From assembly GCA_050014075.1 (NCBI GenBank), contig JBEKEA010000004.1:35665-99664 (forward strand): 64,000 nucleotides of DNA. Reading direction: 5' to 3'. This document shows positions 1 through 64,000 of the stretch, one piece after another; position 1 is the first letter of the stretch, and every line of letters starts with the position of its first letter. This stretch comes from Sedimentisphaerales bacterium (GTDB taxonomy: Bacteria > Planctomycetota > Phycisphaerae > Sedimentisphaerales > UBA12454). The notes under the pieces were generated by a model. That model saw only the letters and a list, made by a program, of their open reading frames with translations. It made no database searches and was not told the origin of the DNA. Made by a program: the position numbers and the translations under genes.

Positions 1-756
1 TTTGTCATTATGGATGTCATTACCGCTCTGACGGATTCAGCCCAACCAAACGGGTATATTAAGGATATGCGCAGAAGAGATATTGAACTTGCCAAAGGGT
101 GGGGGCAAATTGCCACCCCCCTTTCTGTACAAACCGCCGGCGGTATACAAAAATTAAACTGTGCCAATACCGAAGGCATTTTTCGTATAATTCAGTCGAT
201 TCCATCGCATAAGGCGGAGCCTTTTAAGCTTTGGCTGGCCAAAGTCGGCTATGAACGAGTGCAGGAAATCGAAGACCCTGAAATTGCGACTAAACGCACA
301 AGAGCTTTATATAAAGCCAAAGGATATAGCGATGACTGGATTGAAAAACGAATGCGTGGTATCGCTATCCGCGAAGAACTTACCGACGAATGGAAAAATC
401 ATGGTGTCAAAATTGAGAGAGAATACGAAATTTTAACAGCTGAAATATCCAAAGCGGCCTTTGGCCTTACTCCCAGCCAATACAAAAAACTTAAAGGATT
501 AAAACGAGAAAACTTGCGAGATCATATGACTGATTTAGAACTTATTTTTTCAATGCTTGGGGAGGCTTCAACAACACAGATTACAAGGGTTGAGGACCCC
601 GATGGTTTTGATGAAAATAAAAGCGTCGCGCAGCGAGGAGGAAATGTTGCTGGTATAGCGCGGAAAAAACTCGAACAGGAAACCCATCGCAAGGTGATTA
701 GCAGGGGAAATTATCTCCAAAAACCACAAAACAAGAGACTTAAAGATAATAAATAA
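1..756 (+). CDS. Bro-N domain (phage antirepressor-like) DNA-binding protein, 5'-truncated by window edge
   Basis: Frame is open from base 1 (FVIMDVI...). The IIQSIPSHKAEPFKLWLA and ELTDEW segments are typical of the Bro-N family. Confidence 0.8.
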   Translation, partial: FVIMDVITALTDSAQPNGYIKDMRRRDIELAKGWGQIATPLSVQTAGGIQKLNCANTEGIFRIIQSIPSHKAEPFKLWLAKVGYERVQEIEDPEIATKRTRALYKAKGYSDDWIEKRMRGIAIREELTDEWKNHGVKIEREYEILTAEISKAAFGLTPSQYKKLKGLKRENLRDHMTDLELIFSMLGEASTTQITRVEDPDGFDENKSVAQRGGNVAGIARKKLEQETHRKVISRGNYLQKPQNKRLKDNK

Positions 757-757
757 T

Positions 758-856
758 GTAGATTTTGATACACGAACGGGACACAATCACGGAACAAAAT
801 TCCGGCTGAGACAAGATAAATTTCCAGAGTTATATGAGGATATACAAACTATTTGA
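758..856 (+). pseudogene. 3'-terminal remnant of an MvaI/BcnI-family restriction endonuclease gene
   Basis: Manual translation gives VDFDTRTGHNHGTKFRLRQDKFPELYEDIQTI*, with no start codon. GHNHGTKFR resembles the C-terminal H-x-H-G-T-x-F-R motif of this family (from memory). Confidence 0.6.
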
Positions 857-877
857 AGAGAATCATCCGCGAAACTT

Positions 878-905
878 GTCCGCCATAGCTCGTAGCGCGG
901 CGGAT
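878..905. repeat. REP-like imperfect palindrome
   Basis: tccgcc-atagctcgtagcgc-ggcgga: 6-bp inverted arms, the same arms as at 1763-1777 and 16538-16552. Confidence 0.55.
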
Positions 906-1070
906 GCCTTAGTGGCTATCTTACCCCATAAAAAATCCAAACGCAACATTACTTATTTACTTCTACTCTGCCTTACAGCAGCGTTTATTGCTTTAAGGAG
1001 CATCTGCGTAGCAGAAAATTCAGAACGATGTGCCGACGTCAAGGTTTTGAAAACTATGCCGTAACAGTGT

Positions 1071-1194
1071 TTTGTTTCAACAAAAAGGCTATTTTAAGCC
1101 CGTGGACAAAGCATAACGGCTGGCACAAAAGCTCGCTTTGAGCAAAGCCTTTGCTTTGAACACGAAAGTTATTCGTATAACTTGTTGAAACAAA
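1071..1194. repeat. 124-bp element bounded by perfect 13-bp inverted repeats (MITE-like)
   Basis: tttgtttcaacaa (1071-1083) and ttgttgaaacaaa (1182-1194). Confidence 0.5.
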
Positions 1195-1200
1195 CAGTAC

Positions 1201-1474
1201 AAATCCGTGTCTAATTTTTTTCTCTGTGCGTTCTGTGTTCTCTGTGGCTAATATCTTCGTGCTCCTTCTTTTCTTCGTGGTTCAAAAAAATCCGCGTCAT
1301 CCGCGAAATCCGCGGTTAAATTCCCGACATTAAAGACAAACTCGCAAGTTTGTCCTGAGCTTGCCGAAGGATATCATTAATATAATTAAAGACATTGTGG
1401 AGTACTCAATCTAAAATTAAAAAAACGTCAAAATCATCAAAAATCCGTGCAAATCCGTGTAATCCGCGGTTAAA
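1201..1474 (+). repeat. Cluster of 9-bp-period triplet repeats plus a REP-like hairpin
   Basis: ctctgtgcg/ttctgtgtt/ctctgtggc (1222-1248); atccgcgtc/atccgcgaa/atccgcggt (1290-1316); atccgtgca/atccgtgta/atccgcggt (1443-1470); tcctgagcttgccgaagga (1353-1371). Confidence 0.7.
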
Positions 1475-1743
1475 TAATCAAAAAAAATGAAAAATTTTCA
1501 ATTTTTAGACTAAAACTTGTCCCTGCAAACACTTACAACCGAAATTTTTTAAAAATCCTCATTTTTACCTTAAAAACACTGTTTTTAAATCTTAAAACTA
1601 TCACAAAATGCTGAATTTCCATTCATAAACAATTAAAAACCTCCATTTTGCGCAAAAATTCTGTTAAATTCTGTTAAACTGTAACGACTGGGCAATCTGG
1701 CTCAAATTCCAGTACACTATATATAGTATCAAGCATTTTTTCC

Positions 1744-1793
1744 TATCAACTATCAACTTTTATCCGCCTCAGGCGGAATCAACTATCAACTAT
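1744..1793. repeat. 7-bp tandem repeat (tatcaac) interrupted by a tccgcc-tca-ggcgga palindrome
   Basis: Read directly from the sequence. Confidence 0.7.
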
Positions 1794-1836
1794 TACATTG
1801 ACCTTGCAATCAAATAAGCATAAACTTTAACCCCTT

Positions 1837-2703
1837 ATGACGACAAGGAAGATGATTATAAATGCTGATGACTTCGGGCTTTGCGAAGGCGTGAACAGGG
1901 CTGTTTACGAGGCGCATACCCACGGCGTACTGACCAGCGCAACGATTATGGCTAATATGCCGGCGGTTGATGAGGCAATAACGATTGCGAGAAAAACGCC
2001 GAGCCTGGGCGTTGGGGTTCATTTAAATGTGACGGAAGGTTCGCCGATTTCGGCGGCGAGCAAAGTTAGGGCGATTGTCGGCGAAGATGGGAAATTCAAA
2101 TACTCGGCATATACGTTTGTGATGAAAAGCCTTGTGGATAAAGGGGTGCTTGGGGCTTTGGAAGTAGAACTTGCAGCGCAGATTGAGTCGATTATCGATA
2201 AAGGGGTAGTGCCGACGCATCTGGATTCGCATAAACACTTCCATTGCTTTGGGCCTATATATAGGATAGTATGTTCGCTGGCCGAGCGATATAAAATCCC
2301 TGCAATTCGCTGGCCTTGGGAGCCTGCGACGGTTGGATATGGCGATTGGCCGCGGGTAGGAGGGTTCGGCGATAAGATGCGGGCGATGCTGTTGCGGTAT
2401 TTAACGCTGAACTGTCAGAAGATTGGCAGCAGGTTTATAAAGAATGATATTTTCTTCGGCGTTTTGCATACTGGCAGGATTGACGATAAATTCTGGGCGG
2501 AAATCGGCAAGACGCAGTTTGAAGGCGTGGCGGAGGTAATGACGCATCCGGGATATCCGAATGGGCTGACGCATACGCGGCTTGTTAATGAGCGGGAAGT
2601 TGAGCTGAAGTGGCTTTGCGATGCGACGACGAAAAAGATTCTTAACGAAGCGGGAATTGAGCTAACTCACTACGGAAAGTTAGCAGGAAGTGAAAATGAG
2701 TGA
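1837..2703 (+). CDS. YdjC/ChbG/HpnK-family carbohydrate deacetylase
   Basis: IINADDFG, GVGVHLN, HLDSHKHFH and EVMTHPG motifs. Confidence 0.9.
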   Translation: MTTRKMIINADDFGLCEGVNRAVYEAHTHGVLTSATIMANMPAVDEAITIARKTPSLGVGVHLNVTEGSPISAASKVRAIVGEDGKFKYSAYTFVMKSLVDKGVLGALEVELAAQIESIIDKGVVPTHLDSHKHFHCFGPIYRIVCSLAERYKIPAIRWPWEPATVGYGDWPRVGGFGDKMRAMLLRYLTLNCQKIGSRFIKNDIFFGVLHTGRIDDKFWAEIGKTQFEGVAEVMTHPGYPNGLTHTRLVNEREVELKWLCDATTKKILNEAGIELTHYGKLAGSENE

Positions 2704-3667
2704 AGCAAGCGTGAAATATTCGGTTGTTGTGCCGCTGTATAACGAAGAGGCGGTAGTGCAGGAGCTTTATGAGCGTCTGACGCGAGTAATGAAACAGCTT
2801 GGCGGAAGCTATGAGCTTGTGCTTGTCGAAGACGGAAGCACAGACGCGACGATTGAGAAGCTAAAAGAGATTGCCGAGAAGGATGAGCATGTTGTAGTGG
2901 TCCAACTTCGGCGGAATTTCGGGCAGACGCCAGCGCTTGCGGCGGGATTCGATTGCTCGCGGGGCGAAGTGATAGTCAGTATGGATGGGGATTTGCAGCA
3001 TTTGCCGGAGGAGATACCGGCGTTCCTGGAAAAGATTGACGAGGGATATGACGTTGTCAGCGGATGGCGCGAGAAGCGGGTCGATAATCTTATTATGCGA
3101 AAGATACCGAGCAGGGCGGCGAACTGGCTGGCGTCGAAAATCAGCGGAGTGGATATTCATGATTTCGGCACGACGTTTAAGGCATACAAACGGCAGATAA
3201 TTCAGGATTTGCGGCTGTATGGCGAGATGCATCGATTTATACCGGCGCTTGTTTCGTCCAGCGGGGCGAAAATTATCGAAATACCAATCAAGAATATTGA
3301 AAGGCAGGCGGGCAAGAGCAATTACGGGATATCGCGGACGTTCAGGGTAGCATTTGATTTGATTACGTTGCGGTTTTTGCTGGGATATATTACGCGGCCG
3401 CTGCATTTTTTCGGCAAGGCAGCATTTTACTGCATTGTGACGGCGTGTCTGATTTTCGGTTATGTTCTTTTCGATAAATTTTATTTTAATGTTCCGATAT
3501 TTATAGCGCACGGGCCGCTGACGGCGGCGGGGATTAGTCTTTCGCTTATGGGTTTGATTTTTATTTCGACGGGATTGCTGGGCGAGATGATAAGCAGAGT
3601 TTATTTTGAGGCGACCGACAGAAAAATTTACGCGGTCAGAAAAATTTTCAGGAAACAAAGCAGGTAA
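2696..3667 (+). CDS. GT2 polyprenyl-phosphate glycosyltransferase (ArnC-like)
   Basis: SVVVPLYNEE, EDGSTD, RRNFGQTPA, MDGDLQH, two C-terminal TM helices. ATG at 2696 follows aggaag. Confidence 0.9.
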   Translation: MSEASVKYSVVVPLYNEEAVVQELYERLTRVMKQLGGSYELVLVEDGSTDATIEKLKEIAEKDEHVVVVQLRRNFGQTPALAAGFDCSRGEVIVSMDGDLQHLPEEIPAFLEKIDEGYDVVSGWREKRVDNLIMRKIPSRAANWLASKISGVDIHDFGTTFKAYKRQIIQDLRLYGEMHRFIPALVSSSGAKIIEIPIKNIERQAGKSNYGISRTFRVAFDLITLRFLLGYITRPLHFFGKAAFYCIVTACLIFGYVLFDKFYFNVPIFIAHGPLTAAGISLSLMGLIFISTGLLGEMISRVYFEATDRKIYAVRKIFRKQSR

Positions 3668-3676
3668 GGTGCAGGA

Positions 3677-4228
3677 ATGAAAAAAAAGAAAAGTCCAATT
3701 TTTGTATGGCTGTGGCTGATAGTAATAATTCTGTTTATAACCGGACTTGTGAAACATTTCAGTATAAAGAATTTCCAGGTGATAACGCCGGGTGTGCTTT
3801 ATACGAGCGGCCAGCCGCGGGGAATGGATTATACACGGTTATTATATAAGTATCATATCGCGACGTTTGTAAACCTTCGCAGCCCAAGCGAACATCGTGA
3901 AGCAAACTGGTATAGCGAGGAAACAGCGTGGATGAGGAGTAACGGCGCAAAATATATAGAACTGCCGGTGGAAAAAGATGTTCTTGACGACGGGATACCC
4001 AATACGGAGGCATCGCGTAAATTTCTGGAGATTATGAGCGACAGCGGCAATCTGCCGGTGCTTTTGCATGACAGCAGCGGCAAAAACAGGGTTTCATACC
4101 TGGCGTCGATATGGATGTTAAAGTCCGGCAATTTTACCCTGGAGCAGACGATAGAAAAGATTAAGAAAATAAAAAACCAGCCGCTAACGGAGCAGGAAAC
4201 GAATTTTGTGAAATCTCTTGCGCATTAG
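3677..4228 (+). CDS. Membrane-anchored dual-specificity/tyrosine phosphatase-fold protein, catalytic Cys replaced (HDSSGKNR)
   Basis: N-terminal TM; NF..ITPGVLYTSGQP; VNLR; P-loop PVLLHDSSGKNR versus canonical HCxxGxxR. Confidence 0.75.
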   Translation: MKKKKSPIFVWLWLIVIILFITGLVKHFSIKNFQVITPGVLYTSGQPRGMDYTRLLYKYHIATFVNLRSPSEHREANWYSEETAWMRSNGAKYIELPVEKDVLDDGIPNTEASRKFLEIMSDSGNLPVLLHDSSGKNRVSYLASIWMLKSGNFTLEQTIEKIKKIKNQPLTEQETNFVKSLAH

Positions 4229-4234
4229 GCAAGC

Positions 4235-5845
4235 TTAATTTTTGTGGAAGAGGGCTCCTTCGGTATCATTTGAACCGCTGCGTTCGGCAATTTGCTGATA
4301 AAAAACAGAATTAAACCTGCCATCTGCAATTAATTTTTTGTAGTCGTTGCCGGTAGCAATAATATACTGGCCGTCTTCATATTTTTTGTAAATCTCGGCA
4401 ATATCAGTGATTTTAGGAATGATTCTGCCTGTATAATGAATTGTGCGGGCAGAGGCGCCATTATAAGCGATAAGTTTTTCATTTGGGGCGACGATTTTGC
4501 CGATTTTCAACGCAAAAATTCTCGAAGGATTATTGTAATCCATCGGGACGAAAAAATAAGTAAAGAACATCATTATAATTGCGCAATAGCCGGCGAAAAG
4601 CAGAACAGTCGCGGCGATTTTGCGCTTTTGGACAAACAAAATAATCACAAGGGCGGCGATAATACAAAACATCAAAAAGATATGAATCGCGGGCCAGATA
4701 AAAGATTTTTCACTGGTTAGTGTCCAGTATATAAGTCCAATTACTCCGGCGGCAAAAACGATTGAATGGCCGGTAAAAAACAATTTAACATATTTAAGAC
4801 TGAAAACTCTATTCTCAAATATCATATCGTGCAGACAAATCGCGGCTAAAATAGAAAAAGCGGGAATTGCCGGCAGGATGTAGTGTTGGCGTTTTCCGCC
4901 GGAGATGCTCATAACCACAAGCTGTATAACTAACCATAACCACAGATACCCCATAACCGGCTTTTTTTTGTCCCAGATGGAACGGAAAGGCTCTATAACC
5001 GCGTGAGGCACAAAAGCGGAAAAAGGAGCGGTAAACACAAAGATAATTACCAGATAAAACCAGAACGGTTTTTGGCCTGAGGCGAAATCGCCCGCAAAGC
5101 GGTCAATGAATTCTCTTTTCCAGAAGGCAATGCTGCCGGTGGTTTTGGAGGCAATCATAAACAGCCAGGGCAGAACAATCAGAAGGAATAAAATCGTACC
5201 GATTATCGGCAGGGCGAGTTTTACTTTGTCCCATTTCCTGGAAATGGCGAAATAAAGAAAAATCGGCGGTGCAACAAGAGCCAGCGGAGCAGGACCTTTT
5301 GCGAGCATACCCAGGGAGAAACTAAGCCAGAAGACAAGCATATAGAGAACCTGCTGACGACGAGATTTTGACTCCATCGCGGTGTAAAAACTCATCATAG
5401 AAATGGTAACCAGCGAACAAAGCAGCATTTCGGGCCTGCCATTGTGCGAATATCTGATAAACCCCAGAGTTGAAATCCAAACGGCAGTTGAAAGAATCGC
5501 AATGGGAAACTGGAACCATTTGGCGGTGAAGAATAAAATAACCGCGGCAGAAAGAACGGCGGATGCAGCGCTTGGCAGACGAGTTGAAAACTCATCGACA
5601 GTGCCGGTAATTTTGGCAATAGAGGCGACAAGCCAATAGCTAAGCGGAGTTTTTTGCAGTCGCACCTGGCCGTTGAATTTGGGCAAAATCCAGTCACCGG
5701 TCTGGAGCATTTCTCTTGCGGTTACGGATACGAGGCACTCGTGATTGTCCAGCGGGCTATCAGAAAGCGTCCAAAAGGCAGCAACGACAGCATAAACCAT
5801 AACTGCGACAACCCAAAGAATCTTTGAGTTATTAGTTTCAATCAT
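4235..5845 (-). CDS. ArnT/GT83-like (GT-C) lipid-carrier-dependent glycosyltransferase
   Basis: HECLVSVTAREML..GDW..P..NG..RLQKTPL.YWL, LAKGP and KRQHYILP motifs; multiple TM helices. Confidence 0.85.
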   Translation of the reverse strand: MIETNNSKILWVVAVMVYAVVAAFWTLSDSPLDNHECLVSVTAREMLQTGDWILPKFNGQVRLQKTPLSYWLVASIAKITGTVDEFSTRLPSAASAVLSAAVILFFTAKWFQFPIAILSTAVWISTLGFIRYSHNGRPEMLLCSLVTISMMSFYTAMESKSRRQQVLYMLVFWLSFSLGMLAKGPAPLALVAPPIFLYFAISRKWDKVKLALPIIGTILFLLIVLPWLFMIASKTTGSIAFWKREFIDRFAGDFASGQKPFWFYLVIIFVFTAPFSAFVPHAVIEPFRSIWDKKKPVMGYLWLWLVIQLVVMSISGGKRQHYILPAIPAFSILAAICLHDMIFENRVFSLKYVKLFFTGHSIVFAAGVIGLIYWTLTSEKSFIWPAIHIFLMFCIIAALVIILFVQKRKIAATVLLFAGYCAIIMMFFTYFFVPMDYNNPSRIFALKIGKIVAPNEKLIAYNGASARTIHYTGRIIPKITDIAEIYKKYEDGQYIIATGNDYKKLIADGRFNSVFYQQIAERSGSNDTEGALFHKN

Positions 5846-5846
5846 A

Positions 5847-6572
5847 TTATTTTATCAAAATCCTTTTTGCTGTCAGGACGGCAGCAAAAGCAATTGCCGC
5901 CGTTTCAACTCTCAATATCGTATCGGTAAGTCTTACGGATTGCGCGTTAATTTTTTTCAGCATATTTTCTTCAGCTTCCGCCAGGCCGCCTTCAGGACCA
6001 ATGAAAGCTATTATATCATATTCATCGAGATTAAAAATTGTAATTGATTTAGCATCAGATGTCAAAGAACCGAAAATAATTTTAGCGCCTGGATAATCAG
6101 TTTTCAATTTTTCGAGTACATCTTTGAAATCCGCGGGTTTGTCGATTACAGGCAGAAATAACCTTTGACACTGTTTTGCCGATTCGAGAGCGATTGTATC
6201 GAGCCGTTGCTGCTGAATTGATTGCTTTGCAGTCCTTTCGAAAATGACAGGGACAATCCGGTCAACGCCTAATTCGGTACATTTTGCCACAAGCATCTCA
6301 AAACGCTCGCCTTTGGCAATACTGGACGCTATTATGATTCTGTTTTTTTGAGGTTTTGGATAATTTTTAGTATCTTTAATGGTCAGTCGGACAAGATTTT
6401 TTTCTATTTTGTCAATAACAGCCTGTGCGATAGTTCCGCTGCCGTCGAACAATTCGACAGAATCACCATTTTTTAGCCTGAGAACTTTTTTGAGGTGGCG
6501 AAACTGGTCGCCGGTAAGAACTGCGCCGGTGTCCTGATTAATCGTATTACAGAAAAATCTTGCCGTTCTCAT
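5847..6572 (-). CDS. rsmE: 16S rRNA m3U1498 methyltransferase
   Basis: HLKKVLRL, KCTELGVD, FIGPEGGL, ILRVETAA. Confidence 0.95.
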   Translation of the reverse strand: MRTARFFCNTINQDTGAVLTGDQFRHLKKVLRLKNGDSVELFDGSGTIAQAVIDKIEKNLVRLTIKDTKNYPKPQKNRIIIASSIAKGERFEMLVAKCTELGVDRIVPVIFERTAKQSIQQQRLDTIALESAKQCQRLFLPVIDKPADFKDVLEKLKTDYPGAKIIFGSLTSDAKSITIFNLDEYDIIAFIGPEGGLAEAEENMLKKINAQSVRLTDTILRVETAAIAFAAVLTAKRILIK

Positions 6573-7375
6573 AATGGGGCATTTGAAACCGTTCCATTGC
6601 CCAGGAATTCGGCGATTTTATTGTAGTCTTCGGCGCCGTGACAGGCCGGTTCGTATTCGAAAATGGTTTTACCGTAGCTTGGGGCTTCGGCGAGTTTGAT
6701 ATTTCTTCGTACAAAGGAGGGAATAATTTTGGCATTGCTCCAGGGGCACTGATTAGTACGGGCGCTGTCGAGGAATTTATCGATATCGCTTTTAATCTCT
6801 TCCGAAAGCGAAGTTCTGCTGTCGAACATACAGAGAAGTATTCCGCTTACCTTGAGGGAAGGATTAATTCTTTTACTGACAAGCGTAATGGTCTGGAGCA
6901 GTTTTCCCAGACCCTGGAGTGCGAGAAAATGCGGCTGGAGCGGGATAATAACTTCTTCCGCGGCGGCAAGAGCGTTTAAAGTTAAAAGGCCCAGCGAAGG
7001 AGGACAATCGATAATCAGATAGTCGAAATTAAGTTTTGATTTTGCGATAGCTTCGCGAAAGATGATTTCTCTGCCGACGACGCTGACAAGTTCGCTTTCT
7101 GCTCCGACAAGGTGAATATTGGAACCAAGCAAAAAGAGGTTTGGCCTTGCTTCGATAAGAGCCTGGTCAAAATCGGCAGAGCCGGTCAGTACCTTGTATG
7201 TGCCGAACTCGACTTTGTCAGGCTCGATGCCGAGATGTATTGTAAGATGTGCCTGCGGGTCAAAATCGGCAACGACGACTTTTGCCCCCTTTTGCGCCAG
7301 AGCTGCAGCGATGTTGACGACTGAGGTTGTCTTTCCTACGCCGCCTTTCTGGTTGAGTAAGACTATTTTTCGCAT
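6569..7375 (-). CDS. parA: ParA/Soj-family ATPase
   Basis: NQKGGVGKTT deviant Walker A, DFDPQAH, IDCPPSLG, LAEAPSYG. Confidence 0.9.
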   Translation of the reverse strand: MRKIVLLNQKGGVGKTTSVVNIAAALAQKGAKVVVADFDPQAHLTIHLGIEPDKVEFGTYKVLTGSADFDQALIEARPNLFLLGSNIHLVGAESELVSVVGREIIFREAIAKSKLNFDYLIIDCPPSLGLLTLNALAAAEEVIIPLQPHFLALQGLGKLLQTITLVSKRINPSLKVSGILLCMFDSRTSLSEEIKSDIDKFLDSARTNQCPWSNAKIIPSFVRRNIKLAEAPSYGKTIFEYEPACHGAEDYNKIAEFLGNGTVSNAPL

Positions 7376-7803
7376 TTGCTGTCTGAATCCGTTTTTAATT
7401 TTTTATAGATTGCATCCATTACACCATTAACAAATGCCGGCGACGACTCAGCGCTATATTTTTTGGCAAGCTCTATCGCCTCATTAATCACAACTTTAGC
7501 CGGGATGTCCGAACAGTATTTTAACTGGTATGCCCCAAGCCTGAGGATACTTCTGTCAACCTGATTTAATCTCGAAAGCTCCCATTTTGCCGCGGCGGCG
7601 GTAATAAGTTTGTCGCACTCGGCGATGGAGTCCCAAACGCCTTTCGACCATTTTTCCGCGAGCTGTCGAGTAGCGCCGTCATCGGTATTCTCAGAAAAGA
7701 AAACGCCGAGCATCTCCAGGACGGCGGCGCCCTGAACATCCATCTGGCAGATAGCCTGCATAACAAGCTCTCTTGCCTTGGTTCTTCTGTCGGTTGAAGG
7801 CAT
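7363..7803 (-). CDS. nusB: Transcription antitermination factor NusB
   Basis: RTKARELVMQA, DRSILRL, VVINEAIELAKKY, FVNGVMD. Confidence 0.95.
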   Translation of the reverse strand: MPSTDRRTKARELVMQAICQMDVQGAAVLEMLGVFFSENTDDGATRQLAEKWSKGVWDSIAECDKLITAAAAKWELSRLNQVDRSILRLGAYQLKYCSDIPAKVVINEAIELAKKYSAESSPAFVNGVMDAIYKKLKTDSDSKCEK

Positions 7804-7820
7804 ACTAATCCGATTTCTGA

Positions 7821-8285
7821 TTATATTTGAGAGAGCACGTTGACCATTTCTATCGCGCTGGCGGCGGCATTTGCCCCTGCGTTGCCAGACTTGGTGCCTG
7901 CGCGTTCAATCGCCTGCTCAATGGTATCACAGGTAAGGACACCAAAAATTGTCGGTATGCCGGTGTCATAGTTAATCTGGCTGATGCCGCGGCTGACCTG
8001 CTGGCAAACATATTCATAATGATTCGTGTGACCGCGAATAACCACGCCGAGACAGATTACCGCATCGCATTTTCCGCCGGCAGCGAGCTTTTTCGCGACG
8101 GGCGTGATTTCAATCGAGCCTGGAACCCAGACAACTGTAATCTGCCCTTCTTCGGCGCCGTGTCTCTGCAGAGCATCGATAGCGCCTGAAAGAAGTTTAG
8201 AAGAAATAAACTCGTTGAAGCGGCTAATAACTATGGCAAATTTAGCCTTACCTACGATAAGCTTTCCCTGTATCTGTTTAATCAT
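7821..8285 (-). CDS. ribH: 6,7-dimethyl-8-ribityllumazine synthase
   Basis: SRFNEFI, VPGSIE, LGVVIRG.T.HYEYV, FGVLT.D..EQA.ERAG.K.GN. Confidence 0.95.
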
Positions 8286-8370
8286 AACCTAATACTCCTT
8301 ATGCAATTAGATAAATTACCCAAGCATTATAAGACCTAAAGCTAAAATTTTCCACAAAAAGGCACATCAT

Positions 8371-8404
8371 AAATTTTAAATTTTAAATTTTAAATTTTAA
8401 ATTG
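8371..8404. repeat. 7-bp tandem repeat (aaatttt)x4 plus partial
   Basis: Read directly in the ribH/TPR intergenic region. Confidence 0.8.
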
Positions 8405-8548
8405 AACATAACTGTTTGGGAAATATAGAGTTATGCATTACAAATTGGTAGTTTTTCACAATTTCTATATAGAATTATTTGAGCATTAACCGCATTCTTT
8501 TTTGTGCCGATTAAAAATGGGATAACTTTTTATGCACAGGGATATTAT

Positions 8549-9898
8549 ATGATTTTTGACAATGGATTCGAGCAGAGTGAAGAGTTTAACTCCTGGGACC
8601 AGGCAGAGCAGAAGGCTGTAAAGGCTTATGAACTCTACGAAGAGGGGAAAATGAACGAAGCTTTGTCTGCGATGAACGAGGCAATCGATATCAATCCATC
8701 CAATGGCAGATGGCATTTCAATAAAGCATTAACGCTTGACGCGATGGATAGATACGAGCAGGCGATAGAGGAATATAAACTTGCGCTGGAGCTGAGTCCT
8801 GAAGATATTGAAACGCTGAACTGTCTTGCGGTCGATTATACCCGCACAGGTCAATACGATTTGGCGTTGTCTGTATTCGAGCAGATAGAAACAATCGACC
8901 CTGAATTCGAGCCGGGCTACTGCAACAGGATAATAACCTATACCGAGATGGGCGATTATGAAATGGCCGAGCATATGTTTTATCTTGCTCAGCAGATAAG
9001 CGAGGATTGTCCGCTGTGTTTTTACAATATAGGCAATTCATTTTTTATCCAGGACAATTTTAAAAAAGCCATCTGGTGCTGGGAAAAAACAGCTGTCTTA
9101 GAGCCGAACCATCCGCAAATTAATTACCACATCGCGCGGGGCTACTGGAACCTGGGCGAAAAACAAATGGCGTGGCGGCATTTTATAGAGGAGCTTAAAA
9201 AAAATCCGGGCGATAAAGAAGTTATTTTCGATTTCGGGCTATTTCTTCTCGGCTGTGGAGACACGGTTTCGGCAGGTGATAAATTCCGCAGAATACTGGA
9301 AATTGAGCCGGGTTGCGCACCGGCAGTATTCTATCTTGGCGAAATAGAATTAAGCGCCGGCAGAAAAAAAGAGGCGGCAAAACTATATCTTGAAGCATTA
9401 AAGATAGACAGGAATACTGTAGGACCCAGATTTCGCCTTGCCCAGATTGCGATAGAACGAAAAGAGAAAGATGAAGCGTTTTCGCTGCTTGGGGCCGAGC
9501 TTGAATTAGATATAAGCCAGCCGGAGATATTGCAGGCGATAGGTATAATGATGATGGAGCTGGGACAGACAGATTATGCGACGCATTGTTTTTTAAGAGT
9601 ATCGGAGCTTGAACCTACAATCGCATTAAATTATCTGTATCTGGCCAAAGTTCTCGCTGAGCGAGACGAACAGGAAGACGCCGCTCAATTTCTTGATTAT
9701 GCGATTGAGCTGAACGCGGCAGATTGCGAACTGGTCAAAGGGGCATCGTTGGTTTACCTTGATATGGGAAGGCCACAAAAGGCTCTTGAAGTGCTGGCAA
9801 CAATAAAATCAGAAAAGGCCGGATTGGGACTGAAAATAATTAAGACGATTGCGAAAATGAAACTGCTGCTGCAGAGGATGAAGAATTTTGGGAAATAA
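8549..9898 (+). CDS. Tetratricopeptide-repeat protein
   Basis: Many 34-aa TPR-like units (A..Y..AL.L.P); start placed at ATG 8549 (MIFDNG). Confidence 0.85.
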   Translation: MIFDNGFEQSEEFNSWDQAEQKAVKAYELYEEGKMNEALSAMNEAIDINPSNGRWHFNKALTLDAMDRYEQAIEEYKLALELSPEDIETLNCLAVDYTRTGQYDLALSVFEQIETIDPEFEPGYCNRIITYTEMGDYEMAEHMFYLAQQISEDCPLCFYNIGNSFFIQDNFKKAIWCWEKTAVLEPNHPQINYHIARGYWNLGEKQMAWRHFIEELKKNPGDKEVIFDFGLFLLGCGDTVSAGDKFRRILEIEPGCAPAVFYLGEIELSAGRKKEAAKLYLEALKIDRNTVGPRFRLAQIAIERKEKDEAFSLLGAELELDISQPEILQAIGIMMMELGQTDYATHCFLRVSELEPTIALNYLYLAKVLAERDEQEDAAQFLDYAIELNAADCELVKGASLVYLDMGRPQKALEVLATIKSEKAGLGLKIIKTIAKMKLLLQRMKNFGK

Positions 9899-9949
9899 AA
9901 AAAGGTTGCTTTGTGGATGACCCCGGGCCGGGGCCTTTAAAGCAACCTT
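9897..9949. terminator. Hairpin with 11-bp arms; U-tract on the minus strand
   Basis: aaggttgcttt ... aaagcaacctt, preceded on the plus strand by an 8-A run. Confidence 0.6.
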
Positions 9950-9966
9950 ATTAATAACACAGAATT

Positions 9967-9995
9967 ATGCTAACGCTTTTAAAAAATCCTGTCAA
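9967..9995 (-). promoter_or_regulatory. Sigma70-type promoter pointing toward the 9897-9949 hairpin
   Basis: Minus strand reads TTGACA-17 bp-TAGCAT. Confidence 0.45.
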
Positions 9996-10314
9996 CAATT
10001 AATTATTTTTTCTTTTCAGGAAATTTTCAGCATTATAGCCACTCTTTCGACTTTGCTCAAGACGGGTAAGTCGCCAGGATACGAAGATCAATAGCATTAT
10101 TAAAGCTAATTTTTATTTCGCGGCGGGCTTTTCTCTCTTTAAATGCAAAAACCTTTCATCTGGACTATTCTGAAAATAAAGAGTATATTAAATCCTAAAT
10201 AACCAAGCAGCCAATATGGTCTTTATGGGCATTTGGCGGCCTGATTATCTAAAAAGGATGTTTTCAGGTTTTGAAAGTACTGTTATAATAGCAGCTTAAA
10301 TAATTGGAGCAGAT

Positions 10315-11070
10315 ATGATTCTTCTTGAAACGCATAGTCTGGTAAAGAAATATTCCGGCAGAACAGTCGTCAACCAGGTTTCGATAACAGTCGAACAGCG
10401 AAGTATAATCGGTCTTCTGGGCAGAAACGGAGCGGGAAAGACAACCACATTCAGAATGGTTATGGGAATGATTTCGCCAAACGGCGGGGCGGTGGTCTTC
10501 GAAGGTTCTGATATAACAAGTCTGCCGATGTATAAACGAGCCCGTATGGGAATGGGGTATCTATCGCAGGAGCCGAGCGTATTTCAGCGGCTCAGCGTAA
10601 AAGACAATCTGCTCGCTATTCTTGAAACGATGTCGCTGACGGCAACGGAGCGGAATCGAAAAGCCAATGAGCTTATCGAGCGTTTCGCTCTTGATGAGGT
10701 TGCCGACAGCCAGGCGAGGTTTCTTTCCGGCGGCGAACGAAGGAAGCTGGAAATTGCACGGGCGATGGTTACAAATCCGTCATTGATTTTGCTCGATGAA
10801 CCATTCAGCGGCGTCGACCCGATTGCGGTCGAAGAGCTTCAGACTGAAATTCACAGATTAGTCGCCTCTGGAGTAAGTATCCTTATAACAGACCATAACG
10901 TCGAAAGGACGCTTGAGGTTTCTGATAAGGCATACATAATCGACCACGGCAGAGTAATAGCCGAGGGCAGCCCGGCTGAGATAGTAAAAAATGAGCTTGT
11001 TCGCAAAAGCTATCTTGGTCATACATTCAAAGGCGATGAATTTGACGATACGGCTGACAGGAGCGGGTAA
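10315..11070 (+). CDS. lptB: LPS export ABC transporter ATP-binding protein
   Basis: GRNGAGKTTTF, MYKRARMGMGYLSQEPSVF, LSGGERRKLEIAR, DEPFSGVDP, ITDHNV. Confidence 0.95.
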   Translation: MILLETHSLVKKYSGRTVVNQVSITVEQRSIIGLLGRNGAGKTTTFRMVMGMISPNGGAVVFEGSDITSLPMYKRARMGMGYLSQEPSVFQRLSVKDNLLAILETMSLTATERNRKANELIERFALDEVADSQARFLSGGERRKLEIARAMVTNPSLILLDEPFSGVDPIAVEELQTEIHRLVASGVSILITDHNVERTLEVSDKAYIIDHGRVIAEGSPAEIVKNELVRKSYLGHTFKGDEFDDTADRSG

Positions 11071-11594
11071 TGATTGAGGTTGAAAAATGCTGTATAACCC
11101 GATATCCGGCGCCTGTGCTTGCTCAAAAGGCACAGTCTGTCGAGAAGTTTGACGATAACCTCCGCGCTCTTGCCGATAAAATGAAAGATATAATGGTTGA
11201 GCATAAAGGCGTCGGACTTGCCGGTCCGCAGGCGGGAGTGGGGTTGAGAATTTTTGTCGCGTCGCCTGATGGCACAAAAGAAAACGCGAAAGTTTATATT
11301 AATCCTGTTATTACGCCGTCGGGGACACTTGAAACAAAAGAAGAAGGCTGTTTGTCTCTGCCGGGAATTTGGGGCAACGTACACAGGTATTCCGAATGTT
11401 CGATAAAGGCCCAGGGACTTGACGGCAAAGAATTTACCGAAGAGGGCAAGGGGCTTCTTGTGAGGATTTTTCAGCACGAATGCGACCATCTTGATGGTAC
11501 GCTTATAGCAGATAAGCTCTCAACGGTTGCAAAAATTGCTGCACGCAGGAAGCTCAAACAACTTCGCGAAGATTATGAGAATCAGAACAAATGA
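11070..11594 (+). CDS. def: Peptide deformylase
   Basis: GVGLAGPQ, EGCLS, QHECDHLDG. Confidence 0.97.
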   Translation: MIEVEKCCITRYPAPVLAQKAQSVEKFDDNLRALADKMKDIMVEHKGVGLAGPQAGVGLRIFVASPDGTKENAKVYINPVITPSGTLETKEEGCLSLPGIWGNVHRYSECSIKAQGLDGKEFTEEGKGLLVRIFQHECDHLDGTLIADKLSTVAKIAARRKLKQLREDYENQNK

Positions 11595-12550
11595 GAATAG
11601 TCTATTGCGGTTGCGGTCGGTTTGGAATTGATTCGTTAAATGCCTTAAAGGCATCTAAGCATCAACTCGTACATATTATAACTCATCCCGAAAAACAGGC
11701 AGGCAGAGGAAGAAAAATACGCGCAAACGATGTTGAACAATGGGCAATTCAAAATAATATGCCATTTACAACTCTTGACGATATTAACAGCAATCAGGGA
11801 ATAGAACTTGTAAGAAAATTCGCACCGGATTTGCTTGTTGTTATCGCGTTCGGCCAGAAAATCTCTCCTGAAATTATAGGAATACCCGCAAAAGGCGCTA
11901 TAAATGTTCACGGTTCGCTGCTGCCGAAATACCGGGGAGCGGCGCCGATTAACTGGGCGATTATCAACGGAGAAATTGAAACGGGCATAAGCATTATTAC
12001 ATTGGCACAAAAAATGGACGCAGGCGAAATACTGGCACAGGCAAAAATGAAAATCGCAGATGATGATTCATTCGACATTGTTCATGATGAGCTTGGCAAA
12101 CTGGCGGCACCGGTGCTGATAGAAACGATTGATAAAATAGAGGCTGGAACCGCTGCTTATGCAAAACAGGATAATTCAAAAGCGACGGCCGCACCGAAAC
12201 TGAAAAAATCAGATGGCAATTTAGATTTCAATCAGTCGGCAAAAACAATTCATAATAAGGTAAGAGGACTTTGGCCATGGCCGGGAGCGGCAGCATGTTT
12301 TGTTTCGGCAAAAAACGGCAAGAAATTTCCTGTTACGCTGGTAAAGACAAAAGTCGTGGATGAATCCAGCAAAGGCCAACAGGCAGGGCTGATTAATGCT
12401 AATCTTAATATTGACTGTGGAACAGGCAGTTTGGAAATTCTGGAATTAAAACCGCACGGGGGAAAACTTATGAATTTTAAATCATTTTTGAACGGCAGGG
12501 CGGGCGGACAAGGCGATTTTTTTGAGCCACTTGAGGAAAGCGAGCAATGA
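11591..12550 (+). CDS. fmt: Methionyl-tRNA formyltransferase
   Basis: INVHGSLLPKYRGAAPINWAI, MDAG; follows def. Confidence 0.97.
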   Translation: MRIVYCGCGRFGIDSLNALKASKHQLVHIITHPEKQAGRGRKIRANDVEQWAIQNNMPFTTLDDINSNQGIELVRKFAPDLLVVIAFGQKISPEIIGIPAKGAINVHGSLLPKYRGAAPINWAIINGEIETGISIITLAQKMDAGEILAQAKMKIADDDSFDIVHDELGKLAAPVLIETIDKIEAGTAAYAKQDNSKATAAPKLKKSDGNLDFNQSAKTIHNKVRGLWPWPGAAACFVSAKNGKKFPVTLVKTKVVDESSKGQQAGLINANLNIDCGTGSLEILELKPHGGKLMNFKSFLNGRAGGQGDFFEPLEESEQ

Positions 12551-13914
12551 AGGCAACACAATTAAGCCCGCGGCGGGCGGCATGGGAGGTTTTAAGTAAT
12601 TTTAACGCGGCAGAGCATAACTGCGCCGAGCTTGTCGAAAAATTCGGAGAACAAACTCAAAACCGTGCGAGCCTGGTCGATATTTCGTTCGGCATAATAA
12701 GAAATTCGGTATTTATCGATAACCTCATCTCGCTGGTTTCGGTTAAGCCGCTAAAAAATATACCACCGAAAATTCTTAATTGCCTCAGAATCGCAGTCTA
12801 TGAACTTGTTTTTACAAGTCAGGCAGATTACGCGATTGTTAATGAAGCGGTAAACCTGGCAAAGGCAATCGGCTCAAAAAAAGCAGCGGGGTTTGCAAAC
12901 GCGGTATTGAGAAAAATGAGCGCTTCGATAAAAAACAAAACAGCGGATTTAAGCAAAACGGATTTGCGAAAAACACTGCCGCTCAGTCCGGCGGTCGGGT
13001 GCGAATTTAATATTGATATTCTGCCGGATGCGGATAAACAAATGGGCGAATATCTTAGTTGCGCGTTTTCGCTTCCGCTGTGGCTAATAGAGCAGTGGCT
13101 CAATCAATTTAGTTTTGAACAGACTAAAAATATTTGTTTCGCGTCTAATCGCAGACCATCAGTTTACGCAAGACCCAATAAGCTTAAAATAAACGCAGAA
13201 AAACTTTTTGAAACTCTGAAAAACCAGGAAGTCGATTGCGAACTTGCCGAAGAATATAAAATGGTCAGGATAAACAAGTCGGGCAATATCGCAGGGCTTG
13301 AAAGTTTCAAAGCAGGTTTATTTACGATACAAGATTTAACTTCATCGTCAGTTGTTGCATTGTTAAATCCTCAGCCGGGCTGGAAAATATTTGATATCTG
13401 CGCGGCGCCGGGCACAAAGACTACGCAAATCGCAGAACTCATTGGCGATAAAGGGCTTATAATCGCAACTGATATAGATGATTCAAGGCTGGGCAGGATT
13501 GGCAAAAACGTCCGAAGGCTTGGCATAACATCGGTAAAAATATCAGCTTACGAGGATTTTCTTAAAGAGGCCGGCCAAGCTGAAGCGAATGCGGTATTGC
13601 TCGATGTGCCCTGTTCAAATACAGGTGTGCTGGCAAAAAGACCTGAAGTAAGACTTAGGCTGGACAAAAAACGCCTTGAGGAGATTGTCAAAATACAAAT
13701 TGAACTGCTTGAATTTGCCAGTCCGCTTGTAAAGAAAGGCGGAAAAATCTGTTACAGCACTTGCAGTATATTGAACCGGGAAAATAGCGAAATTGTGAAT
13801 AATTTTATCAGTAAAAAAAGAGGATTTGTGCTCGAACAGGAGAAATTGATTTTGCCATCTGCGAAAGTGTGGGATTTTGACGGCGGATACACGGCGATTT
13901 TAGTAAAAACATAA
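12547..13914 (+). CDS. rsmB: 16S rRNA m5C967 methyltransferase
   Basis: NusB-like N-terminus; DICAAPGTKT, LLDVPCSNTG, YSTCSI..EN. Confidence 0.92.
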   Translation: MKATQLSPRRAAWEVLSNFNAAEHNCAELVEKFGEQTQNRASLVDISFGIIRNSVFIDNLISLVSVKPLKNIPPKILNCLRIAVYELVFTSQADYAIVNEAVNLAKAIGSKKAAGFANAVLRKMSASIKNKTADLSKTDLRKTLPLSPAVGCEFNIDILPDADKQMGEYLSCAFSLPLWLIEQWLNQFSFEQTKNICFASNRRPSVYARPNKLKINAEKLFETLKNQEVDCELAEEYKMVRINKSGNIAGLESFKAGLFTIQDLTSSSVVALLNPQPGWKIFDICAAPGTKTTQIAELIGDKGLIIATDIDDSRLGRIGKNVRRLGITSVKISAYEDFLKEAGQAEANAVLLDVPCSNTGVLAKRPEVRLRLDKKRLEEIVKIQIELLEFASPLVKKGGKICYSTCSILNRENSEIVNNFISKKRGFVLEQEKLILPSAKVWDFDGGYTAILVKT

Positions 13915-13959
13915 AAACTAAACCATCAAACTTGTTTTTGCAATTTAAATTTTCTATTT

Positions 13960-14100
13960 TTGAAAATTTATTTTTTTAACTATCCACATTTTTTCCACAA
14001 AATCATTTTTGACTGTGCAAAACCTGTTCAAAATAATTTTTTTTTTCTCACAACGTTATGTATTTAATAATTCTGTAGCTGTGGAAAAGAATTTTGGCAG
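13960..14100. promoter_or_regulatory. DnaA-box cluster upstream of dnaA (candidate oriC and autoregulatory site)
   Basis: ctatccaca 13980, ttttccaca 13991, tgtgcaaaa 14014, tttctcaca 14044, tgtggaaaa 14080, in an AT-rich region. Confidence 0.6.
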
Positions 14101-14202
14101 AACTGCATTGATTTCCTGATTGTAAAGAAGTATATTCGAACTCGTTCTTTAATTTGTCGAACAAAAGTTTGACAGCAAGGCAAAAAAACTTAAGAAGTTT
14201 AT

Positions 14203-15609
14203 ATGCAGACAACAATCACGGATGAAATAGTTGCAATCAATCAGCATCTGTCTGAAAAGATAGGACAGCAGAAATATCGTGTCTGGTTCAAAAATTCGAC
14301 CAGGTTCACGGTAGCTGATGACTATCTGAAGATTGGCGTTCCCAATCCATTCGTCGGAAGCTGGATTGAAAGTCATTTTTTGTCTGACATAGCAGCCGCT
14401 GTTGAATCAGTAACGGGTTCTGCGAAAAAAATTGCGTTTAATATAGAGCCGCAGCTCGCAGGCAATCAAAGGAAGACGCAGCTTGACGGCCAGGCGCAGC
14501 TTGTTCAGCAGGCTCAGAATAAAACGACGCGAAGCAGATTTCGCGACGAGCGTGCCGGTGAACGGCCGCTGAAAATGACGCTTGAAACATTTATTGTAGG
14601 GCCGTCGAATCAATTGGCCTACAACGCGTCGATGAGTATGATATCTGATGAGGTAAGTCCGTTTAATCCGTTGTTTATTCACGGAGGATATGGTTTGGGC
14701 AAGACTCATCTGATGCAAGGGATATGCAACACGATGAGCCGGACCAGACCGACTGCCAATTGGCTTTATGTATCAGCGGAGGATTTTACTAATCAGTTTG
14801 TGCTGGCCTTGAAGACCAAAAAGCTGGAGGCTTTCCGGAGGCGATACCGGCAAACGGATTTGTTGGCTATTGACGATATACACTTCCTGGCCAGCAAACC
14901 TTCAACGCAGGAGGAATTCCTGCATACTTTTAATACGATAAATCTTGCCGGCAAAAAAGTAGTACTGGCCTCCGATGCTCATCCGAAATTAATCGGGCAG
15001 CTCTGTGAAAGCCTTGTAAACAGGTTCGTATCGGGAATGGTAGTCAAGATTGAACCGCCGGATGTCAAAACGCGGTGCAAGATAATCAGCCAAAAGGCCG
15101 CCGCGATGAATAAAGAGCTGCCGGACAAGGTCATTATCTATATCGCAGAGAATATCCGCTCGAATATAAGAGAGCTGGAAGGCGCGATACTGAAACTTAT
15201 CGCGTATTCGTCACTTTGCAACGAGAAGATTTCGCCGGAGATGGCAAGGCTGGTTCTTGCCGAGCATATTTCCAGAACGGACCCGATAGTCCATATTTCC
15301 GATATCGAGGCGACAGTAACGACATATTTCGGCATCACGCCTGCAGATGTTCATTCATCCAAAAAGGACAGGACAGTAAGTTTAGCGAGGTCTTTCAGTA
15401 TGTATCTTGCCAGAAAGTATACTGATATGTCTTTTCCGGAAATCGGCAGACTGATGGGCAATAAAAATCACGCAACGGTAATCCTTGCGTGCAGGAAAAT
15501 AGAGGAACATCTCAAGAATAATTCATCTGTGAACTGGCAGAGTCCCAACGGCAATAAGGTCGCAAATGCCCAGGATGTTCTGGCGCAACTGAGCCAGACA
15601 ATTGCGTAA
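14203..15609 (+). CDS. dnaA: Chromosomal replication initiator DnaA
   Basis: FIVGPSNQLA, NPLFIHGGYGLGKTHL, LAIDDIHF, QEEFLHTFN, NIRELEG, IGRLMGNKNHATV. Confidence 0.97.
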   Translation: MQTTITDEIVAINQHLSEKIGQQKYRVWFKNSTRFTVADDYLKIGVPNPFVGSWIESHFLSDIAAAVESVTGSAKKIAFNIEPQLAGNQRKTQLDGQAQLVQQAQNKTTRSRFRDERAGERPLKMTLETFIVGPSNQLAYNASMSMISDEVSPFNPLFIHGGYGLGKTHLMQGICNTMSRTRPTANWLYVSAEDFTNQFVLALKTKKLEAFRRRYRQTDLLAIDDIHFLASKPSTQEEFLHTFNTINLAGKKVVLASDAHPKLIGQLCESLVNRFVSGMVVKIEPPDVKTRCKIISQKAAAMNKELPDKVIIYIAENIRSNIRELEGAILKLIAYSSLCNEKISPEMARLVLAEHISRTDPIVHISDIEATVTTYFGITPADVHSSKKDRTVSLARSFSMYLARKYTDMSFPEIGRLMGNKNHATVILACRKIEEHLKNNSSVNWQSPNGNKVANAQDVLAQLSQTIA

Positions 15610-15614
15610 ACGAA

Positions 15615-16730
15615 TCAGCCCAAAAAGTGCAGAATAATTTTTTTGTAAAATTCCACCGCTTTTTTTAAGTCTTTAATATCAATATATTCGCCCGGCTTAT
15701 GGCACAATTGCGGTTTTCCCGGCCCAAAAATAACTATCGGCGATTTAAATACGGTTAAATACGGCGCATCGGTTGTGAAAGGCACAGCCGTAAGATGTTT
15801 AATCTTTAAGATTTGTTTCGAGCGTTTTACAAATTCGCATTTCTCATCCGTCTGCAGCGAACCTGAATCGCGAAGGATTTTTAATTCGACCTTGAAGCGA
15901 GGATTTTGTTTTGAAAGCCGGGCGAGAATTTTATTAATATCTGCGACAATCCGGCTTGTTTTTTGGCCGGGTATAGTGCGGATATCAATCTGGACAGAGC
16001 ATAAGTCCGGAACGATATTTGCCGCCGAGCCTCCGATGATTTTATTTACGCTAATAGATGCCTTGCCAAGCAATTTATTAACGCCGGGGATTTTGAAATT
16101 CTCAAGTTTGTTTAAAAACATTTTCATTGAGTCTATGGCGTTTATTCCAAGCTGCGGCATCGAACTGTGGGCGGATTTGCCTTTTGTGGAAATTTGGAGC
16201 CATAAAAGTCCGCGATGAGCGTTAACAAGGTCGAAATTAGTTGGCTCGGGGACGATTATTCCGGCAAACTTTGGTTTTTGTTTAAAGGATTTTAAGAATT
16301 TTTTGACGCCGGCGCTGTCTGTTTCTTCGCCTGCCGTGGCGGTAAAGATAATATCGCCCTGAAGTTTGACTTTAGAACGCAGAATTTCTGCCATCGCGAC
16401 CGCTGCCGATGTGATACCGCCTTTCATATCGCAGGCGCCTCTGCCGAAAATTTTGCCATTGCGCTCAATAGGCTCGAAAGCACCTGCCTGCTGAGCCGGG
16501 ACAACGTCAAGATGACTGACGAATAAGAGGGCGGGTTTCCGCCTGCGGCGGATAAATTTTGCTGTTGATTTGAGTGTGGCAGTGATGTTTGCGCGGGTTT
16601 TATCCCAAACCTCGACATTCGGCTTTATTCCAGCCGAGCGGAAAAAATCGGCTAATACATTGGCGCATTTGATTTCGCCGGTATCCAGCGTGGACTTTGC
16701 CCTAATTAATTTTTTCAATAACTCTTTCAT
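15615..16730 (-). CDS. M20-family metallopeptidase (ArgE/DapE-like)
   Basis: SHLDVVP, GRGACDMKGG, GEET, EPT, GKSAHSS, FGPG...CH..GE. Confidence 0.9.
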   Translation of the reverse strand: MKELLKKLIRAKSTLDTGEIKCANVLADFFRSAGIKPNVEVWDKTRANITATLKSTAKFIRRRRKPALLFVSHLDVVPAQQAGAFEPIERNGKIFGRGACDMKGGITSAAVAMAEILRSKVKLQGDIIFTATAGEETDSAGVKKFLKSFKQKPKFAGIIVPEPTNFDLVNAHRGLLWLQISTKGKSAHSSMPQLGINAIDSMKMFLNKLENFKIPGVNKLLGKASISVNKIIGGSAANIVPDLCSVQIDIRTIPGQKTSRIVADINKILARLSKQNPRFKVELKILRDSGSLQTDEKCEFVKRSKQILKIKHLTAVPFTTDAPYLTVFKSPIVIFGPGKPQLCHKPGEYIDIKDLKKAVEFYKKIILHFLG

Positions 16731-16813
16731 AATTCTATAATTTTACACTGTAATTAACGGTTTTGCACTTTGATTTTCTTGAACAATTACAAAAATTGTA
16801 TAAAGTATCGAAT

Positions 16814-17764
16814 ATGAATAAAGCAAAAGTATCGCTGGTAAGATGTCCCAATTATGATGGCCAGGCCGTGCGGTCTGCGATATTAAGGCATTTTGAGCTT
16901 CACGGCGGGATAGAATCATTCATAAGCAAAAGCGACAGCGTCCTGATAAAGCCCAATATGATAGCGCCAAGGCCGAGCCAGTGTGCGACGCAAACCGACC
17001 CGGCAGTAATTATAGAACTTGCAAAAATTCTTGTGGATTACGGAGCCAAACCATTTGTCGCCGATTCGCCGGCGTGGTCAAATACGAGAGCCTGCGCCGA
17101 GGCGATAGGAATTGTCGAACCTTTGAACAAACTGGGCGTGCGGATAAGGCAGCTCTCCAGGCCTGTGAATAGGGTGCTTGAACATTCGGGAGCGAAAATC
17201 GGAATAAGCTCTATCGCTCTTGACGCAGATAAAATAATAAATCTGCCGAAACTTAAAACTCATCAGCAGCTTGTGGCGACAATCGCGGTGAAAAATATGT
17301 TCGGCTGTGTAAGCGGCAAGGCAAAGGCAATCTGGCATTACAGGAAAGGCGCGACTTTTGATGAATTTTGCACAATGCTGATAGATATTTATAAATTGCT
17401 CAATCCAGCGATAACGATTATCGACGCGGTTGTCGCGATGGAAGGGCCAGGCCCGATAAGAGGAAATCCAAAAAAGCTTGGCTGGCTGGTTGCGTCTATT
17501 GACCCAATCGCCGCGGAAGTTATATGCTGCGATTTAATTGGTATTTCTCCGGATCGGCTGCCAATGATAAAAACTGCTGAAAGATTAGGTTTTGGCTATA
17601 CGGATAAACAGAATATCGAGGTTGTTGGCGACTCTTTTGCGGCTGATGAGCGTATAAGGCTTGAGCCTGCGGAACTGACGCCGCTGAGTTTTTCTTTTCC
17701 AAGAATTATCAAAAGTATCGCTCGGCAAATCTGGATACTTATGAAAACCGGCCGAAAACCTTAA
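16814..17764 (+). CDS. DUF362-domain protein
   Basis: VLIKPNM, TDP.VI, INLPKLKTH, AVKNMFG, DAVVAMEGPGP. Confidence 0.85.
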   Translation: MNKAKVSLVRCPNYDGQAVRSAILRHFELHGGIESFISKSDSVLIKPNMIAPRPSQCATQTDPAVIIELAKILVDYGAKPFVADSPAWSNTRACAEAIGIVEPLNKLGVRIRQLSRPVNRVLEHSGAKIGISSIALDADKIINLPKLKTHQQLVATIAVKNMFGCVSGKAKAIWHYRKGATFDEFCTMLIDIYKLLNPAITIIDAVVAMEGPGPIRGNPKKLGWLVASIDPIAAEVICCDLIGISPDRLPMIKTAERLGFGYTDKQNIEVVGDSFAADERIRLEPAELTPLSFSFPRIIKSIARQIWILMKTGRKP

Positions 17765-17817
17765 AAGCCGCCTTAATTGACTTATTCTCGTATTTATATT
17801 ATCATTCCTTATGATGA

Positions 17818-17927
17818 ATCCCGCACCTTCTAAGTATTCAGGAATTATTCGGATTTTACTAAGAAGTGAAGCGGTTGTATGATTATGGAATATTTTAAGA
17901 AAAACAAATTAAAAGAAGGTGCGGGAT
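17818..17927. repeat. 14-bp inverted-repeat element, copy 1
   Basis: atcccgcaccttct (17818-17831) and agaaggtgcgggat (17914-17927); identical arms at 29896-29944. Confidence 0.8.
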
Positions 17928-18960
17928 GAAAACGGAAATTAACATCCTCGGTATAGAAACAAGCTGCGATGAAACCGCCGCGGCGGTGGTTCGCAACGGC
18001 TCAGAGGTGCTATCGAATGTCATCTCCTCGCAAATCGAAATTCATCAGAAATACGGCGGCGTTGTGCCCGAAATCGCGTCAAGAGCGCATATTGAAAAGA
18101 TTTATCCGATTATCGAACAGGCAATCGAACAATCGCATATCGACAAAAACGATATTGACGCGGTGGCAGTTGCCAATCAGCCGGGCCTTACCGTTGCGCT
18201 TATCATCGGCTTGACCGCCGCAAAGACGCTTGCGCTGGTGTTGGAAAAACCATTAATCGCCATTAATCATATTCACGCTCATCTTCAGTCGGCGATGATG
18301 GACACAAAAGATTTACGCCTTCCCGCAGTGGCGCTGGTTGTCTCGGGCGGACATACGAGCCTTTATGACTGCGAAAGTTCGCTTGAATTAAAGCTGCTGG
18401 GCTCGACAATCGACGATGCGGCAGGCGAGGCGTTTGACAAAGTCGCGTCAATTCTTAATCTTCCTTATCCCGGCGGGCCGAGCATTGAAAAGGCCGCCAA
18501 AGACGGCAAGGCCGATGCGATTAATTTTCCACGGACAATGCTCGCCAAAGACTCACTCGATTTTTCATTCAGCGGTTTAAAGACCGCAGTTCTTTATCAT
18601 TGCTGCGGCAAGGATATGAAGGGGGGAAATCGCGTAGGTAAAATGAGCCAAAAGGAAATAGCCGATATCGCTGCGTCGTTTCAGGCGGCTGTTGTGGATG
18701 TCCTTGTGCGAAAGACGCAAATAGCCGCCGATAAAATCGGAGCAAAAACAATTTTGCTCGGCGGAGGCGTCGCGGCAAATAATCGTTTGCGAAATGAACT
18801 TGAAAAAATGGCAAAGTCCACCGGCAGAACGCTGCTGGTCGCGCCAAAAAAATATTGTACGGACAATGCCGTGATGATAGCATCTCTTGCGTATTATAAA
18901 TATAAAGCGGGGCTATTTGCCGATATGACTCTCGAGGCAAAGGCGGCCAGTGATGATTGA
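17926..18960 (+). CDS. tsaD: tRNA N6-adenosine threonylcarbamoyltransferase
   Basis: LGIETSCDETA, GGVVPEIASRAH, VSGGHT, DDAAGEAFDK, FSFSGLKT, CTDNA. Confidence 0.97.
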   Translation: MKTEINILGIETSCDETAAAVVRNGSEVLSNVISSQIEIHQKYGGVVPEIASRAHIEKIYPIIEQAIEQSHIDKNDIDAVAVANQPGLTVALIIGLTAAKTLALVLEKPLIAINHIHAHLQSAMMDTKDLRLPAVALVVSGGHTSLYDCESSLELKLLGSTIDDAAGEAFDKVASILNLPYPGGPSIEKAAKDGKADAINFPRTMLAKDSLDFSFSGLKTAVLYHCCGKDMKGGNRVGKMSQKEIADIAASFQAAVVDVLVRKTQIAADKIGAKTILLGGGVAANNRLRNELEKMAKSTGRTLLVAPKKYCTDNAVMIASLAYYKYKAGLFADMTLEAKAASDD

Positions 18961-19075
18961 ATCCCGTTAGAAAATCTAAAATAAAAGAAAGGTTTTCTTA
19001 TGATAAATTTCATTTAAAATGATTAATGTTAAAATGTATAATGGAAAAGATTTCTAACGGGATGAAAGGTATATT

Positions 19076-19945
19076 ATGCAAAAAATAACGACAATACCTA
19101 AAATGACGGTTCGCAAACTCGATTCCCACAAGGGCGAGTTCGGAAAAATCTGCATCATCGCCGGCAGCGTCGGCTTTAGCGGCGCGGCGGCAATAGCGGC
19201 TAAAGCGGCGCTTCGAAGCGGCAGCGGCCTTGTAAGGCTTGCGATTCCGCAAAGCATTCTGCCGATTGTCGCGGCGATTGAACCGTGCTATACGACGATT
19301 CCGCTTGCCGAGGATTCATCGGGCAAAATCAGCGTAAAGGCGGTAGATGCGGTTTTAGAAGCTGTTGAGGAAAATGATATTACAGCTTTTGGGCCGGGCC
19401 TCGGAGTTTCCAGCGGAGTGAAAACGGTTCTTGAAAATCTGTTGCGTCTGGATGGGATAAGACTTGTCATTGACGCAGACGGGCTTAATAATCTTGCGAC
19501 TTTGGGAAATTGGCCTGATATATGCAAAGCAAATGTTATTCTCACGCCGCATCCCGGAGAGATGGGAAGACTGTGGTCTGGGCTTTTGAGAAAAACTATG
19601 CCAATCAACAGGGAAAGTATTGCCGCTGAATTTGTCTCTGCGACCAGAGCCGTTGTCGTATTAAAAGGTCAGGGCACAGTGGTTGCCGATGCCGAAAAAA
19701 TTTATGTCAACACTACCGGCAATCCCGGAATGGCGACGGCAGGAACGGGTGATGTGCTTACAGGAGTAATCGCGGCGTTGTGCGGACAGGGATTAGATAA
19801 TTTTGATGCCGCGGTATTGGGAGTTTACGTTCACGGAATGGCGGGCGATTTGGCGGCAGAAGAAAAAGGTCAGATGAGTTTAATCGCGACTGATGTCATT
19901 GATTATCTGCCAAAAGCCTTTAGAAACATCAGCTCGGAAAAATAA
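19076..19945 (+). CDS. nnrD: ADP-dependent NAD(P)H-hydrate dehydratase (YjeF C-terminal domain only)
   Basis: HKGEFG, GAAAIAAKAALRSGSGLV, GPGLG, VIDADGL, TPHPGEM, MATAGTGDVLTG. Confidence 0.92.
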   Translation: MQKITTIPKMTVRKLDSHKGEFGKICIIAGSVGFSGAAAIAAKAALRSGSGLVRLAIPQSILPIVAAIEPCYTTIPLAEDSSGKISVKAVDAVLEAVEENDITAFGPGLGVSSGVKTVLENLLRLDGIRLVIDADGLNNLATLGNWPDICKANVILTPHPGEMGRLWSGLLRKTMPINRESIAAEFVSATRAVVVLKGQGTVVADAEKIYVNTTGNPGMATAGTGDVLTGVIAALCGQGLDNFDAAVLGVYVHGMAGDLAAEEKGQMSLIATDVIDYLPKAFRNISSEK

Positions 19946-20054
19946 TTTACGTCAGCTTAACTGACCAGTATGCGTGGTCAAGGAATTGTTTCCAGCTAGG
20001 ATACTTTTGACTGCTTAAATGGAGATGAACAGTCGGATTGCGTTTCGGTTTTAC
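19946..20054 (-). pseudogene. Diverged duplicate of the last 35 codons plus stop of the HNH gene
   Basis: 99/109 identical to 21889-21997; encodes [35 protein letters not shown]; an in-frame stop lies 5 codons upstream. Confidence 0.85.
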
Positions 20055-20377
20055 AGCTGATCGGCATTATCAGGCAGGCATCCGCAAATCTGCGTTATTT
20101 AAACCAAAAAAGTATGTATTGGAAAAAACTGCCGGATTGTAGAGGAAGAAATTGCCGGTAACCCCGATTAAACTCCGAAGAAAGTATTTGTAAATGCCGA
20201 TTTATACGTCAAAAACAGCGTTTTAATAAACAAAAGGTGTAACTAGTTGGTATGGCATAATATTTGCACCTCTTTTCATCTCATTTACCTGTGACTAATC
20301 AAGTTTTTAGAATGGCCGCAGGTTGTAAGGAAGGTAAAAGTGATTTTTTTAACGCTGCAAGAAAGGGGGTGATTATT

Positions 20378-21160
20378 ATGACAGTCAGTGGAATGGGACA
20401 AAGTATGTCTATGCTGAGTTTGCTTCAGCCGCCCAGTGCAAACGACATAGCCAGTCGTATCATGAAAAAACTTGATACGAATGGAGATGGCGTCTTGAGC
20501 GCGGATGAAATCAGCAAAGGCGGAAAACATACAAAAATGATTCAGGCCGCCGATGCTAATGGCGATGGACAAGTTACTATGGACGAGCTTCTCGCCGCCA
20601 TTTCTAAGTATCAGCAGATGGGCAGCATGCAGCCGCCTGGTGCGAGCGACATAGCCAGCAGTATCATAAAAAACCTTGATACGAATGGAGATGGCGTCTT
20701 AAGCGCAAGTGACTCCAGCGCAAGCGGAGCAACTGCAAAAATAATTCAGGCCGCCGATGCTAACGGCGATGGGAAAGTTACTATGGAGGAGCTTACCGCC
20801 TACATTTCCAAGCAACAGCAAGGCATGATGGGTAAAATGCATTCGCATCATCATCATGGTGCAGGCAACATGGCCAATAGTATTATGGCCGCCTTTGATA
20901 CGAATGGAGATGGAGTCTTAAGCACAAGTGAAGTCAGTGCAAGCGGAGCAGATGCAACAATGATTCAGGCCGCCGATGCTAATGGCGATGGACAGGTTAC
21001 CATGGATGAGCTTGTCGCCTATCTTTCGAATAAGCAGGCACAGTCCGGGCAGACCAATCAAGGCAGTTCTACCTTGAGCAACCTGGCCTTGAATTACTAT
21101 GACGAAGCTCAAACAATGCTGGATCCTACGCAAAGCTCTAACCTTAGTTTAGTTGCTTGA
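20378..21160 (+). CDS. EF-hand calcium-binding protein with three tandem two-EF-hand units
   Basis: 3x [DTNGDGVLS...AADANGDGxVTMxEL]; RBS aaggggg before ATG 20378. Confidence 0.85.
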   Translation: MTVSGMGQSMSMLSLLQPPSANDIASRIMKKLDTNGDGVLSADEISKGGKHTKMIQAADANGDGQVTMDELLAAISKYQQMGSMQPPGASDIASSIIKNLDTNGDGVLSASDSSASGATAKIIQAADANGDGKVTMEELTAYISKQQQGMMGKMHSHHHHGAGNMANSIMAAFDTNGDGVLSTSEVSASGADATMIQAADANGDGQVTMDELVAYLSNKQAQSGQTNQGSSTLSNLALNYYDEAQTMLDPTQSSNLSLVA

Positions 21161-21169
21161 TATACTACA

Positions 21170-21199
21170 ACCTGAGAGGGATTTATTTCCCTCTCAGGT
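21170..21199. terminator. Hairpin between convergent genes
   Basis: Perfect 11-bp arms acctgagaggg / ccctctcaggt. Confidence 0.75.
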
Positions 21200-21243
21200 A
21201 CCCCTTTACCGGTTTATCTTTTATCACATTATGCCGGTTGGCG

Positions 21244-21861
21244 TTAGAATGCCGCGGCTATTGATTGTGCCTCGCTAACGGCTTTGGCCTGGGCCTCGTT
21301 TACGGTTTTTTCATCACTCAGCATAGGCTGGCATATTACTGTTTTAATATCTGTAAAACCAATAAAACCCAAAATAAATTCAAGGTATTTTTTCTGGAAG
21401 TCCATCGGAGATTTTTCATCGTAATTGCCGCCGCGAGCATAAATCACACATATTGGTTTTCCGCCTGCAAGACCTTTGTAATTGCCGTTGGTAACTGTAA
21501 ATGTGTAACTTGGCTGAACTATGATGTCAATGTAGTGTTTGAGTTTGTAGGGTATGCCGAAGTTCCACATCGGCAATGAAATAATATATTTATCAGCAGA
21601 TTTGAACTGTTCGATTACTTTTTCAATCTGCGACCACTTTTTTACTTGTTCAGCGGTTTTTTCTCTGCCGTGCATAATAGCGTATTTTGATTCTGCCGCG
21701 AAATTATCAAATTCAGGCAAAGATTCCTTAAACAAATCGATAGTAATAATCTTATCCTGAGGATTTTTCTGCTGATAAGCGGACAGAAAGGCTTTGGCTG
21801 CCGCATGAGAATGACTTCTGTCATCCCTGGGCGAAGCCTTTATATAAAGAAGCGTTTTCAT
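21244..21861 (-). CDS. azoR: FMN-dependent NADH-azoreductase
   Basis: LLYIKASPR..RSHS, PMWNFGIP..LK.YID, ARGG.Y, FIGFTD. Confidence 0.9.
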   Translation of the reverse strand: MKTLLYIKASPRDDRSHSHAAAKAFLSAYQQKNPQDKIITIDLFKESLPEFDNFAAESKYAIMHGREKTAEQVKKWSQIEKVIEQFKSADKYIISLPMWNFGIPYKLKHYIDIIVQPSYTFTVTNGNYKGLAGGKPICVIYARGGNYDEKSPMDFQKKYLEFILGFIGFTDIKTVICQPMLSDEKTVNEAQAKAVSEAQSIAAAF

Positions 21862-21889
21862 AAAACTCCTTTTTTATGAAAGAATATTT

Positions 21890-22525
21890 TTACGTCAACT
21901 CAACTGACCAATATGCGTGGTCGAGGAATTGTTTCCAGCTATGATACTTTTGAATGCTTAAATGCAGGTGAACGGTCGGATTGCGTTTTGGTTTTACCGG
22001 CAGCTTAACAAGAGTCATTCCGGCCTGCCTGGGCGTCCTGCCTCCTTTTCTGGCGTTGCAATCGGTACAGGCACAAACGAGATTTTCCCAGGATGCGGTC
22101 CCGCCGCTGCTTTTCGGAATGACATGGTCGAGGGATAGTTCGTTAGTGGGGAATTTTTTCCCGCAGTACTGGCATCGATTGGCGTCGCGGGCGAAAATGT
22201 TACGCCGGTTGAATTTGACTTCGTTTCTCGGCAGGCGGTCATAGAATAACAATCTGACTATTCGGGGCACAGCTATATGATAATTGACCGTTGAAATCCA
22301 GTCGTGTTCGTCAGGCTCGAAAGACCTTTTTATCTGGCTGACATCCCGCCAGCTTTCAAAATTGTAATTGTAATACTGGCCCTGTTCGTAGGATATGACT
22401 TCGGCAAGCTCCCTGCACAGCATACATAGCGCTCTTTTGACATCTATGATGCGCAAAGGCATATAGTACTTATTAAGGACAAGTACGTTACAACTCAAAC
22501 CAGATTGAGTTTCAATTAACGCCAT
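21890..22525 (-). CDS. HNH endonuclease (McrA-like)
   Basis: [17 protein letters not shown]...[16 protein letters not shown]...[12 protein letters not shown]. Confidence 0.9.
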
Positions 22526-22602
22526 TTCCTCCTGCCCACTCTTTTCAGGTGCTAAATACCGGAAACCGGAGCTTTTATAAAAAAATTATGGGCGGCGGCC
22601 GC

Positions 22603-22815
22603 TTATTTTACAACTTCCACAAGCTCCACCGCGTCAGCCCGCGGACCTTTTTCGCCTTGAACGATTTCAAAGCTTATTTTGTCGCCCTGATTTAGGACTC
22701 TAAGGCCTTTGGTTTTAAAATTAGTATGATGAATAAAAATATCAGGCTGTCCATTGCCGTCTATAAATCCATAACCCTTCTTCGGGTCGAACCACTTTAT
22801 AACTCCTTCTGCCAT
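22603..22815 (-). CDS. Cold-shock protein
   Basis: GVIKWFDPKKGYGFI, DIFIHH, KGPRA. Confidence 0.93.
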   Translation of the reverse strand: MAEGVIKWFDPKKGYGFIDGNGQPDIFIHHTNFKTKGLRVLNQGDKISFEIVQGEKGPRADAVELVEVVK

Positions 22816-22911
22816 TGATGTAGTCCTTACACTATCTGCGGTCATATCAGGCCGATATACAACCCCAGTCTGTATATGCCTTTAAATTCCGCAAGAATAT
22901 TTTCAGAGTTT

Positions 22912-23220
22912 TTACTCTCCGGCAGCCGACTGGATTTTACTGCCGAGTTTTTCTTTCATCAGCCGGCCCATCTTGAACTTCACAGTACGCTTGGAGGGAA
23001 CATCAACTCTTTCAAGCGTCTTGGGATTCTGAGCCACCCTGGCTTCGCGAGTCCTGACTTCAAAGACTCCGAAGTCGCGGAATTCAAGACGGTTGCTCTT
23101 GATTAGCTCGGCGATTATCTCGTCGAGAAACAACTGAACAACGCGCTTGACCACAACTCTTTTGGCCTGGGTCTGTTCGGCAATCCGGTCGATTAATTCT
23201 TTCTTTGTAATGGTTGCCAT
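22912..23220 (-). CDS. HU/IHF-family nucleoid protein
   Basis: TKKELIDRIA, LEFRDFGVF, AQNPKT, VKFKMG. Confidence 0.93.
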   Translation of the reverse strand: MATITKKELIDRIAEQTQAKRVVVKRVVQLFLDEIIAELIKSNRLEFRDFGVFEVRTREARVAQNPKTLERVDVPSKRTVKFKMGRLMKEKLGSKIQSAAGE

Positions 23221-23548
23221 AGTGTACCTCGTATCATCAGAGAGTTTCTAAAATTATTTTGCAAAGCTTTATAGCTCTTAACAAATTCCTGTAAACTTTA
23301 AGTTCATATCAGGCTGAAAATTCGTTACTTTCAAAGACCGCAAATCACTATACAGCAAAGACTTCTATTCATCAAGCAATTTTTTGAAGGATTTTTCAAG
23401 ATAAAAAAATTGTAAAAAACAACTGGAAAACGCCTTTTTTATGCTCCAAATGGGCAATTTCCGAAAAAAGTGGTATATTCTCTTGACCAATTTTCGAAAA
23501 TCGGCCATAATTCCGCATATAATATATATACAGTTTAAGGCGATAAAA

Positions 23549-24403
23549 TTGGCTCATAACATATTATCAAAAAATCAGTTATGCCCTAATGTCTATATGG
23601 CGGACATCGAGGCGCCGCTGATAGCTGCGGCCGCAAAGCCGGGACAGTTTGTAATTGTCTGTTTGTTCGGCGGATACAGCGAAAGAATCCCCCTGACCAT
23701 AGCCGGCAGCGACCCGAAAAAAGGAACAATTCGCCTTATCTGGCAGGCAGTCGGAAAAAGTACCGCTGAACTTGGCAATTTAAACGTCGGCGACAAGGTG
23801 GAAAATATCCTTGGACCGCTCGGCAAACCTACCCACGTCGAAAAATTCGGGACGGTTGTTTGCGTCGGTGGTGGAATCGGCAGCGCGCCGCTTCTGCCGA
23901 TTGCGACCGCGATGAAAAAGGCGGGCAATAAAGTCGTCAGCATCCTCGGCGCAAGGACAAAAGAGCTTTTAATCCTCGAAAAAGATTTTAAAGCCATAAG
24001 CGATGAGCTGATTGTCGTTACCGATGACGGCTCTTACGGTAAAAAGGCTCTGGTAACGCAGCCGCTCGAAGAAGTCTGCCAAAGGACACCGAAGCCTGAC
24101 CTCGCTGTCGCGATAGGGCCGGCGATTATGATGAAGTTTTGCTGCGCGACTACTAAAAAATATGATGTTCCGACTGTTGTTTCACTTAATACGATTATGA
24201 TTGACGGAACGGGAATGTGCGGCGGATGCAGGGTCGATGTCGGCGGACAGACAAAATTTGTCTGCGTTGACGGACCGGAATTCGACGGACATTTAGTTAA
24301 TTTCGATTTAATGATGAAACGTATGCAGGCCTATAAAAAACAGGAGGCCCAGGCGATGGAAGAATACAAAAAGCATAAATGCAAAATCGGTCTTGATAAA
24401 TAG
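23549..24403 (+). CDS. nfnA: Electron-bifurcating transhydrogenase small subunit (NfnA/SudB-like)
   Basis: PGQFVI, ERIPLTI, GPLG.P, VGGGIG, MIDGTGMCGGCRV, VCVDGPEFD; TTG start inferred. Confidence 0.85.
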   Translation: MAHNILSKNQLCPNVYMADIEAPLIAAAAKPGQFVIVCLFGGYSERIPLTIAGSDPKKGTIRLIWQAVGKSTAELGNLNVGDKVENILGPLGKPTHVEKFGTVVCVGGGIGSAPLLPIATAMKKAGNKVVSILGARTKELLILEKDFKAISDELIVVTDDGSYGKKALVTQPLEEVCQRTPKPDLAVAIGPAIMMKFCCATTKKYDVPTVVSLNTIMIDGTGMCGGCRVDVGGQTKFVCVDGPEFDGHLVNFDLMMKRMQAYKKQEAQAMEEYKKHKCKIGLDK

Positions 24404-24412
24404 GAAATTGAA

Positions 24413-25885
24413 TTGAACGAGCAGCAATTACTTAACGAATTATTGAAAAAACACAAAGACGGCACATTAAAACCCGCCGATAGATATAATATTCCGCCTC
24501 AGACGATGCCGCAGCAGGACTCCGTGGCAAGACGTTCCAATGTTAATGAAGTTGCGACAGGATACACTGAAACACAAGCGCGTCTTGAGGCTCTGCGATG
24601 TTTGCAGTGCAAAAATGCACCCTGTGTGGCGGGCTGTCCTGTAAGAATAAAGATAAAAGAATTCATTGCCGAAATCGTCGAGGGAAATTTCCAGAAATCT
24701 CTCGATATCATCAGGGAGAATTCACTTCTGCCCGCCGTTTGCGGCAGAGTTTGCCCGCAGGAAGTGCAATGCCAGCTTCCATGTACCGTCGGCAAAAAGT
24801 TCAAGGATGTTGACAAGGCCGTCTCAATCGGCAGACTCGAAAGATTCGTTTCCGATTGGGGCAGAAAACAGAGTGGCCAGTCAAGCCCGACTATTGCCGC
24901 CGAGACAGGCAAAAAAGTTGCTTGTATAGGTTCAGGACCCGGCGGAATCGTCGTTGCTACCGATGTCCGCAGGGCAGGACACGATGTAACAGTATTCGAA
25001 GCTTTTCACAAGCCCGGCGGCGTAATGGTTTACGGCATTCCGGAATTTCGTCTGCCAAAAGCGATTGTGCAGGAAGAAATCGACGGCCTTGAAAAAATGG
25101 GCGTTAAAATCATCTGCAATTTCGTCGTCGGCAGGACAAAAACCATAAAACAGCTAATGGAAGAAGACGGTTTTTCCGCCGTTTATATCGGCGTTGGCGC
25201 GGGCCTGCCGATGTTTATGAATATCCAGGGCGAACACCTTGTCGGCGTTTACAGTGCTAATGAATACCTGACCCGCGCTAATCTTATGAAGGCTTACCAG
25301 TTCGGCAAAGGAGCCGATACTCCTATCGCGATGTCGAAAAAAGTTGCCGTTATCGGCGGCGGAAACGTCGCGATGGACTCGGCAAGAACCGCTATGCGGC
25401 TCGGCGCTGAAAAGGTTTATCTTATTTATCGCAGAAGCGAGAAAGAAATGCCTGCTCGAGTCGAAGAAGTCCACCACGCAAAGGAAGAAGGCATTGAATT
25501 TCATCTTCTGCGAAATCCAAAACAGATTTTAGGCAATGCTGACGGCATTGTAAAAGCGATTGAATGTTTGAAATACGAGCTTGGCGAACCTGATTCGTCC
25601 GGCAGGCGCAGACCTGTTCCGATTGAAGGCTCTGAATTTACGATTGATGTCGATACCGTCGTTGTTGCGATTGGCAATGGCGCAAATCCGCTTATCGGCC
25701 AGACAACGCCGGGGTTGAATTTGAATAAATGGGGAAATATTGTTGTCGATGAGAATTGTAAAACTTCGCTTGATGGCGTTTACGCCGGCGGAGATATTGT
25801 TTTAGGCGCCGCGACTGTAATTTTAGCTATGGGTCAGGGCCGCACCGCCGCCACGGCGATTAATGAGTATTTGAAAAGCAAATAA
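24413..25885 (+). CDS. nfnB: Electron-bifurcating transhydrogenase large subunit (NfnB/SudA; GltD-like)
   Basis: RCLQC...PC..GCP, CGRVCPQE.QC, IGSGPGG, VIGGGNVAMD, GGD; adjacent to nfnA. Confidence 0.85.
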   Translation: MNEQQLLNELLKKHKDGTLKPADRYNIPPQTMPQQDSVARRSNVNEVATGYTETQARLEALRCLQCKNAPCVAGCPVRIKIKEFIAEIVEGNFQKSLDIIRENSLLPAVCGRVCPQEVQCQLPCTVGKKFKDVDKAVSIGRLERFVSDWGRKQSGQSSPTIAAETGKKVACIGSGPGGIVVATDVRRAGHDVTVFEAFHKPGGVMVYGIPEFRLPKAIVQEEIDGLEKMGVKIICNFVVGRTKTIKQLMEEDGFSAVYIGVGAGLPMFMNIQGEHLVGVYSANEYLTRANLMKAYQFGKGADTPIAMSKKVAVIGGGNVAMDSARTAMRLGAEKVYLIYRRSEKEMPARVEEVHHAKEEGIEFHLLRNPKQILGNADGIVKAIECLKYELGEPDSSGRRRPVPIEGSEFTIDVDTVVVAIGNGANPLIGQTTPGLNLNKWGNIVVDENCKTSLDGVYAGGDIVLGAATVILAMGQGRTAATAINEYLKSK

Positions 25886-25889
25886 ATCA

Positions 25890-27134
25890 TTAATTTGAAG
25901 AATCTTCAGTTACTTTAGTAATTAAAATATCGGATATATCCCATTGCACATCTTTTTTTTGCTGATTATTTTCATCCTTTGGCATAGGTTTTCCGGGATG
26001 TGCCGGTCCGGCAAGTAAAAATTCATTATCCTTAATTAATAATAATTCTGCAAAGACAATTGGATTTTTTGTGCCAACCAAATGGCTCCACAATAATTTG
26101 CCGTTCTTATCTATTTTCCACAGACAAAAACCATCTGTAAATTTTGACCCAGAAATAATAAAATTATTTTTGTTATCCGTCTCAATTTTATACATTCCAA
26201 GACCATTTCCTTTATAAAGAAGAACTGGTTCCCATATTTTATTAAGTTTATTGTCAAGGCCTACAATATATATTTCTGAATTAGGGAAATCTGCGATACT
26301 ATAAGAAACGGCATAATTACTGTTAGATGTGAGTGCTATAGTTGGATGTCTGCCTGGAAATGAAGTCTCTGTTAGAATATTACCGGCACTGTCGCATTTG
26401 ATAATCCAAATATTCGATGGGCCTGCACCAAATTTATTGTATTCACCGCTGTTTGATGCAAGCGTAAAACTTCCATCTTCGACTGCTGCCATTGACATTG
26501 CACTCTCAGATTTTCCTTTATCGTAGGTTTTCTGCCATAATATATTGCCATCGAAACTCATTTTCATTATCCACGCGTCAGGATTATTATCACCTGTTTT
26601 CTGACCGGATACGAGATATCCGTCTTTTACCTTGATGATATTCATCATGGTCTTACAACAAGTTATATCTAATTTTTTTACAGAAGTAACATTTCCATTA
26701 TTATCAAGGCGTATCTGAAAAGTTTTTTCTGGGGAAGGTCCCTTTTTGGCCGATTCCCCTTTAACCACAAGCATTAGTTCATTTTTAGGGCATACAAAGA
26801 GATTGTCCCATATGATTTTATTATTTTCATTTGTATCCGGCATGATAATTGGTTTATCCCAGATTCGATTTCCCTGTAAATCAAATTTCCAAATCCAAAG
26901 TCTGAAATCATAAGATGATTCTGCCTTGCGAAAACTTGACAACCCAATTACATAAAATCCGTTAGAATCAACAGCGATTAACTTAGAGACGGTATCTGTC
27001 CAATTTTCTTCACTGTAAAGCTTTATCCATTGAGTTTTTATTTTAGATTGATTAGCGTCTGAATCCTGACCATAAAGAAATCCTGAAAAAGATAGAATTA
27101 AACAAATACCAAGAAAAGTTAACGGTTTTTTCAT
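25890..27134 (-). CDS. Secreted hypothetical protein, probable beta-propeller
   Basis: Signal-peptide-like N-terminus; repeated W..K.D..GN..W.K units; visibly AT-richer than neighbours. Confidence 0.6.
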   Translation of the reverse strand: MKKPLTFLGICLILSFSGFLYGQDSDANQSKIKTQWIKLYSEENWTDTVSKLIAVDSNGFYVIGLSSFRKAESSYDFRLWIWKFDLQGNRIWDKPIIMPDTNENNKIIWDNLFVCPKNELMLVVKGESAKKGPSPEKTFQIRLDNNGNVTSVKKLDITCCKTMMNIIKVKDGYLVSGQKTGDNNPDAWIMKMSFDGNILWQKTYDKGKSESAMSMAAVEDGSFTLASNSGEYNKFGAGPSNIWIIKCDSAGNILTETSFPGRHPTIALTSNSNYAVSYSIADFPNSEIYIVGLDNKLNKIWEPVLLYKGNGLGMYKIETDNKNNFIISGSKFTDGFCLWKIDKNGKLLWSHLVGTKNPIVFAELLLIKDNEFLLAGPAHPGKPMPKDENNQQKKDVQWDISDILITKVTEDSSN

Positions 27135-27174
27135 CTTAATCTCCTTTTTTATAATTAATTAAAGAGCTTAATTA

Positions 27175-27525
27175 TTATTTAAGAAAAAAAGTTAGTTGTC
27201 CTTTTAAAATTCTGCCTGCAAAAACAATTTTTAATATTTTACTATTGTCCGAATCAATTGTACAGGTTCCTTCATCAACAATTTCAACCATTCCTTTACC
27301 ATTATTGACAGGGCCTTGATAAGTAAGAAATTTTTTATCGTGGTCGAAAATTGGTGTGGCTTTGGTTTTTCCTGGACTGAGCTTGTCGAAGTCTCCTGCT
27401 AATTTTTCAGGTGGGTTTTCCAGCCGCCAGGTTTTGAGCTTGTCGCCATCCTCAATCATCAAATCCCAGTGAGTTTCGTTGCCAAGTGTGTGTTTATGAA
27501 TGACAAATCTTTTTTGCTCCGGCAT
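27175..27525 (-). CDS. Stand-alone LigD-type 3'-phosphoesterase domain protein
   Basis: FVIHKH....THWDLMIE, FDH...FLTYQG, G.VEIVDEG. Confidence 0.75.
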   Translation of the reverse strand: MPEQKRFVIHKHTLGNETHWDLMIEDGDKLKTWRLENPPEKLAGDFDKLSPGKTKATPIFDHDKKFLTYQGPVNNGKGMVEIVDEGTCTIDSDNSKILKIVFAGRILKGQLTFFLK

Positions 27526-27532
27526 ATTAAAT

Positions 27533-27600
27533 CACTGATTACGCTGATTTTATAGATTTTGAAATAAATTATTTAAAATAATCTGTGTAATCAGCGATAA
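27533..27600. repeat. Inverted pair of 9-bp-period repeat arrays
   Basis: cactgattacgctgatt ... aatctgtgtaatcagcg; same style as the 1290 and 1443 arrays. Confidence 0.55.
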
Positions 27601-27608
27601 AAAAATTA

Positions 27609-28610
27609 TTAGCCATTCGCCTGAATGGCCGTTATCGCTACCGCCGCGACGATGTCATCGCTGTTGCAGCCGCGGGACAAATCATTTACCGGCTTTGCAA
27701 GGCCCTGCAAAATCGGGCCGTAGGCATTGAGGCCTGCAAGTCTTTCGGCCATTTTGTAGCAGATATTTCCTGCTCCCAAATCCGGGAAGATAAATACATT
27801 TGCCTGGCCTTTTAATGGGCTGTCAGGACATTTTTTCGCTGCTACCTTCGGCACAAAAGCAGAATCAAATTGTAATTCGCCGTCGATTAAATATTCGCCG
27901 CCAAATTCTTTGGCCAATTTTCCCTTCGCAAGTTCGGTTGCTTTAATGACTTTATCGGGGCCTGTGCCTTTGGCAGAGCCTTTTGTGGAATAGGAGAGCA
28001 TCGCGATTTTCGGAACGATGCCGAATTGTTTTGCGGTTCGAGCCGTCGCAAGAGTGATGTCGGCCAATTGCTCTGCGTCCGGGTCCTGGTTCAGGCCTGA
28101 ATCTGCAAACAGGATTGTCATTTTACTGTTCGTCATAAAGAACATACTCGAAACAGTTTCAATGCCTTTGGCGGCTTTTATAATTTGCAGGGCTGGGCGG
28201 ACGGTATCGGCTGTCGAATGAGTCGCTCCGGAGACAAGGCCATCAACTTCGCTGTTTTTTACCATCATCGTGCCGAAATAGACCATAGCTTGTATGGTTT
28301 TAAGAGCCGCTTCGGGTGTAACGCCTTTGTTTTTGCGAAGTTCATAGAATTGCTGGGAAAAATCTTTTAATTTATTGCTTGTTTGAGGATTGATGATTGC
28401 GATGTCGTTTGTTTTTGCTCCAATCTTTTTGAGTGCATCAGCGATTTGTTTTTCGTCGCCGAGAATTGTAAGCTTTGCCATTTTCAGCTCGGCGATTTTT
28501 TTTGCCGCTTCGATTGTCCGCTGGTCTCCGCCTTCCGGCAGGACGATATGTTTGAAAAGAGAGGTTGCTTTTTCAATTATCTGCTGTGAAAAATCTTTAT
28601 TTGTTTCCAT
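27609..28610 (-). CDS. pta: Phosphate acetyltransferase
   Basis: IVLPEGGD.R, SGATHSTADT.R, MLSYST.GS, DGELQFDSA, FIFPDL.AGNI.YK, QGLAKPVNDLSRG. Confidence 0.95.
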   Translation of the reverse strand: METNKDFSQQIIEKATSLFKHIVLPEGGDQRTIEAAKKIAELKMAKLTILGDEKQIADALKKIGAKTNDIAIINPQTSNKLKDFSQQFYELRKNKGVTPEAALKTIQAMVYFGTMMVKNSEVDGLVSGATHSTADTVRPALQIIKAAKGIETVSSMFFMTNSKMTILFADSGLNQDPDAEQLADITLATARTAKQFGIVPKIAMLSYSTKGSAKGTGPDKVIKATELAKGKLAKEFGGEYLIDGELQFDSAFVPKVAAKKCPDSPLKGQANVFIFPDLGAGNICYKMAERLAGLNAYGPILQGLAKPVNDLSRGCNSDDIVAAVAITAIQANG

Positions 28611-28653
28611 AGTTTTTTCTTTATAAAAATATTCTATTATTTAAACAACCGAA

Positions 28654-28727
28654 TGCGTCCGGCAGGAATCGAACCTGCAACCTCTGGCTTCGTAGGCCGG
28701 CACTCTATCCAGTTGAGCTACGGACGC
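28654..28727 (-). tRNA. tRNA-Arg (ACG)
   Basis: Cloverleaf: GCGTCCG/CGGACGC acceptor stem, GCTC D-stem, CT-ACG-AA loop, GCAGG-TTCGATT-CCTGC T-arm; CCA not encoded. Confidence 0.95.
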
Positions 28728-28801
28728 TTAATCGCAGTTATTCTATATTTTTAATATCGATTTTGCAAGGTGTAAAAAATCTTCAATCTTAAATTTTCAA
28801 T

Positions 28802-29092
28802 TTAGATACGGTGCATCATCTTGAAAATCTTTTCATCCTGAAAGGTAATTTTAAGTTTCATTTCCTGCCCGATTTTGTCCAGTCTCTTATGAATCTGAGG
28901 AATGCTGATTGCCGCCTTTGCGATATCGACGGCCATTGTCATAACAAAATAGTTTTCCATAATTTTCTGATTAACATCGACAATATTAATGTTTGCCTTT
29001 GCCATTGCGTTGGCAAGTTTAGCGATGATGCCTACTCTGTCTTTGCCGGTAACGGTTACTATGCAAATCTGAGATTGTTTTTTCGCGGCCAT
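28802..29092 (-). CDS. ACT-domain protein (UPF0237-like)
   Basis: IVTVTGKDRVGIIA, NINIVDVNQ, Q.EKIFKMMHRI. Confidence 0.85.
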   Translation of the reverse strand: MAAKKQSQICIVTVTGKDRVGIIAKLANAMAKANINIVDVNQKIMENYFVMTMAVDIAKAAISIPQIHKRLDKIGQEMKLKITFQDEKIFKMMHRI

Positions 29093-29107
29093 TGTTTATT
29101 CCTTAAA

Positions 29108-29851
29108 TTACCACTTAATATTAGTAAGCTTTTTCATTCCATTATAATCTGTCATATCGAATCCAAGCGAGGTAACGGTTATAAATCCCTCACTAATCGC
29201 CAGTGTATCGCTGGGCAGGTCTTTATCGCGGTGATATCCGCCCGAAAGCTGATAAAGTATTTGGCCTTTACCATTTTTCTCTTTAACAAAATGTTCATCG
29301 AAACCCATCGTTGATTGCGGCACGACTTTTATGCCTTTCGGCTCGCCGCGTGACAGGGCCGGGATATTAATATTTATCACGCCCCCGATACCTGCCGGCA
29401 GAAGTTTATTTATAACTTTGACGCAGTATTTTGCGGCGTTAGCGAAATCCGTCTGTTCTTCGCGGACTGCGCTCAGCGCGACGGACGGTATTTTAAAAAA
29501 CGCCGCCTCTATCGCTGCCGCCACTGTGCCGGAATAATAAACGTTAATGCCGACATTCGCGCCGTGATTTATGCCGCTGACGACAAGGTCGGGCTTCTTG
29601 GAGCAAATTTCCATAATTGCGATTTTAACGCAATCGGCGGGCGAACCGCTGACGCTGTATCCGCTGAATTGGCCTTCTACGTTTATTTTTTCGCAAATCA
29701 GCGGCTCGAATACCGTTATGCTGTGACCTGCGCCGCTCATCCTGTCGGAAGGCGCGACAACGGTTACATCGCCGAGTTTGCACAGCTCTTTATAGGCTGC
29801 TGCTATTCCCGGCGCTAAAATTCCGTCATCGTTTGTTAAAAGAATATTCAT
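29108..29851 (-). CDS. surE: 5'/3'-nucleotidase SurE
   Basis: MNILLTNDDGI.APG, SGAGHS, GSPADCV, VSGINHGAN, YSGTVAAA. Confidence 0.95.
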   Translation of the reverse strand: MNILLTNDDGILAPGIAAAYKELCKLGDVTVVAPSDRMSGAGHSITVFEPLICEKINVEGQFSGYSVSGSPADCVKIAIMEICSKKPDLVVSGINHGANVGINVYYSGTVAAAIEAAFFKIPSVALSAVREEQTDFANAAKYCVKVINKLLPAGIGGVININIPALSRGEPKGIKVVPQSTMGFDEHFVKEKNGKGQILYQLSGGYHRDKDLPSDTLAISEGFITVTSLGFDMTDYNGMKKLTNIKW

Positions 29852-29895
29852 ATCCGGTATGGTAACGTTAAATTTCAAATATTCAACAGTAAATC

Positions 29896-29944
29896 ATCCC
29901 GCACCTTCTTTTGATTCAATTTGAATGTTTAGAAGGTGCGGGAT
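29896..29944. repeat. 14-bp inverted-repeat element, copy 2
   Basis: Same arms as at 17818; 21-bp spacer containing the palindrome attcaa-t-ttgaat. Confidence 0.8.
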
Positions 29945-29978
29945 TGACGCTTAATCCGGCCGGAGTATAATCAATAAT

Positions 29979-30668
29979 ATGATAAGGAAATTTGACAGAC
30001 GCAAAGATTTGGTTTTGACTCGTCAGCAGGTTCGCGATTTCGACGCCTGGGCGATAAATACGGCCTGTGTGCCCGGCGTCGTGCTGATGGAGAACGCAGG
30101 TAGCGGCTGTGCGGAAATTGTCCTTGCGCAACTGGAAAAACCCGCCGGCTCAAAGGTCTGCGTTTTCTGCGGCCCAGGCAACAATGGCGGCGACGGGTTT
30201 GTAATCGCCCGGCATTTGAAAAATGCCGGCGTTGATGTTGCCATCGCTCTTTGCGGACCAGCCTCTAAAATTAAAGATGATGCTGAGGTTAATTATAAAA
30301 TTGTCCTTAATATGAAAATTGCGGTTGAAGAATTTGATACTGCATCTGCGAATATCGAAAAAGAAATCGAAACTTTCGCTGGTAACAGCGATTTGATTGT
30401 GGACGCGATTTTCGGCACCGGCCTGACAGGCGTGCTTCGGTATGATTTTGTCAGGCTTATCAATGCGATAAATTCGCTTAATAAACCTATTGTGGCGGTG
30501 GATATTCCTTCGGGACTCGATTGCGATACCGGCGAATCTTTAGGTGCCGCGATAAAAGCGGTATCGACAGTTACATTTGCCGCGGCAAAAAAGGGATTTT
30601 TAAATCCGCGCTCGGCCCAATTCATAGGCCAGGTTTATATCGCCTCTATCGGCATCGAACCCAGGTAA
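29979..30668 (+). CDS. nnrE: NAD(P)H-hydrate epimerase (YjeF N-terminal domain only)
   Basis: LMENAG, CGPGNNGGDG, VDAIFGTG, VDIPSG, TVTF...K.G. Confidence 0.92.
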   Translation: MIRKFDRRKDLVLTRQQVRDFDAWAINTACVPGVVLMENAGSGCAEIVLAQLEKPAGSKVCVFCGPGNNGGDGFVIARHLKNAGVDVAIALCGPASKIKDDAEVNYKIVLNMKIAVEEFDTASANIEKEIETFAGNSDLIVDAIFGTGLTGVLRYDFVRLINAINSLNKPIVAVDIPSGLDCDTGESLGAAIKAVSTVTFAAAKKGFLNPRSAQFIGQVYIASIGIEPR

Positions 30669-30673
30669 AATTA

Positions 30674-32368
30674 CTATTTCGCCTTTGTCTTTGCTGGTGC
30701 CGGAGCCGGTGTTTGCGGCTTTGGCTGGGCCGCTGGTTTTGTTTGCGTCTGCGCCGGTGTTTGAGTTTTTGCTTTTGTCTGTGTTTGCGGCTGTGACGTT
30801 AATCCGGAGGCTAATGATTCATATCCAATGAAGTTCAGAAATCTTTTCAGGCCGAATATGGGAATGTAAAGGTCTTTAGCCTGGTTTTTGACTTCCAGAT
30901 ATTTTTCTGACGCCTTGACCGAGGCATCGTATTTTTCGGCAGCCATTGGGTCGGCTTCTGTTTCATCAAGTGTCGGTTTTTTCTTTACCTGAGGCTGATC
31001 GCCGAGTATGACAAAATCCGTGTTAGTCGTTACTGTATCTTCAACTTTGCCGCCCCAGTTTTGAATCAATTGTTCTATTTTCGCTGCGCCGTCAGAGTCG
31101 ATTTCGCCGTCGCCGTTAAAATCAAAATCTCCCGCGACGACAAATCTGTTTGTCGCCTTGCTGTCCCAGATAAGATTGACGATTATATCGCCTTCCGAGA
31201 TTGGGTTCTTTTTGCTCATTTTATTAATTCTTGCCATCGAAGTATTTTTATCCACGTTGAGGACTTCTATTTCGTTCCCGCTGTTTCCGTCAGTTGGGAT
31301 AGGGGCGCTTTTGTTATATACGGAAAAAGTCAGGCCCGGATATACCTTGTCCTGGATTCCGATATCTATGAATGCCACCTTTGACGATATGTCGATTGAA
31401 ATTATATGCCCGTCAGGCTTATAGGCCGCGACATCTTCTTTCGGCTTGGACTTTGATACTTCTAATTTGCTCAGCGTCTCCTGTAATCTGTTTTGTGTGA
31501 CGGAAAGTTTGTTCATTGCATCGAGCAATTCCTGTTTGGATTTATTTTTTTCCTCGACTGACTGGTCCCGCTGCTGCGTAAGCGATTGGACCTGCTCGTT
31601 GCTTTTCTTGTCCATCAGGTCGCGAAGCTGATTATAGCTTTGCTGAACGCTGTTGGCGTCTTGCTGCACTGAACGAACCTGGGCCAGCAGCGAGCTTTCT
31701 CTTTCCGCAGCGCCTGTTTTGGACGTTTCCAATTCGCTGTTGAGATTGGCAATCTGCGTATTTAACTGACCGGCAGTCTCGTTCATCTGTCTGAGCTTAT
31801 TGTTATATATTTCAACTATTCTAAACAAACTCGGCGCGCTGTTAACATCTGTTACAGCAGCGGCCGTCGCCGGTGCATTTGTATTCGTTGCAGCGACCGT
31901 TGCCGGCTTATTGGCATCCGTTACAACGGCCTGTGCCGGCGCATTTACATCTGTTACAGCAGCAGGCGAGTTAGTCTCTGCTGCTGCCGGTGGCGGAACA
32001 AAACCCCTCTCAAGGCTTGCAACGATATCTTTATATTTTGTATCAAGCTCGACGAGCTTTGCTTCTGCGCTTGTTTCGCCAGGCTCGGTGCCGGTATCCA
32101 TCTTGTATATTTTGTTTATGTATCCGAGCAGTTGTCGTGTTCGGCTTGCCTTGCGTTCTTTTTGGCCGATAAGTGTGCCGACGTTTTGCACCTCAGATGA
32201 CGTGGCGAATTCTTCCTGATTCTGCTGAGATGTGAGGAATTGGTTTCGCCAGTCTTCGGATTTTATGTAAAAAAGAACCGCAAGAACCGCCGCCACGATA
32301 AAAAGACCGACAAATGTAATAACCGTATAAAGCATTACATTACGCTGTTCCTGTCGAGCAACTGCCAT
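30674..32368 (-). CDS. Membrane-anchored coiled-coil protein with C-terminal BRCT-like domain
   Basis: N-terminal TM, long coiled-coil, Ala/Thr/Pro repeats, I..WGGKV...V...TDFVILG segment, Q/P/T/K-rich tail. Confidence 0.6.
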   Translation of the reverse strand: MAVARQEQRNVMLYTVITFVGLFIVAAVLAVLFYIKSEDWRNQFLTSQQNQEEFATSSEVQNVGTLIGQKERKASRTRQLLGYINKIYKMDTGTEPGETSAEAKLVELDTKYKDIVASLERGFVPPPAAAETNSPAAVTDVNAPAQAVVTDANKPATVAATNTNAPATAAAVTDVNSAPSLFRIVEIYNNKLRQMNETAGQLNTQIANLNSELETSKTGAAERESSLLAQVRSVQQDANSVQQSYNQLRDLMDKKSNEQVQSLTQQRDQSVEEKNKSKQELLDAMNKLSVTQNRLQETLSKLEVSKSKPKEDVAAYKPDGHIISIDISSKVAFIDIGIQDKVYPGLTFSVYNKSAPIPTDGNSGNEIEVLNVDKNTSMARINKMSKKNPISEGDIIVNLIWDSKATNRFVVAGDFDFNGDGEIDSDGAAKIEQLIQNWGGKVEDTVTTNTDFVILGDQPQVKKKPTLDETEADPMAAEKYDASVKASEKYLEVKNQAKDLYIPIFGLKRFLNFIGYESLASGLTSQPQTQTKAKTQTPAQTQTKPAAQPKPQTPAPAPAKTKAK

Positions 32369-32539
32369 TTAAAATCTCCTGAAATTCCTGTTAAATCAAT
32401 TTAATTTCAATACTTATGTAAATTAACAATCATTCAATTATCGGCAAAAAGGGGGGCCAAGTCAACTAAAATCTTGCCTAAATTCACAAACTTCTCGTAG
32501 CATAAGTATCTTTAAGCCTGTATAGTTACGTTAGTTTTT

Positions 32540-32597
32540 ATAAGGATTTGATAATGGCTACTGAACGATTGCATAAAATACTTGCCGCGGCTGGGGT
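32540..32597 (+). pseudogene. Orphan copy 1 of the rluB RBS and first codons
   Basis: 49/58 identical to 33763-33820; encodes MATERLHKILAAAGV then diverges. Confidence 0.85.
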
Positions 32598-32701
32598 CTC
32601 CCCCTACGTGGGTTTGCGCTGTGGCTTCGACAGGCCGAGGGGCTAAATGACGGCTCAAAACCGTGAAAATTAGTGTTTTTTTGCTGTTTTTCACGATTAT
32701 G

Positions 32702-32735
32702 TTGACAAAAGCGTGAAGAATCATATACTATAATT
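32702..32735 (+). promoter_or_regulatory. Sigma70-type promoter abutting the Fic start codon
   Basis: TTGACA 32702-32707, TATACT 32724-32729, ATG at 32736, no SD. Confidence 0.55.
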
Positions 32736-33623
32736 ATGGCAAAAGTATTACATATTTTTAATACAATCAATCGCCTGAGAGAACGATATTATGCCGCATC
32801 TATCGGGAAGCAATCGCTTATAAAAATAATCAGTGAAGCGGAGATTGCCGAGCAGGTTTATAACTCCAATGCCATCGAGAACAGCACTCTTAGTCTTGAA
32901 GAAACAGAGAAAATCCTTTTACAAATAGACCTGGACAGATACATTTCGGAGCGGGAAATTTTTGAGGCGAAAAACTTGGCGCGTGTAGTTTCTTATATCG
33001 ATACAAAAGCCAAAGAACAGGAACTGACGCTTGATGTAATTCTGCTGCTTCATAAAATGCTTATATCGAATATCCGGGACGATGTTGCCGGAAGATTTCG
33101 CAAGGCTGGCGAGTATGTGCGCGTGGCCAACCATATAGCGCCGGGGCCGGAAGAAGTAACAGGCAGACTGGAAAAAATGCTTGCGGAGTATAACGCAAAC
33201 AGCCATGAAAATATTATAAAACGCATCGCGATGCTGCATCTTACCTTTGAACAGACGCACCCATTTGTTGATGGTAATGGCCGTATCGGAAGAGTAATAA
33301 ACAATTATTTGCTTATACGAGAAGGTTTTGTGCCTGTGAATATTAAATTCATTGACAGGGAGATGTATTACGAGGCGTTTAAGGAGTTTAACGAAAAAGG
33401 CACTGCAAAAATAATGGAGGAAATAGTCGGCAAAGCGATTACAAATAGTTATCACAAAAGGCTTGCATATCTGGAAGGCTCGCAGATTATGACGCTTGCC
33501 GAATATGCAAAAAAGTATAAAATATCACACTCAAACTTGATAAATAAGGCAAATCGCCAAACCATAGAGGCTTTTCTTGAAAAAGGCGTTTGGAAGATTG
33601 GCGTAATGCAGAATAAAAAATAA
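32736..33623 (+). CDS. Fic-domain protein (AMPylase family)
   Basis: HPFVDGNGRIGR catalytic motif; N-terminal SNAIEN inhibitory motif (class II arrangement); short HTH-like tail. Confidence 0.93.
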   Translation: MAKVLHIFNTINRLRERYYAASIGKQSLIKIISEAEIAEQVYNSNAIENSTLSLEETEKILLQIDLDRYISEREIFEAKNLARVVSYIDTKAKEQELTLDVILLLHKMLISNIRDDVAGRFRKAGEYVRVANHIAPGPEEVTGRLEKMLAEYNANSHENIIKRIAMLHLTFEQTHPFVDGNGRIGRVINNYLLIREGFVPVNIKFIDREMYYEAFKEFNEKGTAKIMEEIVGKAITNSYHKRLAYLEGSQIMTLAEYAKKYKISHSNLINKANRQTIEAFLEKGVWKIGVMQNKK

Positions 33624-33661
33624 AACGAACTCCGTCATGCGGAGATGACGGGGCTAAACAA

Positions 33662-33694
33662 ATAAGGACAGGAATATGACGACAGAACGATTGC
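33662..33694 (+). pseudogene. Degenerate copy 2 of the rluB start
   Basis: ataagga...atg acg aca gaa cga ttg (MTTERL), followed by scrambled gctgcggc and gctggggt pieces. Confidence 0.5.
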
Positions 33695-33776
33695 CCTCAG
33701 CAGTTTCTTTTGCTGCGGCGAAGAAACTAAACGCTGGGGTAATCGAAATTGATTAATATCATATAAGGATATGATT

Positions 33777-34568
33777 ATGGTTATGGAACGATTACATAAA
33801 ATACTTGCTGCGGCGGGGATTGATTCGCGGCGGAATTGCGAACAGCTTATTTTGCAAGGCTCGGTAAGGGTCAACGGCAAAGTTGTGGATACATTGCCGG
33901 CCTTTGCGGACATTGACAGAGACGTTATTGTTGTTGACGGCAGGAAGATACATTCGGTCAAAAAGGTTTATTATCTGTTCAATAAGCCCAAAGGCGTTAT
34001 CTGCACAAACGACGACCCGCAAGGCAGGAGAAAAGCGATTGATTTTATTGATACCGACCAGCGGATTTTTTGTGCCGGCAGGCTCGAAGCCGATACTACC
34101 GGCGCGATAGTTTTGACCAACGATTCGGCTCTTGCCGACCGTTTAACGCATCCGCGTTATTGTCTTGAAAAGACTTATTTAGTTGAAATCAGGGGCAGGA
34201 TAACAGCGGAGATTATTGAGAAGTTTAAAAAAGGTATGTGGTTTTCGGAAGGCAGGAGTGCGCCGGCGAAGTTAAAGGTTTTAAAATCATCTGAAAAGGA
34301 GTCTGTGATTGAGGTTAGAATTGGGCAGAGCCTTAACAGGCAGATTCAAAGGATTATGGCGCGGTTAGATTACAAAGTGATGGCGATTAAGAGAACGCAT
34401 ATCGGTAATATTTCTTTGCATCGGCTCGGCGTTGGCGATTACAGGCCGCTGACGGAAAATGAGATTGAATATTTGAAAAAGGAAAATCGGGCGGAAACGC
34501 CTATGGTGCCTGCGGGCGGACATTTTAGAAAAAAACGAATAAAAACTCATAGAAATTCTAAATTTTGA
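33777..34568 (+). CDS. rluB: RsuA/RluB-family pseudouridine synthase (catalytic motif reads GRLE)
   Basis: S4 domain ERLHKILAAAG..SRR..E; NKPKGV, GRLEADTTG, LTND, HPRY..EKTY. Confidence 0.85.
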   Translation: MVMERLHKILAAAGIDSRRNCEQLILQGSVRVNGKVVDTLPAFADIDRDVIVVDGRKIHSVKKVYYLFNKPKGVICTNDDPQGRRKAIDFIDTDQRIFCAGRLEADTTGAIVLTNDSALADRLTHPRYCLEKTYLVEIRGRITAEIIEKFKKGMWFSEGRSAPAKLKVLKSSEKESVIEVRIGQSLNRQIQRIMARLDYKVMAIKRTHIGNISLHRLGVGDYRPLTENEIEYLKKENRAETPMVPAGGHFRKKRIKTHRNSKF

Positions 34569-34649
34569 CGAAATAAATGTATGCTTTTTGCGCTTTTTGT
34601 CGATTTTTACGACTTTTTGCGAAATTTTATATAATTAGCGGAGATTTTT

Positions 34650-34814
34650 ATGACTGATAATGTAAAAAAAATTCAATTATCCAAAGAATCTTCTGGGCAG
34701 AATAATCAAAAAGGCAGTGGAGAAAAACGCAGCGGCATAGACCGCAGAAAATTTTCCTTTGGTTACCAGGGCCCCGAACGCAGAAAAATCAAAGACCGAA
34801 GAAGTCAAGGATAA
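34650..34814 (+). CDS. Small (54-aa) Arg-rich protein with KR...DRR / YQGPERR...DRR motifs
   Basis: Manual translation: MTDNVKKIQLSKESSGQNNQKGSGEKRSGIDRRKFSFGYQGPERRKIKDRRSQG*; ggag precedes the ATG; below the ORF-track cutoff. Confidence 0.65.
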   Translation: MTDNVKKIQLSKESSGQNNQKGSGEKRSGIDRRKFSFGYQGPERRKIKDRRSQG

Positions 34815-34885
34815 TCAGCCGGGGCAAATTATTTTCAACTGCCGAGATGACGAACTAATCAATCTAATACACGAAAGGCCCGTTT

Positions 34886-35755
34886 GTGAAAAGATTATCG
34901 TTAATTATCATAATCGTCACTATGCTTATTTCATCGATATGTAATATAACTTTCGCCCAGGACGACCTCAAAATCTGGAACGAATTCGTCGAAGCCGTCA
35001 AAAATGACCAAATAACAGCTGATAGAATTCGCACTTATGACAATTTGCCGAAAGATATGCTCCTGCAATGGAGCAAAATGTTTAAAGAGGGAAAACTTTG
35101 GGAGCAAATCCAGGGGACGCCGGAAGTTTACAAGGTTGGCAAGCACATACATTACATTGTTACATTCGCCAAGGACGATTGGAAAAGCACCTTCTGTCAC
35201 ACATTCCTTGTCGAAGATGGCAAATGGTATTTTCGTCACCTGGAAAATATAACCATTCGTCTCGACAAAATACCGGTGCCGCCGACTTCAAAGTTTCCTG
35301 ATTTGCCGGAAGAGAAAAAAGCCTGGCAACGGCAGGAAATTTACTGGACTGAGCAGGTGCGACTATTCAATTTCCTTGCTAAGGAAAAAGGGAAAGATTT
35401 TGCATTCAACTGGTTCAAAGACGGCGATGGGTATTTGATGGCGGCCAAAACATGGGTGCCTTTCTATCCGCCGGAAAAGGCCTTTATCCTGTATTCGTGC
35501 TGGGAACAGGCAAACTTGAGAGGAAACAAAGTTACGCTGGAAAAATTCGATAGTAATGATGCTGTAGTGCGAATCAAACCAATATATTTGCAGCTCTACA
35601 AACAGACGGGACATCTGAAGACGCAGATTTCTTTCGAAGACTACCGTCGAATTTTTGAAACTATCTGGCAGGACAGGGCAACTAAAGCAGGTTGGAATCT
35701 TGATATTACATATAACGATGATGAATGCCTGTTTAACTTTCATCGGAAGAAATAA
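34886..35755 (+). CDS. Secreted hypothetical protein
   Basis: GTG start after gaaagg; signal-peptide-like N-terminus; no family recognised. Confidence 0.65.
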   Translation: MKRLSLIIIIVTMLISSICNITFAQDDLKIWNEFVEAVKNDQITADRIRTYDNLPKDMLLQWSKMFKEGKLWEQIQGTPEVYKVGKHIHYIVTFAKDDWKSTFCHTFLVEDGKWYFRHLENITIRLDKIPVPPTSKFPDLPEEKKAWQRQEIYWTEQVRLFNFLAKEKGKDFAFNWFKDGDGYLMAAKTWVPFYPPEKAFILYSCWEQANLRGNKVTLEKFDSNDAVVRIKPIYLQLYKQTGHLKTQISFEDYRRIFETIWQDRATKAGWNLDITYNDDECLFNFHRKK

Positions 35756-35790
35756 AGCCTAACAGGTTCAGAGCAACGAGTTTTTTATCA

Positions 35791-36558
35791 TCAGTTGAAT
35801 TCGGCGACGAGCGGTGTGTGGTCGCTGGGCTTTTCGAGTTCGCGAGGTTTTTTATCGATGCTGCAACCGGTGCATTTTTTTGCTATCGGCTCTGAACCCA
35901 TAATGTAATCAAGCCGCCAGCCGCGATTTCTTTTAAGGCCGTTCGGTTCACGATAATCCCAGAACGTAAACTGGCCGGGCTCGGAGCAGTGCTTTCTGAA
36001 AAGGTCAACGAAACCCCAATCCATAAACTTTTTTAAAGTTTGTGAAAGGCCGCGATTAAAACAGACTGTGCCATCGAGAACGGCAGGGTCGTAAACATCC
36101 TTTGCCTCAAAAGCGATATTGAAATCTCCTGTCCATAACAATTTATCAGTCGGCTTGAAATGTTTATTAAAATACTCAAGCAGTCTTTTGAGCCAGTTGA
36201 GTTTGTATTGATATTTTTCGGATTCCATCTCGAAGCCCTGCGGAATATAGGTATTAACGATTGTAATGCCGCCTGTGCTGGCTGTTATCATTCTTGCTTC
36301 GTCTTTCGGCTCGCTGTCGAGGCCGAATTCGACGGAGGCGAATTTGTGTTTGCTGAAGATTGCGACGCCGTTATAGCTTTTTTCGCCTTTGAAGACAAAT
36401 TCATAGCCTGTTTTTGCAAAAGCATCGGAGGGAAAATCTTTGTCCTGAACCTTTGTCTCCTGCACGCAGAGAATATCAGGTTTGTTTTCGGCCAGCCAGT
36501 TTACGATTATCTCTTGTCTGGCCCTTATCGAATTAGCGTTAAAAGTTGCGACTTTCAT
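35791..36558 (-). CDS. xth: Exodeoxyribonuclease III
   Basis: ATFNANSIRAR, LCVQETK, YNGVAI, GDFNIA, GWRLDY, SDHTP. Confidence 0.95.
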   Translation of the reverse strand: MKVATFNANSIRARQEIIVNWLAENKPDILCVQETKVQDKDFPSDAFAKTGYEFVFKGEKSYNGVAIFSKHKFASVEFGLDSEPKDEARMITASTGGITIVNTYIPQGFEMESEKYQYKLNWLKRLLEYFNKHFKPTDKLLWTGDFNIAFEAKDVYDPAVLDGTVCFNRGLSQTLKKFMDWGFVDLFRKHCSEPGQFTFWDYREPNGLKRNRGWRLDYIMGSEPIAKKCTGCSIDKKPRELEKPSDHTPLVAEFN

Positions 36559-37610
36559 ACCGGTTCAGATATATTCAGCAGAGCCAATAGAAAACTTACG
36601 ATGCTTTCTGCGCCCTGATTAGTATTAATATTGTCCGGTCCCAGGCCGTCGCAGCAGCCTTTTGTCTGAGAATCATACATCGGCAGGTGCAGGTCGTTAT
36701 CGCCGAGGAACCAGTCGAACGCCTTGCGCTCAAGCTTAAGATATTCCTGATTATTTGTTGCCAGGTAAGCATTTCTTAGCGTTAGAACTGTACCGGCCAC
36801 TTCAATCGGCTGCTGGTCGAACTTTGACCTTTCTTTGCCTTTCGAATACCAACTGTCTGAGCCGATAAAACTGAAATATTTTCCGTTATAAGTATTGGCA
36901 AGCAGAAATTTACAGGCTCTTTCGGCAATGTCGAGATATTTTTTTTCACCCAGCGCCATACCAGCCGCGAAAAGTGCAGCGGGTATTATCGCGTTATCAT
37001 AAGAAAGAATATTTTCGAACCAGTCCCATTCCTTTGTGGCGAAACGGCGATGAAGATTTGTCAGTTTTTCCGCTGCCTGGGCAATATGTCTTTTTATCTC
37101 ATCTTCATCAGGGGACTGACTAAGGTAATCCACCAGTCCGAGAATCGCGTAAGACATTCCCCTCGGCGAGAGAACCGGTATATGCTTTGTCGCCTCGGAG
37201 AAAAACTCTTTGGCTATTGAAAGATAAACTGGCGATGGCGGCGATGCGATTACCGAGCCTAAAGCCCACAAAGTTCTGCCGAGCGTATCGAGTTCGATTT
37301 CGCCAGTCCTCCAGTTCCTGTTATAATCCATAAAATTGTGGACTGTGCCATCGGGTTTTAAAGCATGGCATAGAAAAGCTAAATAAATCTCAAAAAGCCT
37401 CAAAGCCTGCGGGTCGGCATATTGTTTGTAATATTTAGCCGTAACGATAAGGGCTCTGGCGTTGTCGTCGGTGGTGTAGCCGTTCAGACGGTCGGGGATT
37501 ATGAATCTGGCGTGCTGAAAAAGACCTGTATCATCTGTTAGACGTTTAAGATGTTCTAAGGATGGTTTTGGCAGACCATTATCTGCTTTTTTTGGCGAAT
37601 CTTTTGGCAT
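36555..37610 (-). CDS. Six-hairpin glycosidase-like protein (domain usually fused to GT4)
   Basis: HLKRLTDDTGLFQHA, GYTTDDNARAL, WFE..LSYDNA, FDQQPIE, NQGAES. Confidence 0.7.
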   Translation of the reverse strand: MPKDSPKKADNGLPKPSLEHLKRLTDDTGLFQHARFIIPDRLNGYTTDDNARALIVTAKYYKQYADPQALRLFEIYLAFLCHALKPDGTVHNFMDYNRNWRTGEIELDTLGRTLWALGSVIASPPSPVYLSIAKEFFSEATKHIPVLSPRGMSYAILGLVDYLSQSPDEDEIKRHIAQAAEKLTNLHRRFATKEWDWFENILSYDNAIIPAALFAAGMALGEKKYLDIAERACKFLLANTYNGKYFSFIGSDSWYSKGKERSKFDQQPIEVAGTVLTLRNAYLATNNQEYLKLERKAFDWFLGDNDLHLPMYDSQTKGCCDGLGPDNINTNQGAESIVSFLLALLNISEPV

Positions 37611-37772
37611 AGGTCGAACCTCTTTTTGTCCTATAAAAAGCACTATAATTCTATTGCAGACATAAGATTATGTCAAGAAGTTTAAAAAACAGGATTTGAA
37701 TATTCAAGAGTAAATTTATTCATTTTTGTTTTTTTATGCACTTTTATTGATATATATCGTAATATATAATAG

Positions 37773-37799
37773 AATAGACTACTAAAACCATAGGAATTA
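37773..37799. promoter_or_regulatory. Possible Rrf2 (CymR/IscR-type) operator
   Basis: aatagactactaaaaccataggaatt immediately upstream of the Rrf2 gene; resemblance judged from memory. Confidence 0.3.
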
Positions 37800-37810
37800 A
37801 GGAGAAAGTC

Positions 37811-38248
37811 ATGAAACTTTCAACAAGAACAAGATATGGTATGCGGGCTTTGCTTGAGCTTGCGATTGCCAATAATACGGGCCCTCTGCAAATAAAGGTG
37901 ATAGCGGAGCGGCAGAAGATATCCAATAAATATCTCGAGCAGCTTGTTGCGATTCTAAAAACAGCCGGTCTGGTCAGGAGTATTCGTGGTCCTCATGGCG
38001 GCTATGTTCTGTCATCGCCGCCGGAAGAGATAAAACTGAGTGTAGTTTTCCGGACGCTCGAAGGGCCGGTTCTAACCACCGAATGCGTCGAGGATGCAAG
38101 TGTCTGTCCGAATTCAGCCGACTGCGCAACAAGAAAACTGTGGATGCAGATGGACGAAGCGATATTAGGTGTGCTTGAAAACAAGACACTGCTGGACCTT
38201 GTGGAAATGGCGCAAAAAAGCAAACAGACTATGAGCTATCAGATTTGA
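37811..38248 (+). CDS. Rrf2-family regulator (CymR/IscR-like, three Cys)
   Basis: MKLSTRTRYG.RA, ISNKYLEQL, SIRGPHGGY.L, C.....C....C. Confidence 0.93.
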   Translation: MKLSTRTRYGMRALLELAIANNTGPLQIKVIAERQKISNKYLEQLVAILKTAGLVRSIRGPHGGYVLSSPPEEIKLSVVFRTLEGPVLTTECVEDASVCPNSADCATRKLWMQMDEAILGVLENKTLLDLVEMAQKSKQTMSYQI

Positions 38249-38284
38249 TGCGCATAAAGAACTGTAATTAACTGGAGAATTTTC

Positions 38285-39205
38285 ATGAGTAAAATTTACA
38301 ATAATATTGTAGAAACAATCGGACGGACGCCATTGGTTCGCCTGAACAGATTTGATGTCGAAGATGCCGAAGTATTAGTGAAGCTCGAATATTTCAATCC
38401 GTGCGGCAGTATCAAAGACAGAATAGGCCTTGCGATGATTGAAGCGGCCGAGAAGCAGGGCAAGCTTAATAAGCATACAACCATTGTTGAACCGACCAGC
38501 GGAAATACCGGAATTGGTCTTGCTTTCGTCTGTGCCGTAAAGGGTTACAAACTCACATTGGTAATGCCGGAGTCGATGAGTATCGAAAGAAGAAAACTGT
38601 TTAAAATATTTGGCGCTGAACTTGTCCTGACGCCGGCAGCCGAAGGAATGAAAGGCGCAGTTGCTTATGCTCACAGGATGGTCAGCAACGGCGGGAATAT
38701 GATAATACTCGAGCAGTTTGAAAATCCGGCCAATCCGGAAATACACCGCAAAACAACGGCCCAGGAAATCTGGAATGATACTGACGGCAGGGTAGATATA
38801 TTTGTTGCCGGTGTCGGAACAGGTGGTACAATTACCGGCTGCGGACAGGTTTTGAAGAAATATAAGCCGGTGGTTAAAGTGATAGCTGTTGAGCCGGCCG
38901 ATTCGCCTGTGCTTTCAGGCGGCAAGCCCGGTTCGCACAAAATTCAGGGCATTGGAGCAGGTTTTATTCCGAAGGTGCTTGATACTGCGATTTTGGATGA
39001 AATTATTTGCGTGAAGAATGAAGACGCGATAGAGACAGCTAAAAAACTTGCCATGAAAGAAGGAATACTTGCCGGCATTAGCTCAGGGGCGAATGTTTTT
39101 GCCGCTGTGCAGGTCGCAAAGAGAAAAGAAAATAAAGGGAAAGTAATCGTAACGATTATTTGCGATACCGGCGAAAGATATATTTCAACGGAACTATTTC
39201 AATAA
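38285..39205 (+). CDS. cysK: Cysteine synthase A
   Basis: [47 protein letters not shown]. Confidence 0.96.
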
Positions 39206-39216
39206 AAGGCTCGAAT

Positions 39217-40116
39217 ATGGAAAACAATAATATTAAGAATTATGTCAAGGCAATTGTCGAAACTTATCAGGATGAGTCGGGTATAAATTTAATCGACACT
39301 ACGAATCTGCCGCTGCGCGACCGGATACTTGAGATTCTCGATTTGCTTATGGAAGTTGTTTTTCCGGGTTATACCGGCGCACGGGACGTTACCAGCTCGA
39401 ACATCGGTTTCGTAGTGGGCGATATTCTATCTCAGGTGCAAAGCCAGCTGAACGAGCAGATTGAAAGGGCGTTTCTCCATCAGTGCAGGATGAAGAAAAC
39501 CGATTGCACCGGCTGTCATGAGATGACCCGGGAAGTTACGAATTATCTTTTGGAGCAATTACCGAAGATTCGAAGAATACTTAAGACGGATATACAGGCT
39601 GCCTTTGACGGCGACCCTGCGGCGAGCAGTTACGAAGAAATTGTTTTAAGTTATCCGGGATTGAAGGCAATCGCGGTTCACAGGATTGCTCACGAGCTTT
39701 ATTTGAAAAATGTGCCGCTGATTCCGCGAATTATGAGCGAACATGCTCATCATAGAACCGGTATCGATATTAATCCCGGCGCCAAAATAGGCGAACGATT
39801 TTTCATCGACCACGGCACGGGCATAGTTATCGGCGAAACTTCGATAATCGGCAATAACGTAAAAATATATCAAGGCGTAACACTTGGCGCTCTGGCTCCG
39901 GCCAAAGGGCAGAGCCTGCGAGGCGTTAAAAGACATCCGACCATAGAAGACGATGTTACGATTTACGCTGCTGCGACGATTCTGGGCGATATAACTATCG
40001 GCAAAGGCTCGATAATCAGCGGAAACGTCTGGATTAAAGATTCTGTGCCGGCCGGCGTTATAGTTTCGATGTCAAGACCTGAACTTGTTTATATCCAGAA
40101 GAAAACGAAAAAATAA
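39217..40116 (+). CDS. cysE: Serine O-acetyltransferase (long form)
   Basis: DGDPAA.S..EI...YPG, TGIDINPGAKIG, FIDHGTG.VIGET, KRHPT. Confidence 0.92.
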   Translation: MENNNIKNYVKAIVETYQDESGINLIDTTNLPLRDRILEILDLLMEVVFPGYTGARDVTSSNIGFVVGDILSQVQSQLNEQIERAFLHQCRMKKTDCTGCHEMTREVTNYLLEQLPKIRRILKTDIQAAFDGDPAASSYEEIVLSYPGLKAIAVHRIAHELYLKNVPLIPRIMSEHAHHRTGIDINPGAKIGERFFIDHGTGIVIGETSIIGNNVKIYQGVTLGALAPAKGQSLRGVKRHPTIEDDVTIYAAATILGDITIGKGSIISGNVWIKDSVPAGVIVSMSRPELVYIQKKTKK

Positions 40117-40121
40117 ATTGT

Positions 40122-42328
<2,207 letters not shown>

Positions 42329-42338
42329 GGACTAAAAT

Positions 42339-43181
42339 ATGTGGGATTATAATAAAAAAGTTATGGAATATTTCCTTCATCCGGTAAATGCCGGCGAGAT
42401 TGAGAATCCCGACGGCGTCGGAGAGGAAGGGTCTCCCGCGTGCGGCGATATGCTGAAGCTGACTTTCAAACTCGGCAAAGACGGCCGGATAGCTGACATA
42501 AAGTTTAAAACTTTCGGCTGTGCAAGCGCAATCGCTTCATCTTCTATAATGACTGAAATGGTAAAAGGTCTTACTCTCGAAGAAGCCTCAAAGATAACCA
42601 ATAAGGACATTGTTGACAAACTTGGCGGGTTGCCGGAGCAGAAAATGCACTGCTCGGTTATGGGAATGGAAGCTTTGCAGGCAGCGATTGCAAATTATCG
42701 CGGGGGCAAGGCCGGGAAAATTACCGAAGGCAAAATCGTCTGCACCTGTTTCGGCGTAACGGACAAAGAAATTGAAAAGGTAATTATCGAAAATGACCTT
42801 AATGCTGTCGAGCAGGTTACAAATTTCTGCAAGGCTGGCGGCGGCTGCGGCCAATGTCGTGGTGAAATCCAGATGATAATAGATAAAATTCGCGGCAAAA
42901 AAGAAAAAGGCGCAGAACCTCAGGCTAAACCGAAAAAGCTGACAAATCTGCAGAAGATTCAGCTCATACAAAGGACGATAAGCGAACAGATTCGCCCGCT
43001 GCTCAAGGCCGACGGCGGAGATATCGACCTTATCGATGTCGAAGGCAGCAAGGTCATCATTGCCTTTCGTGGTATGTGTTCACAGTGTCCGACAGCCGAA
43101 TTTACATTGAAGGACGTCGTAGAAGCGAGATTACACGAGTTTGTCAGTGACGATATTATTGTTGAAGAACAAAACAGGTAA
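42339..43181 (+). CDS. nifU: Fe-S scaffold NifU (three-domain)
   Basis: ACGD, FGCASAIASSS, KMHCSV, VCTCFGV, CKAGGGCGQC, DGGD, GMCSQC. Confidence 0.93.
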   Translation: MWDYNKKVMEYFLHPVNAGEIENPDGVGEEGSPACGDMLKLTFKLGKDGRIADIKFKTFGCASAIASSSIMTEMVKGLTLEEASKITNKDIVDKLGGLPEQKMHCSVMGMEALQAAIANYRGGKAGKITEGKIVCTCFGVTDKEIEKVIIENDLNAVEQVTNFCKAGGGCGQCRGEIQMIIDKIRGKKEKGAEPQAKPKKLTNLQKIQLIQRTISEQIRPLLKADGGDIDLIDVEGSKVIIAFRGMCSQCPTAEFTLKDVVEARLHEFVSDDIIVEEQNR

Positions 43182-43186
43182 GAAAA

Positions 43187-44350
43187 ATGTCAAAAGTAAT
43201 ATATTTCGATAACAATGCCACAACGAAAGTCGCCCCGGAAGTTTTTGAGGTTATGAAGCCGTTTTTGACAGACCTTTACGGCAATCCATCGAGTATGCAC
43301 ACATTTGGCGGCCAGGTTGAAAAATATATCCGGAACAGCAGGGAGTCAATTGCAAAACTTCTGGGTTGCGACAGTTCTGAAATTATTTTTACGAGTTGCG
43401 GAACGGAAAGCGATAACGCAGCGGTAAAAGGCGTCCTCGAAACATTTCCTGAAAGAAAGAAGATTATAACAACTAAAGTCGAACATCCTGCAGTCCTTAC
43501 ATTGTGCAAAGAAATGAAATCACGAGGTTATATTCTTGTGGAGCTTAAAGTTAATAAAGAAGGGCAATTAAACCTCGACGAACTCAAAGCCGAGCTCGAT
43601 GATAATACCGCGATAGTTTCGATAATGTATGCCAATAACGAAACCGGCGTAATCTTTCCGATAGATAAAATCGCTGAAATAGTTAAGGCAAAGGGAGTAA
43701 TTTTTCATACCGATGCTGTTCAGGCGGTCGGCAAGATTCCGTTGAATCTCGAAAAGAACAATATCGATTTATTAAGTCTCAGCGGCCATAAGCTTCACGC
43801 TCCCAAAGGCGTCGGCGTTCTTTATATCAGGAAAGGCACAAGGATTTCGCCGTTCATTGTCGGAGGGCATCAGGAAAAGAGCAGAAGGGCAGGAACAGAA
43901 AACGTCGCCAGTATCGTGGGACTTGGCAAAGCAGCAGAGCTTGCCGGTGAAAATATAGAGATTGAAAATACAAAGGTTAAAAAACTTCGCGATAAACTCG
44001 AAAACGCGATTTTAAAATCCTGTCCGGATGCGATGCTTAACGGCGATAAAGTTAATCGCCTGCCGAATACCGCTAATATCAGTTTTGAATTTATTGAAGG
44101 CGAATCGATTTTGCTGCTGCTCGACCAGTTCGGAATTTGCGCAAGCAGCGGAAGTGCCTGCACCAGCGGCTCATTAGAGCCGAGCCATGTTATTCGAGCG
44201 ATGGGTGTGCCGTTTACTGCCGCTCACGGTTCAATCAGATTCAGCCTGAGCAAATATAATACAGAGGAAGAGGTTGATTTTGTGATTGAAAAAATGCCTG
44301 TGATTGTCAACCGCTTAAGGGAACTGAGCCCATTTGTGAAATCCAAATAA
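43187..44350 (+). CDS. nifS: Cysteine desulfurase NifS
   Basis: YFDNNATT, GNPSSMH, HTDAVQ, SGHKLHAPKG, SSGSACTS. Confidence 0.95.
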   Translation: MSKVIYFDNNATTKVAPEVFEVMKPFLTDLYGNPSSMHTFGGQVEKYIRNSRESIAKLLGCDSSEIIFTSCGTESDNAAVKGVLETFPERKKIITTKVEHPAVLTLCKEMKSRGYILVELKVNKEGQLNLDELKAELDDNTAIVSIMYANNETGVIFPIDKIAEIVKAKGVIFHTDAVQAVGKIPLNLEKNNIDLLSLSGHKLHAPKGVGVLYIRKGTRISPFIVGGHQEKSRRAGTENVASIVGLGKAAELAGENIEIENTKVKKLRDKLENAILKSCPDAMLNGDKVNRLPNTANISFEFIEGESILLLLDQFGICASSGSACTSGSLEPSHVIRAMGVPFTAAHGSIRFSLSKYNTEEEVDFVIEKMPVIVNRLRELSPFVKSK

Positions 44351-44378
44351 AATTCAAACTCCGCCGACAGGTAAATTA

Positions 44379-45185
44379 ATGAAATCGAGTGTAACAATTT
44401 CTCTGATGAAGTCTTCAAAGGCGGCCTGGATTTTTCAGGAAGATATTTCAATATGCATTCCCAAGGCAAAGAAAATCGGTTTTGACGGCGTTGAGCTTTT
44501 TATGGGTGGCGCAGACGATGTTGACGCAAAGCTTTTACGCCGGCTTCTCGACGATAACCAGATAAATCTTTCTGCTGTGGCGACAGGCGCCGGAAAATCG
44601 CTGCACAATCTTACTTTGACAAGTCCCGACAAAAATATCCGCGCAAAGGCGATTGACTATATCAAAAAAATGATTGATTTCGGAGTACTTTTCAATGCTC
44701 CTGCGAAAATAGGCTCGATGCAGGGCAATATCGGCAAAAATAACAGAGAAGATGCTTTGGCAGGATTAACTGAAAGTCTTAACGAATTAGGCAGATACGC
44801 CGGGCAGAGAAATGTTGAACTTCTTTTCGAGCCTTTAAGCCATTTAAGCACCGATGTGATAAATACGGTCGCGGATGGCATCGAAATTATTAAAAAGACA
44901 GGCGCGGATAATATAAAAATCCTTGCCGATTTATATCATATGGATATCGAAGAGCCGGATATCGCCGAAAGCATAAAACAGGCCGCCGGATTTATCGGTT
45001 ATGTTGATTTTGTCGATAGCGATCGCAAACCGGCGGGACTGGGACATATAGATTTGAAATCCGCAGTTGATGCTCTTAAGCATATCGGCTACAAAGGTTA
45101 TCTTTCCGCTGAGGCACTGCCCTGGCCGGATTCGCAAACCGCAGCCGAACAAACAATGAAAACTTTCCGGCTTTTATGTAAGTAG
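44379..45185 (+). CDS. Sugar phosphate isomerase/epimerase (TIM barrel, IolI/IolO-like)
   Basis: GFDGVEL, FEPL, LADLYHMDIEE, DSDR...GLGH, SAE. Confidence 0.8.
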   Translation: MKSSVTISLMKSSKAAWIFQEDISICIPKAKKIGFDGVELFMGGADDVDAKLLRRLLDDNQINLSAVATGAGKSLHNLTLTSPDKNIRAKAIDYIKKMIDFGVLFNAPAKIGSMQGNIGKNNREDALAGLTESLNELGRYAGQRNVELLFEPLSHLSTDVINTVADGIEIIKKTGADNIKILADLYHMDIEEPDIAESIKQAAGFIGYVDFVDSDRKPAGLGHIDLKSAVDALKHIGYKGYLSAEALPWPDSQTAAEQTMKTFRLLCK

Positions 45186-45209
45186 TCGAAATACGATATG
45201 ATTGAATTC

Positions 45210-46880
45210 TTATTGGAACGAAGAGTCGGATAATTCTTTTGGATATAGAGCTATTATGATACCATCATCGAGTTCTTTTATGATCTTCATGTTACAAAAC
45301 TGCTGAAGTTCCTGCGGGTCATAAAGATATTTTCGAAAGTGTCTTGCGAACCATACCAGATAAACACTTTCTCCGGTCTTAAGAGCCGATTTAAATTCCA
45401 GAAGTTGCTTTTCCATATCTTTCCGGCGGCTTTGGCTGATATTTTTGAAGTAATCAGATTTTACCGGCAGCATATAAGCGTTGATATCCGTAAGAATATA
45501 AATACCATTAGTTTCATTAGTATATATTTTCCCATTTAATTTGTTGGACTTGAGCCAGGCGATTGTATCGGAATCTTTCCAGGATGAACTTGAGAATCCA
45601 AAACCATTTTGAGATAGTTGCTTGGTAATTTCCATAGTATAATAGAAGCCTGTATTATAAACCCAGATACTTATGCCGATGCAGAATCCGGCTATAAGGC
45701 CGTATCGAATAATTCTTCGGCTCGAACGGTTTTTAATTATAGAAAAGTTTGAGCCTGGACCGAACAAATTTATTACCAATATGCCCATAAGGATAACAAT
45801 CGCAGGATATAAGGGAGATAAAAGTCTGTCGTCGATAAAATCCATACTGGTACTTGTCGCGGAATAAATGATTGCCGTCATATAAAGAGCAAGAAACAAC
45901 AAAACAGTAATTATCAACCAGTCAGCTTCTTTTGACTTTATGGTTTTATAAATATAAACTGCTAAAATCGCCGAAACGAAGATGGAAAACAAAGCAAAAA
46001 CCAATCCTCCGGCAGTAAACTCTTTGGGGTTTTGCAGGATGAACCAGCTCCCAATAATATTCCCGGCAGTTTTAATATTTTCGAGCAGCGTTATAGAGGA
46101 CGGAACTCGAGGCCCCATCGCGGTTCCTGATAAAATCCGGTTTCTTAGAAGCCATATTCCAAAAGGAAGCACCGAAACAACACCCCACAGGAAAGTGAAA
46201 ATCAGTTTTCTGCGAAAATGCTTAATGCCCAAAAAAAGCACAACAGCGCCGACCGGCAGCAGCACAATCCCTACATAACGTGTCATACAGGCAGCAGATG
46301 TAACGACGGCCAATAACAGAATCAATTTAAATGTCGGATTCTTAATCGCTTCGGGCACAAGAAAGAGAAAAACTGTTATCAGCACTATAAATAAAGGCTC
46401 GCTCCAGGCCCAGCAGCAGACTAAAACAAGCGGTTTAGACAGCAATGTGAGAACAGAGCATATTACAGAAAAAATCAGCGAACCTGAATACCTTAATATA
46501 CATAATCCGGACACAAATATAATGAGGCCGAACGATACGGCATTTATCAGCCGGGCGGCGAGAAAATCATTCATTCCGCATAACTTAAAAAATGCAATAA
46601 TTACAGGATACAAAGGCGGCCATGCCAGGAGGTAGGAGCCGTCATGTTGCGTAAATGAATGGTTTTCCAGCAAATTACGTGCACATGAGATATAACCGAC
46701 CGAATCCCCGGAAAGGCCCACGCCGTAATTGCCGGTAGCCCAAAAAATCAGCACAAAACCTATAATCCCTATAAAAAGAGGACCGAGGAATGATAACCGG
46801 CGATGGTTTAGAGGCAAAATGGTTTCTTTAATTTTAGAGGTTTCGCGGTGGTTATGTTTTTGCTGTATATTTTTTTTCAT
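45210..46880 (-). CDS. GT-C-fold membrane glycosyltransferase (distant ArnT/PMT-like)
   Basis: DS..Y...ARNL, WPPLYP, WSEPLF, TRYVG; about 12 TM helices; end of a glycosylation operon. Confidence 0.7.
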   Translation of the reverse strand: MKKNIQQKHNHRETSKIKETILPLNHRRLSFLGPLFIGIIGFVLIFWATGNYGVGLSGDSVGYISCARNLLENHSFTQHDGSYLLAWPPLYPVIIAFFKLCGMNDFLAARLINAVSFGLIIFVSGLCILRYSGSLIFSVICSVLTLLSKPLVLVCCWAWSEPLFIVLITVFLFLVPEAIKNPTFKLILLLAVVTSAACMTRYVGIVLLPVGAVVLFLGIKHFRRKLIFTFLWGVVSVLPFGIWLLRNRILSGTAMGPRVPSSITLLENIKTAGNIIGSWFILQNPKEFTAGGLVFALFSIFVSAILAVYIYKTIKSKEADWLIITVLLFLALYMTAIIYSATSTSMDFIDDRLLSPLYPAIVILMGILVINLFGPGSNFSIIKNRSSRRIIRYGLIAGFCIGISIWVYNTGFYYTMEITKQLSQNGFGFSSSSWKDSDTIAWLKSNKLNGKIYTNETNGIYILTDINAYMLPVKSDYFKNISQSRRKDMEKQLLEFKSALKTGESVYLVWFARHFRKYLYDPQELQQFCNMKIIKELDDGIIIALYPKELSDSSFQ

Positions 46881-46884
46881 CCGG

Positions 46885-47865
46885 TCATCTTTTTGAATAG
46901 TAATCTATGGCACGTTTTATTCCTGTTTCAAAATCTATTTTATATGTGAAGTCGAAGGCCTTTTGTTTTGTCATATCGCCGCCTCTGGCAAAGACGCCTT
47001 CAGGTTTGTCTGATAGTCCGCGCACTTCGGGGTGATATCCGCAAATTTCAGCGGCAAGAACTGCAAATTGTTTGAAACTCGTAAAGATGCTTGTGGACAG
47101 GTTCAAAGCGCCGGCATTATCAATTTTATCCATTGTTTTTAAAACGCCGTCAACGCAATCTTCTATATGAATGAAGTCCCGCATCTGGTCGCCGGTTCCC
47201 CAAACGTTCAGCACGGGCTGGCCTTTGCTTTGCATTGCCCGTTTACATATACTCGGAAACGGATACGCATCGTCCTGGTCTTCGCCATAACCGGAGAATG
47301 GCCGATATATAACGGTTTTTAAACCATACTTTTCGTAAGCGAGTTTGGCAAGATACTCATGTGTGAGTTTCGCCCAGCCGTAAGTCATATCGGGCATACC
47401 GATATTATCGTCTAAAGTTATCATATCCTCTTTCAGCAGGCAGTAATTTCCCTGGCGCTGAAGACTGATTGGATATGCGGCACTTGAGCTGAAACAAATT
47501 GATTTGGCCGGTTTCGTTTTTATCGCCCATTGCCAGAACGAGGCGTCTATTGAAAGGTCATCCGCGACGGCAAGAGGATGGTTCTCAATCATTAATCGGC
47601 CGCCGACCATTGCGGCAAGGTGAAAACAATAATCGAAATCGTCATCCAGGTTTTGGAGAAAAAATTGGCGGCAATCCATACGAAAGAAATGAAAATTGGA
47701 ATAATCCAGAGGATTAAACAACGGCCAGCCGATATCGGGGTCAATGCCGCCTGTGTACTTTGCTATGTTATCAACTGCGTAAACTTCATCGCCCTTATCA
47801 AGAAGTCTTTTTACGATATGACGGCCGACAAAACCTGCGGCACCTGTTACGAGTATCTTACTCAT
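46885..47865 (-). CDS. NAD-dependent nucleotide-sugar epimerase (extended SDR)
   Basis: TGAAGFVG, HLAAMVGG, SSSAAY, YGWAK, RPFSGYG, WGTG.Q.RDF. Confidence 0.9.
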   Translation of the reverse strand: MSKILVTGAAGFVGRHIVKRLLDKGDEVYAVDNIAKYTGGIDPDIGWPLFNPLDYSNFHFFRMDCRQFFLQNLDDDFDYCFHLAAMVGGRLMIENHPLAVADDLSIDASFWQWAIKTKPAKSICFSSSAAYPISLQRQGNYCLLKEDMITLDDNIGMPDMTYGWAKLTHEYLAKLAYEKYGLKTVIYRPFSGYGEDQDDAYPFPSICKRAMQSKGQPVLNVWGTGDQMRDFIHIEDCVDGVLKTMDKIDNAGALNLSTSIFTSFKQFAVLAAEICGYHPEVRGLSDKPEGVFARGGDMTKQKAFDFTYKIDFETGIKRAIDYYSKR

Positions 47866-48773
47866 TTGAAATGTTTCCTGTAAAGATTAAAAGCATTAAC
47901 AGATTCCGGCGGCAAATACTGCAAAATACGCTCGGGATCTTCTTTGAGGTCTTTAACTATCTTTAGATTATTCTCATAACCGAGATATTCCTGCCGCATA
48001 TCTTTTACAAGGTCGTGCTCGTTTCGGGCCTGATACACGGTTGGCTTTCCATATATCACTTTATTCCCCTTGGCCTGAACATAATAGCTTGCCCAGATAT
48101 CGTCCATTCGGCCTATATGCGGAAACAGAAAATAATCTTTGAGGATTTTGCCGTTTAATATTGTATTTTGAGAGTTGAATGGAGAAAAAGCGTTTCCGGC
48201 AATGGGAAATAAAGTCGGGTCGAATTTGCATTCAGGAGCGTGTTCCATTCGGCAGATGGCGTCTATATCGGGGTCGCCGTCCCAGAAATCGGCCTGAATA
48301 TCAGGACATATTATTTTCCTGCTGACGTTTTTATAATCTCTTTTGGACAAAAGCTGCAGAGGAAATCCTCTGTGCCACAGATGCGATTCGTTTGTCGCTC
48401 CTATCGGGTCGAACGCAGGCAAATCGGTTTTATAGTAATTAACTTCCGTCTCTCTGCCTATCATAATATTTTGTCCCCAATCGTCATAGGGGATGTTGTC
48501 ATCGTCTATCACGGCAACTATTTCAGCGCCCATATCGTAAGCCCAGAGCAGGCCGAAGTTGCGGCGCTGGATACAGTTCCAGCCGATAGCATCGGATAGA
48601 GCTTTATCATATTTTTCCTGCTGCTGCGGCGAAACGTAAACGCCTTTTTTCAATTTGTAATCGGACGGCGTTTTTTTGTCGCCTATCGCGATGACCGTCC
48701 AGTCAGCCATAGAATCGAAACGCTGAATTGCCTTGGTAATGGGGTTTATTGTTGTAGTAACGATTGCTTTCAT
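47862..48773 (-). CDS. STELLO/DUF288 (GT75-related) protein
   Basis: IVTTTIN, W.VIAIGDKKTP, RRNFG.L.A, IDDDN, FNSQNT, RMDDIW.SY. Confidence 0.65.
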   Translation of the reverse strand: MKAIVTTTINPITKAIQRFDSMADWTVIAIGDKKTPSDYKLKKGVYVSPQQQEKYDKALSDAIGWNCIQRRNFGLLWAYDMGAEIVAVIDDDNIPYDDWGQNIMIGRETEVNYYKTDLPAFDPIGATNESHLWHRGFPLQLLSKRDYKNVSRKIICPDIQADFWDGDPDIDAICRMEHAPECKFDPTLFPIAGNAFSPFNSQNTILNGKILKDYFLFPHIGRMDDIWASYYVQAKGNKVIYGKPTVYQARNEHDLVKDMRQEYLGYENNLKIVKDLKEDPERILQYLPPESVNAFNLYRKHFK

Positions 48774-48782
48774 AATTAACCT

Positions 48783-49520
48783 TTAAACGGGATTGTTTGG
48801 TTTTATACGCTGCGGGGACAAGAATCTTGTTTTCCATGCCGTACGGAAATAAACGAATGTTTGCAGAAAAGTGTTGGCAGAAGTTCCTTCTGTCCGGGCT
48901 TTCCATTTGCAGGGGATTTCAGTAACTTTGGCGCCGCATCGCAGCGGCTTGATGAGACATTCCAGCAGGAACGGATGTTTCAACTCTTCCCATACGATTC
49001 CCTGGAGAACGGATTTGCGATACAACCGATAAGCATACGTCAGGTCGGTAAGCGCGGTGCCGTATAAAATTTTAAAGAACTTCTGAAAGGAATAATTTAA
49101 AAGCAGCTTTGTTGTGCTGTATCCCTTGAAACTTCCTTTTTGAATCCAGCGGCTGCCGGCAACTATATCCCAGTTTCCTTCGCTCATTTTTTTGATGAAA
49201 TCGGGGATTGCTTCTGGATCTGTTTCGAAATCACTTGCCATTAACATAATATAATTACCTGAAGCGATACTAATGGCTTCCCGCAGTGCGCCGCCAAGGA
49301 AGGGAAGTTTTTGCTTATGGATGCGGATTAAATCGGGATGCTGACTATTATTCCTCTGGACAATTTCCATACTTGCCGGTGTAGTTCTGTCGGCAACCAC
49401 AATTAATATCTCCTTTAAGTGTTCGCCGGAAAGCCTGAAAATGGCATCGACGGTCTGCTGTAGTGAATATGTCTCATTTAGTACGGGAAGTATAAATGTA
49501 ATATCAGGAGACTTATTCAT
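48783..49520 (-). CDS. GT2 glycosyltransferase (polyprenol-phosphate-sugar synthase-like)
   Basis: LPVLNE, LGGALREA, MASDFETDP, VAGSRW, TDLT..YRLY. Confidence 0.85.
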   Translation of the reverse strand: MNKSPDITFILPVLNETYSLQQTVDAIFRLSGEHLKEILIVVADRTTPASMEIVQRNNSQHPDLIRIHKQKLPFLGGALREAISIASGNYIMLMASDFETDPEAIPDFIKKMSEGNWDIVAGSRWIQKGSFKGYSTTKLLLNYSFQKFFKILYGTALTDLTYAYRLYRKSVLQGIVWEELKHPFLLECLIKPLRCGAKVTEIPCKWKARTEGTSANTFLQTFVYFRTAWKTRFLSPQRIKPNNPV

Positions 49521-49657
49521 AATTTTTAGAAAATACTCTCCGGAACGCTTAAAAACGCAAAAAATTCAACATTCTATAAAGCACAAAATATATCAAATAT
49601 GGGCTTTTTTGTCAAAAAAATAATAAACTCTCAATGTCCAAAAGGTAAGTAAAAAAT

Positions 49658-49747
49658 TCAGAAGATTTTTTTATAGATATGGCAATATGGTGATTGGCCG
49701 TTTTTCCCGTAGTAATTCTGATGATATTCTTTGGTCGACCAGAATGT
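49658..49747 (-). pseudogene. 3'-terminal remnant of a methionine sulfoxide reductase (MsrA-type) gene
   Basis: Manual translation TFWSTKEYHQNYYGKNGQSPYCHIYKKIF*, compared with the MsrA FW.AE.YHQ.Y..K...YC motif. Confidence 0.7.
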
Positions 49748-49752
49748 ATTAG

Positions 49753-49940
49753 TTATTTTTTCGGAAATTCGAGCTTTTGCAGCTTGTCAAGGTCAGGTTT
49801 TTGGGCCGCGATTTTAAGCGACTCATTATAAAGAGCATTCAAATCGCCAAGGTTAATTTTTGACCCCTGACGAATGAATATCGGTATCTTATAAAGAGGA
49901 GCATCTAGATTAAACCCAGGAAAAGCACGATACGTTTCAT
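49753..49940 (-). pseudogene. Internally deleted remnant of a secreted glycosidase (probable GH31)
   Basis: MKRIVLFLGLI start joined out of frame to DAPLYKIPIFIRQGSKINLGDLNALYNESLKIAAQKPDLDKLQKLEFPKK*. Confidence 0.55.
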
Positions 49941-50237
49941 TATTGTTACCTTTAAAAATAAGCGATAAATCCTTTTAATATAGATTCTGGAATATGTAAA
50001 GGGAAAAGGTTTAGAATAGAATATTTGAAATTAAATCGGGAAATTATCAGTTTTTTACCAAAAAACAGGGTTTTTTGAACAAAATTGTAGACATATATAT
50101 GCTTTTTTTAGTAGTTTTAACTTGATTTTTTCAATAATAACTGTTAGAATAGCTAAATTAGATACACTGCGTTAATTTCGAAGAAATGGTAATCAATTTT
50201 GCATAATAATAATGATATTTAATAGGAGGAAATAAGG

Positions 50238-52091
50238 ATGAAGAAGTTATTTTACATTTCAGTTTTTGTTATCACACTTTTAATTTCAATTAATGTTAAA
50301 GCCGGCACAATTATCAGTTGGGGCAATACGGTTTATGATAGCGAGAAGATGATGGCAAGTGACTTTGTGCAGGTCAGCGGCGGCGCCTCTCACAGTGCAG
50401 CCGTTAAGGCAGATGGGTCGGTTCTATGCTGGGGATACAACGGCGGCGGCCAGTCAAACTATCCGGCCGGTAATGACTTCAGAATGGTTTGTGCTGGCGG
50501 TAACTGCACTGTAGCAATCAAAACAGACGGCTCACTGACTGCATGGGGCTACAATGTATACCACCAACTCGAGGTTCCTGCCGGTAATGATTATGTTACG
50601 ATTTCAGTCGGCCATAATAATGCACTTGCAGTAAAAACTGACGGCTCAATAGTCAGCTGGGGCAATACAGCAACTCCTCCGACAGGAAATAATTACGTCG
50701 CGGTTTCTTGCGGCTACACACATTGTATTGCATTAAAAACTGACGGTTCTATTGTCGCCTGGGGCACCGATAGTGGTTATGGCGAACTTACAGTCCCGGC
50801 TGGAAACGATTTTACAGCCATTTCTGCCGGTGATTATTTCAGCATCGCTTTAAAACAAGATGGAACAATTGTTTGCTGGGGCAAAATTAACACCGCGCCT
50901 TCCGGAACTTTTAAAGCTGTTTCTGCGGGCAGTGCACACGGTCTTGCTTTAAGAACTGACAATTCTCTTTGCTGCTGGGGCAGTATCACCAGCGCACCTT
51001 CAGGAAACAATTATAAAGCGATAGACGCAGGCTGGAGTCATTGTCTTGCAATTAAAACGGATGGTACAGTTGTCGGATGGGGTGATAACCTCGATGCTAA
51101 GTCGAATCCGCCAACCGGAGCAGATTTTAAAGTTCTTTCGTACGGCGATGACCATGGTATTGCGATAAGAAACGATAATTCTCTCTTCGGCTGGGGCCAT
51201 AACAATAGCGGTCAGATAAACGTGCCTGCCGGTAATGATTACGCGGCGGCTTCCTGCAGCGTCGCTCACAGTCTTGTCTTGAAATTCGATGGGACAGTAA
51301 TTGGCTTCGGCGATAATACTCGTGGTCAAATAAATGTGCCTTCCGGCACTTATTCGGCAATCGCTGCAGGGCATTTTCACAGTCTTGCCCTTAGAACTGA
51401 CGGCTCTCTTGCTTCCTGGGGCAACGATACTAATGGAGTTGTGTCCAACACTCCTTCAGGAAATAACTTTGTCGCGATTTCTGCGTCAGCAAGCGGTTTC
51501 GGCAGCAGGACAGGTTTTAACAGTATGGCTTTAAGGTCGGACGGTTCAGTTGTTTGCTGGGGCAAAAATGAATACGGCCAGGTTTCAAATACTCCGACAG
51601 AAAATGATTTTATAGCTGTCGCAATGGGGACATCTCATTGCGTTGCATTAAGGTCAAACGGCACAATTGCCTGTTGGGGCAGCCTGTCAACACCGCCTGC
51701 AGGGAGCAATTATGTGAAAATAGCCGCAGGTGATGGCTTCAGCTTAGCCATAAAATCAGATGGTTCTGCTGTGACCTGGGGCTCGGTAGCTGCTCCTCCT
51801 GCGGGATACTCATATTTGGATGTCGCAGGCAGCAGCTATTCAACCGGCCCCGCAGCATTGAAATCGTATTGTCCGTACGCTTTAATCGGCGATTTAAACG
51901 GCAATTGCAAAGTCGGCTGGGACGATTTGAATATTATGTTTGAGAATTGGCTCAAGAGTGATGCGACAGCGGATATTGCTCCTGTGCCGAGCGACGGCAC
52001 TGTTAATTTCCTGGATTATACCGCTTTGGCTGAAAACTGGTTAATCGATTGTCAGCAAACGCCGGGCAATCCTGCCTGTGTGGCAAAATAA
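50238..52091 (+). CDS. Secreted RCC1-like repeat (beta-propeller) protein with C-terminal dockerin-like module
   Basis: Signal peptide; many 'AIxAGxxH.LAL..DG...WG' repeats; GDLNGNCKV...W / DGTVNFLDY..LAENW tail. Confidence 0.85.
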   Translation: MKKLFYISVFVITLLISINVKAGTIISWGNTVYDSEKMMASDFVQVSGGASHSAAVKADGSVLCWGYNGGGQSNYPAGNDFRMVCAGGNCTVAIKTDGSLTAWGYNVYHQLEVPAGNDYVTISVGHNNALAVKTDGSIVSWGNTATPPTGNNYVAVSCGYTHCIALKTDGSIVAWGTDSGYGELTVPAGNDFTAISAGDYFSIALKQDGTIVCWGKINTAPSGTFKAVSAGSAHGLALRTDNSLCCWGSITSAPSGNNYKAIDAGWSHCLAIKTDGTVVGWGDNLDAKSNPPTGADFKVLSYGDDHGIAIRNDNSLFGWGHNNSGQINVPAGNDYAAASCSVAHSLVLKFDGTVIGFGDNTRGQINVPSGTYSAIAAGHFHSLALRTDGSLASWGNDTNGVVSNTPSGNNFVAISASASGFGSRTGFNSMALRSDGSVVCWGKNEYGQVSNTPTENDFIAVAMGTSHCVALRSNGTIACWGSLSTPPAGSNYVKIAAGDGFSLAIKSDGSAVTWGSVAAPPAGYSYLDVAGSSYSTGPAALKSYCPYALIGDLNGNCKVGWDDLNIMFENWLKSDATADIAPVPSDGTVNFLDYTALAENWLIDCQQTPGNPACVAK

Positions 52092-52127
52092 ATAAACTAA
52101 AGCCTTAGGCTTTGAAATATATAATCT

Positions 52128-52160
52128 GGAGCTCGCTTATTTTTAGCGGGCTCCGTTTTT
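52128..52160. terminator. Rho-independent terminator between convergent genes
   Basis: ggagctcgct / agcgggctcc stem followed by a T-run. Confidence 0.75.
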
Positions 52161-53807
52161 TTATTTTGCATTTTCGGATTTTCTAAACAGAGCGCCGGCT
52201 ACATTTCTATTGATTTGCACTTCAGCCTTTTCGTTGTAGTAAACCATATTGAGCCGATTCTTCGATTGGAGTTCTTTCAATTCGTCATCGGTAGCAAGAA
52301 TCCAGTCGCCTTTATCGTAAAGCTGATAAATCATATTTACGTCTTTTATTTTAGGAATTTCTCTTCCGAAATAATGGACTACTTTTGGAGAAACATAGCT
52401 GTATGCCACAAGATTATTATCTGATGGTATTTTTTTAGATATTTCAGCAGTAAATTTTCTGGTATAATTATTATTATCAAATGGAGCCGAAAGGCTGATA
52501 AAACAAATTACAAACAGGCAATAACCTCCAAAGATTAATCCACAGCCAAGAGTTGTTTTGTTTTTTGCAAATGACGCCAGAATCCACACTATTAGTATAA
52601 TCGCTGTTATGCCGAGAATTAATACTTTAACGAAAAGCTCAGAATGAACAGCGGCAAAGTAAATTACCCCTGCAATAACAGACAAGGCGATAATTACGAT
52701 ATGGAAAATAAGAAAACTTTTTGTAAATTTATCCGTAAAGGCTTTTCGTGTGTAAATTATATCTTCCAAAACAATACCAACCAGGATGGCGATAACGGGC
52801 ATTATCGGCAGTATATAATGTTTGCGTTTGCCGCCGCAGATAGTTAAAAAAATCAAGTCTGTTATAAAACAAAGCCATAGAAACAACATAACTTTTTGTT
52901 TTTTCCCCCAGATTTTGTAAAACGGAGATATTAAGGCGACAGGGACAAGGGCTACCCAGGGTGCGATGAATGCAAAAGTATAAATTATGTATAAATAAAA
53001 TGGATAATTACCTGGGGCGTATTCGCCGAACAAACGGTCATAAAAATTATGTTTCCATACGACTAAATCCCAGTTTACTCTGTAACCGATAACAAGCGGC
53101 CACGGCAATACTATAGCAAGAAAGATGATTACTCCGACAACGGGCAGCAGTTTGGGCAGGATTTTCCATTGCCTGAATATGACAATGTATAAAAACAGCG
53201 GAATTAAAACTAATGGAATCGGCGCAGGACCTTTAGCGAGCATTCCCAGCCCGAAACTTATCCAGAAAACAAGCATATATATTATTTGTTTTTTGCGAAT
53301 TTGTTCGATAACGGCAGAGTAGAAAGAAAGAAAGCATAAAATTACAAAAAATGTAAAAATCATCTCCGGTCTTGCATTATGAGCATAATTGATATATCCA
53401 AATGATGTTGACCAGACCAGGGCGGAAATTATTGCGACACGAATATCCAGCCATTGTTTGACAAAATATAAAATGGCAAGAGCAGATAAAAATGCAAATA
53501 AAGCGCTTGGAAATCTTGCGGTAAATTCGTCAATATTGCCTGTTATTTCCCCCAAACCGGCTACGAGCCAGTAGGAAAGCGGCGTTTTTTCAAGTCGAAG
53601 CTGGCCATTGCAGGAAGGTAAAATCCAATCATTGCTCCCAAGCATTTCACGCGCAGTAATAGAAACAAGACACTCATGGTTTTCCATTGCTCTGCCGGAA
53701 ATACCCCAAACGGCGGTTAGTGCCGACAGGACTAATGTCAAAATCAGAAGTATGTTTTTATTTTTCCCGGCTTCTTCAGCAGTCAGGTTGTTCATATCAT
53801 TTATCAT
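52161..53807 (-). CDS. ArnT/GT83-like glycosyltransferase, close paralogue of 4235-5845
   Basis: HECLVSITAREML..NDW..P..NG..RLEKTPLSYWL, LAKGPAP, KRKHYILP. Confidence 0.85.
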   Translation of the reverse strand: MINDMNNLTAEEAGKNKNILLILTLVLSALTAVWGISGRAMENHECLVSITAREMLGSNDWILPSCNGQLRLEKTPLSYWLVAGLGEITGNIDEFTARFPSALFAFLSALAILYFVKQWLDIRVAIISALVWSTSFGYINYAHNARPEMIFTFFVILCFLSFYSAVIEQIRKKQIIYMLVFWISFGLGMLAKGPAPIPLVLIPLFLYIVIFRQWKILPKLLPVVGVIIFLAIVLPWPLVIGYRVNWDLVVWKHNFYDRLFGEYAPGNYPFYLYIIYTFAFIAPWVALVPVALISPFYKIWGKKQKVMLFLWLCFITDLIFLTICGGKRKHYILPIMPVIAILVGIVLEDIIYTRKAFTDKFTKSFLIFHIVIIALSVIAGVIYFAAVHSELFVKVLILGITAIILIVWILASFAKNKTTLGCGLIFGGYCLFVICFISLSAPFDNNNYTRKFTAEISKKIPSDNNLVAYSYVSPKVVHYFGREIPKIKDVNMIYQLYDKGDWILATDDELKELQSKNRLNMVYYNEKAEVQINRNVAGALFRKSENAK

Positions 53808-53814
53808 TTTAATA

Positions 53815-54474
53815 TTATTTGCGGTCTGTAATGACGATTTGCGGCAGCGGATTTGGAATTTTATCTATAACTCCCATTTGATTAAGCAGAAAAGCCAGTT
53901 TTTCCATATTGCCATTAAGATAGGGCAATAGATAAGGATTTTTTTCGGGACTCCAGTCATAACTTATCATTTCATTAACTACATAAGGTACATCCTTTTT
54001 TTCAATAAGCAAGCGATAAGCGGCAATTACGCCGCCCGCTCGCTGGGTTCCTGAGGCGCAGTGAACTAACACAGGTTTGTCTTTTTCTTTTGCCTGACAT
54101 ATTATTGCTATTGCTTTGGCATAATCGTTAATGTCTCCAGTTCCATTGCCGCCCAAGAAAAAGTAGTGTCTTTCAATGCCAAGTTTTTCAGCAGCTTCCT
54201 GTTCTTCGTCTTTGTCAGCAGTCTTAGTTGAATCACCAGTCAGGTTTATAATTACTTTTATATTATACTTACGCAAGGTTCTTTCAACTAACCATCTTGA
54301 TAATTGTCCGCTGCGGTAAATCTTACCATCTTCCACTATACCAAATCTTTTTGGAACGAAATCGTCCTTTAGCGATCCCTTCCATAGACTCAAAATCCCT
54401 ATGAGACAGAGCAGAACAGCAGCAATTATTAGTTGTCGTTTATAACGCAGCATTGTTTTAATGCCTTTCTTCAT
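53815..54474 (-). CDS. Membrane-anchored DSP/tyrosine phosphatase-fold protein (intact HCxxGxxR)
   Basis: N-terminal TM; G.IYRSGQ; INL; PVLVHCASGTQR. Confidence 0.85.
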   Translation of the reverse strand: MKKGIKTMLRYKRQLIIAAVLLCLIGILSLWKGSLKDDFVPKRFGIVEDGKIYRSGQLSRWLVERTLRKYNIKVIINLTGDSTKTADKDEEQEAAEKLGIERHYFFLGGNGTGDINDYAKAIAIICQAKEKDKPVLVHCASGTQRAGGVIAAYRLLIEKKDVPYVVNEMISYDWSPEKNPYLLPYLNGNMEKLAFLLNQMGVIDKIPNPLPQIVITDRK

Positions 54475-54489
54475 TTTTTATTGCGTTCT

Positions 54490-55371
54490 TTATTCAGTAT
54501 CATTTGTATTTTTATGCCATAACGCCGGGACTTTATTTAATACGTAAACGCAACCTGCCAATGCCGCGCTGCTGGCAATAAAAATGGGCAGTTTAAAACC
54601 GCCGGAAAAAACACTTATCAAAGGTATGAGAATAAGCCCGATGAGTACAACTTTCCGCCACCATTCATTTATGCGGAACGAGTTTTGCGATATCCATTGG
54701 CTGCTGATTTTTAATGCGAGCCAGCCGCAAAAAATACCGACAGCCGCCCCGGCAAAAATGTCTGATGGATAGTGAGACAGTCCTGTTACCGTCAGAGAAC
54801 CGACCATGGCGGAGAGAATGAACAGTAGCGATAAACTCAATCCCGAAACGAACGGTGCTACCGTGACAGCAGGAGCAAATACCGTGGCAGTGTCGCCGGA
54901 AGGAAATGACTGATATCGCGTCTTGCGAAAATGCTGCATATTAAAACGACCGTACACCGGCTCAGATAATAGATTTTTTATCGTAGTTTTGTTTCCCTGA
55001 GAATCCTGTATTATTTCTGAATGTTTAAGAAGCTCGCGAGGCCTTTCTCTGTGCGTTAGAATTTTACCCGGCCCTACAATTGCCAGTGCCAGCAGCATAG
55101 ACAGCGAACCTGCCAGAACTATTTGTAACCTGTTTTTTAGATAACCCCACAAAAACAGCAGCCAGAGCGGCACACAGACTTTGCCCAATATTTTGATTAA
55201 TTTAGCGCCGGTAAAACTGTCTAAATCCTTGCCATTGGACGATATCCAGGAAATAACACGGTCATCAATAAAAAAATAAGCGAACAATGCCCCAATAAAT
55301 AGAACAATCATAGACACAAAAATTGTCAAACCGAATCGATTGGATGTTGACCTGGGTGATATTTTACTCAT
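54490..55371 (-). CDS. PAP2-family membrane phosphatase with degenerate motifs
   Basis: C1 KILTHRERP; C2 SFPSGD; C3 LTVTGLSHYPSD. Confidence 0.8.
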   Translation of the reverse strand: MSKISPRSTSNRFGLTIFVSMIVLFIGALFAYFFIDDRVISWISSNGKDLDSFTGAKLIKILGKVCVPLWLLFLWGYLKNRLQIVLAGSLSMLLALAIVGPGKILTHRERPRELLKHSEIIQDSQGNKTTIKNLLSEPVYGRFNMQHFRKTRYQSFPSGDTATVFAPAVTVAPFVSGLSLSLLFILSAMVGSLTVTGLSHYPSDIFAGAAVGIFCGWLALKISSQWISQNSFRINEWWRKVVLIGLILIPLISVFSGGFKLPIFIASSAALAGCVYVLNKVPALWHKNTNDTE

Positions 55372-57035
55372 TTTGGATTATCCTTTCCACGAATCATTGC
55401 CAGGATTTTGACTTCCTTACCGTTAGAATAGTTATAACCTTTTTTTGATGCTATTTCAAGTAGGGGCAAAGGTCCGCTGCCATGTAGAATGTCCGCCAGG
55501 ATATCTGCCGGGATAATCAGAACTCCTGCCTGCGGCTGGTTGGCCCAGCTTATAACAGTTTCTTTATCATTGAGCTTCTCAATTTTCCGTCCAATATAAA
55601 AATTCAGACTTGGCTCTGCGAATTTGTATGCTGCCACCGGCACATCTGCTGCTGTGTTTGTATTTATTGCTTGTGAAATGAAAGGAGTTATTTTTGTCTG
55701 CTCAAGTCCCGGCAATACGCCGAACAAAAGTGTGATTAGAAAAATTAGAAATCCGGCCAGCAATGTCTTAGCGCTGTTTGCGAATTTTTCTGCTAACTGA
55801 AAGCGAATAGCCACCGCAGCCATAGCCAGCAGCACTATACCGCTAACTGCGCCGGACAACCGCAGCATTTTTATCTGCGTAAACCACGGACCTGCAATAA
55901 GCCCTGCGGCTATTATGACTGCTGCTATTCCAAAGAACCATACGCCGCTTCTTAACCATTTTCGGTCACGGCTGGTCAGTGTATTATTCTGTTCCGCAGC
56001 AATTGTCGCAGCCACTGATAAAGCCAGAGCCGGCCAGATAAATAATATATAATGAGGCAATTTGGTAGTTAATATACTCACAAAAATAAACATCGACGCA
56101 GCCCAGACTATCAGGAGAATACGAGATTTGCCAACGCCTGCTCGTCCGCCGACCACAACCGATATGGCTCCAGGCAGGAACAGGATCCACGGAAAAAAAC
56201 CAACCAGAATAACAGGCAGATAATACGGCAGATAAAGGAAAAAGTTTCCGCCATGACTATGCATAGGATGGGCCGCCCACGACACTACATGCCGGCCGAT
56301 AAAGACACGTACAAACTCACCGTTTGAAGCATTGTTGGATGGAATTGCCCATAAGAGAAAAATTACGGCCGCGATAATCGCTGAAAATACGATTCCTGAG
56401 AAACCGCGAATAAAATCGCCGATACTCCTGCGGCCAAGCCAGAGAACAATAACCATTACTATCACGGGCAGCACACCTGCCGGTCCTTTTGCGAGCATTC
56501 CCATGCCCATCAGCACCCCGACCGCAATAACATCCAGGATTCGAATTCTATTCCGGTCCCATCCGATGAAAATCGCCATCACTCCGACGATAAGAGGCAG
56601 CAGCACGCCATCCACCAGCGCAGCGCTTCCCACAACCGTCATTAATAACGTTGTTGCTAAAATTATTTCCGCCCATAATCCGACCTTTGCATCAAAAAGT
56701 CGTTTGCCAATAAAAAATGTCAGCAGGCACGTTATCGCGGTTCCAACTGCTCCGAAAAACCGACAGGAAATTTCATTCGCCCCCAGCAGCCGTACCGGCA
56801 CAGACATCAGCCAGTAAATCAGAATCGGTTTGTCGAACCAGATATCGCCGTTAAGGGTAGGCACAAGGTAATTGCCGCTTTGAATCATCTCAACCGTAGT
56901 TCTTGCGTACCTTGGCTCGTCCCTGTCCCACAGTGTGCTTCGGCTTGCAATCAGGAGATATAGACACAGGACGCCTGCGGCAATAAAAATTGCAGACCGC
57001 CAATCGCTTATAAAACTCCCTTTTTCCGGCATCAT
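55368..57035 (-). CDS. ArnT/GT83-like glycosyltransferase
   Basis: LWDRDEPRYA....EM..SGNYLVP..NG...FDKPIL.YWL, LAKGP, TKLPHY. Confidence 0.9.
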   Translation of the reverse strand: MMPEKGSFISDWRSAIFIAAGVLCLYLLIASRSTLWDRDEPRYARTTVEMIQSGNYLVPTLNGDIWFDKPILIYWLMSVPVRLLGANEISCRFFGAVGTAITCLLTFFIGKRLFDAKVGLWAEIILATTLLMTVVGSAALVDGVLLPLIVGVMAIFIGWDRNRIRILDVIAVGVLMGMGMLAKGPAGVLPVIVMVIVLWLGRRSIGDFIRGFSGIVFSAIIAAVIFLLWAIPSNNASNGEFVRVFIGRHVVSWAAHPMHSHGGNFFLYLPYYLPVILVGFFPWILFLPGAISVVVGGRAGVGKSRILLIVWAASMFIFVSILTTKLPHYILFIWPALALSVAATIAAEQNNTLTSRDRKWLRSGVWFFGIAAVIIAAGLIAGPWFTQIKMLRLSGAVSGIVLLAMAAVAIRFQLAEKFANSAKTLLAGFLIFLITLLFGVLPGLEQTKITPFISQAINTNTAADVPVAAYKFAEPSLNFYIGRKIEKLNDKETVISWANQPQAGVLIIPADILADILHGSGPLPLLEIASKKGYNYSNGKEVKILAMIRGKDNPK

Positions 57036-57246
57036 TAAATTTTACATCCTGTTAACCTGGTTAAATCTTCTCAGCTGCACCGCTGAGCCTCATTTCTAAT
57101 AGAATATCAAACCTATCTTAAAAAATCACGATTTTTATTACTTATCCGAAGTGCCGCGGGGCTACCTTTACGTTTTAGAAGATGAGAATATGATGAGAAG
57201 AGGGAGGTCTGAAATATGTTTTTTTTAAATGCAGACAGTTAGCATC

Positions 57247-57487
57247 TTAATGTTCATAAGCTCCCAGGTCGGGCGATTTGCCTTTAAAGGGCATTCTCAC
57301 ATCAATTCCCGCATCTATTAGCTATACTCACTGCTTTGGGAATAGTTTTAAAGGGATGTTTGATATTGCCGGTGCTGCTGTCATTTCCGTCAGGTGCGAC
57401 AAAATAACTGCTGCAAAACGCCGGCCAGACCGCGAAAAGTATAAATAGAATGAAACAAAATTTCCTTAATCCCTTATTTCTTTGCAT
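57247..57487 (-). pseudogene. Internally deleted third PL9-like gene
   Basis: Signal peptide plus YFVAPDGNDS...HPFKTIPKAV, joined out of frame to IDAGIDVRMPFKGKSPDLGAYEH*. Confidence 0.85.
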
Positions 57488-57506
57488 ATTTGCTTCCTTG
57501 CCTAGT

Positions 57507-58970
57507 TTATTTCATCCAGTTCTCTGCCATTATGGCAAAGTCAAAAAAGTTTACGTTGTTGTCGCCGTTGAAATCTGCCCAGTTGCAGGTTCCGCAGCTC
57601 GAGCTGAGCCAGTTATCCGCAACGCATTTCAGGTCAAGTAAATCGATCTGTCCGTCAGAGTGGCAGTCACCGGGTAAATATTCAAACGCGCCAAGGTCTG
57701 GTGCACTGCCGTTATACGGCAACGGCAGGTTAGCATCAATTGTTCCCCCGTCAATAAGGTCGCTTCCGGGTGCAAGGCGCATAAAAGCGATTTTGGGCAA
57801 ACTGCCGTCAGCATTTCGTGGACCATAAGCCAAATTTGGGTCAATACTGACAAAATCCGCACTGGTAGTACTAAACGGACTCATCCAGCCATTTGTTGTT
57901 TGCACAACCCAACTGGCGAGAGTATTTGAGCCTCCTGTCAAATAAACACAATTGGTAATTGTTGCCTTCGCGATGCTGGCCAAGGTTACATTTATGTTGT
58001 AATTAGCTGCACCGTTATTAAATGCCGTGCAATTTAAGAGTGTCATCGAACCTTTGTCATTATTTTGGTCGAATCCTTTTTCCTTATTTTGAAAAGAGAG
58101 ACAATTTTTCAGTATTACATTATGTCTCAATTTGGCGCTGTTACTGCTGTCGCCTCCGCCCATCTTAAATCCGTTTCCGTTCATATGATCGTTTGTTGAG
58201 CCGTCTTTCCAGTACCACCCACACTTGAAAGCCCAGCAGTTCTCATAAGTAGTGTCTACACTATTAGGACCACCTGTGTCTGGCCTGAGATATCCATCAT
58301 ACGCATCATCTGAGTTCCCCCACGACCGACAGCCGTAAAAATAATTGCCTGTGCCGACATTAAGTTTCGGTGAAAAACCATCGGCGTTAACTCCAGGGTT
58401 GGGGGTTGTATACTTATCATAATTATGATAAGAATCACAGTTTTTGAACTGGTTGTATGATGCTCCTGATGATAATTGAACTCCGCTATTCCAGTTTTCG
58501 TAAGAGGAACAAAATTCGAGGATATTATAGCTGCCTCCGCTGATTTTTATGCCGTTATGCGGAGCTCCTTTGCAATCTATACCTTTGATATACCAATAAC
58601 TGCCTGTGATTTTAAGACCATCGGCGCTACTGCCAGTCATCGCTGAAAAATCCAGGAGTGCTCGTTCACCGCTATAGCCGATTAGAGAACATCTATTGAT
58701 ATCACTTGTTCCGCTCTTGGCAGGAAGAGTGATTGAGCCGGTTGTGTTGGTATATGTATATGTTCCGGCGCGCACATAAATGGTGTCACCTGCCGCAACC
58801 AGTCCTACAGCCTTGCCAATCGTCAGAAATGGGTAGTCGATAGTAGTACCGGGGTTGCTGTCGCTTCCGGTGGTGGCGACAAAATAAGTAGTACTGCAAT
58901 ATGCAGGACAAACCGCGAAAAGTATCAATAGAACAATACCGTATTTTCTTGCTTTCTTATTTATTTGCAT
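57507..58970 (-). CDS. Secreted PL9-family (PelL-like) polysaccharide lyase with dockerin-like tail
   Basis: IYVRAGTY, NADGF..K, GCRSWGNSDD.YD, GNGFKMGG, APDLGAFE, GDCHSDG.IDLLD...W / ADFNGDNNVNFFDF. Confidence 0.85.
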   Translation of the reverse strand: MQINKKARKYGIVLLILFAVCPAYCSTTYFVATTGSDSNPGTTIDYPFLTIGKAVGLVAAGDTIYVRAGTYTYTNTTGSITLPAKSGTSDINRCSLIGYSGERALLDFSAMTGSSADGLKITGSYWYIKGIDCKGAPHNGIKISGGSYNILEFCSSYENWNSGVQLSSGASYNQFKNCDSYHNYDKYTTPNPGVNADGFSPKLNVGTGNYFYGCRSWGNSDDAYDGYLRPDTGGPNSVDTTYENCWAFKCGWYWKDGSTNDHMNGNGFKMGGGDSSNSAKLRHNVILKNCLSFQNKEKGFDQNNDKGSMTLLNCTAFNNGAANYNINVTLASIAKATITNCVYLTGGSNTLASWVVQTTNGWMSPFSTTSADFVSIDPNLAYGPRNADGSLPKIAFMRLAPGSDLIDGGTIDANLPLPYNGSAPDLGAFEYLPGDCHSDGQIDLLDLKCVADNWLSSSCGTCNWADFNGDNNVNFFDFAIMAENWMK

Positions 58971-58994
58971 TCTTACTTCTTTCCTTATCCTGGT

Positions 58995-60455
58995 TTATTG
59001 CATCCAGTATTCCGCCATCAAGGCAAAGTCTACAAAGTTTACTTGGTTGTCTCCGCTGAAATCGGCGTTGTTGCAGGTTCCGCAGCTTGAAGCCAGCCAG
59101 TTATCCGCAAGGCATTTCAGGTCGAGGAAATCAACAACTCCGTCACCGTTGCAGTCACCGAATAAATCTTCATATGCTCCAAGGTCTGGTGCTTTACCTG
59201 CTTTACCATAATATGGTAAATTGACATCCATTCCCGCGTTTCTCAATGCGCTCATTGGAGCAAGATGCATATATTTTACTGTAGGCAGTTCGCCGTTCGG
59301 CCCGCGCGGAGCAGAAAGATCATTAGCGTCAAGACCTGCGAAATCTGCGGCACTGACCGAGAAACCGTCGTTCCATGTGTTATAAGTTGCATGGACCATC
59401 TGAGTACCAATTGATACTGAACCCAGATACGAAACATTATTGTGCAATGTATGGATCGCGACAGTGAGGGGACTATGGTCGGGGACTTTAAAATTATTGT
59501 AACTGCCGTTATCCTGGTTCTCCATACCGGTACAATTATCGACGGTAACTCCGTTTACCTCAGTATCTCCACCATCTGTATTATTCCGGTTTAAGGTGAA
59601 TCCGCCGAGCCGATTGTAAAAAGCCACGCAATTAAATACTTTATGTGCACCGGGGCCTTTTCCCATTTTAAACCCCTCTCCGTTTCCTTTCCAGGTACCC
59701 ACAAAACCCCAGATATTATAACCGTTTTGCCATGCCCAGCAATTCTCAATTAGAACAGCATTGTGTGCCCACCATAAATCGAAACCGTCATCGGAGTTAC
59801 ACCAAGACCGGCAGCCGTAAAAAGAATTGCCGACGCCCAGACAGCTTGTACAACCGGTCTGGCCTTTCGCTCCGAAACCATCGGCATTACCGCCAGCACC
59901 TTGCGGGTCGTAATTATGATGAGAATCGCAATTTATAACCTGGTTATAAGAAGCGCCCGTATACAAATCAATCCCACTATCCTGGTTGCCGTATGCAATT
60001 AATTGTTCAAAGATATTGTGTCCGCCGGTACAATACAACCCGTTATCCCCGGCATTGCAAAGGGTAAAACCCTTGAAGTGCCAGTAACTGCCGCTCAGAC
60101 TGATTCCCCTGACAGTGCCGCCTCTTGTCTGATGTGAGAAATCCAGAATGGGCTTTTCATTCTGATAATTTTGCATTGTTATGAGGTTTCCTGCTGTACC
60201 GCTTTTTGAAATTGAGATTTTGTTGGCATCGGTATAAAAGCCATGTGTGCCGCCGCGAAGATAAATAGTGCCGCCAGCCGCAACCGCTGTTACCGCTTTG
60301 GGAATCGTCTTATATGGGTGGTTTATATCACCAGTGGTGCTGCTGTCACTTCCGTTGGGGTCGACAAAATATGTGCTGCAATATGCCGGACAGACCGCGA
60401 AAAGTATCCCAAGAATAAGGATTAGGACTAACTGTCGTTGAGGGTTTACTTGCAT
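58995..60455 (-). CDS. Secreted PL9-family polysaccharide lyase with dockerin-like tail (paralogue)
   Basis: IYLRGGT, NADGFGAK, GCRSWCNSDDGFD, GNGEGFKMG, APDLGAYE, paired dockerin-like repeats. Confidence 0.85.
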   Translation of the reverse strand: MQVNPQRQLVLILILGILFAVCPAYCSTYFVDPNGSDSSTTGDINHPYKTIPKAVTAVAAGGTIYLRGGTHGFYTDANKISISKSGTAGNLITMQNYQNEKPILDFSHQTRGGTVRGISLSGSYWHFKGFTLCNAGDNGLYCTGGHNIFEQLIAYGNQDSGIDLYTGASYNQVINCDSHHNYDPQGAGGNADGFGAKGQTGCTSCLGVGNSFYGCRSWCNSDDGFDLWWAHNAVLIENCWAWQNGYNIWGFVGTWKGNGEGFKMGKGPGAHKVFNCVAFYNRLGGFTLNRNNTDGGDTEVNGVTVDNCTGMENQDNGSYNNFKVPDHSPLTVAIHTLHNNVSYLGSVSIGTQMVHATYNTWNDGFSVSAADFAGLDANDLSAPRGPNGELPTVKYMHLAPMSALRNAGMDVNLPYYGKAGKAPDLGAYEDLFGDCNGDGVVDFLDLKCLADNWLASSCGTCNNADFSGDNQVNFVDFALMAEYWMQ

Positions 60456-60845
60456 GATTTTTAAATCCCTTCATGAAAATACAGAGTTTTTACGACCAAT
60501 ATTTTCCTTTACCCGTTCTTGTATGATAACTTCCTATATTATTATACCAAAAGCATATCAATGATAGCAAAGATTTTAACAATTTTACCTATATTGAGGG
60601 CTGTTTTTAATAAAAGGAGGATTTTGTGGTGGTAACATCTTTAATATACAAGAGTTAAATCTGGACAAATAACGTGCATTTATATGGGTATTTTTAGTTT
60701 TATTGCCAGGCAAATTAAGGCCTGAATTTTAGCAAAAAAGCCGCAGTTTTCTTGATTTAGCGACAAAAATTTCGATAATTTACGACTAACTATGTAAAGA
60801 GATATTGTGGTAGTATAGCCGCGTCATGTAAACGGAGAAAAACCT

Positions 60846-62363
60846 ATGATATATAAAATACGAAAGTTTTGTAATGTTGCTATTTTTTCGACCCTGCTGT
60901 TTTTTGCTGCAGTTACGATTCCTTTAAAATCAGCAAAGGCCCAGGACTTGTCGGAACTTGAAAAGCAGATGACAAAATTTACTTTGCCCAACGGCCTGAA
61001 ATTCCTCGTCTTCGAGCGGCACGAGGCGCCGGTAGTTTCATTCCATACCTATGCCGATGTTGGCTCGGTCGATGATTCTAAAGGACAGACCGGTATGGCG
61101 CATCTGTTCGAACATATGGCTTTTAAAGGAACCACGACCATCGGCACGAAGGACTATAAGGCAGAGGCCCGTGCAATGGCAAAAGAGGATGAGGCTTTCG
61201 AGGCTCTTAAAGCAGAACGAAACAAAATCCACCCGGACAAGGCCCGGATGGAGCAGTTGGAAAAGAAGTTTAAGCAGGCCGGGCAGGAAGCTGGAAAATA
61301 TATAATTCCCGACCGATTTGAAGAGATGCTTACTCAGGCAGGTGGTAAAAGATTCAATGCATACACCAGTGAAGACGCAACGCAGTACATTGTCAGTCTT
61401 CCATCGAACAAAGTGGAACTCTGGATGACGATAGAATCAGACAGATTTTTAAATCCCGTTCTGCGGGAATTTTATAAGGAAAGAGACGTCGTAATGGAAG
61501 AGCGGCGAATGTCAGAGAACAGGCCTATGGGCCGCTTGTTCGAGGAGTTTGGGGCAGTTGCCTACAAAGCGCATCCTTACGGTCATCCTGTTTTAGGTTG
61601 GATGAGCGACCTGGAGAATATTTCTCGGCCCCAGGCACAGGCCTTTTTCAAAAAATATTATTCACCGGCCAATCTTACCATCGCGATTGTCGGCGATGTT
61701 AATCCGCAGGAGATTAAGAAACTTGCGGAAAAATATTTCAGCCCCATTCCCGGCGGAACAAAATCGTTGCTGGTTGAAACGGTTGAACCGCCCCAGTTGG
61801 GCCGCCGCTGTGTTACGATAGAGGACACCGCCCAGCCGATGCTTCTGATTGGTTATCACAGACCTAATGTAAATCATCCCGATAACGCTGTCTTTGACGC
61901 AATCTCGCAAATTATCGGCTCTGGAAGAACTTCACGATTATATGAAAGTCTCGTCAAGGAAAAGAAAATTGCCGTCGAAGTTTGGGCAGGTTCGGACAGA
62001 AGTAAATATCCATCTCTGTTTGTATTTGGAGCCCAGCCCGCTAAAGGCCATACTCCCCAGGAGTGCGAAAAAGCGATTAATGACGAGATTGAGAAATTCA
62101 AAACCCAGCAGGTCTCTGCCGAAGAGCTGCAAAAAGCAAAGGCTCTCAGCAGGGCGGATTTGCTCCAGCAGCTTGATACCAATGGGCCGCTTGCCGCTGA
62201 ATTGGCTTTTTATGAAGTCGTAACAGGAGACTGGCACAACCTTTTTGCTCAGCTCGATAAAATTAATCTGGTTACTGCCGCCGATGTTCAGCGGGTGGCA
62301 AAAGAATGTTTCGTAACCAAAAATCAAACGGTCGGCGAAATTCAAACAACTGCTTCAAACTGA
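60846..62363 (+). CDS. M16 (insulinase) zinc peptidase, catalytic subunit, secreted
   Basis: LPNGL, GMAHLFEHMAFKG (HxxEH), FNAYTS, ERDVV.EE, HPYGHP..G. Confidence 0.92.
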   Translation: MIYKIRKFCNVAIFSTLLFFAAVTIPLKSAKAQDLSELEKQMTKFTLPNGLKFLVFERHEAPVVSFHTYADVGSVDDSKGQTGMAHLFEHMAFKGTTTIGTKDYKAEARAMAKEDEAFEALKAERNKIHPDKARMEQLEKKFKQAGQEAGKYIIPDRFEEMLTQAGGKRFNAYTSEDATQYIVSLPSNKVELWMTIESDRFLNPVLREFYKERDVVMEERRMSENRPMGRLFEEFGAVAYKAHPYGHPVLGWMSDLENISRPQAQAFFKKYYSPANLTIAIVGDVNPQEIKKLAEKYFSPIPGGTKSLLVETVEPPQLGRRCVTIEDTAQPMLLIGYHRPNVNHPDNAVFDAISQIIGSGRTSRLYESLVKEKKIAVEVWAGSDRSKYPSLFVFGAQPAKGHTPQECEKAINDEIEKFKTQQVSAEELQKAKALSRADLLQQLDTNGPLAAELAFYEVVTGDWHNLFAQLDKINLVTAADVQRVAKECFVTKNQTVGEIQTTASN

Positions 62364-62384
62364 TTTTTTTCAGGAGCGAAAAAA

Positions 62385-63812
62385 ATGAAACTTAAATATT
62401 TCTGTATCCTAACCGGTTTTCTATTGTTCATAACCGCCCAACAGGCATTGTCGGCGGGGCAGTTAAAAAGTCCGAAACTGCGCGATATCGAAATCCCTAA
62501 AATTCAGCGGGTAACGCTGGACAATGGAATGCAGTTGTTTGTGGTGGAAGACCACGAATTACCGGTGATTAAAATCCAGGCGATGATTCGGACAGGTTCG
62601 ATTTATGACCCCGCTGATAAAATCGGTCTGGCGGCTGTTACCGCAAAGGTGATGCGCACCGGCGGAACCGCTTCCAAAACCGGCGACGAAATTGACCGCC
62701 TGCTTGAAAATGCCGCCGCCACTGTCGAAACAAGGGTTGAACAAAATTGCGGCTATGCCGATTTATGGTCGATTAAGGAAAAATTCGATACCGTCCTGCC
62801 GATTTTGGCTGATGTGCTGATGAATCCCGCTTTTCGCCAGGACAAGATCGAACTGGCCAAAATCGAGTTTCGCACCGAAATCGCCCAGCGTAACGATGAT
62901 TTACATACAATCAGTTCCCGCGAGTTTAAAAAACTTATTTACGGCCCAAACAGCGTCTGGGCCAGACAAATCGAATACGACACAATCGACGGCATCAGCA
63001 GGGAGGATATAATTGCCTTTCATAAAAAATTCTATCATCCCAATAATGTAATGCTCAGCGTTTGCGGAGATTTTAACGCCGCGGAGATGATTAAAAAAAT
63101 TCAAGCGGCTTTCAAAGACTGGCAAAAGACGGATGTGCAGTTCCCCGATGTTCCGAAAGTGCAGTATGAATATCGCCAGACCGTTAATCTGATTCGCAAA
63201 AAAGATATCAATCAATCAGCCGTTTATATGGGGCATATTGATGGTCTCAGGAGTGACCCGGACTTTTATGCGCTGGTCGTGATGAACCGGGTTCTCGGTG
63301 AGGATTTCACGAGCCGGCTGTTTAAAAATGTCCGTTCACGACAGGGCCTGGCATATGATGTTTACGGTGCGTATAGAGCCGATTATGACCATCCGGGCAT
63401 CTTTTTTGTCGGCTGCCAGACCAAATCGACGACTACAGTGCGGGCCATTCGCGCTATGATGGAACAAGTCAAGTCGATGACCGAAGGTGAAGTTACAGAC
63501 GAGGAGTTGGCCATAGCCAAAGAAAGCTATCTCAATTCGTATGTATTTAATTTCGATACAAGGAATAAGATTGTTAATCGAATGATGACTTTCGAGTATT
63601 TCGGTTATCCCGCTGATTTTCTCCAGAAAACCAAAGAGAATATCGAGAGGGTATCCAAAAAAGATGTTCTGCAGGTTGCCAAAAAACATCTCAGGCCTGA
63701 CAAGATGCAGATTCTTGCTATTGGCCGGCCGCAGGATTTCAATGAACCGCTTTCAGTGTTAGGACAGGTGCGCGAAATTGACATCAACATTCCCGCTCCG
63801 AATGGAAAATAA
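62385..63812 (+). CDS. M16 peptidase non-catalytic partner subunit, secreted
   Basis: TLDNGM, EDHELP, MRTGG (no HxxEH), SRLF..VR..QGLAY. Confidence 0.88.
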   Translation: MKLKYFCILTGFLLFITAQQALSAGQLKSPKLRDIEIPKIQRVTLDNGMQLFVVEDHELPVIKIQAMIRTGSIYDPADKIGLAAVTAKVMRTGGTASKTGDEIDRLLENAAATVETRVEQNCGYADLWSIKEKFDTVLPILADVLMNPAFRQDKIELAKIEFRTEIAQRNDDLHTISSREFKKLIYGPNSVWARQIEYDTIDGISREDIIAFHKKFYHPNNVMLSVCGDFNAAEMIKKIQAAFKDWQKTDVQFPDVPKVQYEYRQTVNLIRKKDINQSAVYMGHIDGLRSDPDFYALVVMNRVLGEDFTSRLFKNVRSRQGLAYDVYGAYRADYDHPGIFFVGCQTKSTTTVRAIRAMMEQVKSMTEGEVTDEELAIAKESYLNSYVFNFDTRNKIVNRMMTFEYFGYPADFLQKTKENIERVSKKDVLQVAKKHLRPDKMQILAIGRPQDFNEPLSVLGQVREIDINIPAPNGK

Positions 63813-63842
63813 ATTATATGGATGGGAACTGACTTAAATTTA

Positions 63843-64000
63843 ATGACAGCTAATCAACATCCAACAAAAGTTCAATCCGGCAGTTCCGCCGGCCAGGCAA
63901 AATGGGCGGCTGGATTGCTGGCGTTGCTCGCTTTGGCGATTTATTCGCCGGCGATTTTGGGGGGTAAGACGTTGCTGCTGCGGGACATTCATACCCAATT
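63843..64000 (+). CDS. Membrane protein, possibly YfhO-like, 3'-truncated by window edge
   Basis: MTANQ...LLALLALAIYSPAILGGKTLLLRDIHTQ; a TM helix followed by G..L..RD...Q. Confidence 0.45.
   Translation, partial: MTANQHPTKVQSGSSAGQAKWAAGLLALLALAIYSPAILGGKTLLLRDIHTQ

Follow-up and report, generated by a model that had tools for sequence, protein, structure and literature searches.

Pseudophosphatases are well studied in eukaryotes: STYX is a Cys-to-Gly pseudophosphatase, and the MTMR family has pseudo-members. To the best of our knowledge, none is known from bacteria, and full-text literature searches found no example of a bacterial pseudophosphatase. In yeast and plants, the OCA proteins form a pseudophosphatase sister clade of the PFA-DSPs (PMC13573052).

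The systems closest in gene content to the locus described here are Francisella Flm/NaxD, Bordetella Lgm and Arn (Ara4N), whose enzyme logic it follows: an ArnC-type GT2 that works on polyprenyl phosphate, a deacetylase (NaxD, of the YdjC family) and an ArnT-type GT-C. We know of no DSP-fold component, active or dead, in any of these systems, and none came up when the literature on lipid A, ArnT and undecaprenyl systems was searched for pseudophosphatases or DSP components (the survey of Burroughs and Aravind, 2023, may mention this context). In the lipid A pathway of Francisella, YdjC enzymes deacetylate Und-P-GalNAc (PMC11279074). CtpA of Caulobacter, a PTP homologue, is needed for the dephosphorylation of lipid A ahead of sugar addition and is implicated in the removal of its 1/4' phosphates, although the substrate is only proposed (PMC9393093). 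A DSP-fold enzyme that acts on a membrane lipid phosphate, the PTPMT1-type PGP phosphatase of Rhodopirellula baltica, comes from a planctomycete (PMC3576122).

The window analysed here, 64,000 nucleotides of a Sedimentisphaerales contig (Planctomycetota), encodes two DSP-fold proteins, DSP-D and DSP-C (Table 1). A previous reading of these letters (the sequence-only reading) had taken both for membrane-anchored proteins lying beside closely related ArnT paralogues, and the Pfam matches and the 42% identity of the two GT-Cs bear this out. It had also known of no DSP partner in characterised Arn or Lgm systems. This holds for a pseudophosphatase partner, but an active one has some precedent in CtpA, a PTP homologue reported to act on lipid A (PMC9393093).

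Table 1 Features of the window discussed in the text
Feature	Position	Strand	Evidence or remark
Carbohydrate deacetylase of the YdjC family (NaxD/HpnK/ChbG-like); opens the operon	1837..2703	+	Pfam YdjC, E 6.9e-60
ArnC/GtrB-type GT2 polyprenyl-phosphate glycosyltransferase, C-terminal membrane helices	2690..3667	+	Pfam Glycos_transf_2, 7e-31
DSP-D, the finding: predicted single-pass, membrane-anchored DSP-fold pseudophosphatase	3677..4228	+	Pfam; AF2/Foldseek; 81 intact orthologues under purifying selection
Predicted signal-anchor transmembrane helix of DSP-D, residues 7-25	3695..3751	+	Hydropathy; AF2 helix 7-28
Family-specific invariant motif of DSP-D, R68...E72-H73-R74...W78...E81-E82...W85	3878..3931	+	Alignments A1, A2
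Degenerate P-loop of DSP-D, HDSSGKNR	4067..4090	+	Asp132 replaces the nucleophilic Cys; Arg138 retained
ArnT1, ArnT-like GT-C glycosyltransferase, convergent with DSP-D	4235..5845	-	Pfam PMT_2, 1.6e-13
ArnT2, ArnT-like GT-C paralogue	52161..53807	-	PMT_2 and ArnT model; 42% identical to ArnT1
DSP-C, membrane-anchored DSP with intact active site (HCASGTQRAG...YR)	53815..54474	-	Pfam DSPc, E 2e-10
Intact P-loop of DSP-C, HCASGTQR	54040..54063	-	Sequence
PAP2-family membrane lipid phosphatase (LpxE/LpxF/PgpB type)	54490..55371	-	Pfam PAP2, 9.8e-16
ArnT3, third ArnT-like GT-C; first loop DEPRYA...FDKP	55368..57035	-	Pfam PMT_2, 1.1e-15

Fold, topology and operon of DSP-D

DSP-D, a protein of 183 aa, scored above the Pfam cut-offs of four PTP-clan models (PTP-NADK, Y_phosphatase2, PTP-SAK and Y_phosphatase3) and slightly under that of DSPc; PTP-SAK and PTP-NADK, together with Tc-R-P, were reportedly defined in the Rhodanese-phosphatase survey of Burroughs and Aravind. 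The AF2 model (pLDDT 88.6) places a strand at residues 128-131 and then a helix at 138-149, and its best Foldseek matches were Siw14 and PFA-DSP1, with DUF442, TpbA and PTPMT1 also found (TM 0.6-0.78). A profile search of the PDB with DSP-D likewise led to PFA-DSP1 and Siw14. Profiles and the predicted structure place DSP-D in the PTP/DSP superfamily by fold. The PFA-DSP/Siw14 enzymes are, however, soluble and cytosolic and carry the signature HCxxGxHR, in contrast to the HDSSGKNR loop, the membrane anchor and the bacterial operon of DSP-D. The PTPMT1-type enzymes and TpbA differ from DSP-D in being active Cys enzymes of weak similarity (E about 1e-3 to 1e-6) with no linkage to GT2 or GT-C genes.

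The hydrophobic N-terminal segment of the window copy reaches 2.7 in its best 19-residue hydropathy window. Across the orthologue set (n = 81, that is 80 Planctomycetota MAG species and the window copy), the mean net charge around the helix is +4.6 in the N flank and +1.4 in the C flank, and the N flank is the more positive one in 76 of the 81 proteins. We infer from these charges an N-in, C-out topology, with the globular domain probably facing the periplasm. TpbA of P. aeruginosa is periplasmic, which indicates that DSP-fold enzymes can act outside the cytoplasm.

At the first locus, the YdjC and GT2 genes overlap by 14 nt and a gap of 9 nt separates GT2 from DSP-D, whereas ArnT1 runs convergently, with its stop codon 6 nt from that of DSP-D; DSP-D is part of a YdjC-GT2-DSP operon. 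The YdjC family membership of the first gene is clear, and its NCBIfam matches are HpnK (1.7e-54) and ChbG (1.1e-48). GT2 matches the NCBIfam ArnC model over its full length (4e-61) and, among solved structures, ArnC (2e-54, residues 9-324) and GtrB (7e-33), and the operon contains in it the ArnC-type GT2 of the Arn/Lgm/Flm-NaxD-type systems. The ArnT-type GT-C of these systems is present as well: all three GT-Cs of the window match PMT_2 and the NCBIfam ArnT model, the latter with 5.8e-41 for ArnT1 and 5.1e-45 for ArnT3. In a search of solved structures, carried out with ArnT1 only among the GT-Cs, the sole match was ArnT 5ezm (2.5e-16). Because the YdjC, GT2 and GT-C scores lie below the NCBIfam equivalog cut-offs, these proteins are to be regarded as relatives, not orthologues. 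An ArnE/F-type flippase gene is not evident beside the operon in the window, as far as can be seen without a dedicated search.

The neighbourhoods of DSP-D orthologues were surveyed at 80 species-level loci across Planctomycetota, of which 73 were informative for GT2 and 70 for YdjC, ArnT-like genes and DSP-C. An ArnC-type GT2 lies immediately upstream of the orthologue in 73/73 loci and a YdjC deacetylase upstream in 69/70, whereas an ArnT-like GT-C is convergent within 4.5 kb in 53/70 and a Cys-bearing DSP-C is next door in 20/70. The closest relatives of the window organism (loci L002-L016) have no GT-C beside the operon, so the operon does not require ArnT as a physical neighbour. The linkage to ArnT on which the sequence-only reading had built is conserved (its absence had been named as grounds for abandoning the idea), but ArnT is not the invariant partner: the tightest linkage of DSP-D is to GT2 and YdjC. 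In place of an ArnE/F-type gene, a LAB_N protein occurs in some related loci. A Kdo/WaaP-type kinase is inserted in the operon at L083 and L041 and, like the PAP2 gene of the second locus, is only an indirect hint of lipid A phosphate as the acceptor.

Loss of catalytic signatures and conservation of the family

The P-loop of DSP-D reads H131-D-S-S-G-K-N-R138, with Asp132 encoded by GAC at 4070-4072, as had been read before from both ORFs, the paralogue having HCASGTQR. Since the codon and its surroundings do not differ between contigs of four public peat metagenome runs, all independent, a sequencing error or a strain artefact behind Asp132 is ruled out. The distance of two changes from a Cys codon, which had been taken as the argument against such an error, does not represent one event: the codon path runs in single-base steps from TGC through GGC to GAC. 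In a neighbour-joining tree of the orthologues the basal member is HC, Gly is the backbone state and precedes Asp, and at least four separate changes led from Gly to Asp. Of the 81 orthologues, 39 have Gly, 39 Asp and 3 Cys at the position of the nucleophile (39, 38 and 3 among the 80 MAG species alone); L065, from Anaerohalosphaeraceae, is one of the Gly type. Cys is absent from all of the best 120 database homologues (D 91, G 27, S 1).

The P-loop Arg is retained in 81/81 orthologues, but the other hallmarks of an active enzyme are not: RV(A/S) stands in place of R(T/S)G in 66/81 and W(L/M/A) in place of YR in 80/81, and in one clade the loop reads HGSGDDER, with the P-loop Gly lost as well. 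DSP-D thus has neither the HCX5R nucleophile nor the CX5R[S/T]G and downstream YR of active Cys-based PTPs and DSPs, whereas DSP-C and the wider Cys-type family retain C, T/S-G and YR. All 81 ORFs are nevertheless intact (179-186 aa), with pairwise dN/dS of 0.06-0.4, 48-88% identity across species and 22-38 invariant columns in alignments A1 and A2; the intact ORFs and the dN/dS rule out pseudogene decay. Because the R(T/S)G and YR signatures are lost together with the nucleophile, the DSP-D clade is, on sequence and predicted structure, a true pseudophosphatase family, in which the fold is kept, the catalytic residues are gone and purifying selection persists. The catalytic loss proposed for a Cys-to-Asp variant therefore stands, but the family alternates between Gly and Asp and does not carry Asp alone; nor is the change a decaying peculiarity of one genome, which had been named as refuting the idea, the Cys-less state being widespread.

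In these respects DSP-D resembles the STYX-type, MTMR and OCA pseudophosphatases, which also keep the fold, have the Cys replaced (by Gly or Asp in DSP-D), evolve under purifying selection and coexist with an active paralogue. Unlike them, DSP-D is bacterial, membrane-anchored and probably extracytoplasmic, and sits in a glycolipid biosynthesis operon and not in protein-phosphorylation or phosphoinositide networks; it has no sequence-level orthology with the eukaryotic pseudo-clades.

The active paralogue and the origin of DSP-D

DSP-C, whose start in database gene calls is Met8 (54453), follows ArnT3 and PAP2 and precedes ArnT2 on the same strand at the second locus. ArnT1 and ArnT2 are alike over their full length (E 2e-164), and ArnT3 is 23% identical to ArnT1. 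The Cys is kept in 117/118 DSP-C orthologues and YR in 111/118, and T/S/A-G is retained as well; the AF2 model (pLDDT 87) has the P. aeruginosa phosphatase TpbA as its top Foldseek match. DSP-C is paired with an ArnT-like gene even where it is located elsewhere in the genome. DSP-D and DSP-C share 26% identity (E 1e-7), and in a profile-profile comparison (probability 98.3%, E 2e-14) their homology is full-length, including the juxtamembrane segment. The window genome has both, as has a Sedimentisphaerales MAG, the one with L006 and L081.

A third homologue search, with a broad profile, yielded at least 56 proteins. In a metagenome scan seeded by a 7-sequence alignment, with neighbours classified by jackhmmer, a GT-C was adjacent in 12/52 loci of the wider Cys-type family, many of these loci being short. 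Where DSP and GT-C genes seemed to be fused, the overlap came from frames that stay open upstream in high-GC DNA and was not a fusion. P0127, the closest Cys-type relative, lies within a DSP-GT2-DSP(HC)-LAB_N operon, and other Cys-type relatives face DegT-GT2-GT-C operons. Judging by these sequences, DSP-D is descended from an active membrane DSP of a type that still stands beside GT2 in other lineages. By analogy with CtpA, this ancestor may have removed a lipid phosphate ahead of sugar attachment. Compared by its description, CtpA differs from DSP-D in having intact active-site residues and has not been reported in a GT2/YdjC operon; its role matches the one that DSP-C may have, and DSP-C possesses the intact CX5R which DSP-D lacks.

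Candidate functions of DSP-D

The explanation that we favour, at a probability of roughly 0.5, is that DSP-D is a true pseudophosphatase with an active membrane DSP as its ancestor, and that it faces the periplasm and serves a polyprenyl-phosphate amino-sugar pathway as an accessory subunit without catalysis; probably the gene encodes such a helper, so far undescribed, and is not broken. In such a pathway, the ArnC-type GT2 would attach an N-acetylhexosamine (the presumed sugar) to polyprenyl phosphate on the cytoplasmic side of the membrane, the YdjC enzyme would deacetylate the lipid-linked sugar, as NaxD does in Francisella, and the resulting polyprenyl-P-hexosamine would be flipped. The ArnT-like GT-C would then transfer this sugar to an acceptor in the envelope, for which lipid A or the LPS core is the most plausible candidate, other acceptors being conceivable. 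Before the sugar is attached, DSP-C would probably remove phosphate from a lipid substrate, a role also proposed for CtpA of Caulobacter or for LpxE/LpxF. The molecular role of DSP-D in this scheme is one that we infer: on the outer side of the inner membrane it may serve for binding or as a scaffold, and would hold a phosphate-bearing lipid (the donor after flipping, or lipid A as acceptor), tether GT2, GT-C or DSP-C, or do both. The role of phospholipid-binding partner suggested by the sequence-only reading is likewise a putative one. The motif R68-W85, invariant among DSP-D orthologues and not conserved in DSP-C, is a candidate new surface for a ligand or partner. The P-loop of the family drifts between Gly, Asp and the HGSGDDER form, which makes a strict conservation of the phosphate pocket less likely, and a role borne by other surfaces of DSP-D more so.

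An unlikely elaboration is that the dead P-loop was re-tooled, its anion hole becoming a pocket that accommodates polyprenyl-phospho-hexosamine by its zwitterionic head group. The phosphate would be bound by Arg138 and backbone amides, and the ammonium sugar by the carboxylates gained repeatedly (Asp132, or Asp135-Asp136 in another clade), the invariant E72/E81/E82 and Trp/Tyr residues. As a receptor or escort in the periplasm, DSP-D would then take up the donor that GT2 has made, once it is flipped, and give it to GT-C. If so, no earlier bacterial pseudophosphatase would be known as a chaperone of a lipid carrier, and DSP-D could possibly be a functional replacement for the missing ArnE/F-type flippase accessory.

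A partnership with DSP-C, of the kind that MTMR or OCA pseudophosphatases have with their active relatives, in which DSP-D would form a heterodimer through the shared fold and TM helix and control or localise lipid dephosphorylation, is possible, though we hold it to be rather doubtful. The two proteins co-occur in both genomes named above, their homology extends through the juxtamembrane segment, and DSP-C stands directly after DSP-D on the same strand in 20/70 loci, or in a neighbouring convergent DSPC-ArnT2 operon. Pseudophosphatases also commonly pair with active relatives (PMC13573052). Yet the invariant neighbour of DSP-D is GT2, and in most loci DSP-C is not adjacent. This alternative overlaps with the accessory-subunit explanation and differs from it by making DSP-C the main partner.

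It is quite improbable that DSP-D is an enzyme of changed chemistry, with Asp132 as a HAD-like nucleophile (acyl-phosphate) or general base, or with a site formed by E72-H73-R74/E81-E82 acting on a lipid-linked sugar phosphate. The repeated, independent gain of Asp from Gly suggests that a carboxylate in the pocket was selected for, both Arg138 and His131 are retained, and the new invariant acidic/His/Arg/Trp motif lies in a loop bordering the DSP active site; repeated Gly-to-Asp change together with this EHRE/W/EE motif could mean new chemistry instead of none. However, half of the orthologues have Gly and one clade has even lost the P-loop Gly, with equal conservation elsewhere, and R(T/S)G and YR of the active relatives are gone. 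We know of no PTP-fold enzyme with Asp as its natural nucleophile, and a simple nucleophile swap is disfavoured, Gly being equally common and ancestral to Asp, with the other signatures also lost. That DSP-D is a decaying or functionless relic, held in position by operon inertia only, is hardly credible: the loss of the catalytic Cys and the variable P-loop would fit, but the 81 intact ORFs of conserved length, their dN/dS, identity and invariant columns, and a place after GT2 kept in 73/73 loci despite rearrangements elsewhere, effectively refute it.

DSP-D represents a fixed, selected pseudophosphatase component of an Arn/NaxD-like envelope-modification operon across one whole planctomycete class, and its closest active relatives occupy the same operon position in other lineages. 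From active forms through Gly to Asp, with Asp gained convergently and repeatedly, the family forms a natural series in evolution, in which one can ask why a phosphatase fold without activity is retained. It also points towards an accessory step, so far unrecognised, in the transfer of lipid-linked amino sugars, for instance the handling of donor or acceptor at the periplasmic face. With CtpA as a precedent, it further suggests that DSP-fold proteins anchored in the membrane form a second family of phosphatases, next to PAP2, for the remodelling of lipid A or glycolipids.

Fold, anchor and P-loop of DSP-D

The ORF and P-loop that the sequence-only reading had assigned to DSP-D, the DSP-fold protein convergent with the ArnT-like gene ArnT1, were verified: the P-loop is HDSSGKNR, with the Asp codon GAC at 4070-4072. 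Since the P-loop stretch is identical in contigs from four independently assembled public peat metagenome runs, this codon is not an error, in line with the earlier reading. Residues 7-25 form the sole strongly hydrophobic stretch of the protein; outside this anchor, the Pfam models PTP-NADK (1.4e-7), Y_phosphatase2, PTP-SAK and Y_phosphatase3 score above their cut-offs, and DSPc slightly under. In a confident AF2 model (pLDDT 88.6, pTM 0.82) the N-terminal helix (7-28) leads into a canonical DSP core, where the P-loop sits between strand 128-131 and helix 138-149. In a Foldseek search of the PDB, the inositol-pyrophosphate phosphatases Siw14 and AtPFA-DSP1 ranked at the top and DUF442, P. aeruginosa TpbA, PTPMT1 and the PRL-2 C101D mutant lower, and a profile search of PDB sequences agreed with this ranking. 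The mean net charge around the transmembrane helix of 81 DSP-D orthologues is +4.6 on the N flank and +1.4 on the C flank, the N flank being the more positive in 76 of them; by the positive-inside rule, DSP-D is thus predicted to be an N-in, C-out signal anchor protein with its DSP domain on the periplasmic side, the side of GT-C action.

The paralogue DSP-C has retained its Cys, as read earlier. Its AF2 model (pLDDT 87) shows the architecture described for DSP-D, with TpbA as the top match. The two proteins share 26% identity (E 1e-7), and the profiles of their families can be aligned from end to end, juxtamembrane segment included (hhalign probability 98.3%, E 2e-14).

Genes of the window discussed in the text
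Gene	Position	Strand	Features
BRO-N domain protein	10-756		
YdjC deacetylase	1837-2703	+	operon gene 1; NCBIfam HpnK and ChbG models matched
ArnC-type GT2	2690-3667	+	operon gene 2; 14-nt overlap with YdjC
DSP-D	3677-4228	+	ORF, 183 aa
ArnT1	4235-5845	-	GT-C; PMT_2; NCBIfam ArnT below equivalog cut-off
rsmE	5847-6572		
parA-like ATPase	6569-7375		
dnaA	14203-15609		
EF-hand/dockerin protein	20264-21160		
HNH endonuclease	21890-22525		
Fic/DOC protein	32736-33623		
556-aa ORF	45210-46880	-	third module; no Pfam match; weak NCBIfam LA_3751/LA_3752 putative glycosyltransferase match
NAD-dependent epimerase	46885-47865	-	third module
303-aa ORF	47862-48773	-	third module; no Pfam match
DPM/AglJ-like GT2, short	48783-49520	-	third module
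RCC1-repeat protein	50238-52091		
ArnT2	52161-53807	-	GT-C; PMT_2; NCBIfam ArnT below equivalog cut-off
DSP-C	53815-54474	-	Pfam DSPc 2e-10; HCASGTQR
PAP2 phosphatase	54490-55371	-	locus 2
ArnT3	55368-57035	-	locus 2; third ArnT-like gene, more divergent
Pel9A-like beta-helix protein	57507-58970		dockerin domain

Conservation and ancestry of the Cys-less P-loop

A protein search with DSP-D returned 770 homologues, the best 120 of which (51-100% identity, from Phycisphaerae and Sedimentisphaerales MAGs) carry Asp (91), Gly (27) or Ser (1), and never Cys, after the P-loop His. With one genome per GTDB species, 80 loci were found, all in Planctomycetota MAGs, and the aligned position is Gly in 39, Asp in 38 and Cys in 3. 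Conservation of the HD variant, one of the checks named in the sequence-only reading, holds for the Cys-less state, in which Gly and Asp alternate; nor is the variant peculiar to this genome or decaying, as all 81 genes, that of the window included, are intact (about 179-186 aa), with pairwise dN/dS of 0.06-0.4 and 22-38 invariant columns in the alignments. DSP-D is thus established as a conserved, selected, Cys-less protein of the DSP fold. In a neighbour-joining tree rooted with Cys-type relatives, the basal orthologue has Cys, Gly is the backbone state, and Asp arises in at least four separate clades. The codons used are TGC/TGT for Cys, GGC/GGA for Gly and GAC/GAT for Asp, so every step is a single substitution: GAC is indeed two changes from a Cys codon, but the route ran stepwise from Cys through Gly to Asp. 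In one Gly-type clade (L033, L043, L051, L056, L068-L074, L077-L079) the P-loop Gly is also replaced (HGSGDDER or similar) and acidic residues are gained, a second, independent way to an acidified P-loop.

Other signatures have changed as well. In 66 of the 81 orthologues RV(A/S) stands in place of the R(T/S)G following the P-loop Arg, and in 80 the downstream Y-R pair is replaced by W(L/M/A); the three Cys-bearing orthologues are also devoid of both signatures. DSP-C orthologues keep the Cys (117/118) and YR (111/118), as does the wider family. Because the nucleophile, R(T/S)G and YR are lost here and retained there, DSP-D is a bona fide pseudophosphatase clade. The motifs LYTSGQPRGMDYTRLLYKYHIA and R..EHRE.NWY.EE..W are invariant in this clade and absent from DSP-C. 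One contig labelled as a Bathyarchaeia MAG (L072, CAYGYP010000280.1) has GT2-DSP-D-ArnT2-DSP-C in the planctomycete arrangement, with identities of 50-65%; mis-binning probably accounts for the wrong archaeal label.

An exhaustive profile search gave 1902 related representatives, and DSP-D proper makes up only about nine 50%-identity clusters; the others are mostly N-terminally anchored DSPs of 180-230 aa with HC..G..RTG intact. The closest Cys-type relative, P0127, has juxtamembrane and helix-1 motifs in common with DSP-D and lies in a DSP-GT2-DSP(HC)-LAB_N operon. Two further Cys-type members have a DegT-GT2-GT-C operon facing them. Of the 52 informative metagenome loci examined for the Cys-type family, 12 have a GT-C gene right beside the DSP gene and 4 a Kdo-kinase-like gene. 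From these contexts, membrane DSPs are recurrently associated with polyprenyl-phosphate sugar modules, and the position after GT2 was probably held ancestrally by an active enzyme. The representative search also contained tandem two-domain membrane DSPs (P0159, P0141); P0159 joins a Gly-type (HGKNGAHR) and a Cys-type domain in a single chain, so that pseudo and active forms are paired again here, now by fusion. Descent of DSP-D from active membrane DSPs, with DSP-C persisting as a paralogue paired with ArnT2, is established.

Operon and gene neighbourhood

DSP-D is the final gene of a tightly packed operon, 9 nt behind GT2, and its stop codon is 6 nt from that of ArnT1. GT2 gives a full-length match to the ArnC model (4e-61) and, among solved structures, matches ArnC (2e-54, residues 9-324) and GtrB (7e-33), which marks it as a polyprenyl-phosphate glycosyltransferase. 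NaxD, of the YdjC family, deacetylates undecaprenyl-phosphate-GalNAc in the lipid A galactosamine pathway of Francisella and Acinetobacter (PMC11279074); given this precedent and the GT2 and YdjC matches, the operon follows the same enzymatic scheme as the Flm/NaxD, Lgm and Arn systems. As claimed earlier, closely related ArnT paralogues adjoin both DSP genes: ArnT1 and ArnT2 are 42% identical end to end, and ArnT (5ezm) is the only solved-structure match of ArnT1.

GT2 lies directly upstream of DSP-D in 73/73 informative loci of the 80, and YdjC upstream of that GT2 in 69/70. A convergent ArnT-like gene (at least 35% identity to a window paralogue) occurs within 4.5 kb of DSP-D in 53/70 and within 250 bp in 38/70. 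The proposed coupling to ArnT is common, but the closest relatives of the window organism, except L001, have no adjacent GT-C gene. DSP-C, recognised by HC[AST]AG..R, adjoins DSP-D in 20/70, directly after it or as a facing DSPC-ArnT2 operon; in the Sedimentisphaerales MAG with locus L006, the DSP-C/ArnT pair (L081) is at a separate site of the 930-kb contig that bears L006, exactly as in the window. It is thus established that DSP-D is an obligate member of the YdjC-GT2 operon, usually flanked by an ArnT-like GT-C. A few additional genes point in the direction of LPS. A Kdo/WaaP-type (lipopolysaccharide kinase) gene stands between YdjC and GT2 in L083 (5047-6387) and L041 (3010-4338); together with the Kdo-kinase-like genes beside Cys-type membrane DSPs, this hints at a kinase/phosphatase pair acting on LPS. 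About ten loci encode, upstream of ArnT2 or DSP-C, a small membrane protein of the LAB_N type (lipid A biosynthesis N-terminal domain), which is a candidate for a flippase or accessory role; the window has no such gene. LAB_N genes were seen beside DSP/GT-C genes in L043, L074, L079, L073, L061, L069, L064, L033, L077 and L078, and further ones in L169 (3497-3820) and L084 (6753-7064).

The window is chromosomal, with dnaA, the parA-like ATPase, rsmE and further housekeeping genes (def, fmt, rsmB and tsaD). It is unusually rich in polyprenyl-phosphate-sugar machinery, having a third lipid-linked-sugar module (45210-49520, minus strand) and three ArnT-like genes. The RCC1-repeat, Pel9A-like and EF-hand/dockerin proteins are probably secreted, and dockerin-type modules are notable for a peat planctomycete. 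The BRO-N, HNH and Fic/DOC genes may be mobile or defence-related singletons, unrelated to DSP-D.

A putative non-catalytic component of a glycolipid pathway

The pathway would make a polyprenyl-P-hexosamine and pass the sugar to an acceptor in the envelope, for which lipid A or LPS core is the most plausible candidate. DSP-C may, as may the adjoining PAP2, act on a lipid phosphate to prepare or recycle it; the closest precedent is Caulobacter CtpA, itself only proposed to remove lipid A phosphates ahead of GalA addition (PMC9393093), and a DSP-fold PGP phosphatase is known in a planctomycete (PMC3576122). DSP-D itself would be a non-catalytic subunit on the periplasmic side, serving in binding or as a scaffold. 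Its P-loop acidity (Asp132 or Asp135-Asp136) and the nearby invariant acidic/aromatic motif fit a self-satisfied, structurally locked pocket or, more speculatively, one adapted to a zwitterionic phospho-amino-sugar head group.

A relic was rejected in view of the intact ORFs and the dN/dS values. That DSP-D regulates DSP-C is compatible with a non-catalytic subunit, and we regard it as rather unlikely; that it is a re-invented enzyme seems more improbable still.

The earlier statement that no DSP partner is known in characterised Arn/Lgm systems agrees with our literature search, which found neither a DSP-fold component in Arn, Lgm or Flm/NaxD systems nor an account of bacterial pseudophosphatases in glycolipid pathways, the survey likeliest to report one lying outside that search. 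The nearest known concepts are CtpA and eukaryotic pseudophosphatases, including OCA, the sister clade of PFA-DSPs (PMC13573052). Pseudophosphatases and Arn/NaxD-like pathways are therefore each known in kind, and what would be new is an extra component in such a pathway.

Follow-up and report, generated by a model that had tools for sequence, protein, structure and literature searches.

Three copies of the rluB gene start surround a Fic module at a variable insertion site in an uncultured Phycisphaerae bacterium

Integrative elements normally leave behind a genomic island that lies between two copies of one end of the target gene. Some of these elements restore the gene end that they interrupt, as SXT/R391 does at the 5′ end of prfC, and ICESt1 and CIME elements build up by tandem accretion at fda. 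Homology-facilitated illegitimate recombination (HFIR) and single-crossover integration are further sources of duplicated target-gene ends (PMC5361080, PMC3240628). HFIR is the proposed origin of stacked orphan gene ends (PMC5361080); in its classical form it usually combines an insertion with a deletion, with 3–10 bp of microhomology at the joint, while single-crossover events duplicate the homologous segment (PMC3240628). The locus described here, at which the start of the housekeeping gene rluB is found three times around a Fic gene, appears to share several features with HFIR cases such as Rhs/CDI C-terminal displacement and the T6SS effector-immunity arrays of Vibrio cholerae (PMC5361080): a homology anchor at one end and an illegitimate joint at the other, displaced gene ends that are kept as relics and stack, and no need for a dedicated recombinase. 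Whereas those cases displace 3′ toxin ends together with immunity genes, the rluB locus displaces a housekeeping 5′ end (the RBS and 6–15 codons) and its cargo consists of putative defence-type genes; the mechanism is an inferred one in both.

The window that we analysed is a 64,000-nt stretch of DNA from a Sedimentisphaerales bacterium (GCA_050014075.1, contig JBEKEA010000004.1, positions 35,665–99,664, forward strand), and the host is an uncultured Phycisphaerae bacterium. A repeat search of the window found the RBS and first codons of rluB three times on the + strand as a single repeat family, with members at 32539–32595, 33661–33717 (61% identical to copy 1) and 33762–33818 (86%, 49/57), all in the register AAGGA-7 nt-ATG-2 codons-GAACGATT. 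Copy 1 (32539–32598, +), a relic, holds the RBS and rluB codons 1–15 (ATG at 32554; peptide MATERLHKILAAAGV), and its reading frame continues into a 30-codon mini-ORF that ends at 32646. Copy 2 (33661–33694, +) holds the RBS and codons 1–6 (ATG at 33676, same RBS-ATG register; peptide MTTERL) in a mini-ORF that extends to 33756, and is probably the relic of an intermediate working start. Copy 3 (33762–33821, +) provides the RBS and codons 1–15 of the working gene (peptide MVMERLHKILAAAGI), which most likely starts at ATG 33777, not 33771; codon 15 of this copy (ATT) and codons 18–19 are common to two related contigs, L033 and L026. Copies 1 and 3 also contain a perfect 14-nt core, CATAAAATACTTGC, with mismatches on either side. 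A 23-nt degenerate start pattern matched copies 1 and 3 only in the 64 kb and had no match in 100 shuffles. Copy 2 agrees with copy 1 at 25 of 35 positions, which makes it the third-best match window-wide on both strands, and this score exceeds the best of each of 200 shuffled windows (maximum 24). The repeat family, the common register and the shuffle tests confirm the triple start that had been claimed in a preliminary description of this DNA. Its coordinates needed adjustment, as copy 1 reaches 32598 and copy 2 is a short copy that gives way to a hairpin after its sixth codon, not a longer decayed one.

Between copies 1 and 2 lies a Fic module (32650–33623, +), made up of an operator-like inverted repeat (32656–32701), a promoter-like TTGACA-16-TATACT site (32702–32729) and a Fic ORF (32736–33623, +; 295 aa; Pfam Fic, E = 1.5e-22) that also matches PADLOC PDC-S04 (1.7e-34) and SoFic (1.5e-26). 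Class II was defined as HxFx(D/E)GNGRxxR together with an N-terminal inhibitory motif, (S/T)xxxE(G/N), in one chain; the protein has both an intact Fic motif, HPFVDGNGRIGR, and an N-terminal SNAIEN, which aligns with the FICD inhibitory motif TVAIEG and makes the protein FICD-like. The module DNA is 84–94% identical to copies in other phyla that lie in unrelated contexts, and this cross-context homology is bounded exactly, running from 32650/32654 to 33601/33622. The copies in other phyla often sit inside type I restriction-modification operons: in L058 the Fic homologue lies between hsdS and hsdR, and in L049 and L057 an hsdR-start relic follows it. At the level of sequence, these comparisons demonstrate that the module is mobile among phyla, and type I restriction-modification loci are the best explanation for its apparent source. 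The window Fic shares class II organisation, an intact motif and the N-terminal inhibitory motif with the Fic proteins of type I loci, SoFic and PDC-S04. It differs from the type I cases in being solitary, with its own promoter and away from any restriction-modification genes; we regard it as a candidate defence-type gene.

The remainder of the inserted DNA consists of three short segments. W1 (32599–32649, +), at the left edge of the insert, is a C-run ... GGGGCTAAATG element and a REP-like candidate only. W2 (33624–33660, +) is a REP-like hairpin with its stem at 33630–33653 and a tail, GGGGCTAAAC, that abuts the RBS of copy 2. W3 (33695–33761, +), which consists of a strong hairpin at 33694–33740, its tail GGGGTAATCG and a spacer, begins exactly where copy 2 loses its match to rluB. 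While W1 folds no better than shuffles (z = -0.26), W2 and W3 have fold scores of z = -3.0 and z = -3.9.

Since Fic copies of 85–98% identity are plentiful in metagenomes, and all three short-read assemblies of this strain break between 32508 and 33616, one could ask whether this metagenome-wide repeat had been mis-stitched into the locus. We consider such an artefact highly improbable. The three other same-strain assemblies (JGI, ENA, Logan) are 100% identical to the window and jointly tile the whole structure, with both junctions on independent contigs whose flanks are unique. L004 covers the left side, leading from the upstream gene across copy 1 and W1 to Fic; L001 and L002 cover the right side, from Fic across W2, copy 2, W3 and copy 3 as far as rluB. 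The 338-nt overlap of L004 with L001 is 100% identical, unlike other Fic alleles, which differ by 2–15%. One contig holds copies 2 and 3 in every assembly, and copy 1 is followed by non-rluB DNA whether or not Fic is counted.

The gene rluB itself (33777–34568, +) is intact and encodes a 263-aa 23S rRNA pseudouridine synthase with S4 and PseudoU_synth_2 domains (Pfam), called identically in the three other assemblies. Its upstream neighbour (30674–32368, −) encodes a 564-aa protein (553–573 aa in relatives), adjoins rluB in all relatives and lies in a region that is collinear, at 88–92% nucleotide identity, with L007, L033, L035 and L036. The native intergenic region (32369–32538, +) is conserved in empty-site genomes, contains a weak promoter-like site (32483–32512) and probably holds the ancestral rluB promoter. 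In five related genomes (L007, L035, L036, L037 and L038) the site is empty: the same upstream gene and intergenic region are followed without interruption by an rluB start that encodes the copy 1 peptide as its first 15 residues. That peptide is identical in L007 and five other members of the RluB cluster, and 14 contigs carry the L007-type RluB. Copy 1 differs from L007 at 5 of 45 nucleotides, and window positions 27619–32598 align unbroken to L007 1113–6045, placing copy 1 in one block with native upstream DNA. Because the empty sites carry a start like that of copy 1, copy 1 is the ancestral rluB start, and about 1.2 kb has been inserted after its codon 15.

Four different occupied states were found beside these five empty genomes. 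In L008, the insert is a mechanosensitive-channel gene alone, some 20 nt ahead of the ATG; L026 combines that gene with more cargo. In L033, the sister genome, the native intergenic region is cut at about 32484 (window numbering) by a 4.2-kb island with MazG-like, Nhi/AbiO-like helicase-S24 and RAYT-like Y1 transposase genes. In the window itself, the cargo is Fic. As had been proposed, the locus varies in relatives and has been reused, and the comparison shows the site at the 5′ end of rluB to be a hotspot for variable cargo, mostly of predicted defence type, in this Phycisphaerae clade.

A classical integrative element might have produced such a locus if a tyrosine or serine recombinase, acting with an attP that carries the rluB 5′ end, had integrated twice by tandem accretion; most of the element, recombinase included, would later have been lost by deletion, or a CIME-like remnant would have been mobilised in trans. 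The insert does lie between direct repeats of the target gene end, rluB is restored, and the perfect 14-nt core lies inside an 86%-identical 57-nt repeat. Like SXT/R391 and ICESt1/CIME, the inserted DNA brings the gene a new 5′ end, probably with expression signals, and repeated use of the site gives nested or tandem arrays. The assembly breaks, too, could stem from a population in which some alleles are occupied and others empty, although Fic as a cross-genome metagenome repeat also explains them. Against this, the islands are unlike SXT/R391 and ICESt1/CIME in that the window island measures only 1.2 kb and no tyrosine or serine recombinase was found in three islands: the window island (which contains Fic only, in line with the preliminary description), the called genes of the complete L033 island, and the visible scanned part of L026. 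Island contents are unrelated to each other except for the hairpins. The left joints also differ, lying at -75 (L033), -20 (L008), codon 6/7 (copy 2) and codon 15 (copy 1), with no target motif common to them, which does not support the earlier suggestion of a single common crossover. On this balance we hold an integrative element to be an unlikely source of the locus. The sole tRNA gene, at 28654–28727, is far from the site, and a tRNA was set aside as an integration target.

The hairpin segments show resemblances between the islands. The sequence GGGGCTAAA occurs exactly twice in the 64 kb, once on either side of Fic, and the 11-mer GGGGCTAAATG of W1 recurs at position 292 of L026, a sister contig, within its rluB-linked island. 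Because that island lacks Fic, we tentatively keep W1 as island DNA; the idea that W1 is a decayed hsdS 3′ end moving with Fic, for which a GAGGGG at equal module distance in L039 had spoken, was set aside. At copy 2, the junction of REP tail, RBS and start resembles the working rluB start of L033 (37/51, hand alignment). Although the preliminary description was right to assign a class II Fic gene its own promoter, the hairpin 3′ of Fic is not part of the Fic module and is similar to the REP hairpins that flank the RAYT-like transposase of L033. W3 is the sole remainder of a second insert. The hairpin tails (GCTAAAC) fit an attC core poorly and no IntI was seen; integron-like cassettes were provisionally set aside on these grounds. 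An Rfam family was rejected, a scan of 32300–34000 having returned no known RNA family.

The L033 transposase gene, the only recombinase seen in any island, is an intact Y1 gene with HVH and YIQ motifs (Pfam Y1_Tnp, 37.1 bits; cut-off 23). Its protein scores 30.8 bits against NCBIfam REP_Tyr_transpos, for which the cut-off is 80, and also falls below the IS200 cut-off. The gene lies immediately upstream of rluB between inverted REPs, at 6271 (+) and 6354/6863 (−), and the REP family around Y1 genes is conserved in three lineages, with 100% pairing and three covarying pairs. Like described REP/RAYT systems (PMC3116915, PMC5581495), the L033 island combines a Y1 gene with inverted palindromic repeats that have a conserved head (TTAG) and compensatory changes; unlike them, the hairpins are confined to islands and not dispersed in the 64-kb window, where copies are weak family matches. 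A hairpin followed by GGG[CT]TAA is restricted to rluB-linked islands, and the dispersal test, which covered the 64-kb window and the flanks of related loci, found no further REP-like copy. The window hairpins match those of L033 in their shared TTTAGCCCC head and RBS-adjacent position, with weak model scores. The REP covariance model is strong on Y1-flanking copies (E down to 1e-13) and has no significant match in the window and none in L026; W2 is the top match in the window, a weak one (11.9 bits, E = 0.26), and W1 and W3 have none in that scan.

It is conceivable that the joints are the work of a RAYT-like Y1 (HUH) transposase and its REP hairpins, which would have moved hairpin-bounded segments with the adjacent rluB start by single-strand cleavage and joining at the REP feet and at rluB codons 13–16, which are REP-tail-like (GCGGGG-ATTGAT). 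In addition to the conserved REP family, the island-confined motif and the position of the intact L033 gene, this would fit three places that each start at the C-rich foot of a hairpin (the left joints of copies 1 and 2, and the L033 island at its left edge), as well as another lineage in which Y1 loci border variable defence cargo. The poor scores of the window hairpins count against it, as does the absence of a Y1 gene from the 64-kb window. The bases before three of the joints (GGTC, TTGC, ATTA) have nothing in common, whereas IS200/IS605 elements insert 3′ of a fixed tetra- or pentanucleotide, and no duplicated gene starts were found in L033, L069 or L026, next to Y1 loci or in islands. 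Neither REP/RAYT nor IS200/IS605 systems are known to duplicate flanking DNA, and a literature search on RAYT-associated hotspots returned nothing directly relevant. We therefore think it distinctly improbable that this system made the joints, although it may have some role at the locus.

Instead, the explanation that we favour, while according it somewhat less than an even chance, is that the three starts are the scars left when DNA was inserted twice, in nested fashion, into the first rluB codons through HFIR or single-crossover integration of rluB-linked island DNA. The inserted DNA would come from the rluB-linked islands of related strains and, being rluB-linked, would have carried its own rluB RBS and first codons at its end. 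The right side would have been joined by homologous recombination within rluB and the left side illegitimately, first at codon 6/7 and then, in the later event, after codon 15; a circularised fragment integrated by a single, Campbell-type crossover would produce an identical arrangement. Survivors would be limited to events in which rluB stayed intact, and such selection would leave the old start as a relic and make the incoming start the working one. The successive insertions of the preliminary description fit this reading, copy 1 being ancestral with an insert after codon 15, and copy 2 being cut at codon 6/7 by a second, hairpin-bearing insert, giving a nested structure. The Fic module would lie between REP-like hairpins inherited from the island. 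Both the order of events and the enzymology are things that we infer.

It is the lack of an integrase, the differing left joints and the differing relatedness of the flanks that together lead us to favour homology-anchored recombination. Quartet sites grouping the window with L033 stood at 49:38:25 upstream (44%), compared with 24:2:3 inside rluB and, beyond it, 98:30:21 and 62:13:20 (66–83% over rluB and downstream); these genomes are mosaic, with local identity of 80–97%, so that the discordance between flanks is suggestive and not proof. A mosaic test to place the crossover along rluB against L033 and L035 was abandoned, local identity being too variable. When the window, L033 and L026 are compared, divergence amounts to 20–27% over the first 42 nt of rluB and to 4–5% over the remainder (p = 1e-3 to 1e-6 for the 5′ excess), and the sharp boundary near codon 15 is common to the three genomes. 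Such a shared boundary is the expectation for a site-specific process and supports an integrative element; the favoured model accommodates it only with extra assumptions, namely recombination between relic and working copy. Nor does that model sit easily with the 14-nt core of copies 1 and 3, which also fits an att site, or with a duplication in place of the classical insertion and deletion and a visible joint ambiguity of 1–2 nt at most.

The same 64 kb contains a second, unrelated duplicated gene end, in which the 36 C-terminal codons of an HNH gene stand on both sides of two cargo genes, the relic copy being directly next to the native neighbour. None of the four ORFs scanned at this locus matched a recombinase family, the duplicated gene itself being an HNH endonuclease, and REP-like hairpins are absent from the duplicated end. 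A second duplicated end that lacks both a nearby recombinase and such hairpins argues against an integrative element and against Y1/REP activity, and points to a general host process. Since known integrative, HFIR and single-crossover processes leave this footprint (PMC5361080, PMC3240628), we favour a known process over the undescribed gene-terminus-replacing capture route that had been suggested.

The locus offers a clean, datable example of cargo gain beside a housekeeping gene with no visible integrase, involving a Fic module that, at 85–98% protein identity, has moved between phyla. A bolder proposal, which we would call a long shot, is that RAYT-like Y1 transposases and REP hairpins mark and help to build defence-cassette hotspots in Phycisphaerae, with hairpin-directed capture taking a housekeeping gene start along; if true, domesticated RAYTs would gain a role in cassette capture. 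The presence of a RAYT-like transposase and REP arrays beside variable, putative defence cargo in three lineages merits a systematic survey. More broadly, with two cases in 64 kb, relic gene starts and ends may be a general footprint of homology-anchored gene gain, and, if so, could help to locate recent acquisitions in metagenome-assembled genomes and to read their direction.

A repeat search of the window returned a single family of three members on the + strand (32539-32595, 33661-33717 and 33762-33818), bearing out the claim of the preliminary description that the start of rluB is present three times. All three copies of the ribosome-binding site (RBS) and first codons share one register, in which AAGGA is followed by 7 bases, ATG, 2 codons and then GAACGATT. 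Compared with copy 1 (ATG 32554, peptide MATERLHKILAAAGV), copy 2 (ATG 33676, peptide MTTERL) is 61% identical, while copy 3 (ATG 33777, peptide MVMERLHKILAAAGI) is 86% identical (49/57) and shares with copy 1 a perfect 14-nt core. Across the 64 kb, a 23-nt degenerate start pattern matched copies 1 and 3 alone; it was found in 0 of 100 shuffles. Copy 2, matching copy 1 at 25/35 positions, ranked third among all matches on both strands of the window and outscored the best match of every one of 200 shuffled windows. Since both the pattern and the copy 2 score exceed the shuffles, a chance origin of the repeats is ruled out. The gene callers of three other assemblies place the start of rluB, the product of which contains S4 and pseudouridine-synthase domains, at ATG 33777. 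Copies 1 and 2 retain an RBS and ATG, opening mini-ORFs of 30 and 26 codons. As no promoter-like site was found between the Fic gene, which lies between copies 1 and 2, and copy 3, and as the hairpins W2 (33624-33660) and W3 (33695-33761) have no U-tract, transcription of rluB probably starts at the Fic promoter or at the native one that precedes copy 1.

Using exact-protein look-up, we located contigs of the same strain in three other assemblies (JGI 3300038451, ENA ERZ27250059 and Logan SRR13021960), all 100% identical to the window. None of these contigs (L001-L006) covers the entire region: the JGI contigs stop at 32539, exactly the first base of copy 1, and resume at 32644, those of ENA end at 32981 and start at 32841, and those of Logan end at 32508 and start at 33616, placing the breaks of all three short-read assemblies within 32508-33616. 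This could raise the suspicion of an assembly artefact, a reading that we regard as very improbable: one contig (L004) connects the upstream genes to Fic across copy 1, another (L001) begins at 32644 and covers Fic and copies 2 and 3 before entering rluB, and the two overlap by 338 nt with 0 mismatches. The simplest explanation for the breaks is that many genomes in metagenomes have the Fic module in common as a repeat; they could also reflect population polymorphism, with occupied and empty alleles.

Relatives were taken from a species-representative genome scan (one), a metagenome contig scan (one) and the 90%-identity RluB cluster. In five loci (L007 and L035-L038) the site was empty, and in 5/5 a homologue of the 564-aa upstream gene is followed by a conserved intergenic region of ~185 nt that leads directly into rluB. 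An unbroken alignment joins window 27619-32598 to L007 1113-6045, where RluB begins with MATERLHKILAAAGV; its 15 residues are identical to those of copy 1, with 5/45 nucleotide differences. Because the empty-site loci share the upstream region, and L007 the start peptide, copy 1 is identified by comparison as the native start of rluB. By the same comparison, ~1.2 kb (32599 to about 33821) is seen as inserted after codon 15, carrying a substitute RBS and 15 codons at its end. Gene content also varies nearby: a 289-aa gene without a Pfam match (34886-35755, within 34803-35795) is missing from L007, L033 and L035, and L036-L038 have an additional NosD/beta-helix gene and a DUF1266 gene past the exonuclease gene (L036 8730-11859).

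Other relatives carry different cargo, so that the interval exists in four occupied states and one empty, as expected of the reused insertion hotspot that had been proposed. In L008 (RluB 68% identical) an 868-nt insert with a mechanosensitive-channel gene lies ~20 nt before the ATG; L026 (93%) has a mechanosensitive-channel gene, a 66-aa ORF and further cargo, its contig stopping short of the left border. The 4.2-kb island of L033 (95%) contains a MazG-like gene, a helicase-S24 protein of 800 aa with matches to the Nhi, AbiO and PDC-S41 defence models, and an intact Y1 (HUH) transposase of 150 aa; the island begins on the left ~75 nt before the ancestral ATG, where no relic rluB start is left. 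An L033-like arrangement with copy 2 as the working start probably once existed, because W2 and copy 2 together resemble the junction of palindromic repeat (REP), RBS and start at the working start of L033. The comparative data support at least two successive, nested, start-restoring insertions. The suggested common crossover near codons 13-15 is not supported by the left borders, which are scattered over four positions (-75, -20, codon 6/7 and codon 15), among which we found no common sequence motif. The divergence boundary near codon 15, however, is sharp. Among the window (33777-33821), L033 (7001-7045) and L026 (1493-1537), the first 42 nt of rluB diverge by 20-27% and the remainder of the gene by 4-5% (p 1e-3 to 1e-6), with differences ending at nt 42; this contrast is absent from the empty-site genomes.

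Pfam identifies the product of the gene lying between copies 1 and 2 as Fic (1.5e-22); it has the motif HPFVDGNGRIGR and an N-terminal SNAIEN. Because SNAIEN lines up with TVAIEG, the inhibitory motif of human FICD, the protein is assigned to class II. This part of the preliminary description stood, as did a promoter of its own (a TTGACA-16-TATACT site upstream). The protein has thousands of relatives, including some at 85-98% identity in Phycisphaerae, Omnitrophota, Brocadiaceae and Pseudomonadota, and the DNA is 84-94% identical to four unrelated contexts, from window 32650/32654 to 33601/33622. Within the shared stretch lie just an operator-like inverted repeat, the promoter and the ORF; the 3' hairpin, previously assigned to Fic, falls outside this homology and does not belong to the module. 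The inverted repeat (32656-32701, CAAAACCGTGAAAA / TTTTCACGATTATG), just upstream of the promoter and kept in all contexts examined, is probably an operator, perhaps bound by the helix-turn-helix-like C-terminus of the Fic protein. In L058 (3879-6194) the Fic homologue sits inside a type I restriction-modification operon, with hsdS on one side and hsdR on the other, and in L039-L048 and L057 it lies downstream of DNA methyltransferase genes, contexts that point to restriction-modification loci. In L049 (3892-4053, MNKAETRAELI..., MNKAETRAELIDPKL...) and L057 (about 3900-3960, MNEAETRAELI...) a relic hsdR start comes after the Fic homologue, marking the origin of the module between hsdS and hsdR. 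The hsdR start is often dragged along by the module, another gene-start relic moving with cargo. Given the module-exact DNA homology, the restriction-modification contexts and matches to PADLOC candidates (PDC-S04, 1.7e-34; SoFic, 1.5e-26), this is a self-contained, widely transferred module of predicted defence type.

The hairpins have a distribution of their own. The 64 kb contain just two exact copies of the 9-mer GGGGCTAAA, both on one strand and one on each side of the Fic module; a further copy lies in the L026 island. Neither the empty-site loci nor the remainder of the window have a hairpin followed by GGG[CT]TAA, which was found only in rluB-linked islands (those of the window, L026 and L033). 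On either side of the Y1 gene in L033 these hairpins stand as inverted copies, much as RAYT transposase genes are flanked by REP sequences (PMC3116915, PMC5581495), and homologues of the Y1 protein are annotated RayT by JGI. In two more lineages (L059-L068 and L069-L071) Y1 genes are flanked by the same repeat as in L033, TTAG then a 7-bp CCCC-stem, with 100% pairing and three covarying pairs. In L059-L068 (JGI metagenomes 33000312xx-33000316xx) the left flank of Y1 is fixed (HAD and HIT genes), and Y1 is followed by a REP array of copy number differing by sample and then by sample-specific cargo, which includes the PADLOC candidate pair PDC-M34A/B (HEPN_Swt1 + DUF5343). A REP covariance model recovered Y1-flanking copies down to E 1e-13; its best match in the window was W2, a weak one (11.9 bits, E = 0.26), and it had no match in L026. 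The window hairpins are therefore REP-like in head sequence, shape and position, with family membership not proven. A short repeat, ATCCGCGAAATCCGCGGTTAAAT, at 1299-1351 and 1453-1505, resembles in reverse complement TTTAATCGCGGATTTCGCGGATT, found beside the REP array in L059-L063 (L060 about 3400-3500), and the two may form a second small-repeat family.

The window has one more gene end in duplicate. An HNH endonuclease gene (21890-22525, - strand) has its last 36 codons in two copies of 91% identity (19946-20054 and 21889-21997), the relic retaining an intact reading frame and beginning 1 nt past the stop of its native neighbour, an NAD(P)H-hydrate dehydratase gene. Between the copies are 1.9 kb with an EF-hand/dockerin-like and a flavodoxin-like gene. 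The four ORFs scanned gave no recombinase-family match (the duplicated gene does itself code for an HNH endonuclease), and the locus showed no REP-like hairpins.

The topology of relic start, insert and working start fits three models alike. The one that we tentatively favour, at somewhat short of an even chance, is homology-anchored recombination, in which island DNA of a relative would enter by recombination within rluB at its right end and by illegitimate joining at its left (homology-facilitated illegitimate recombination, HFIR), or else as a circularised fragment via a single crossover. HFIR has been proposed for orphaned gene-end stacks at Rhs and T6SS loci (PMC5361080), and single-crossover events duplicate the homologous segment (PMC3240628). 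We favour this model because the left joints are scattered without a common target, because an unrelated gene end is duplicated in the same window, because the two flanks differ in history (quartet sites grouping the window with L033 number 49:38:25 upstream, 24:2:3 in the rluB body, and 98:30:21 and 62:13:20 downstream), and because, as previously described, no integrase is left, none being found in three islands (window, L033 and L026, the last on a contig without the left border). Against it, classical HFIR yields deletions and 3-10 bp of microhomology (PMC3240628), the donor is not visible here, and the genomes are mosaics. Moreover, the sharp divergence boundary near codon 15, like the 14-nt core of copies 1 and 3, is what a site-specific integrase with an attP carrying the rluB start, since lost, would predict, although the same lack of an integrase and of a common left target makes this unlikely. 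Homology-anchored recombination could be reconciled with boundary and core solely by later exchanges between relic and working copies, confined to the duplicated 15 codons. Cleavage and joining at hairpins by the Y1 enzyme would account for a notable anatomy, as three joints each start at a C-rich hairpin foot (GGGGTC/TCCCCC after copy 1, GATTGC/CCTCAGC after copy 2 and AAATTA/CCCCGCC at the L033 left border), but the HNH end is duplicated without such hairpins, and we consider this route quite unlikely. The probability left over from these readings and assembly artefact falls to something not considered.

An undescribed capture route, as had been suggested, is not supported, the footprint being that of known processes, here at the 5' end of a housekeeping gene. 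What is new is the well-resolved example of start-restoring insertions itself, together with the link between variable defence cargo and a RAYT-like transposase with REP-like hairpins, which deserves a survey.
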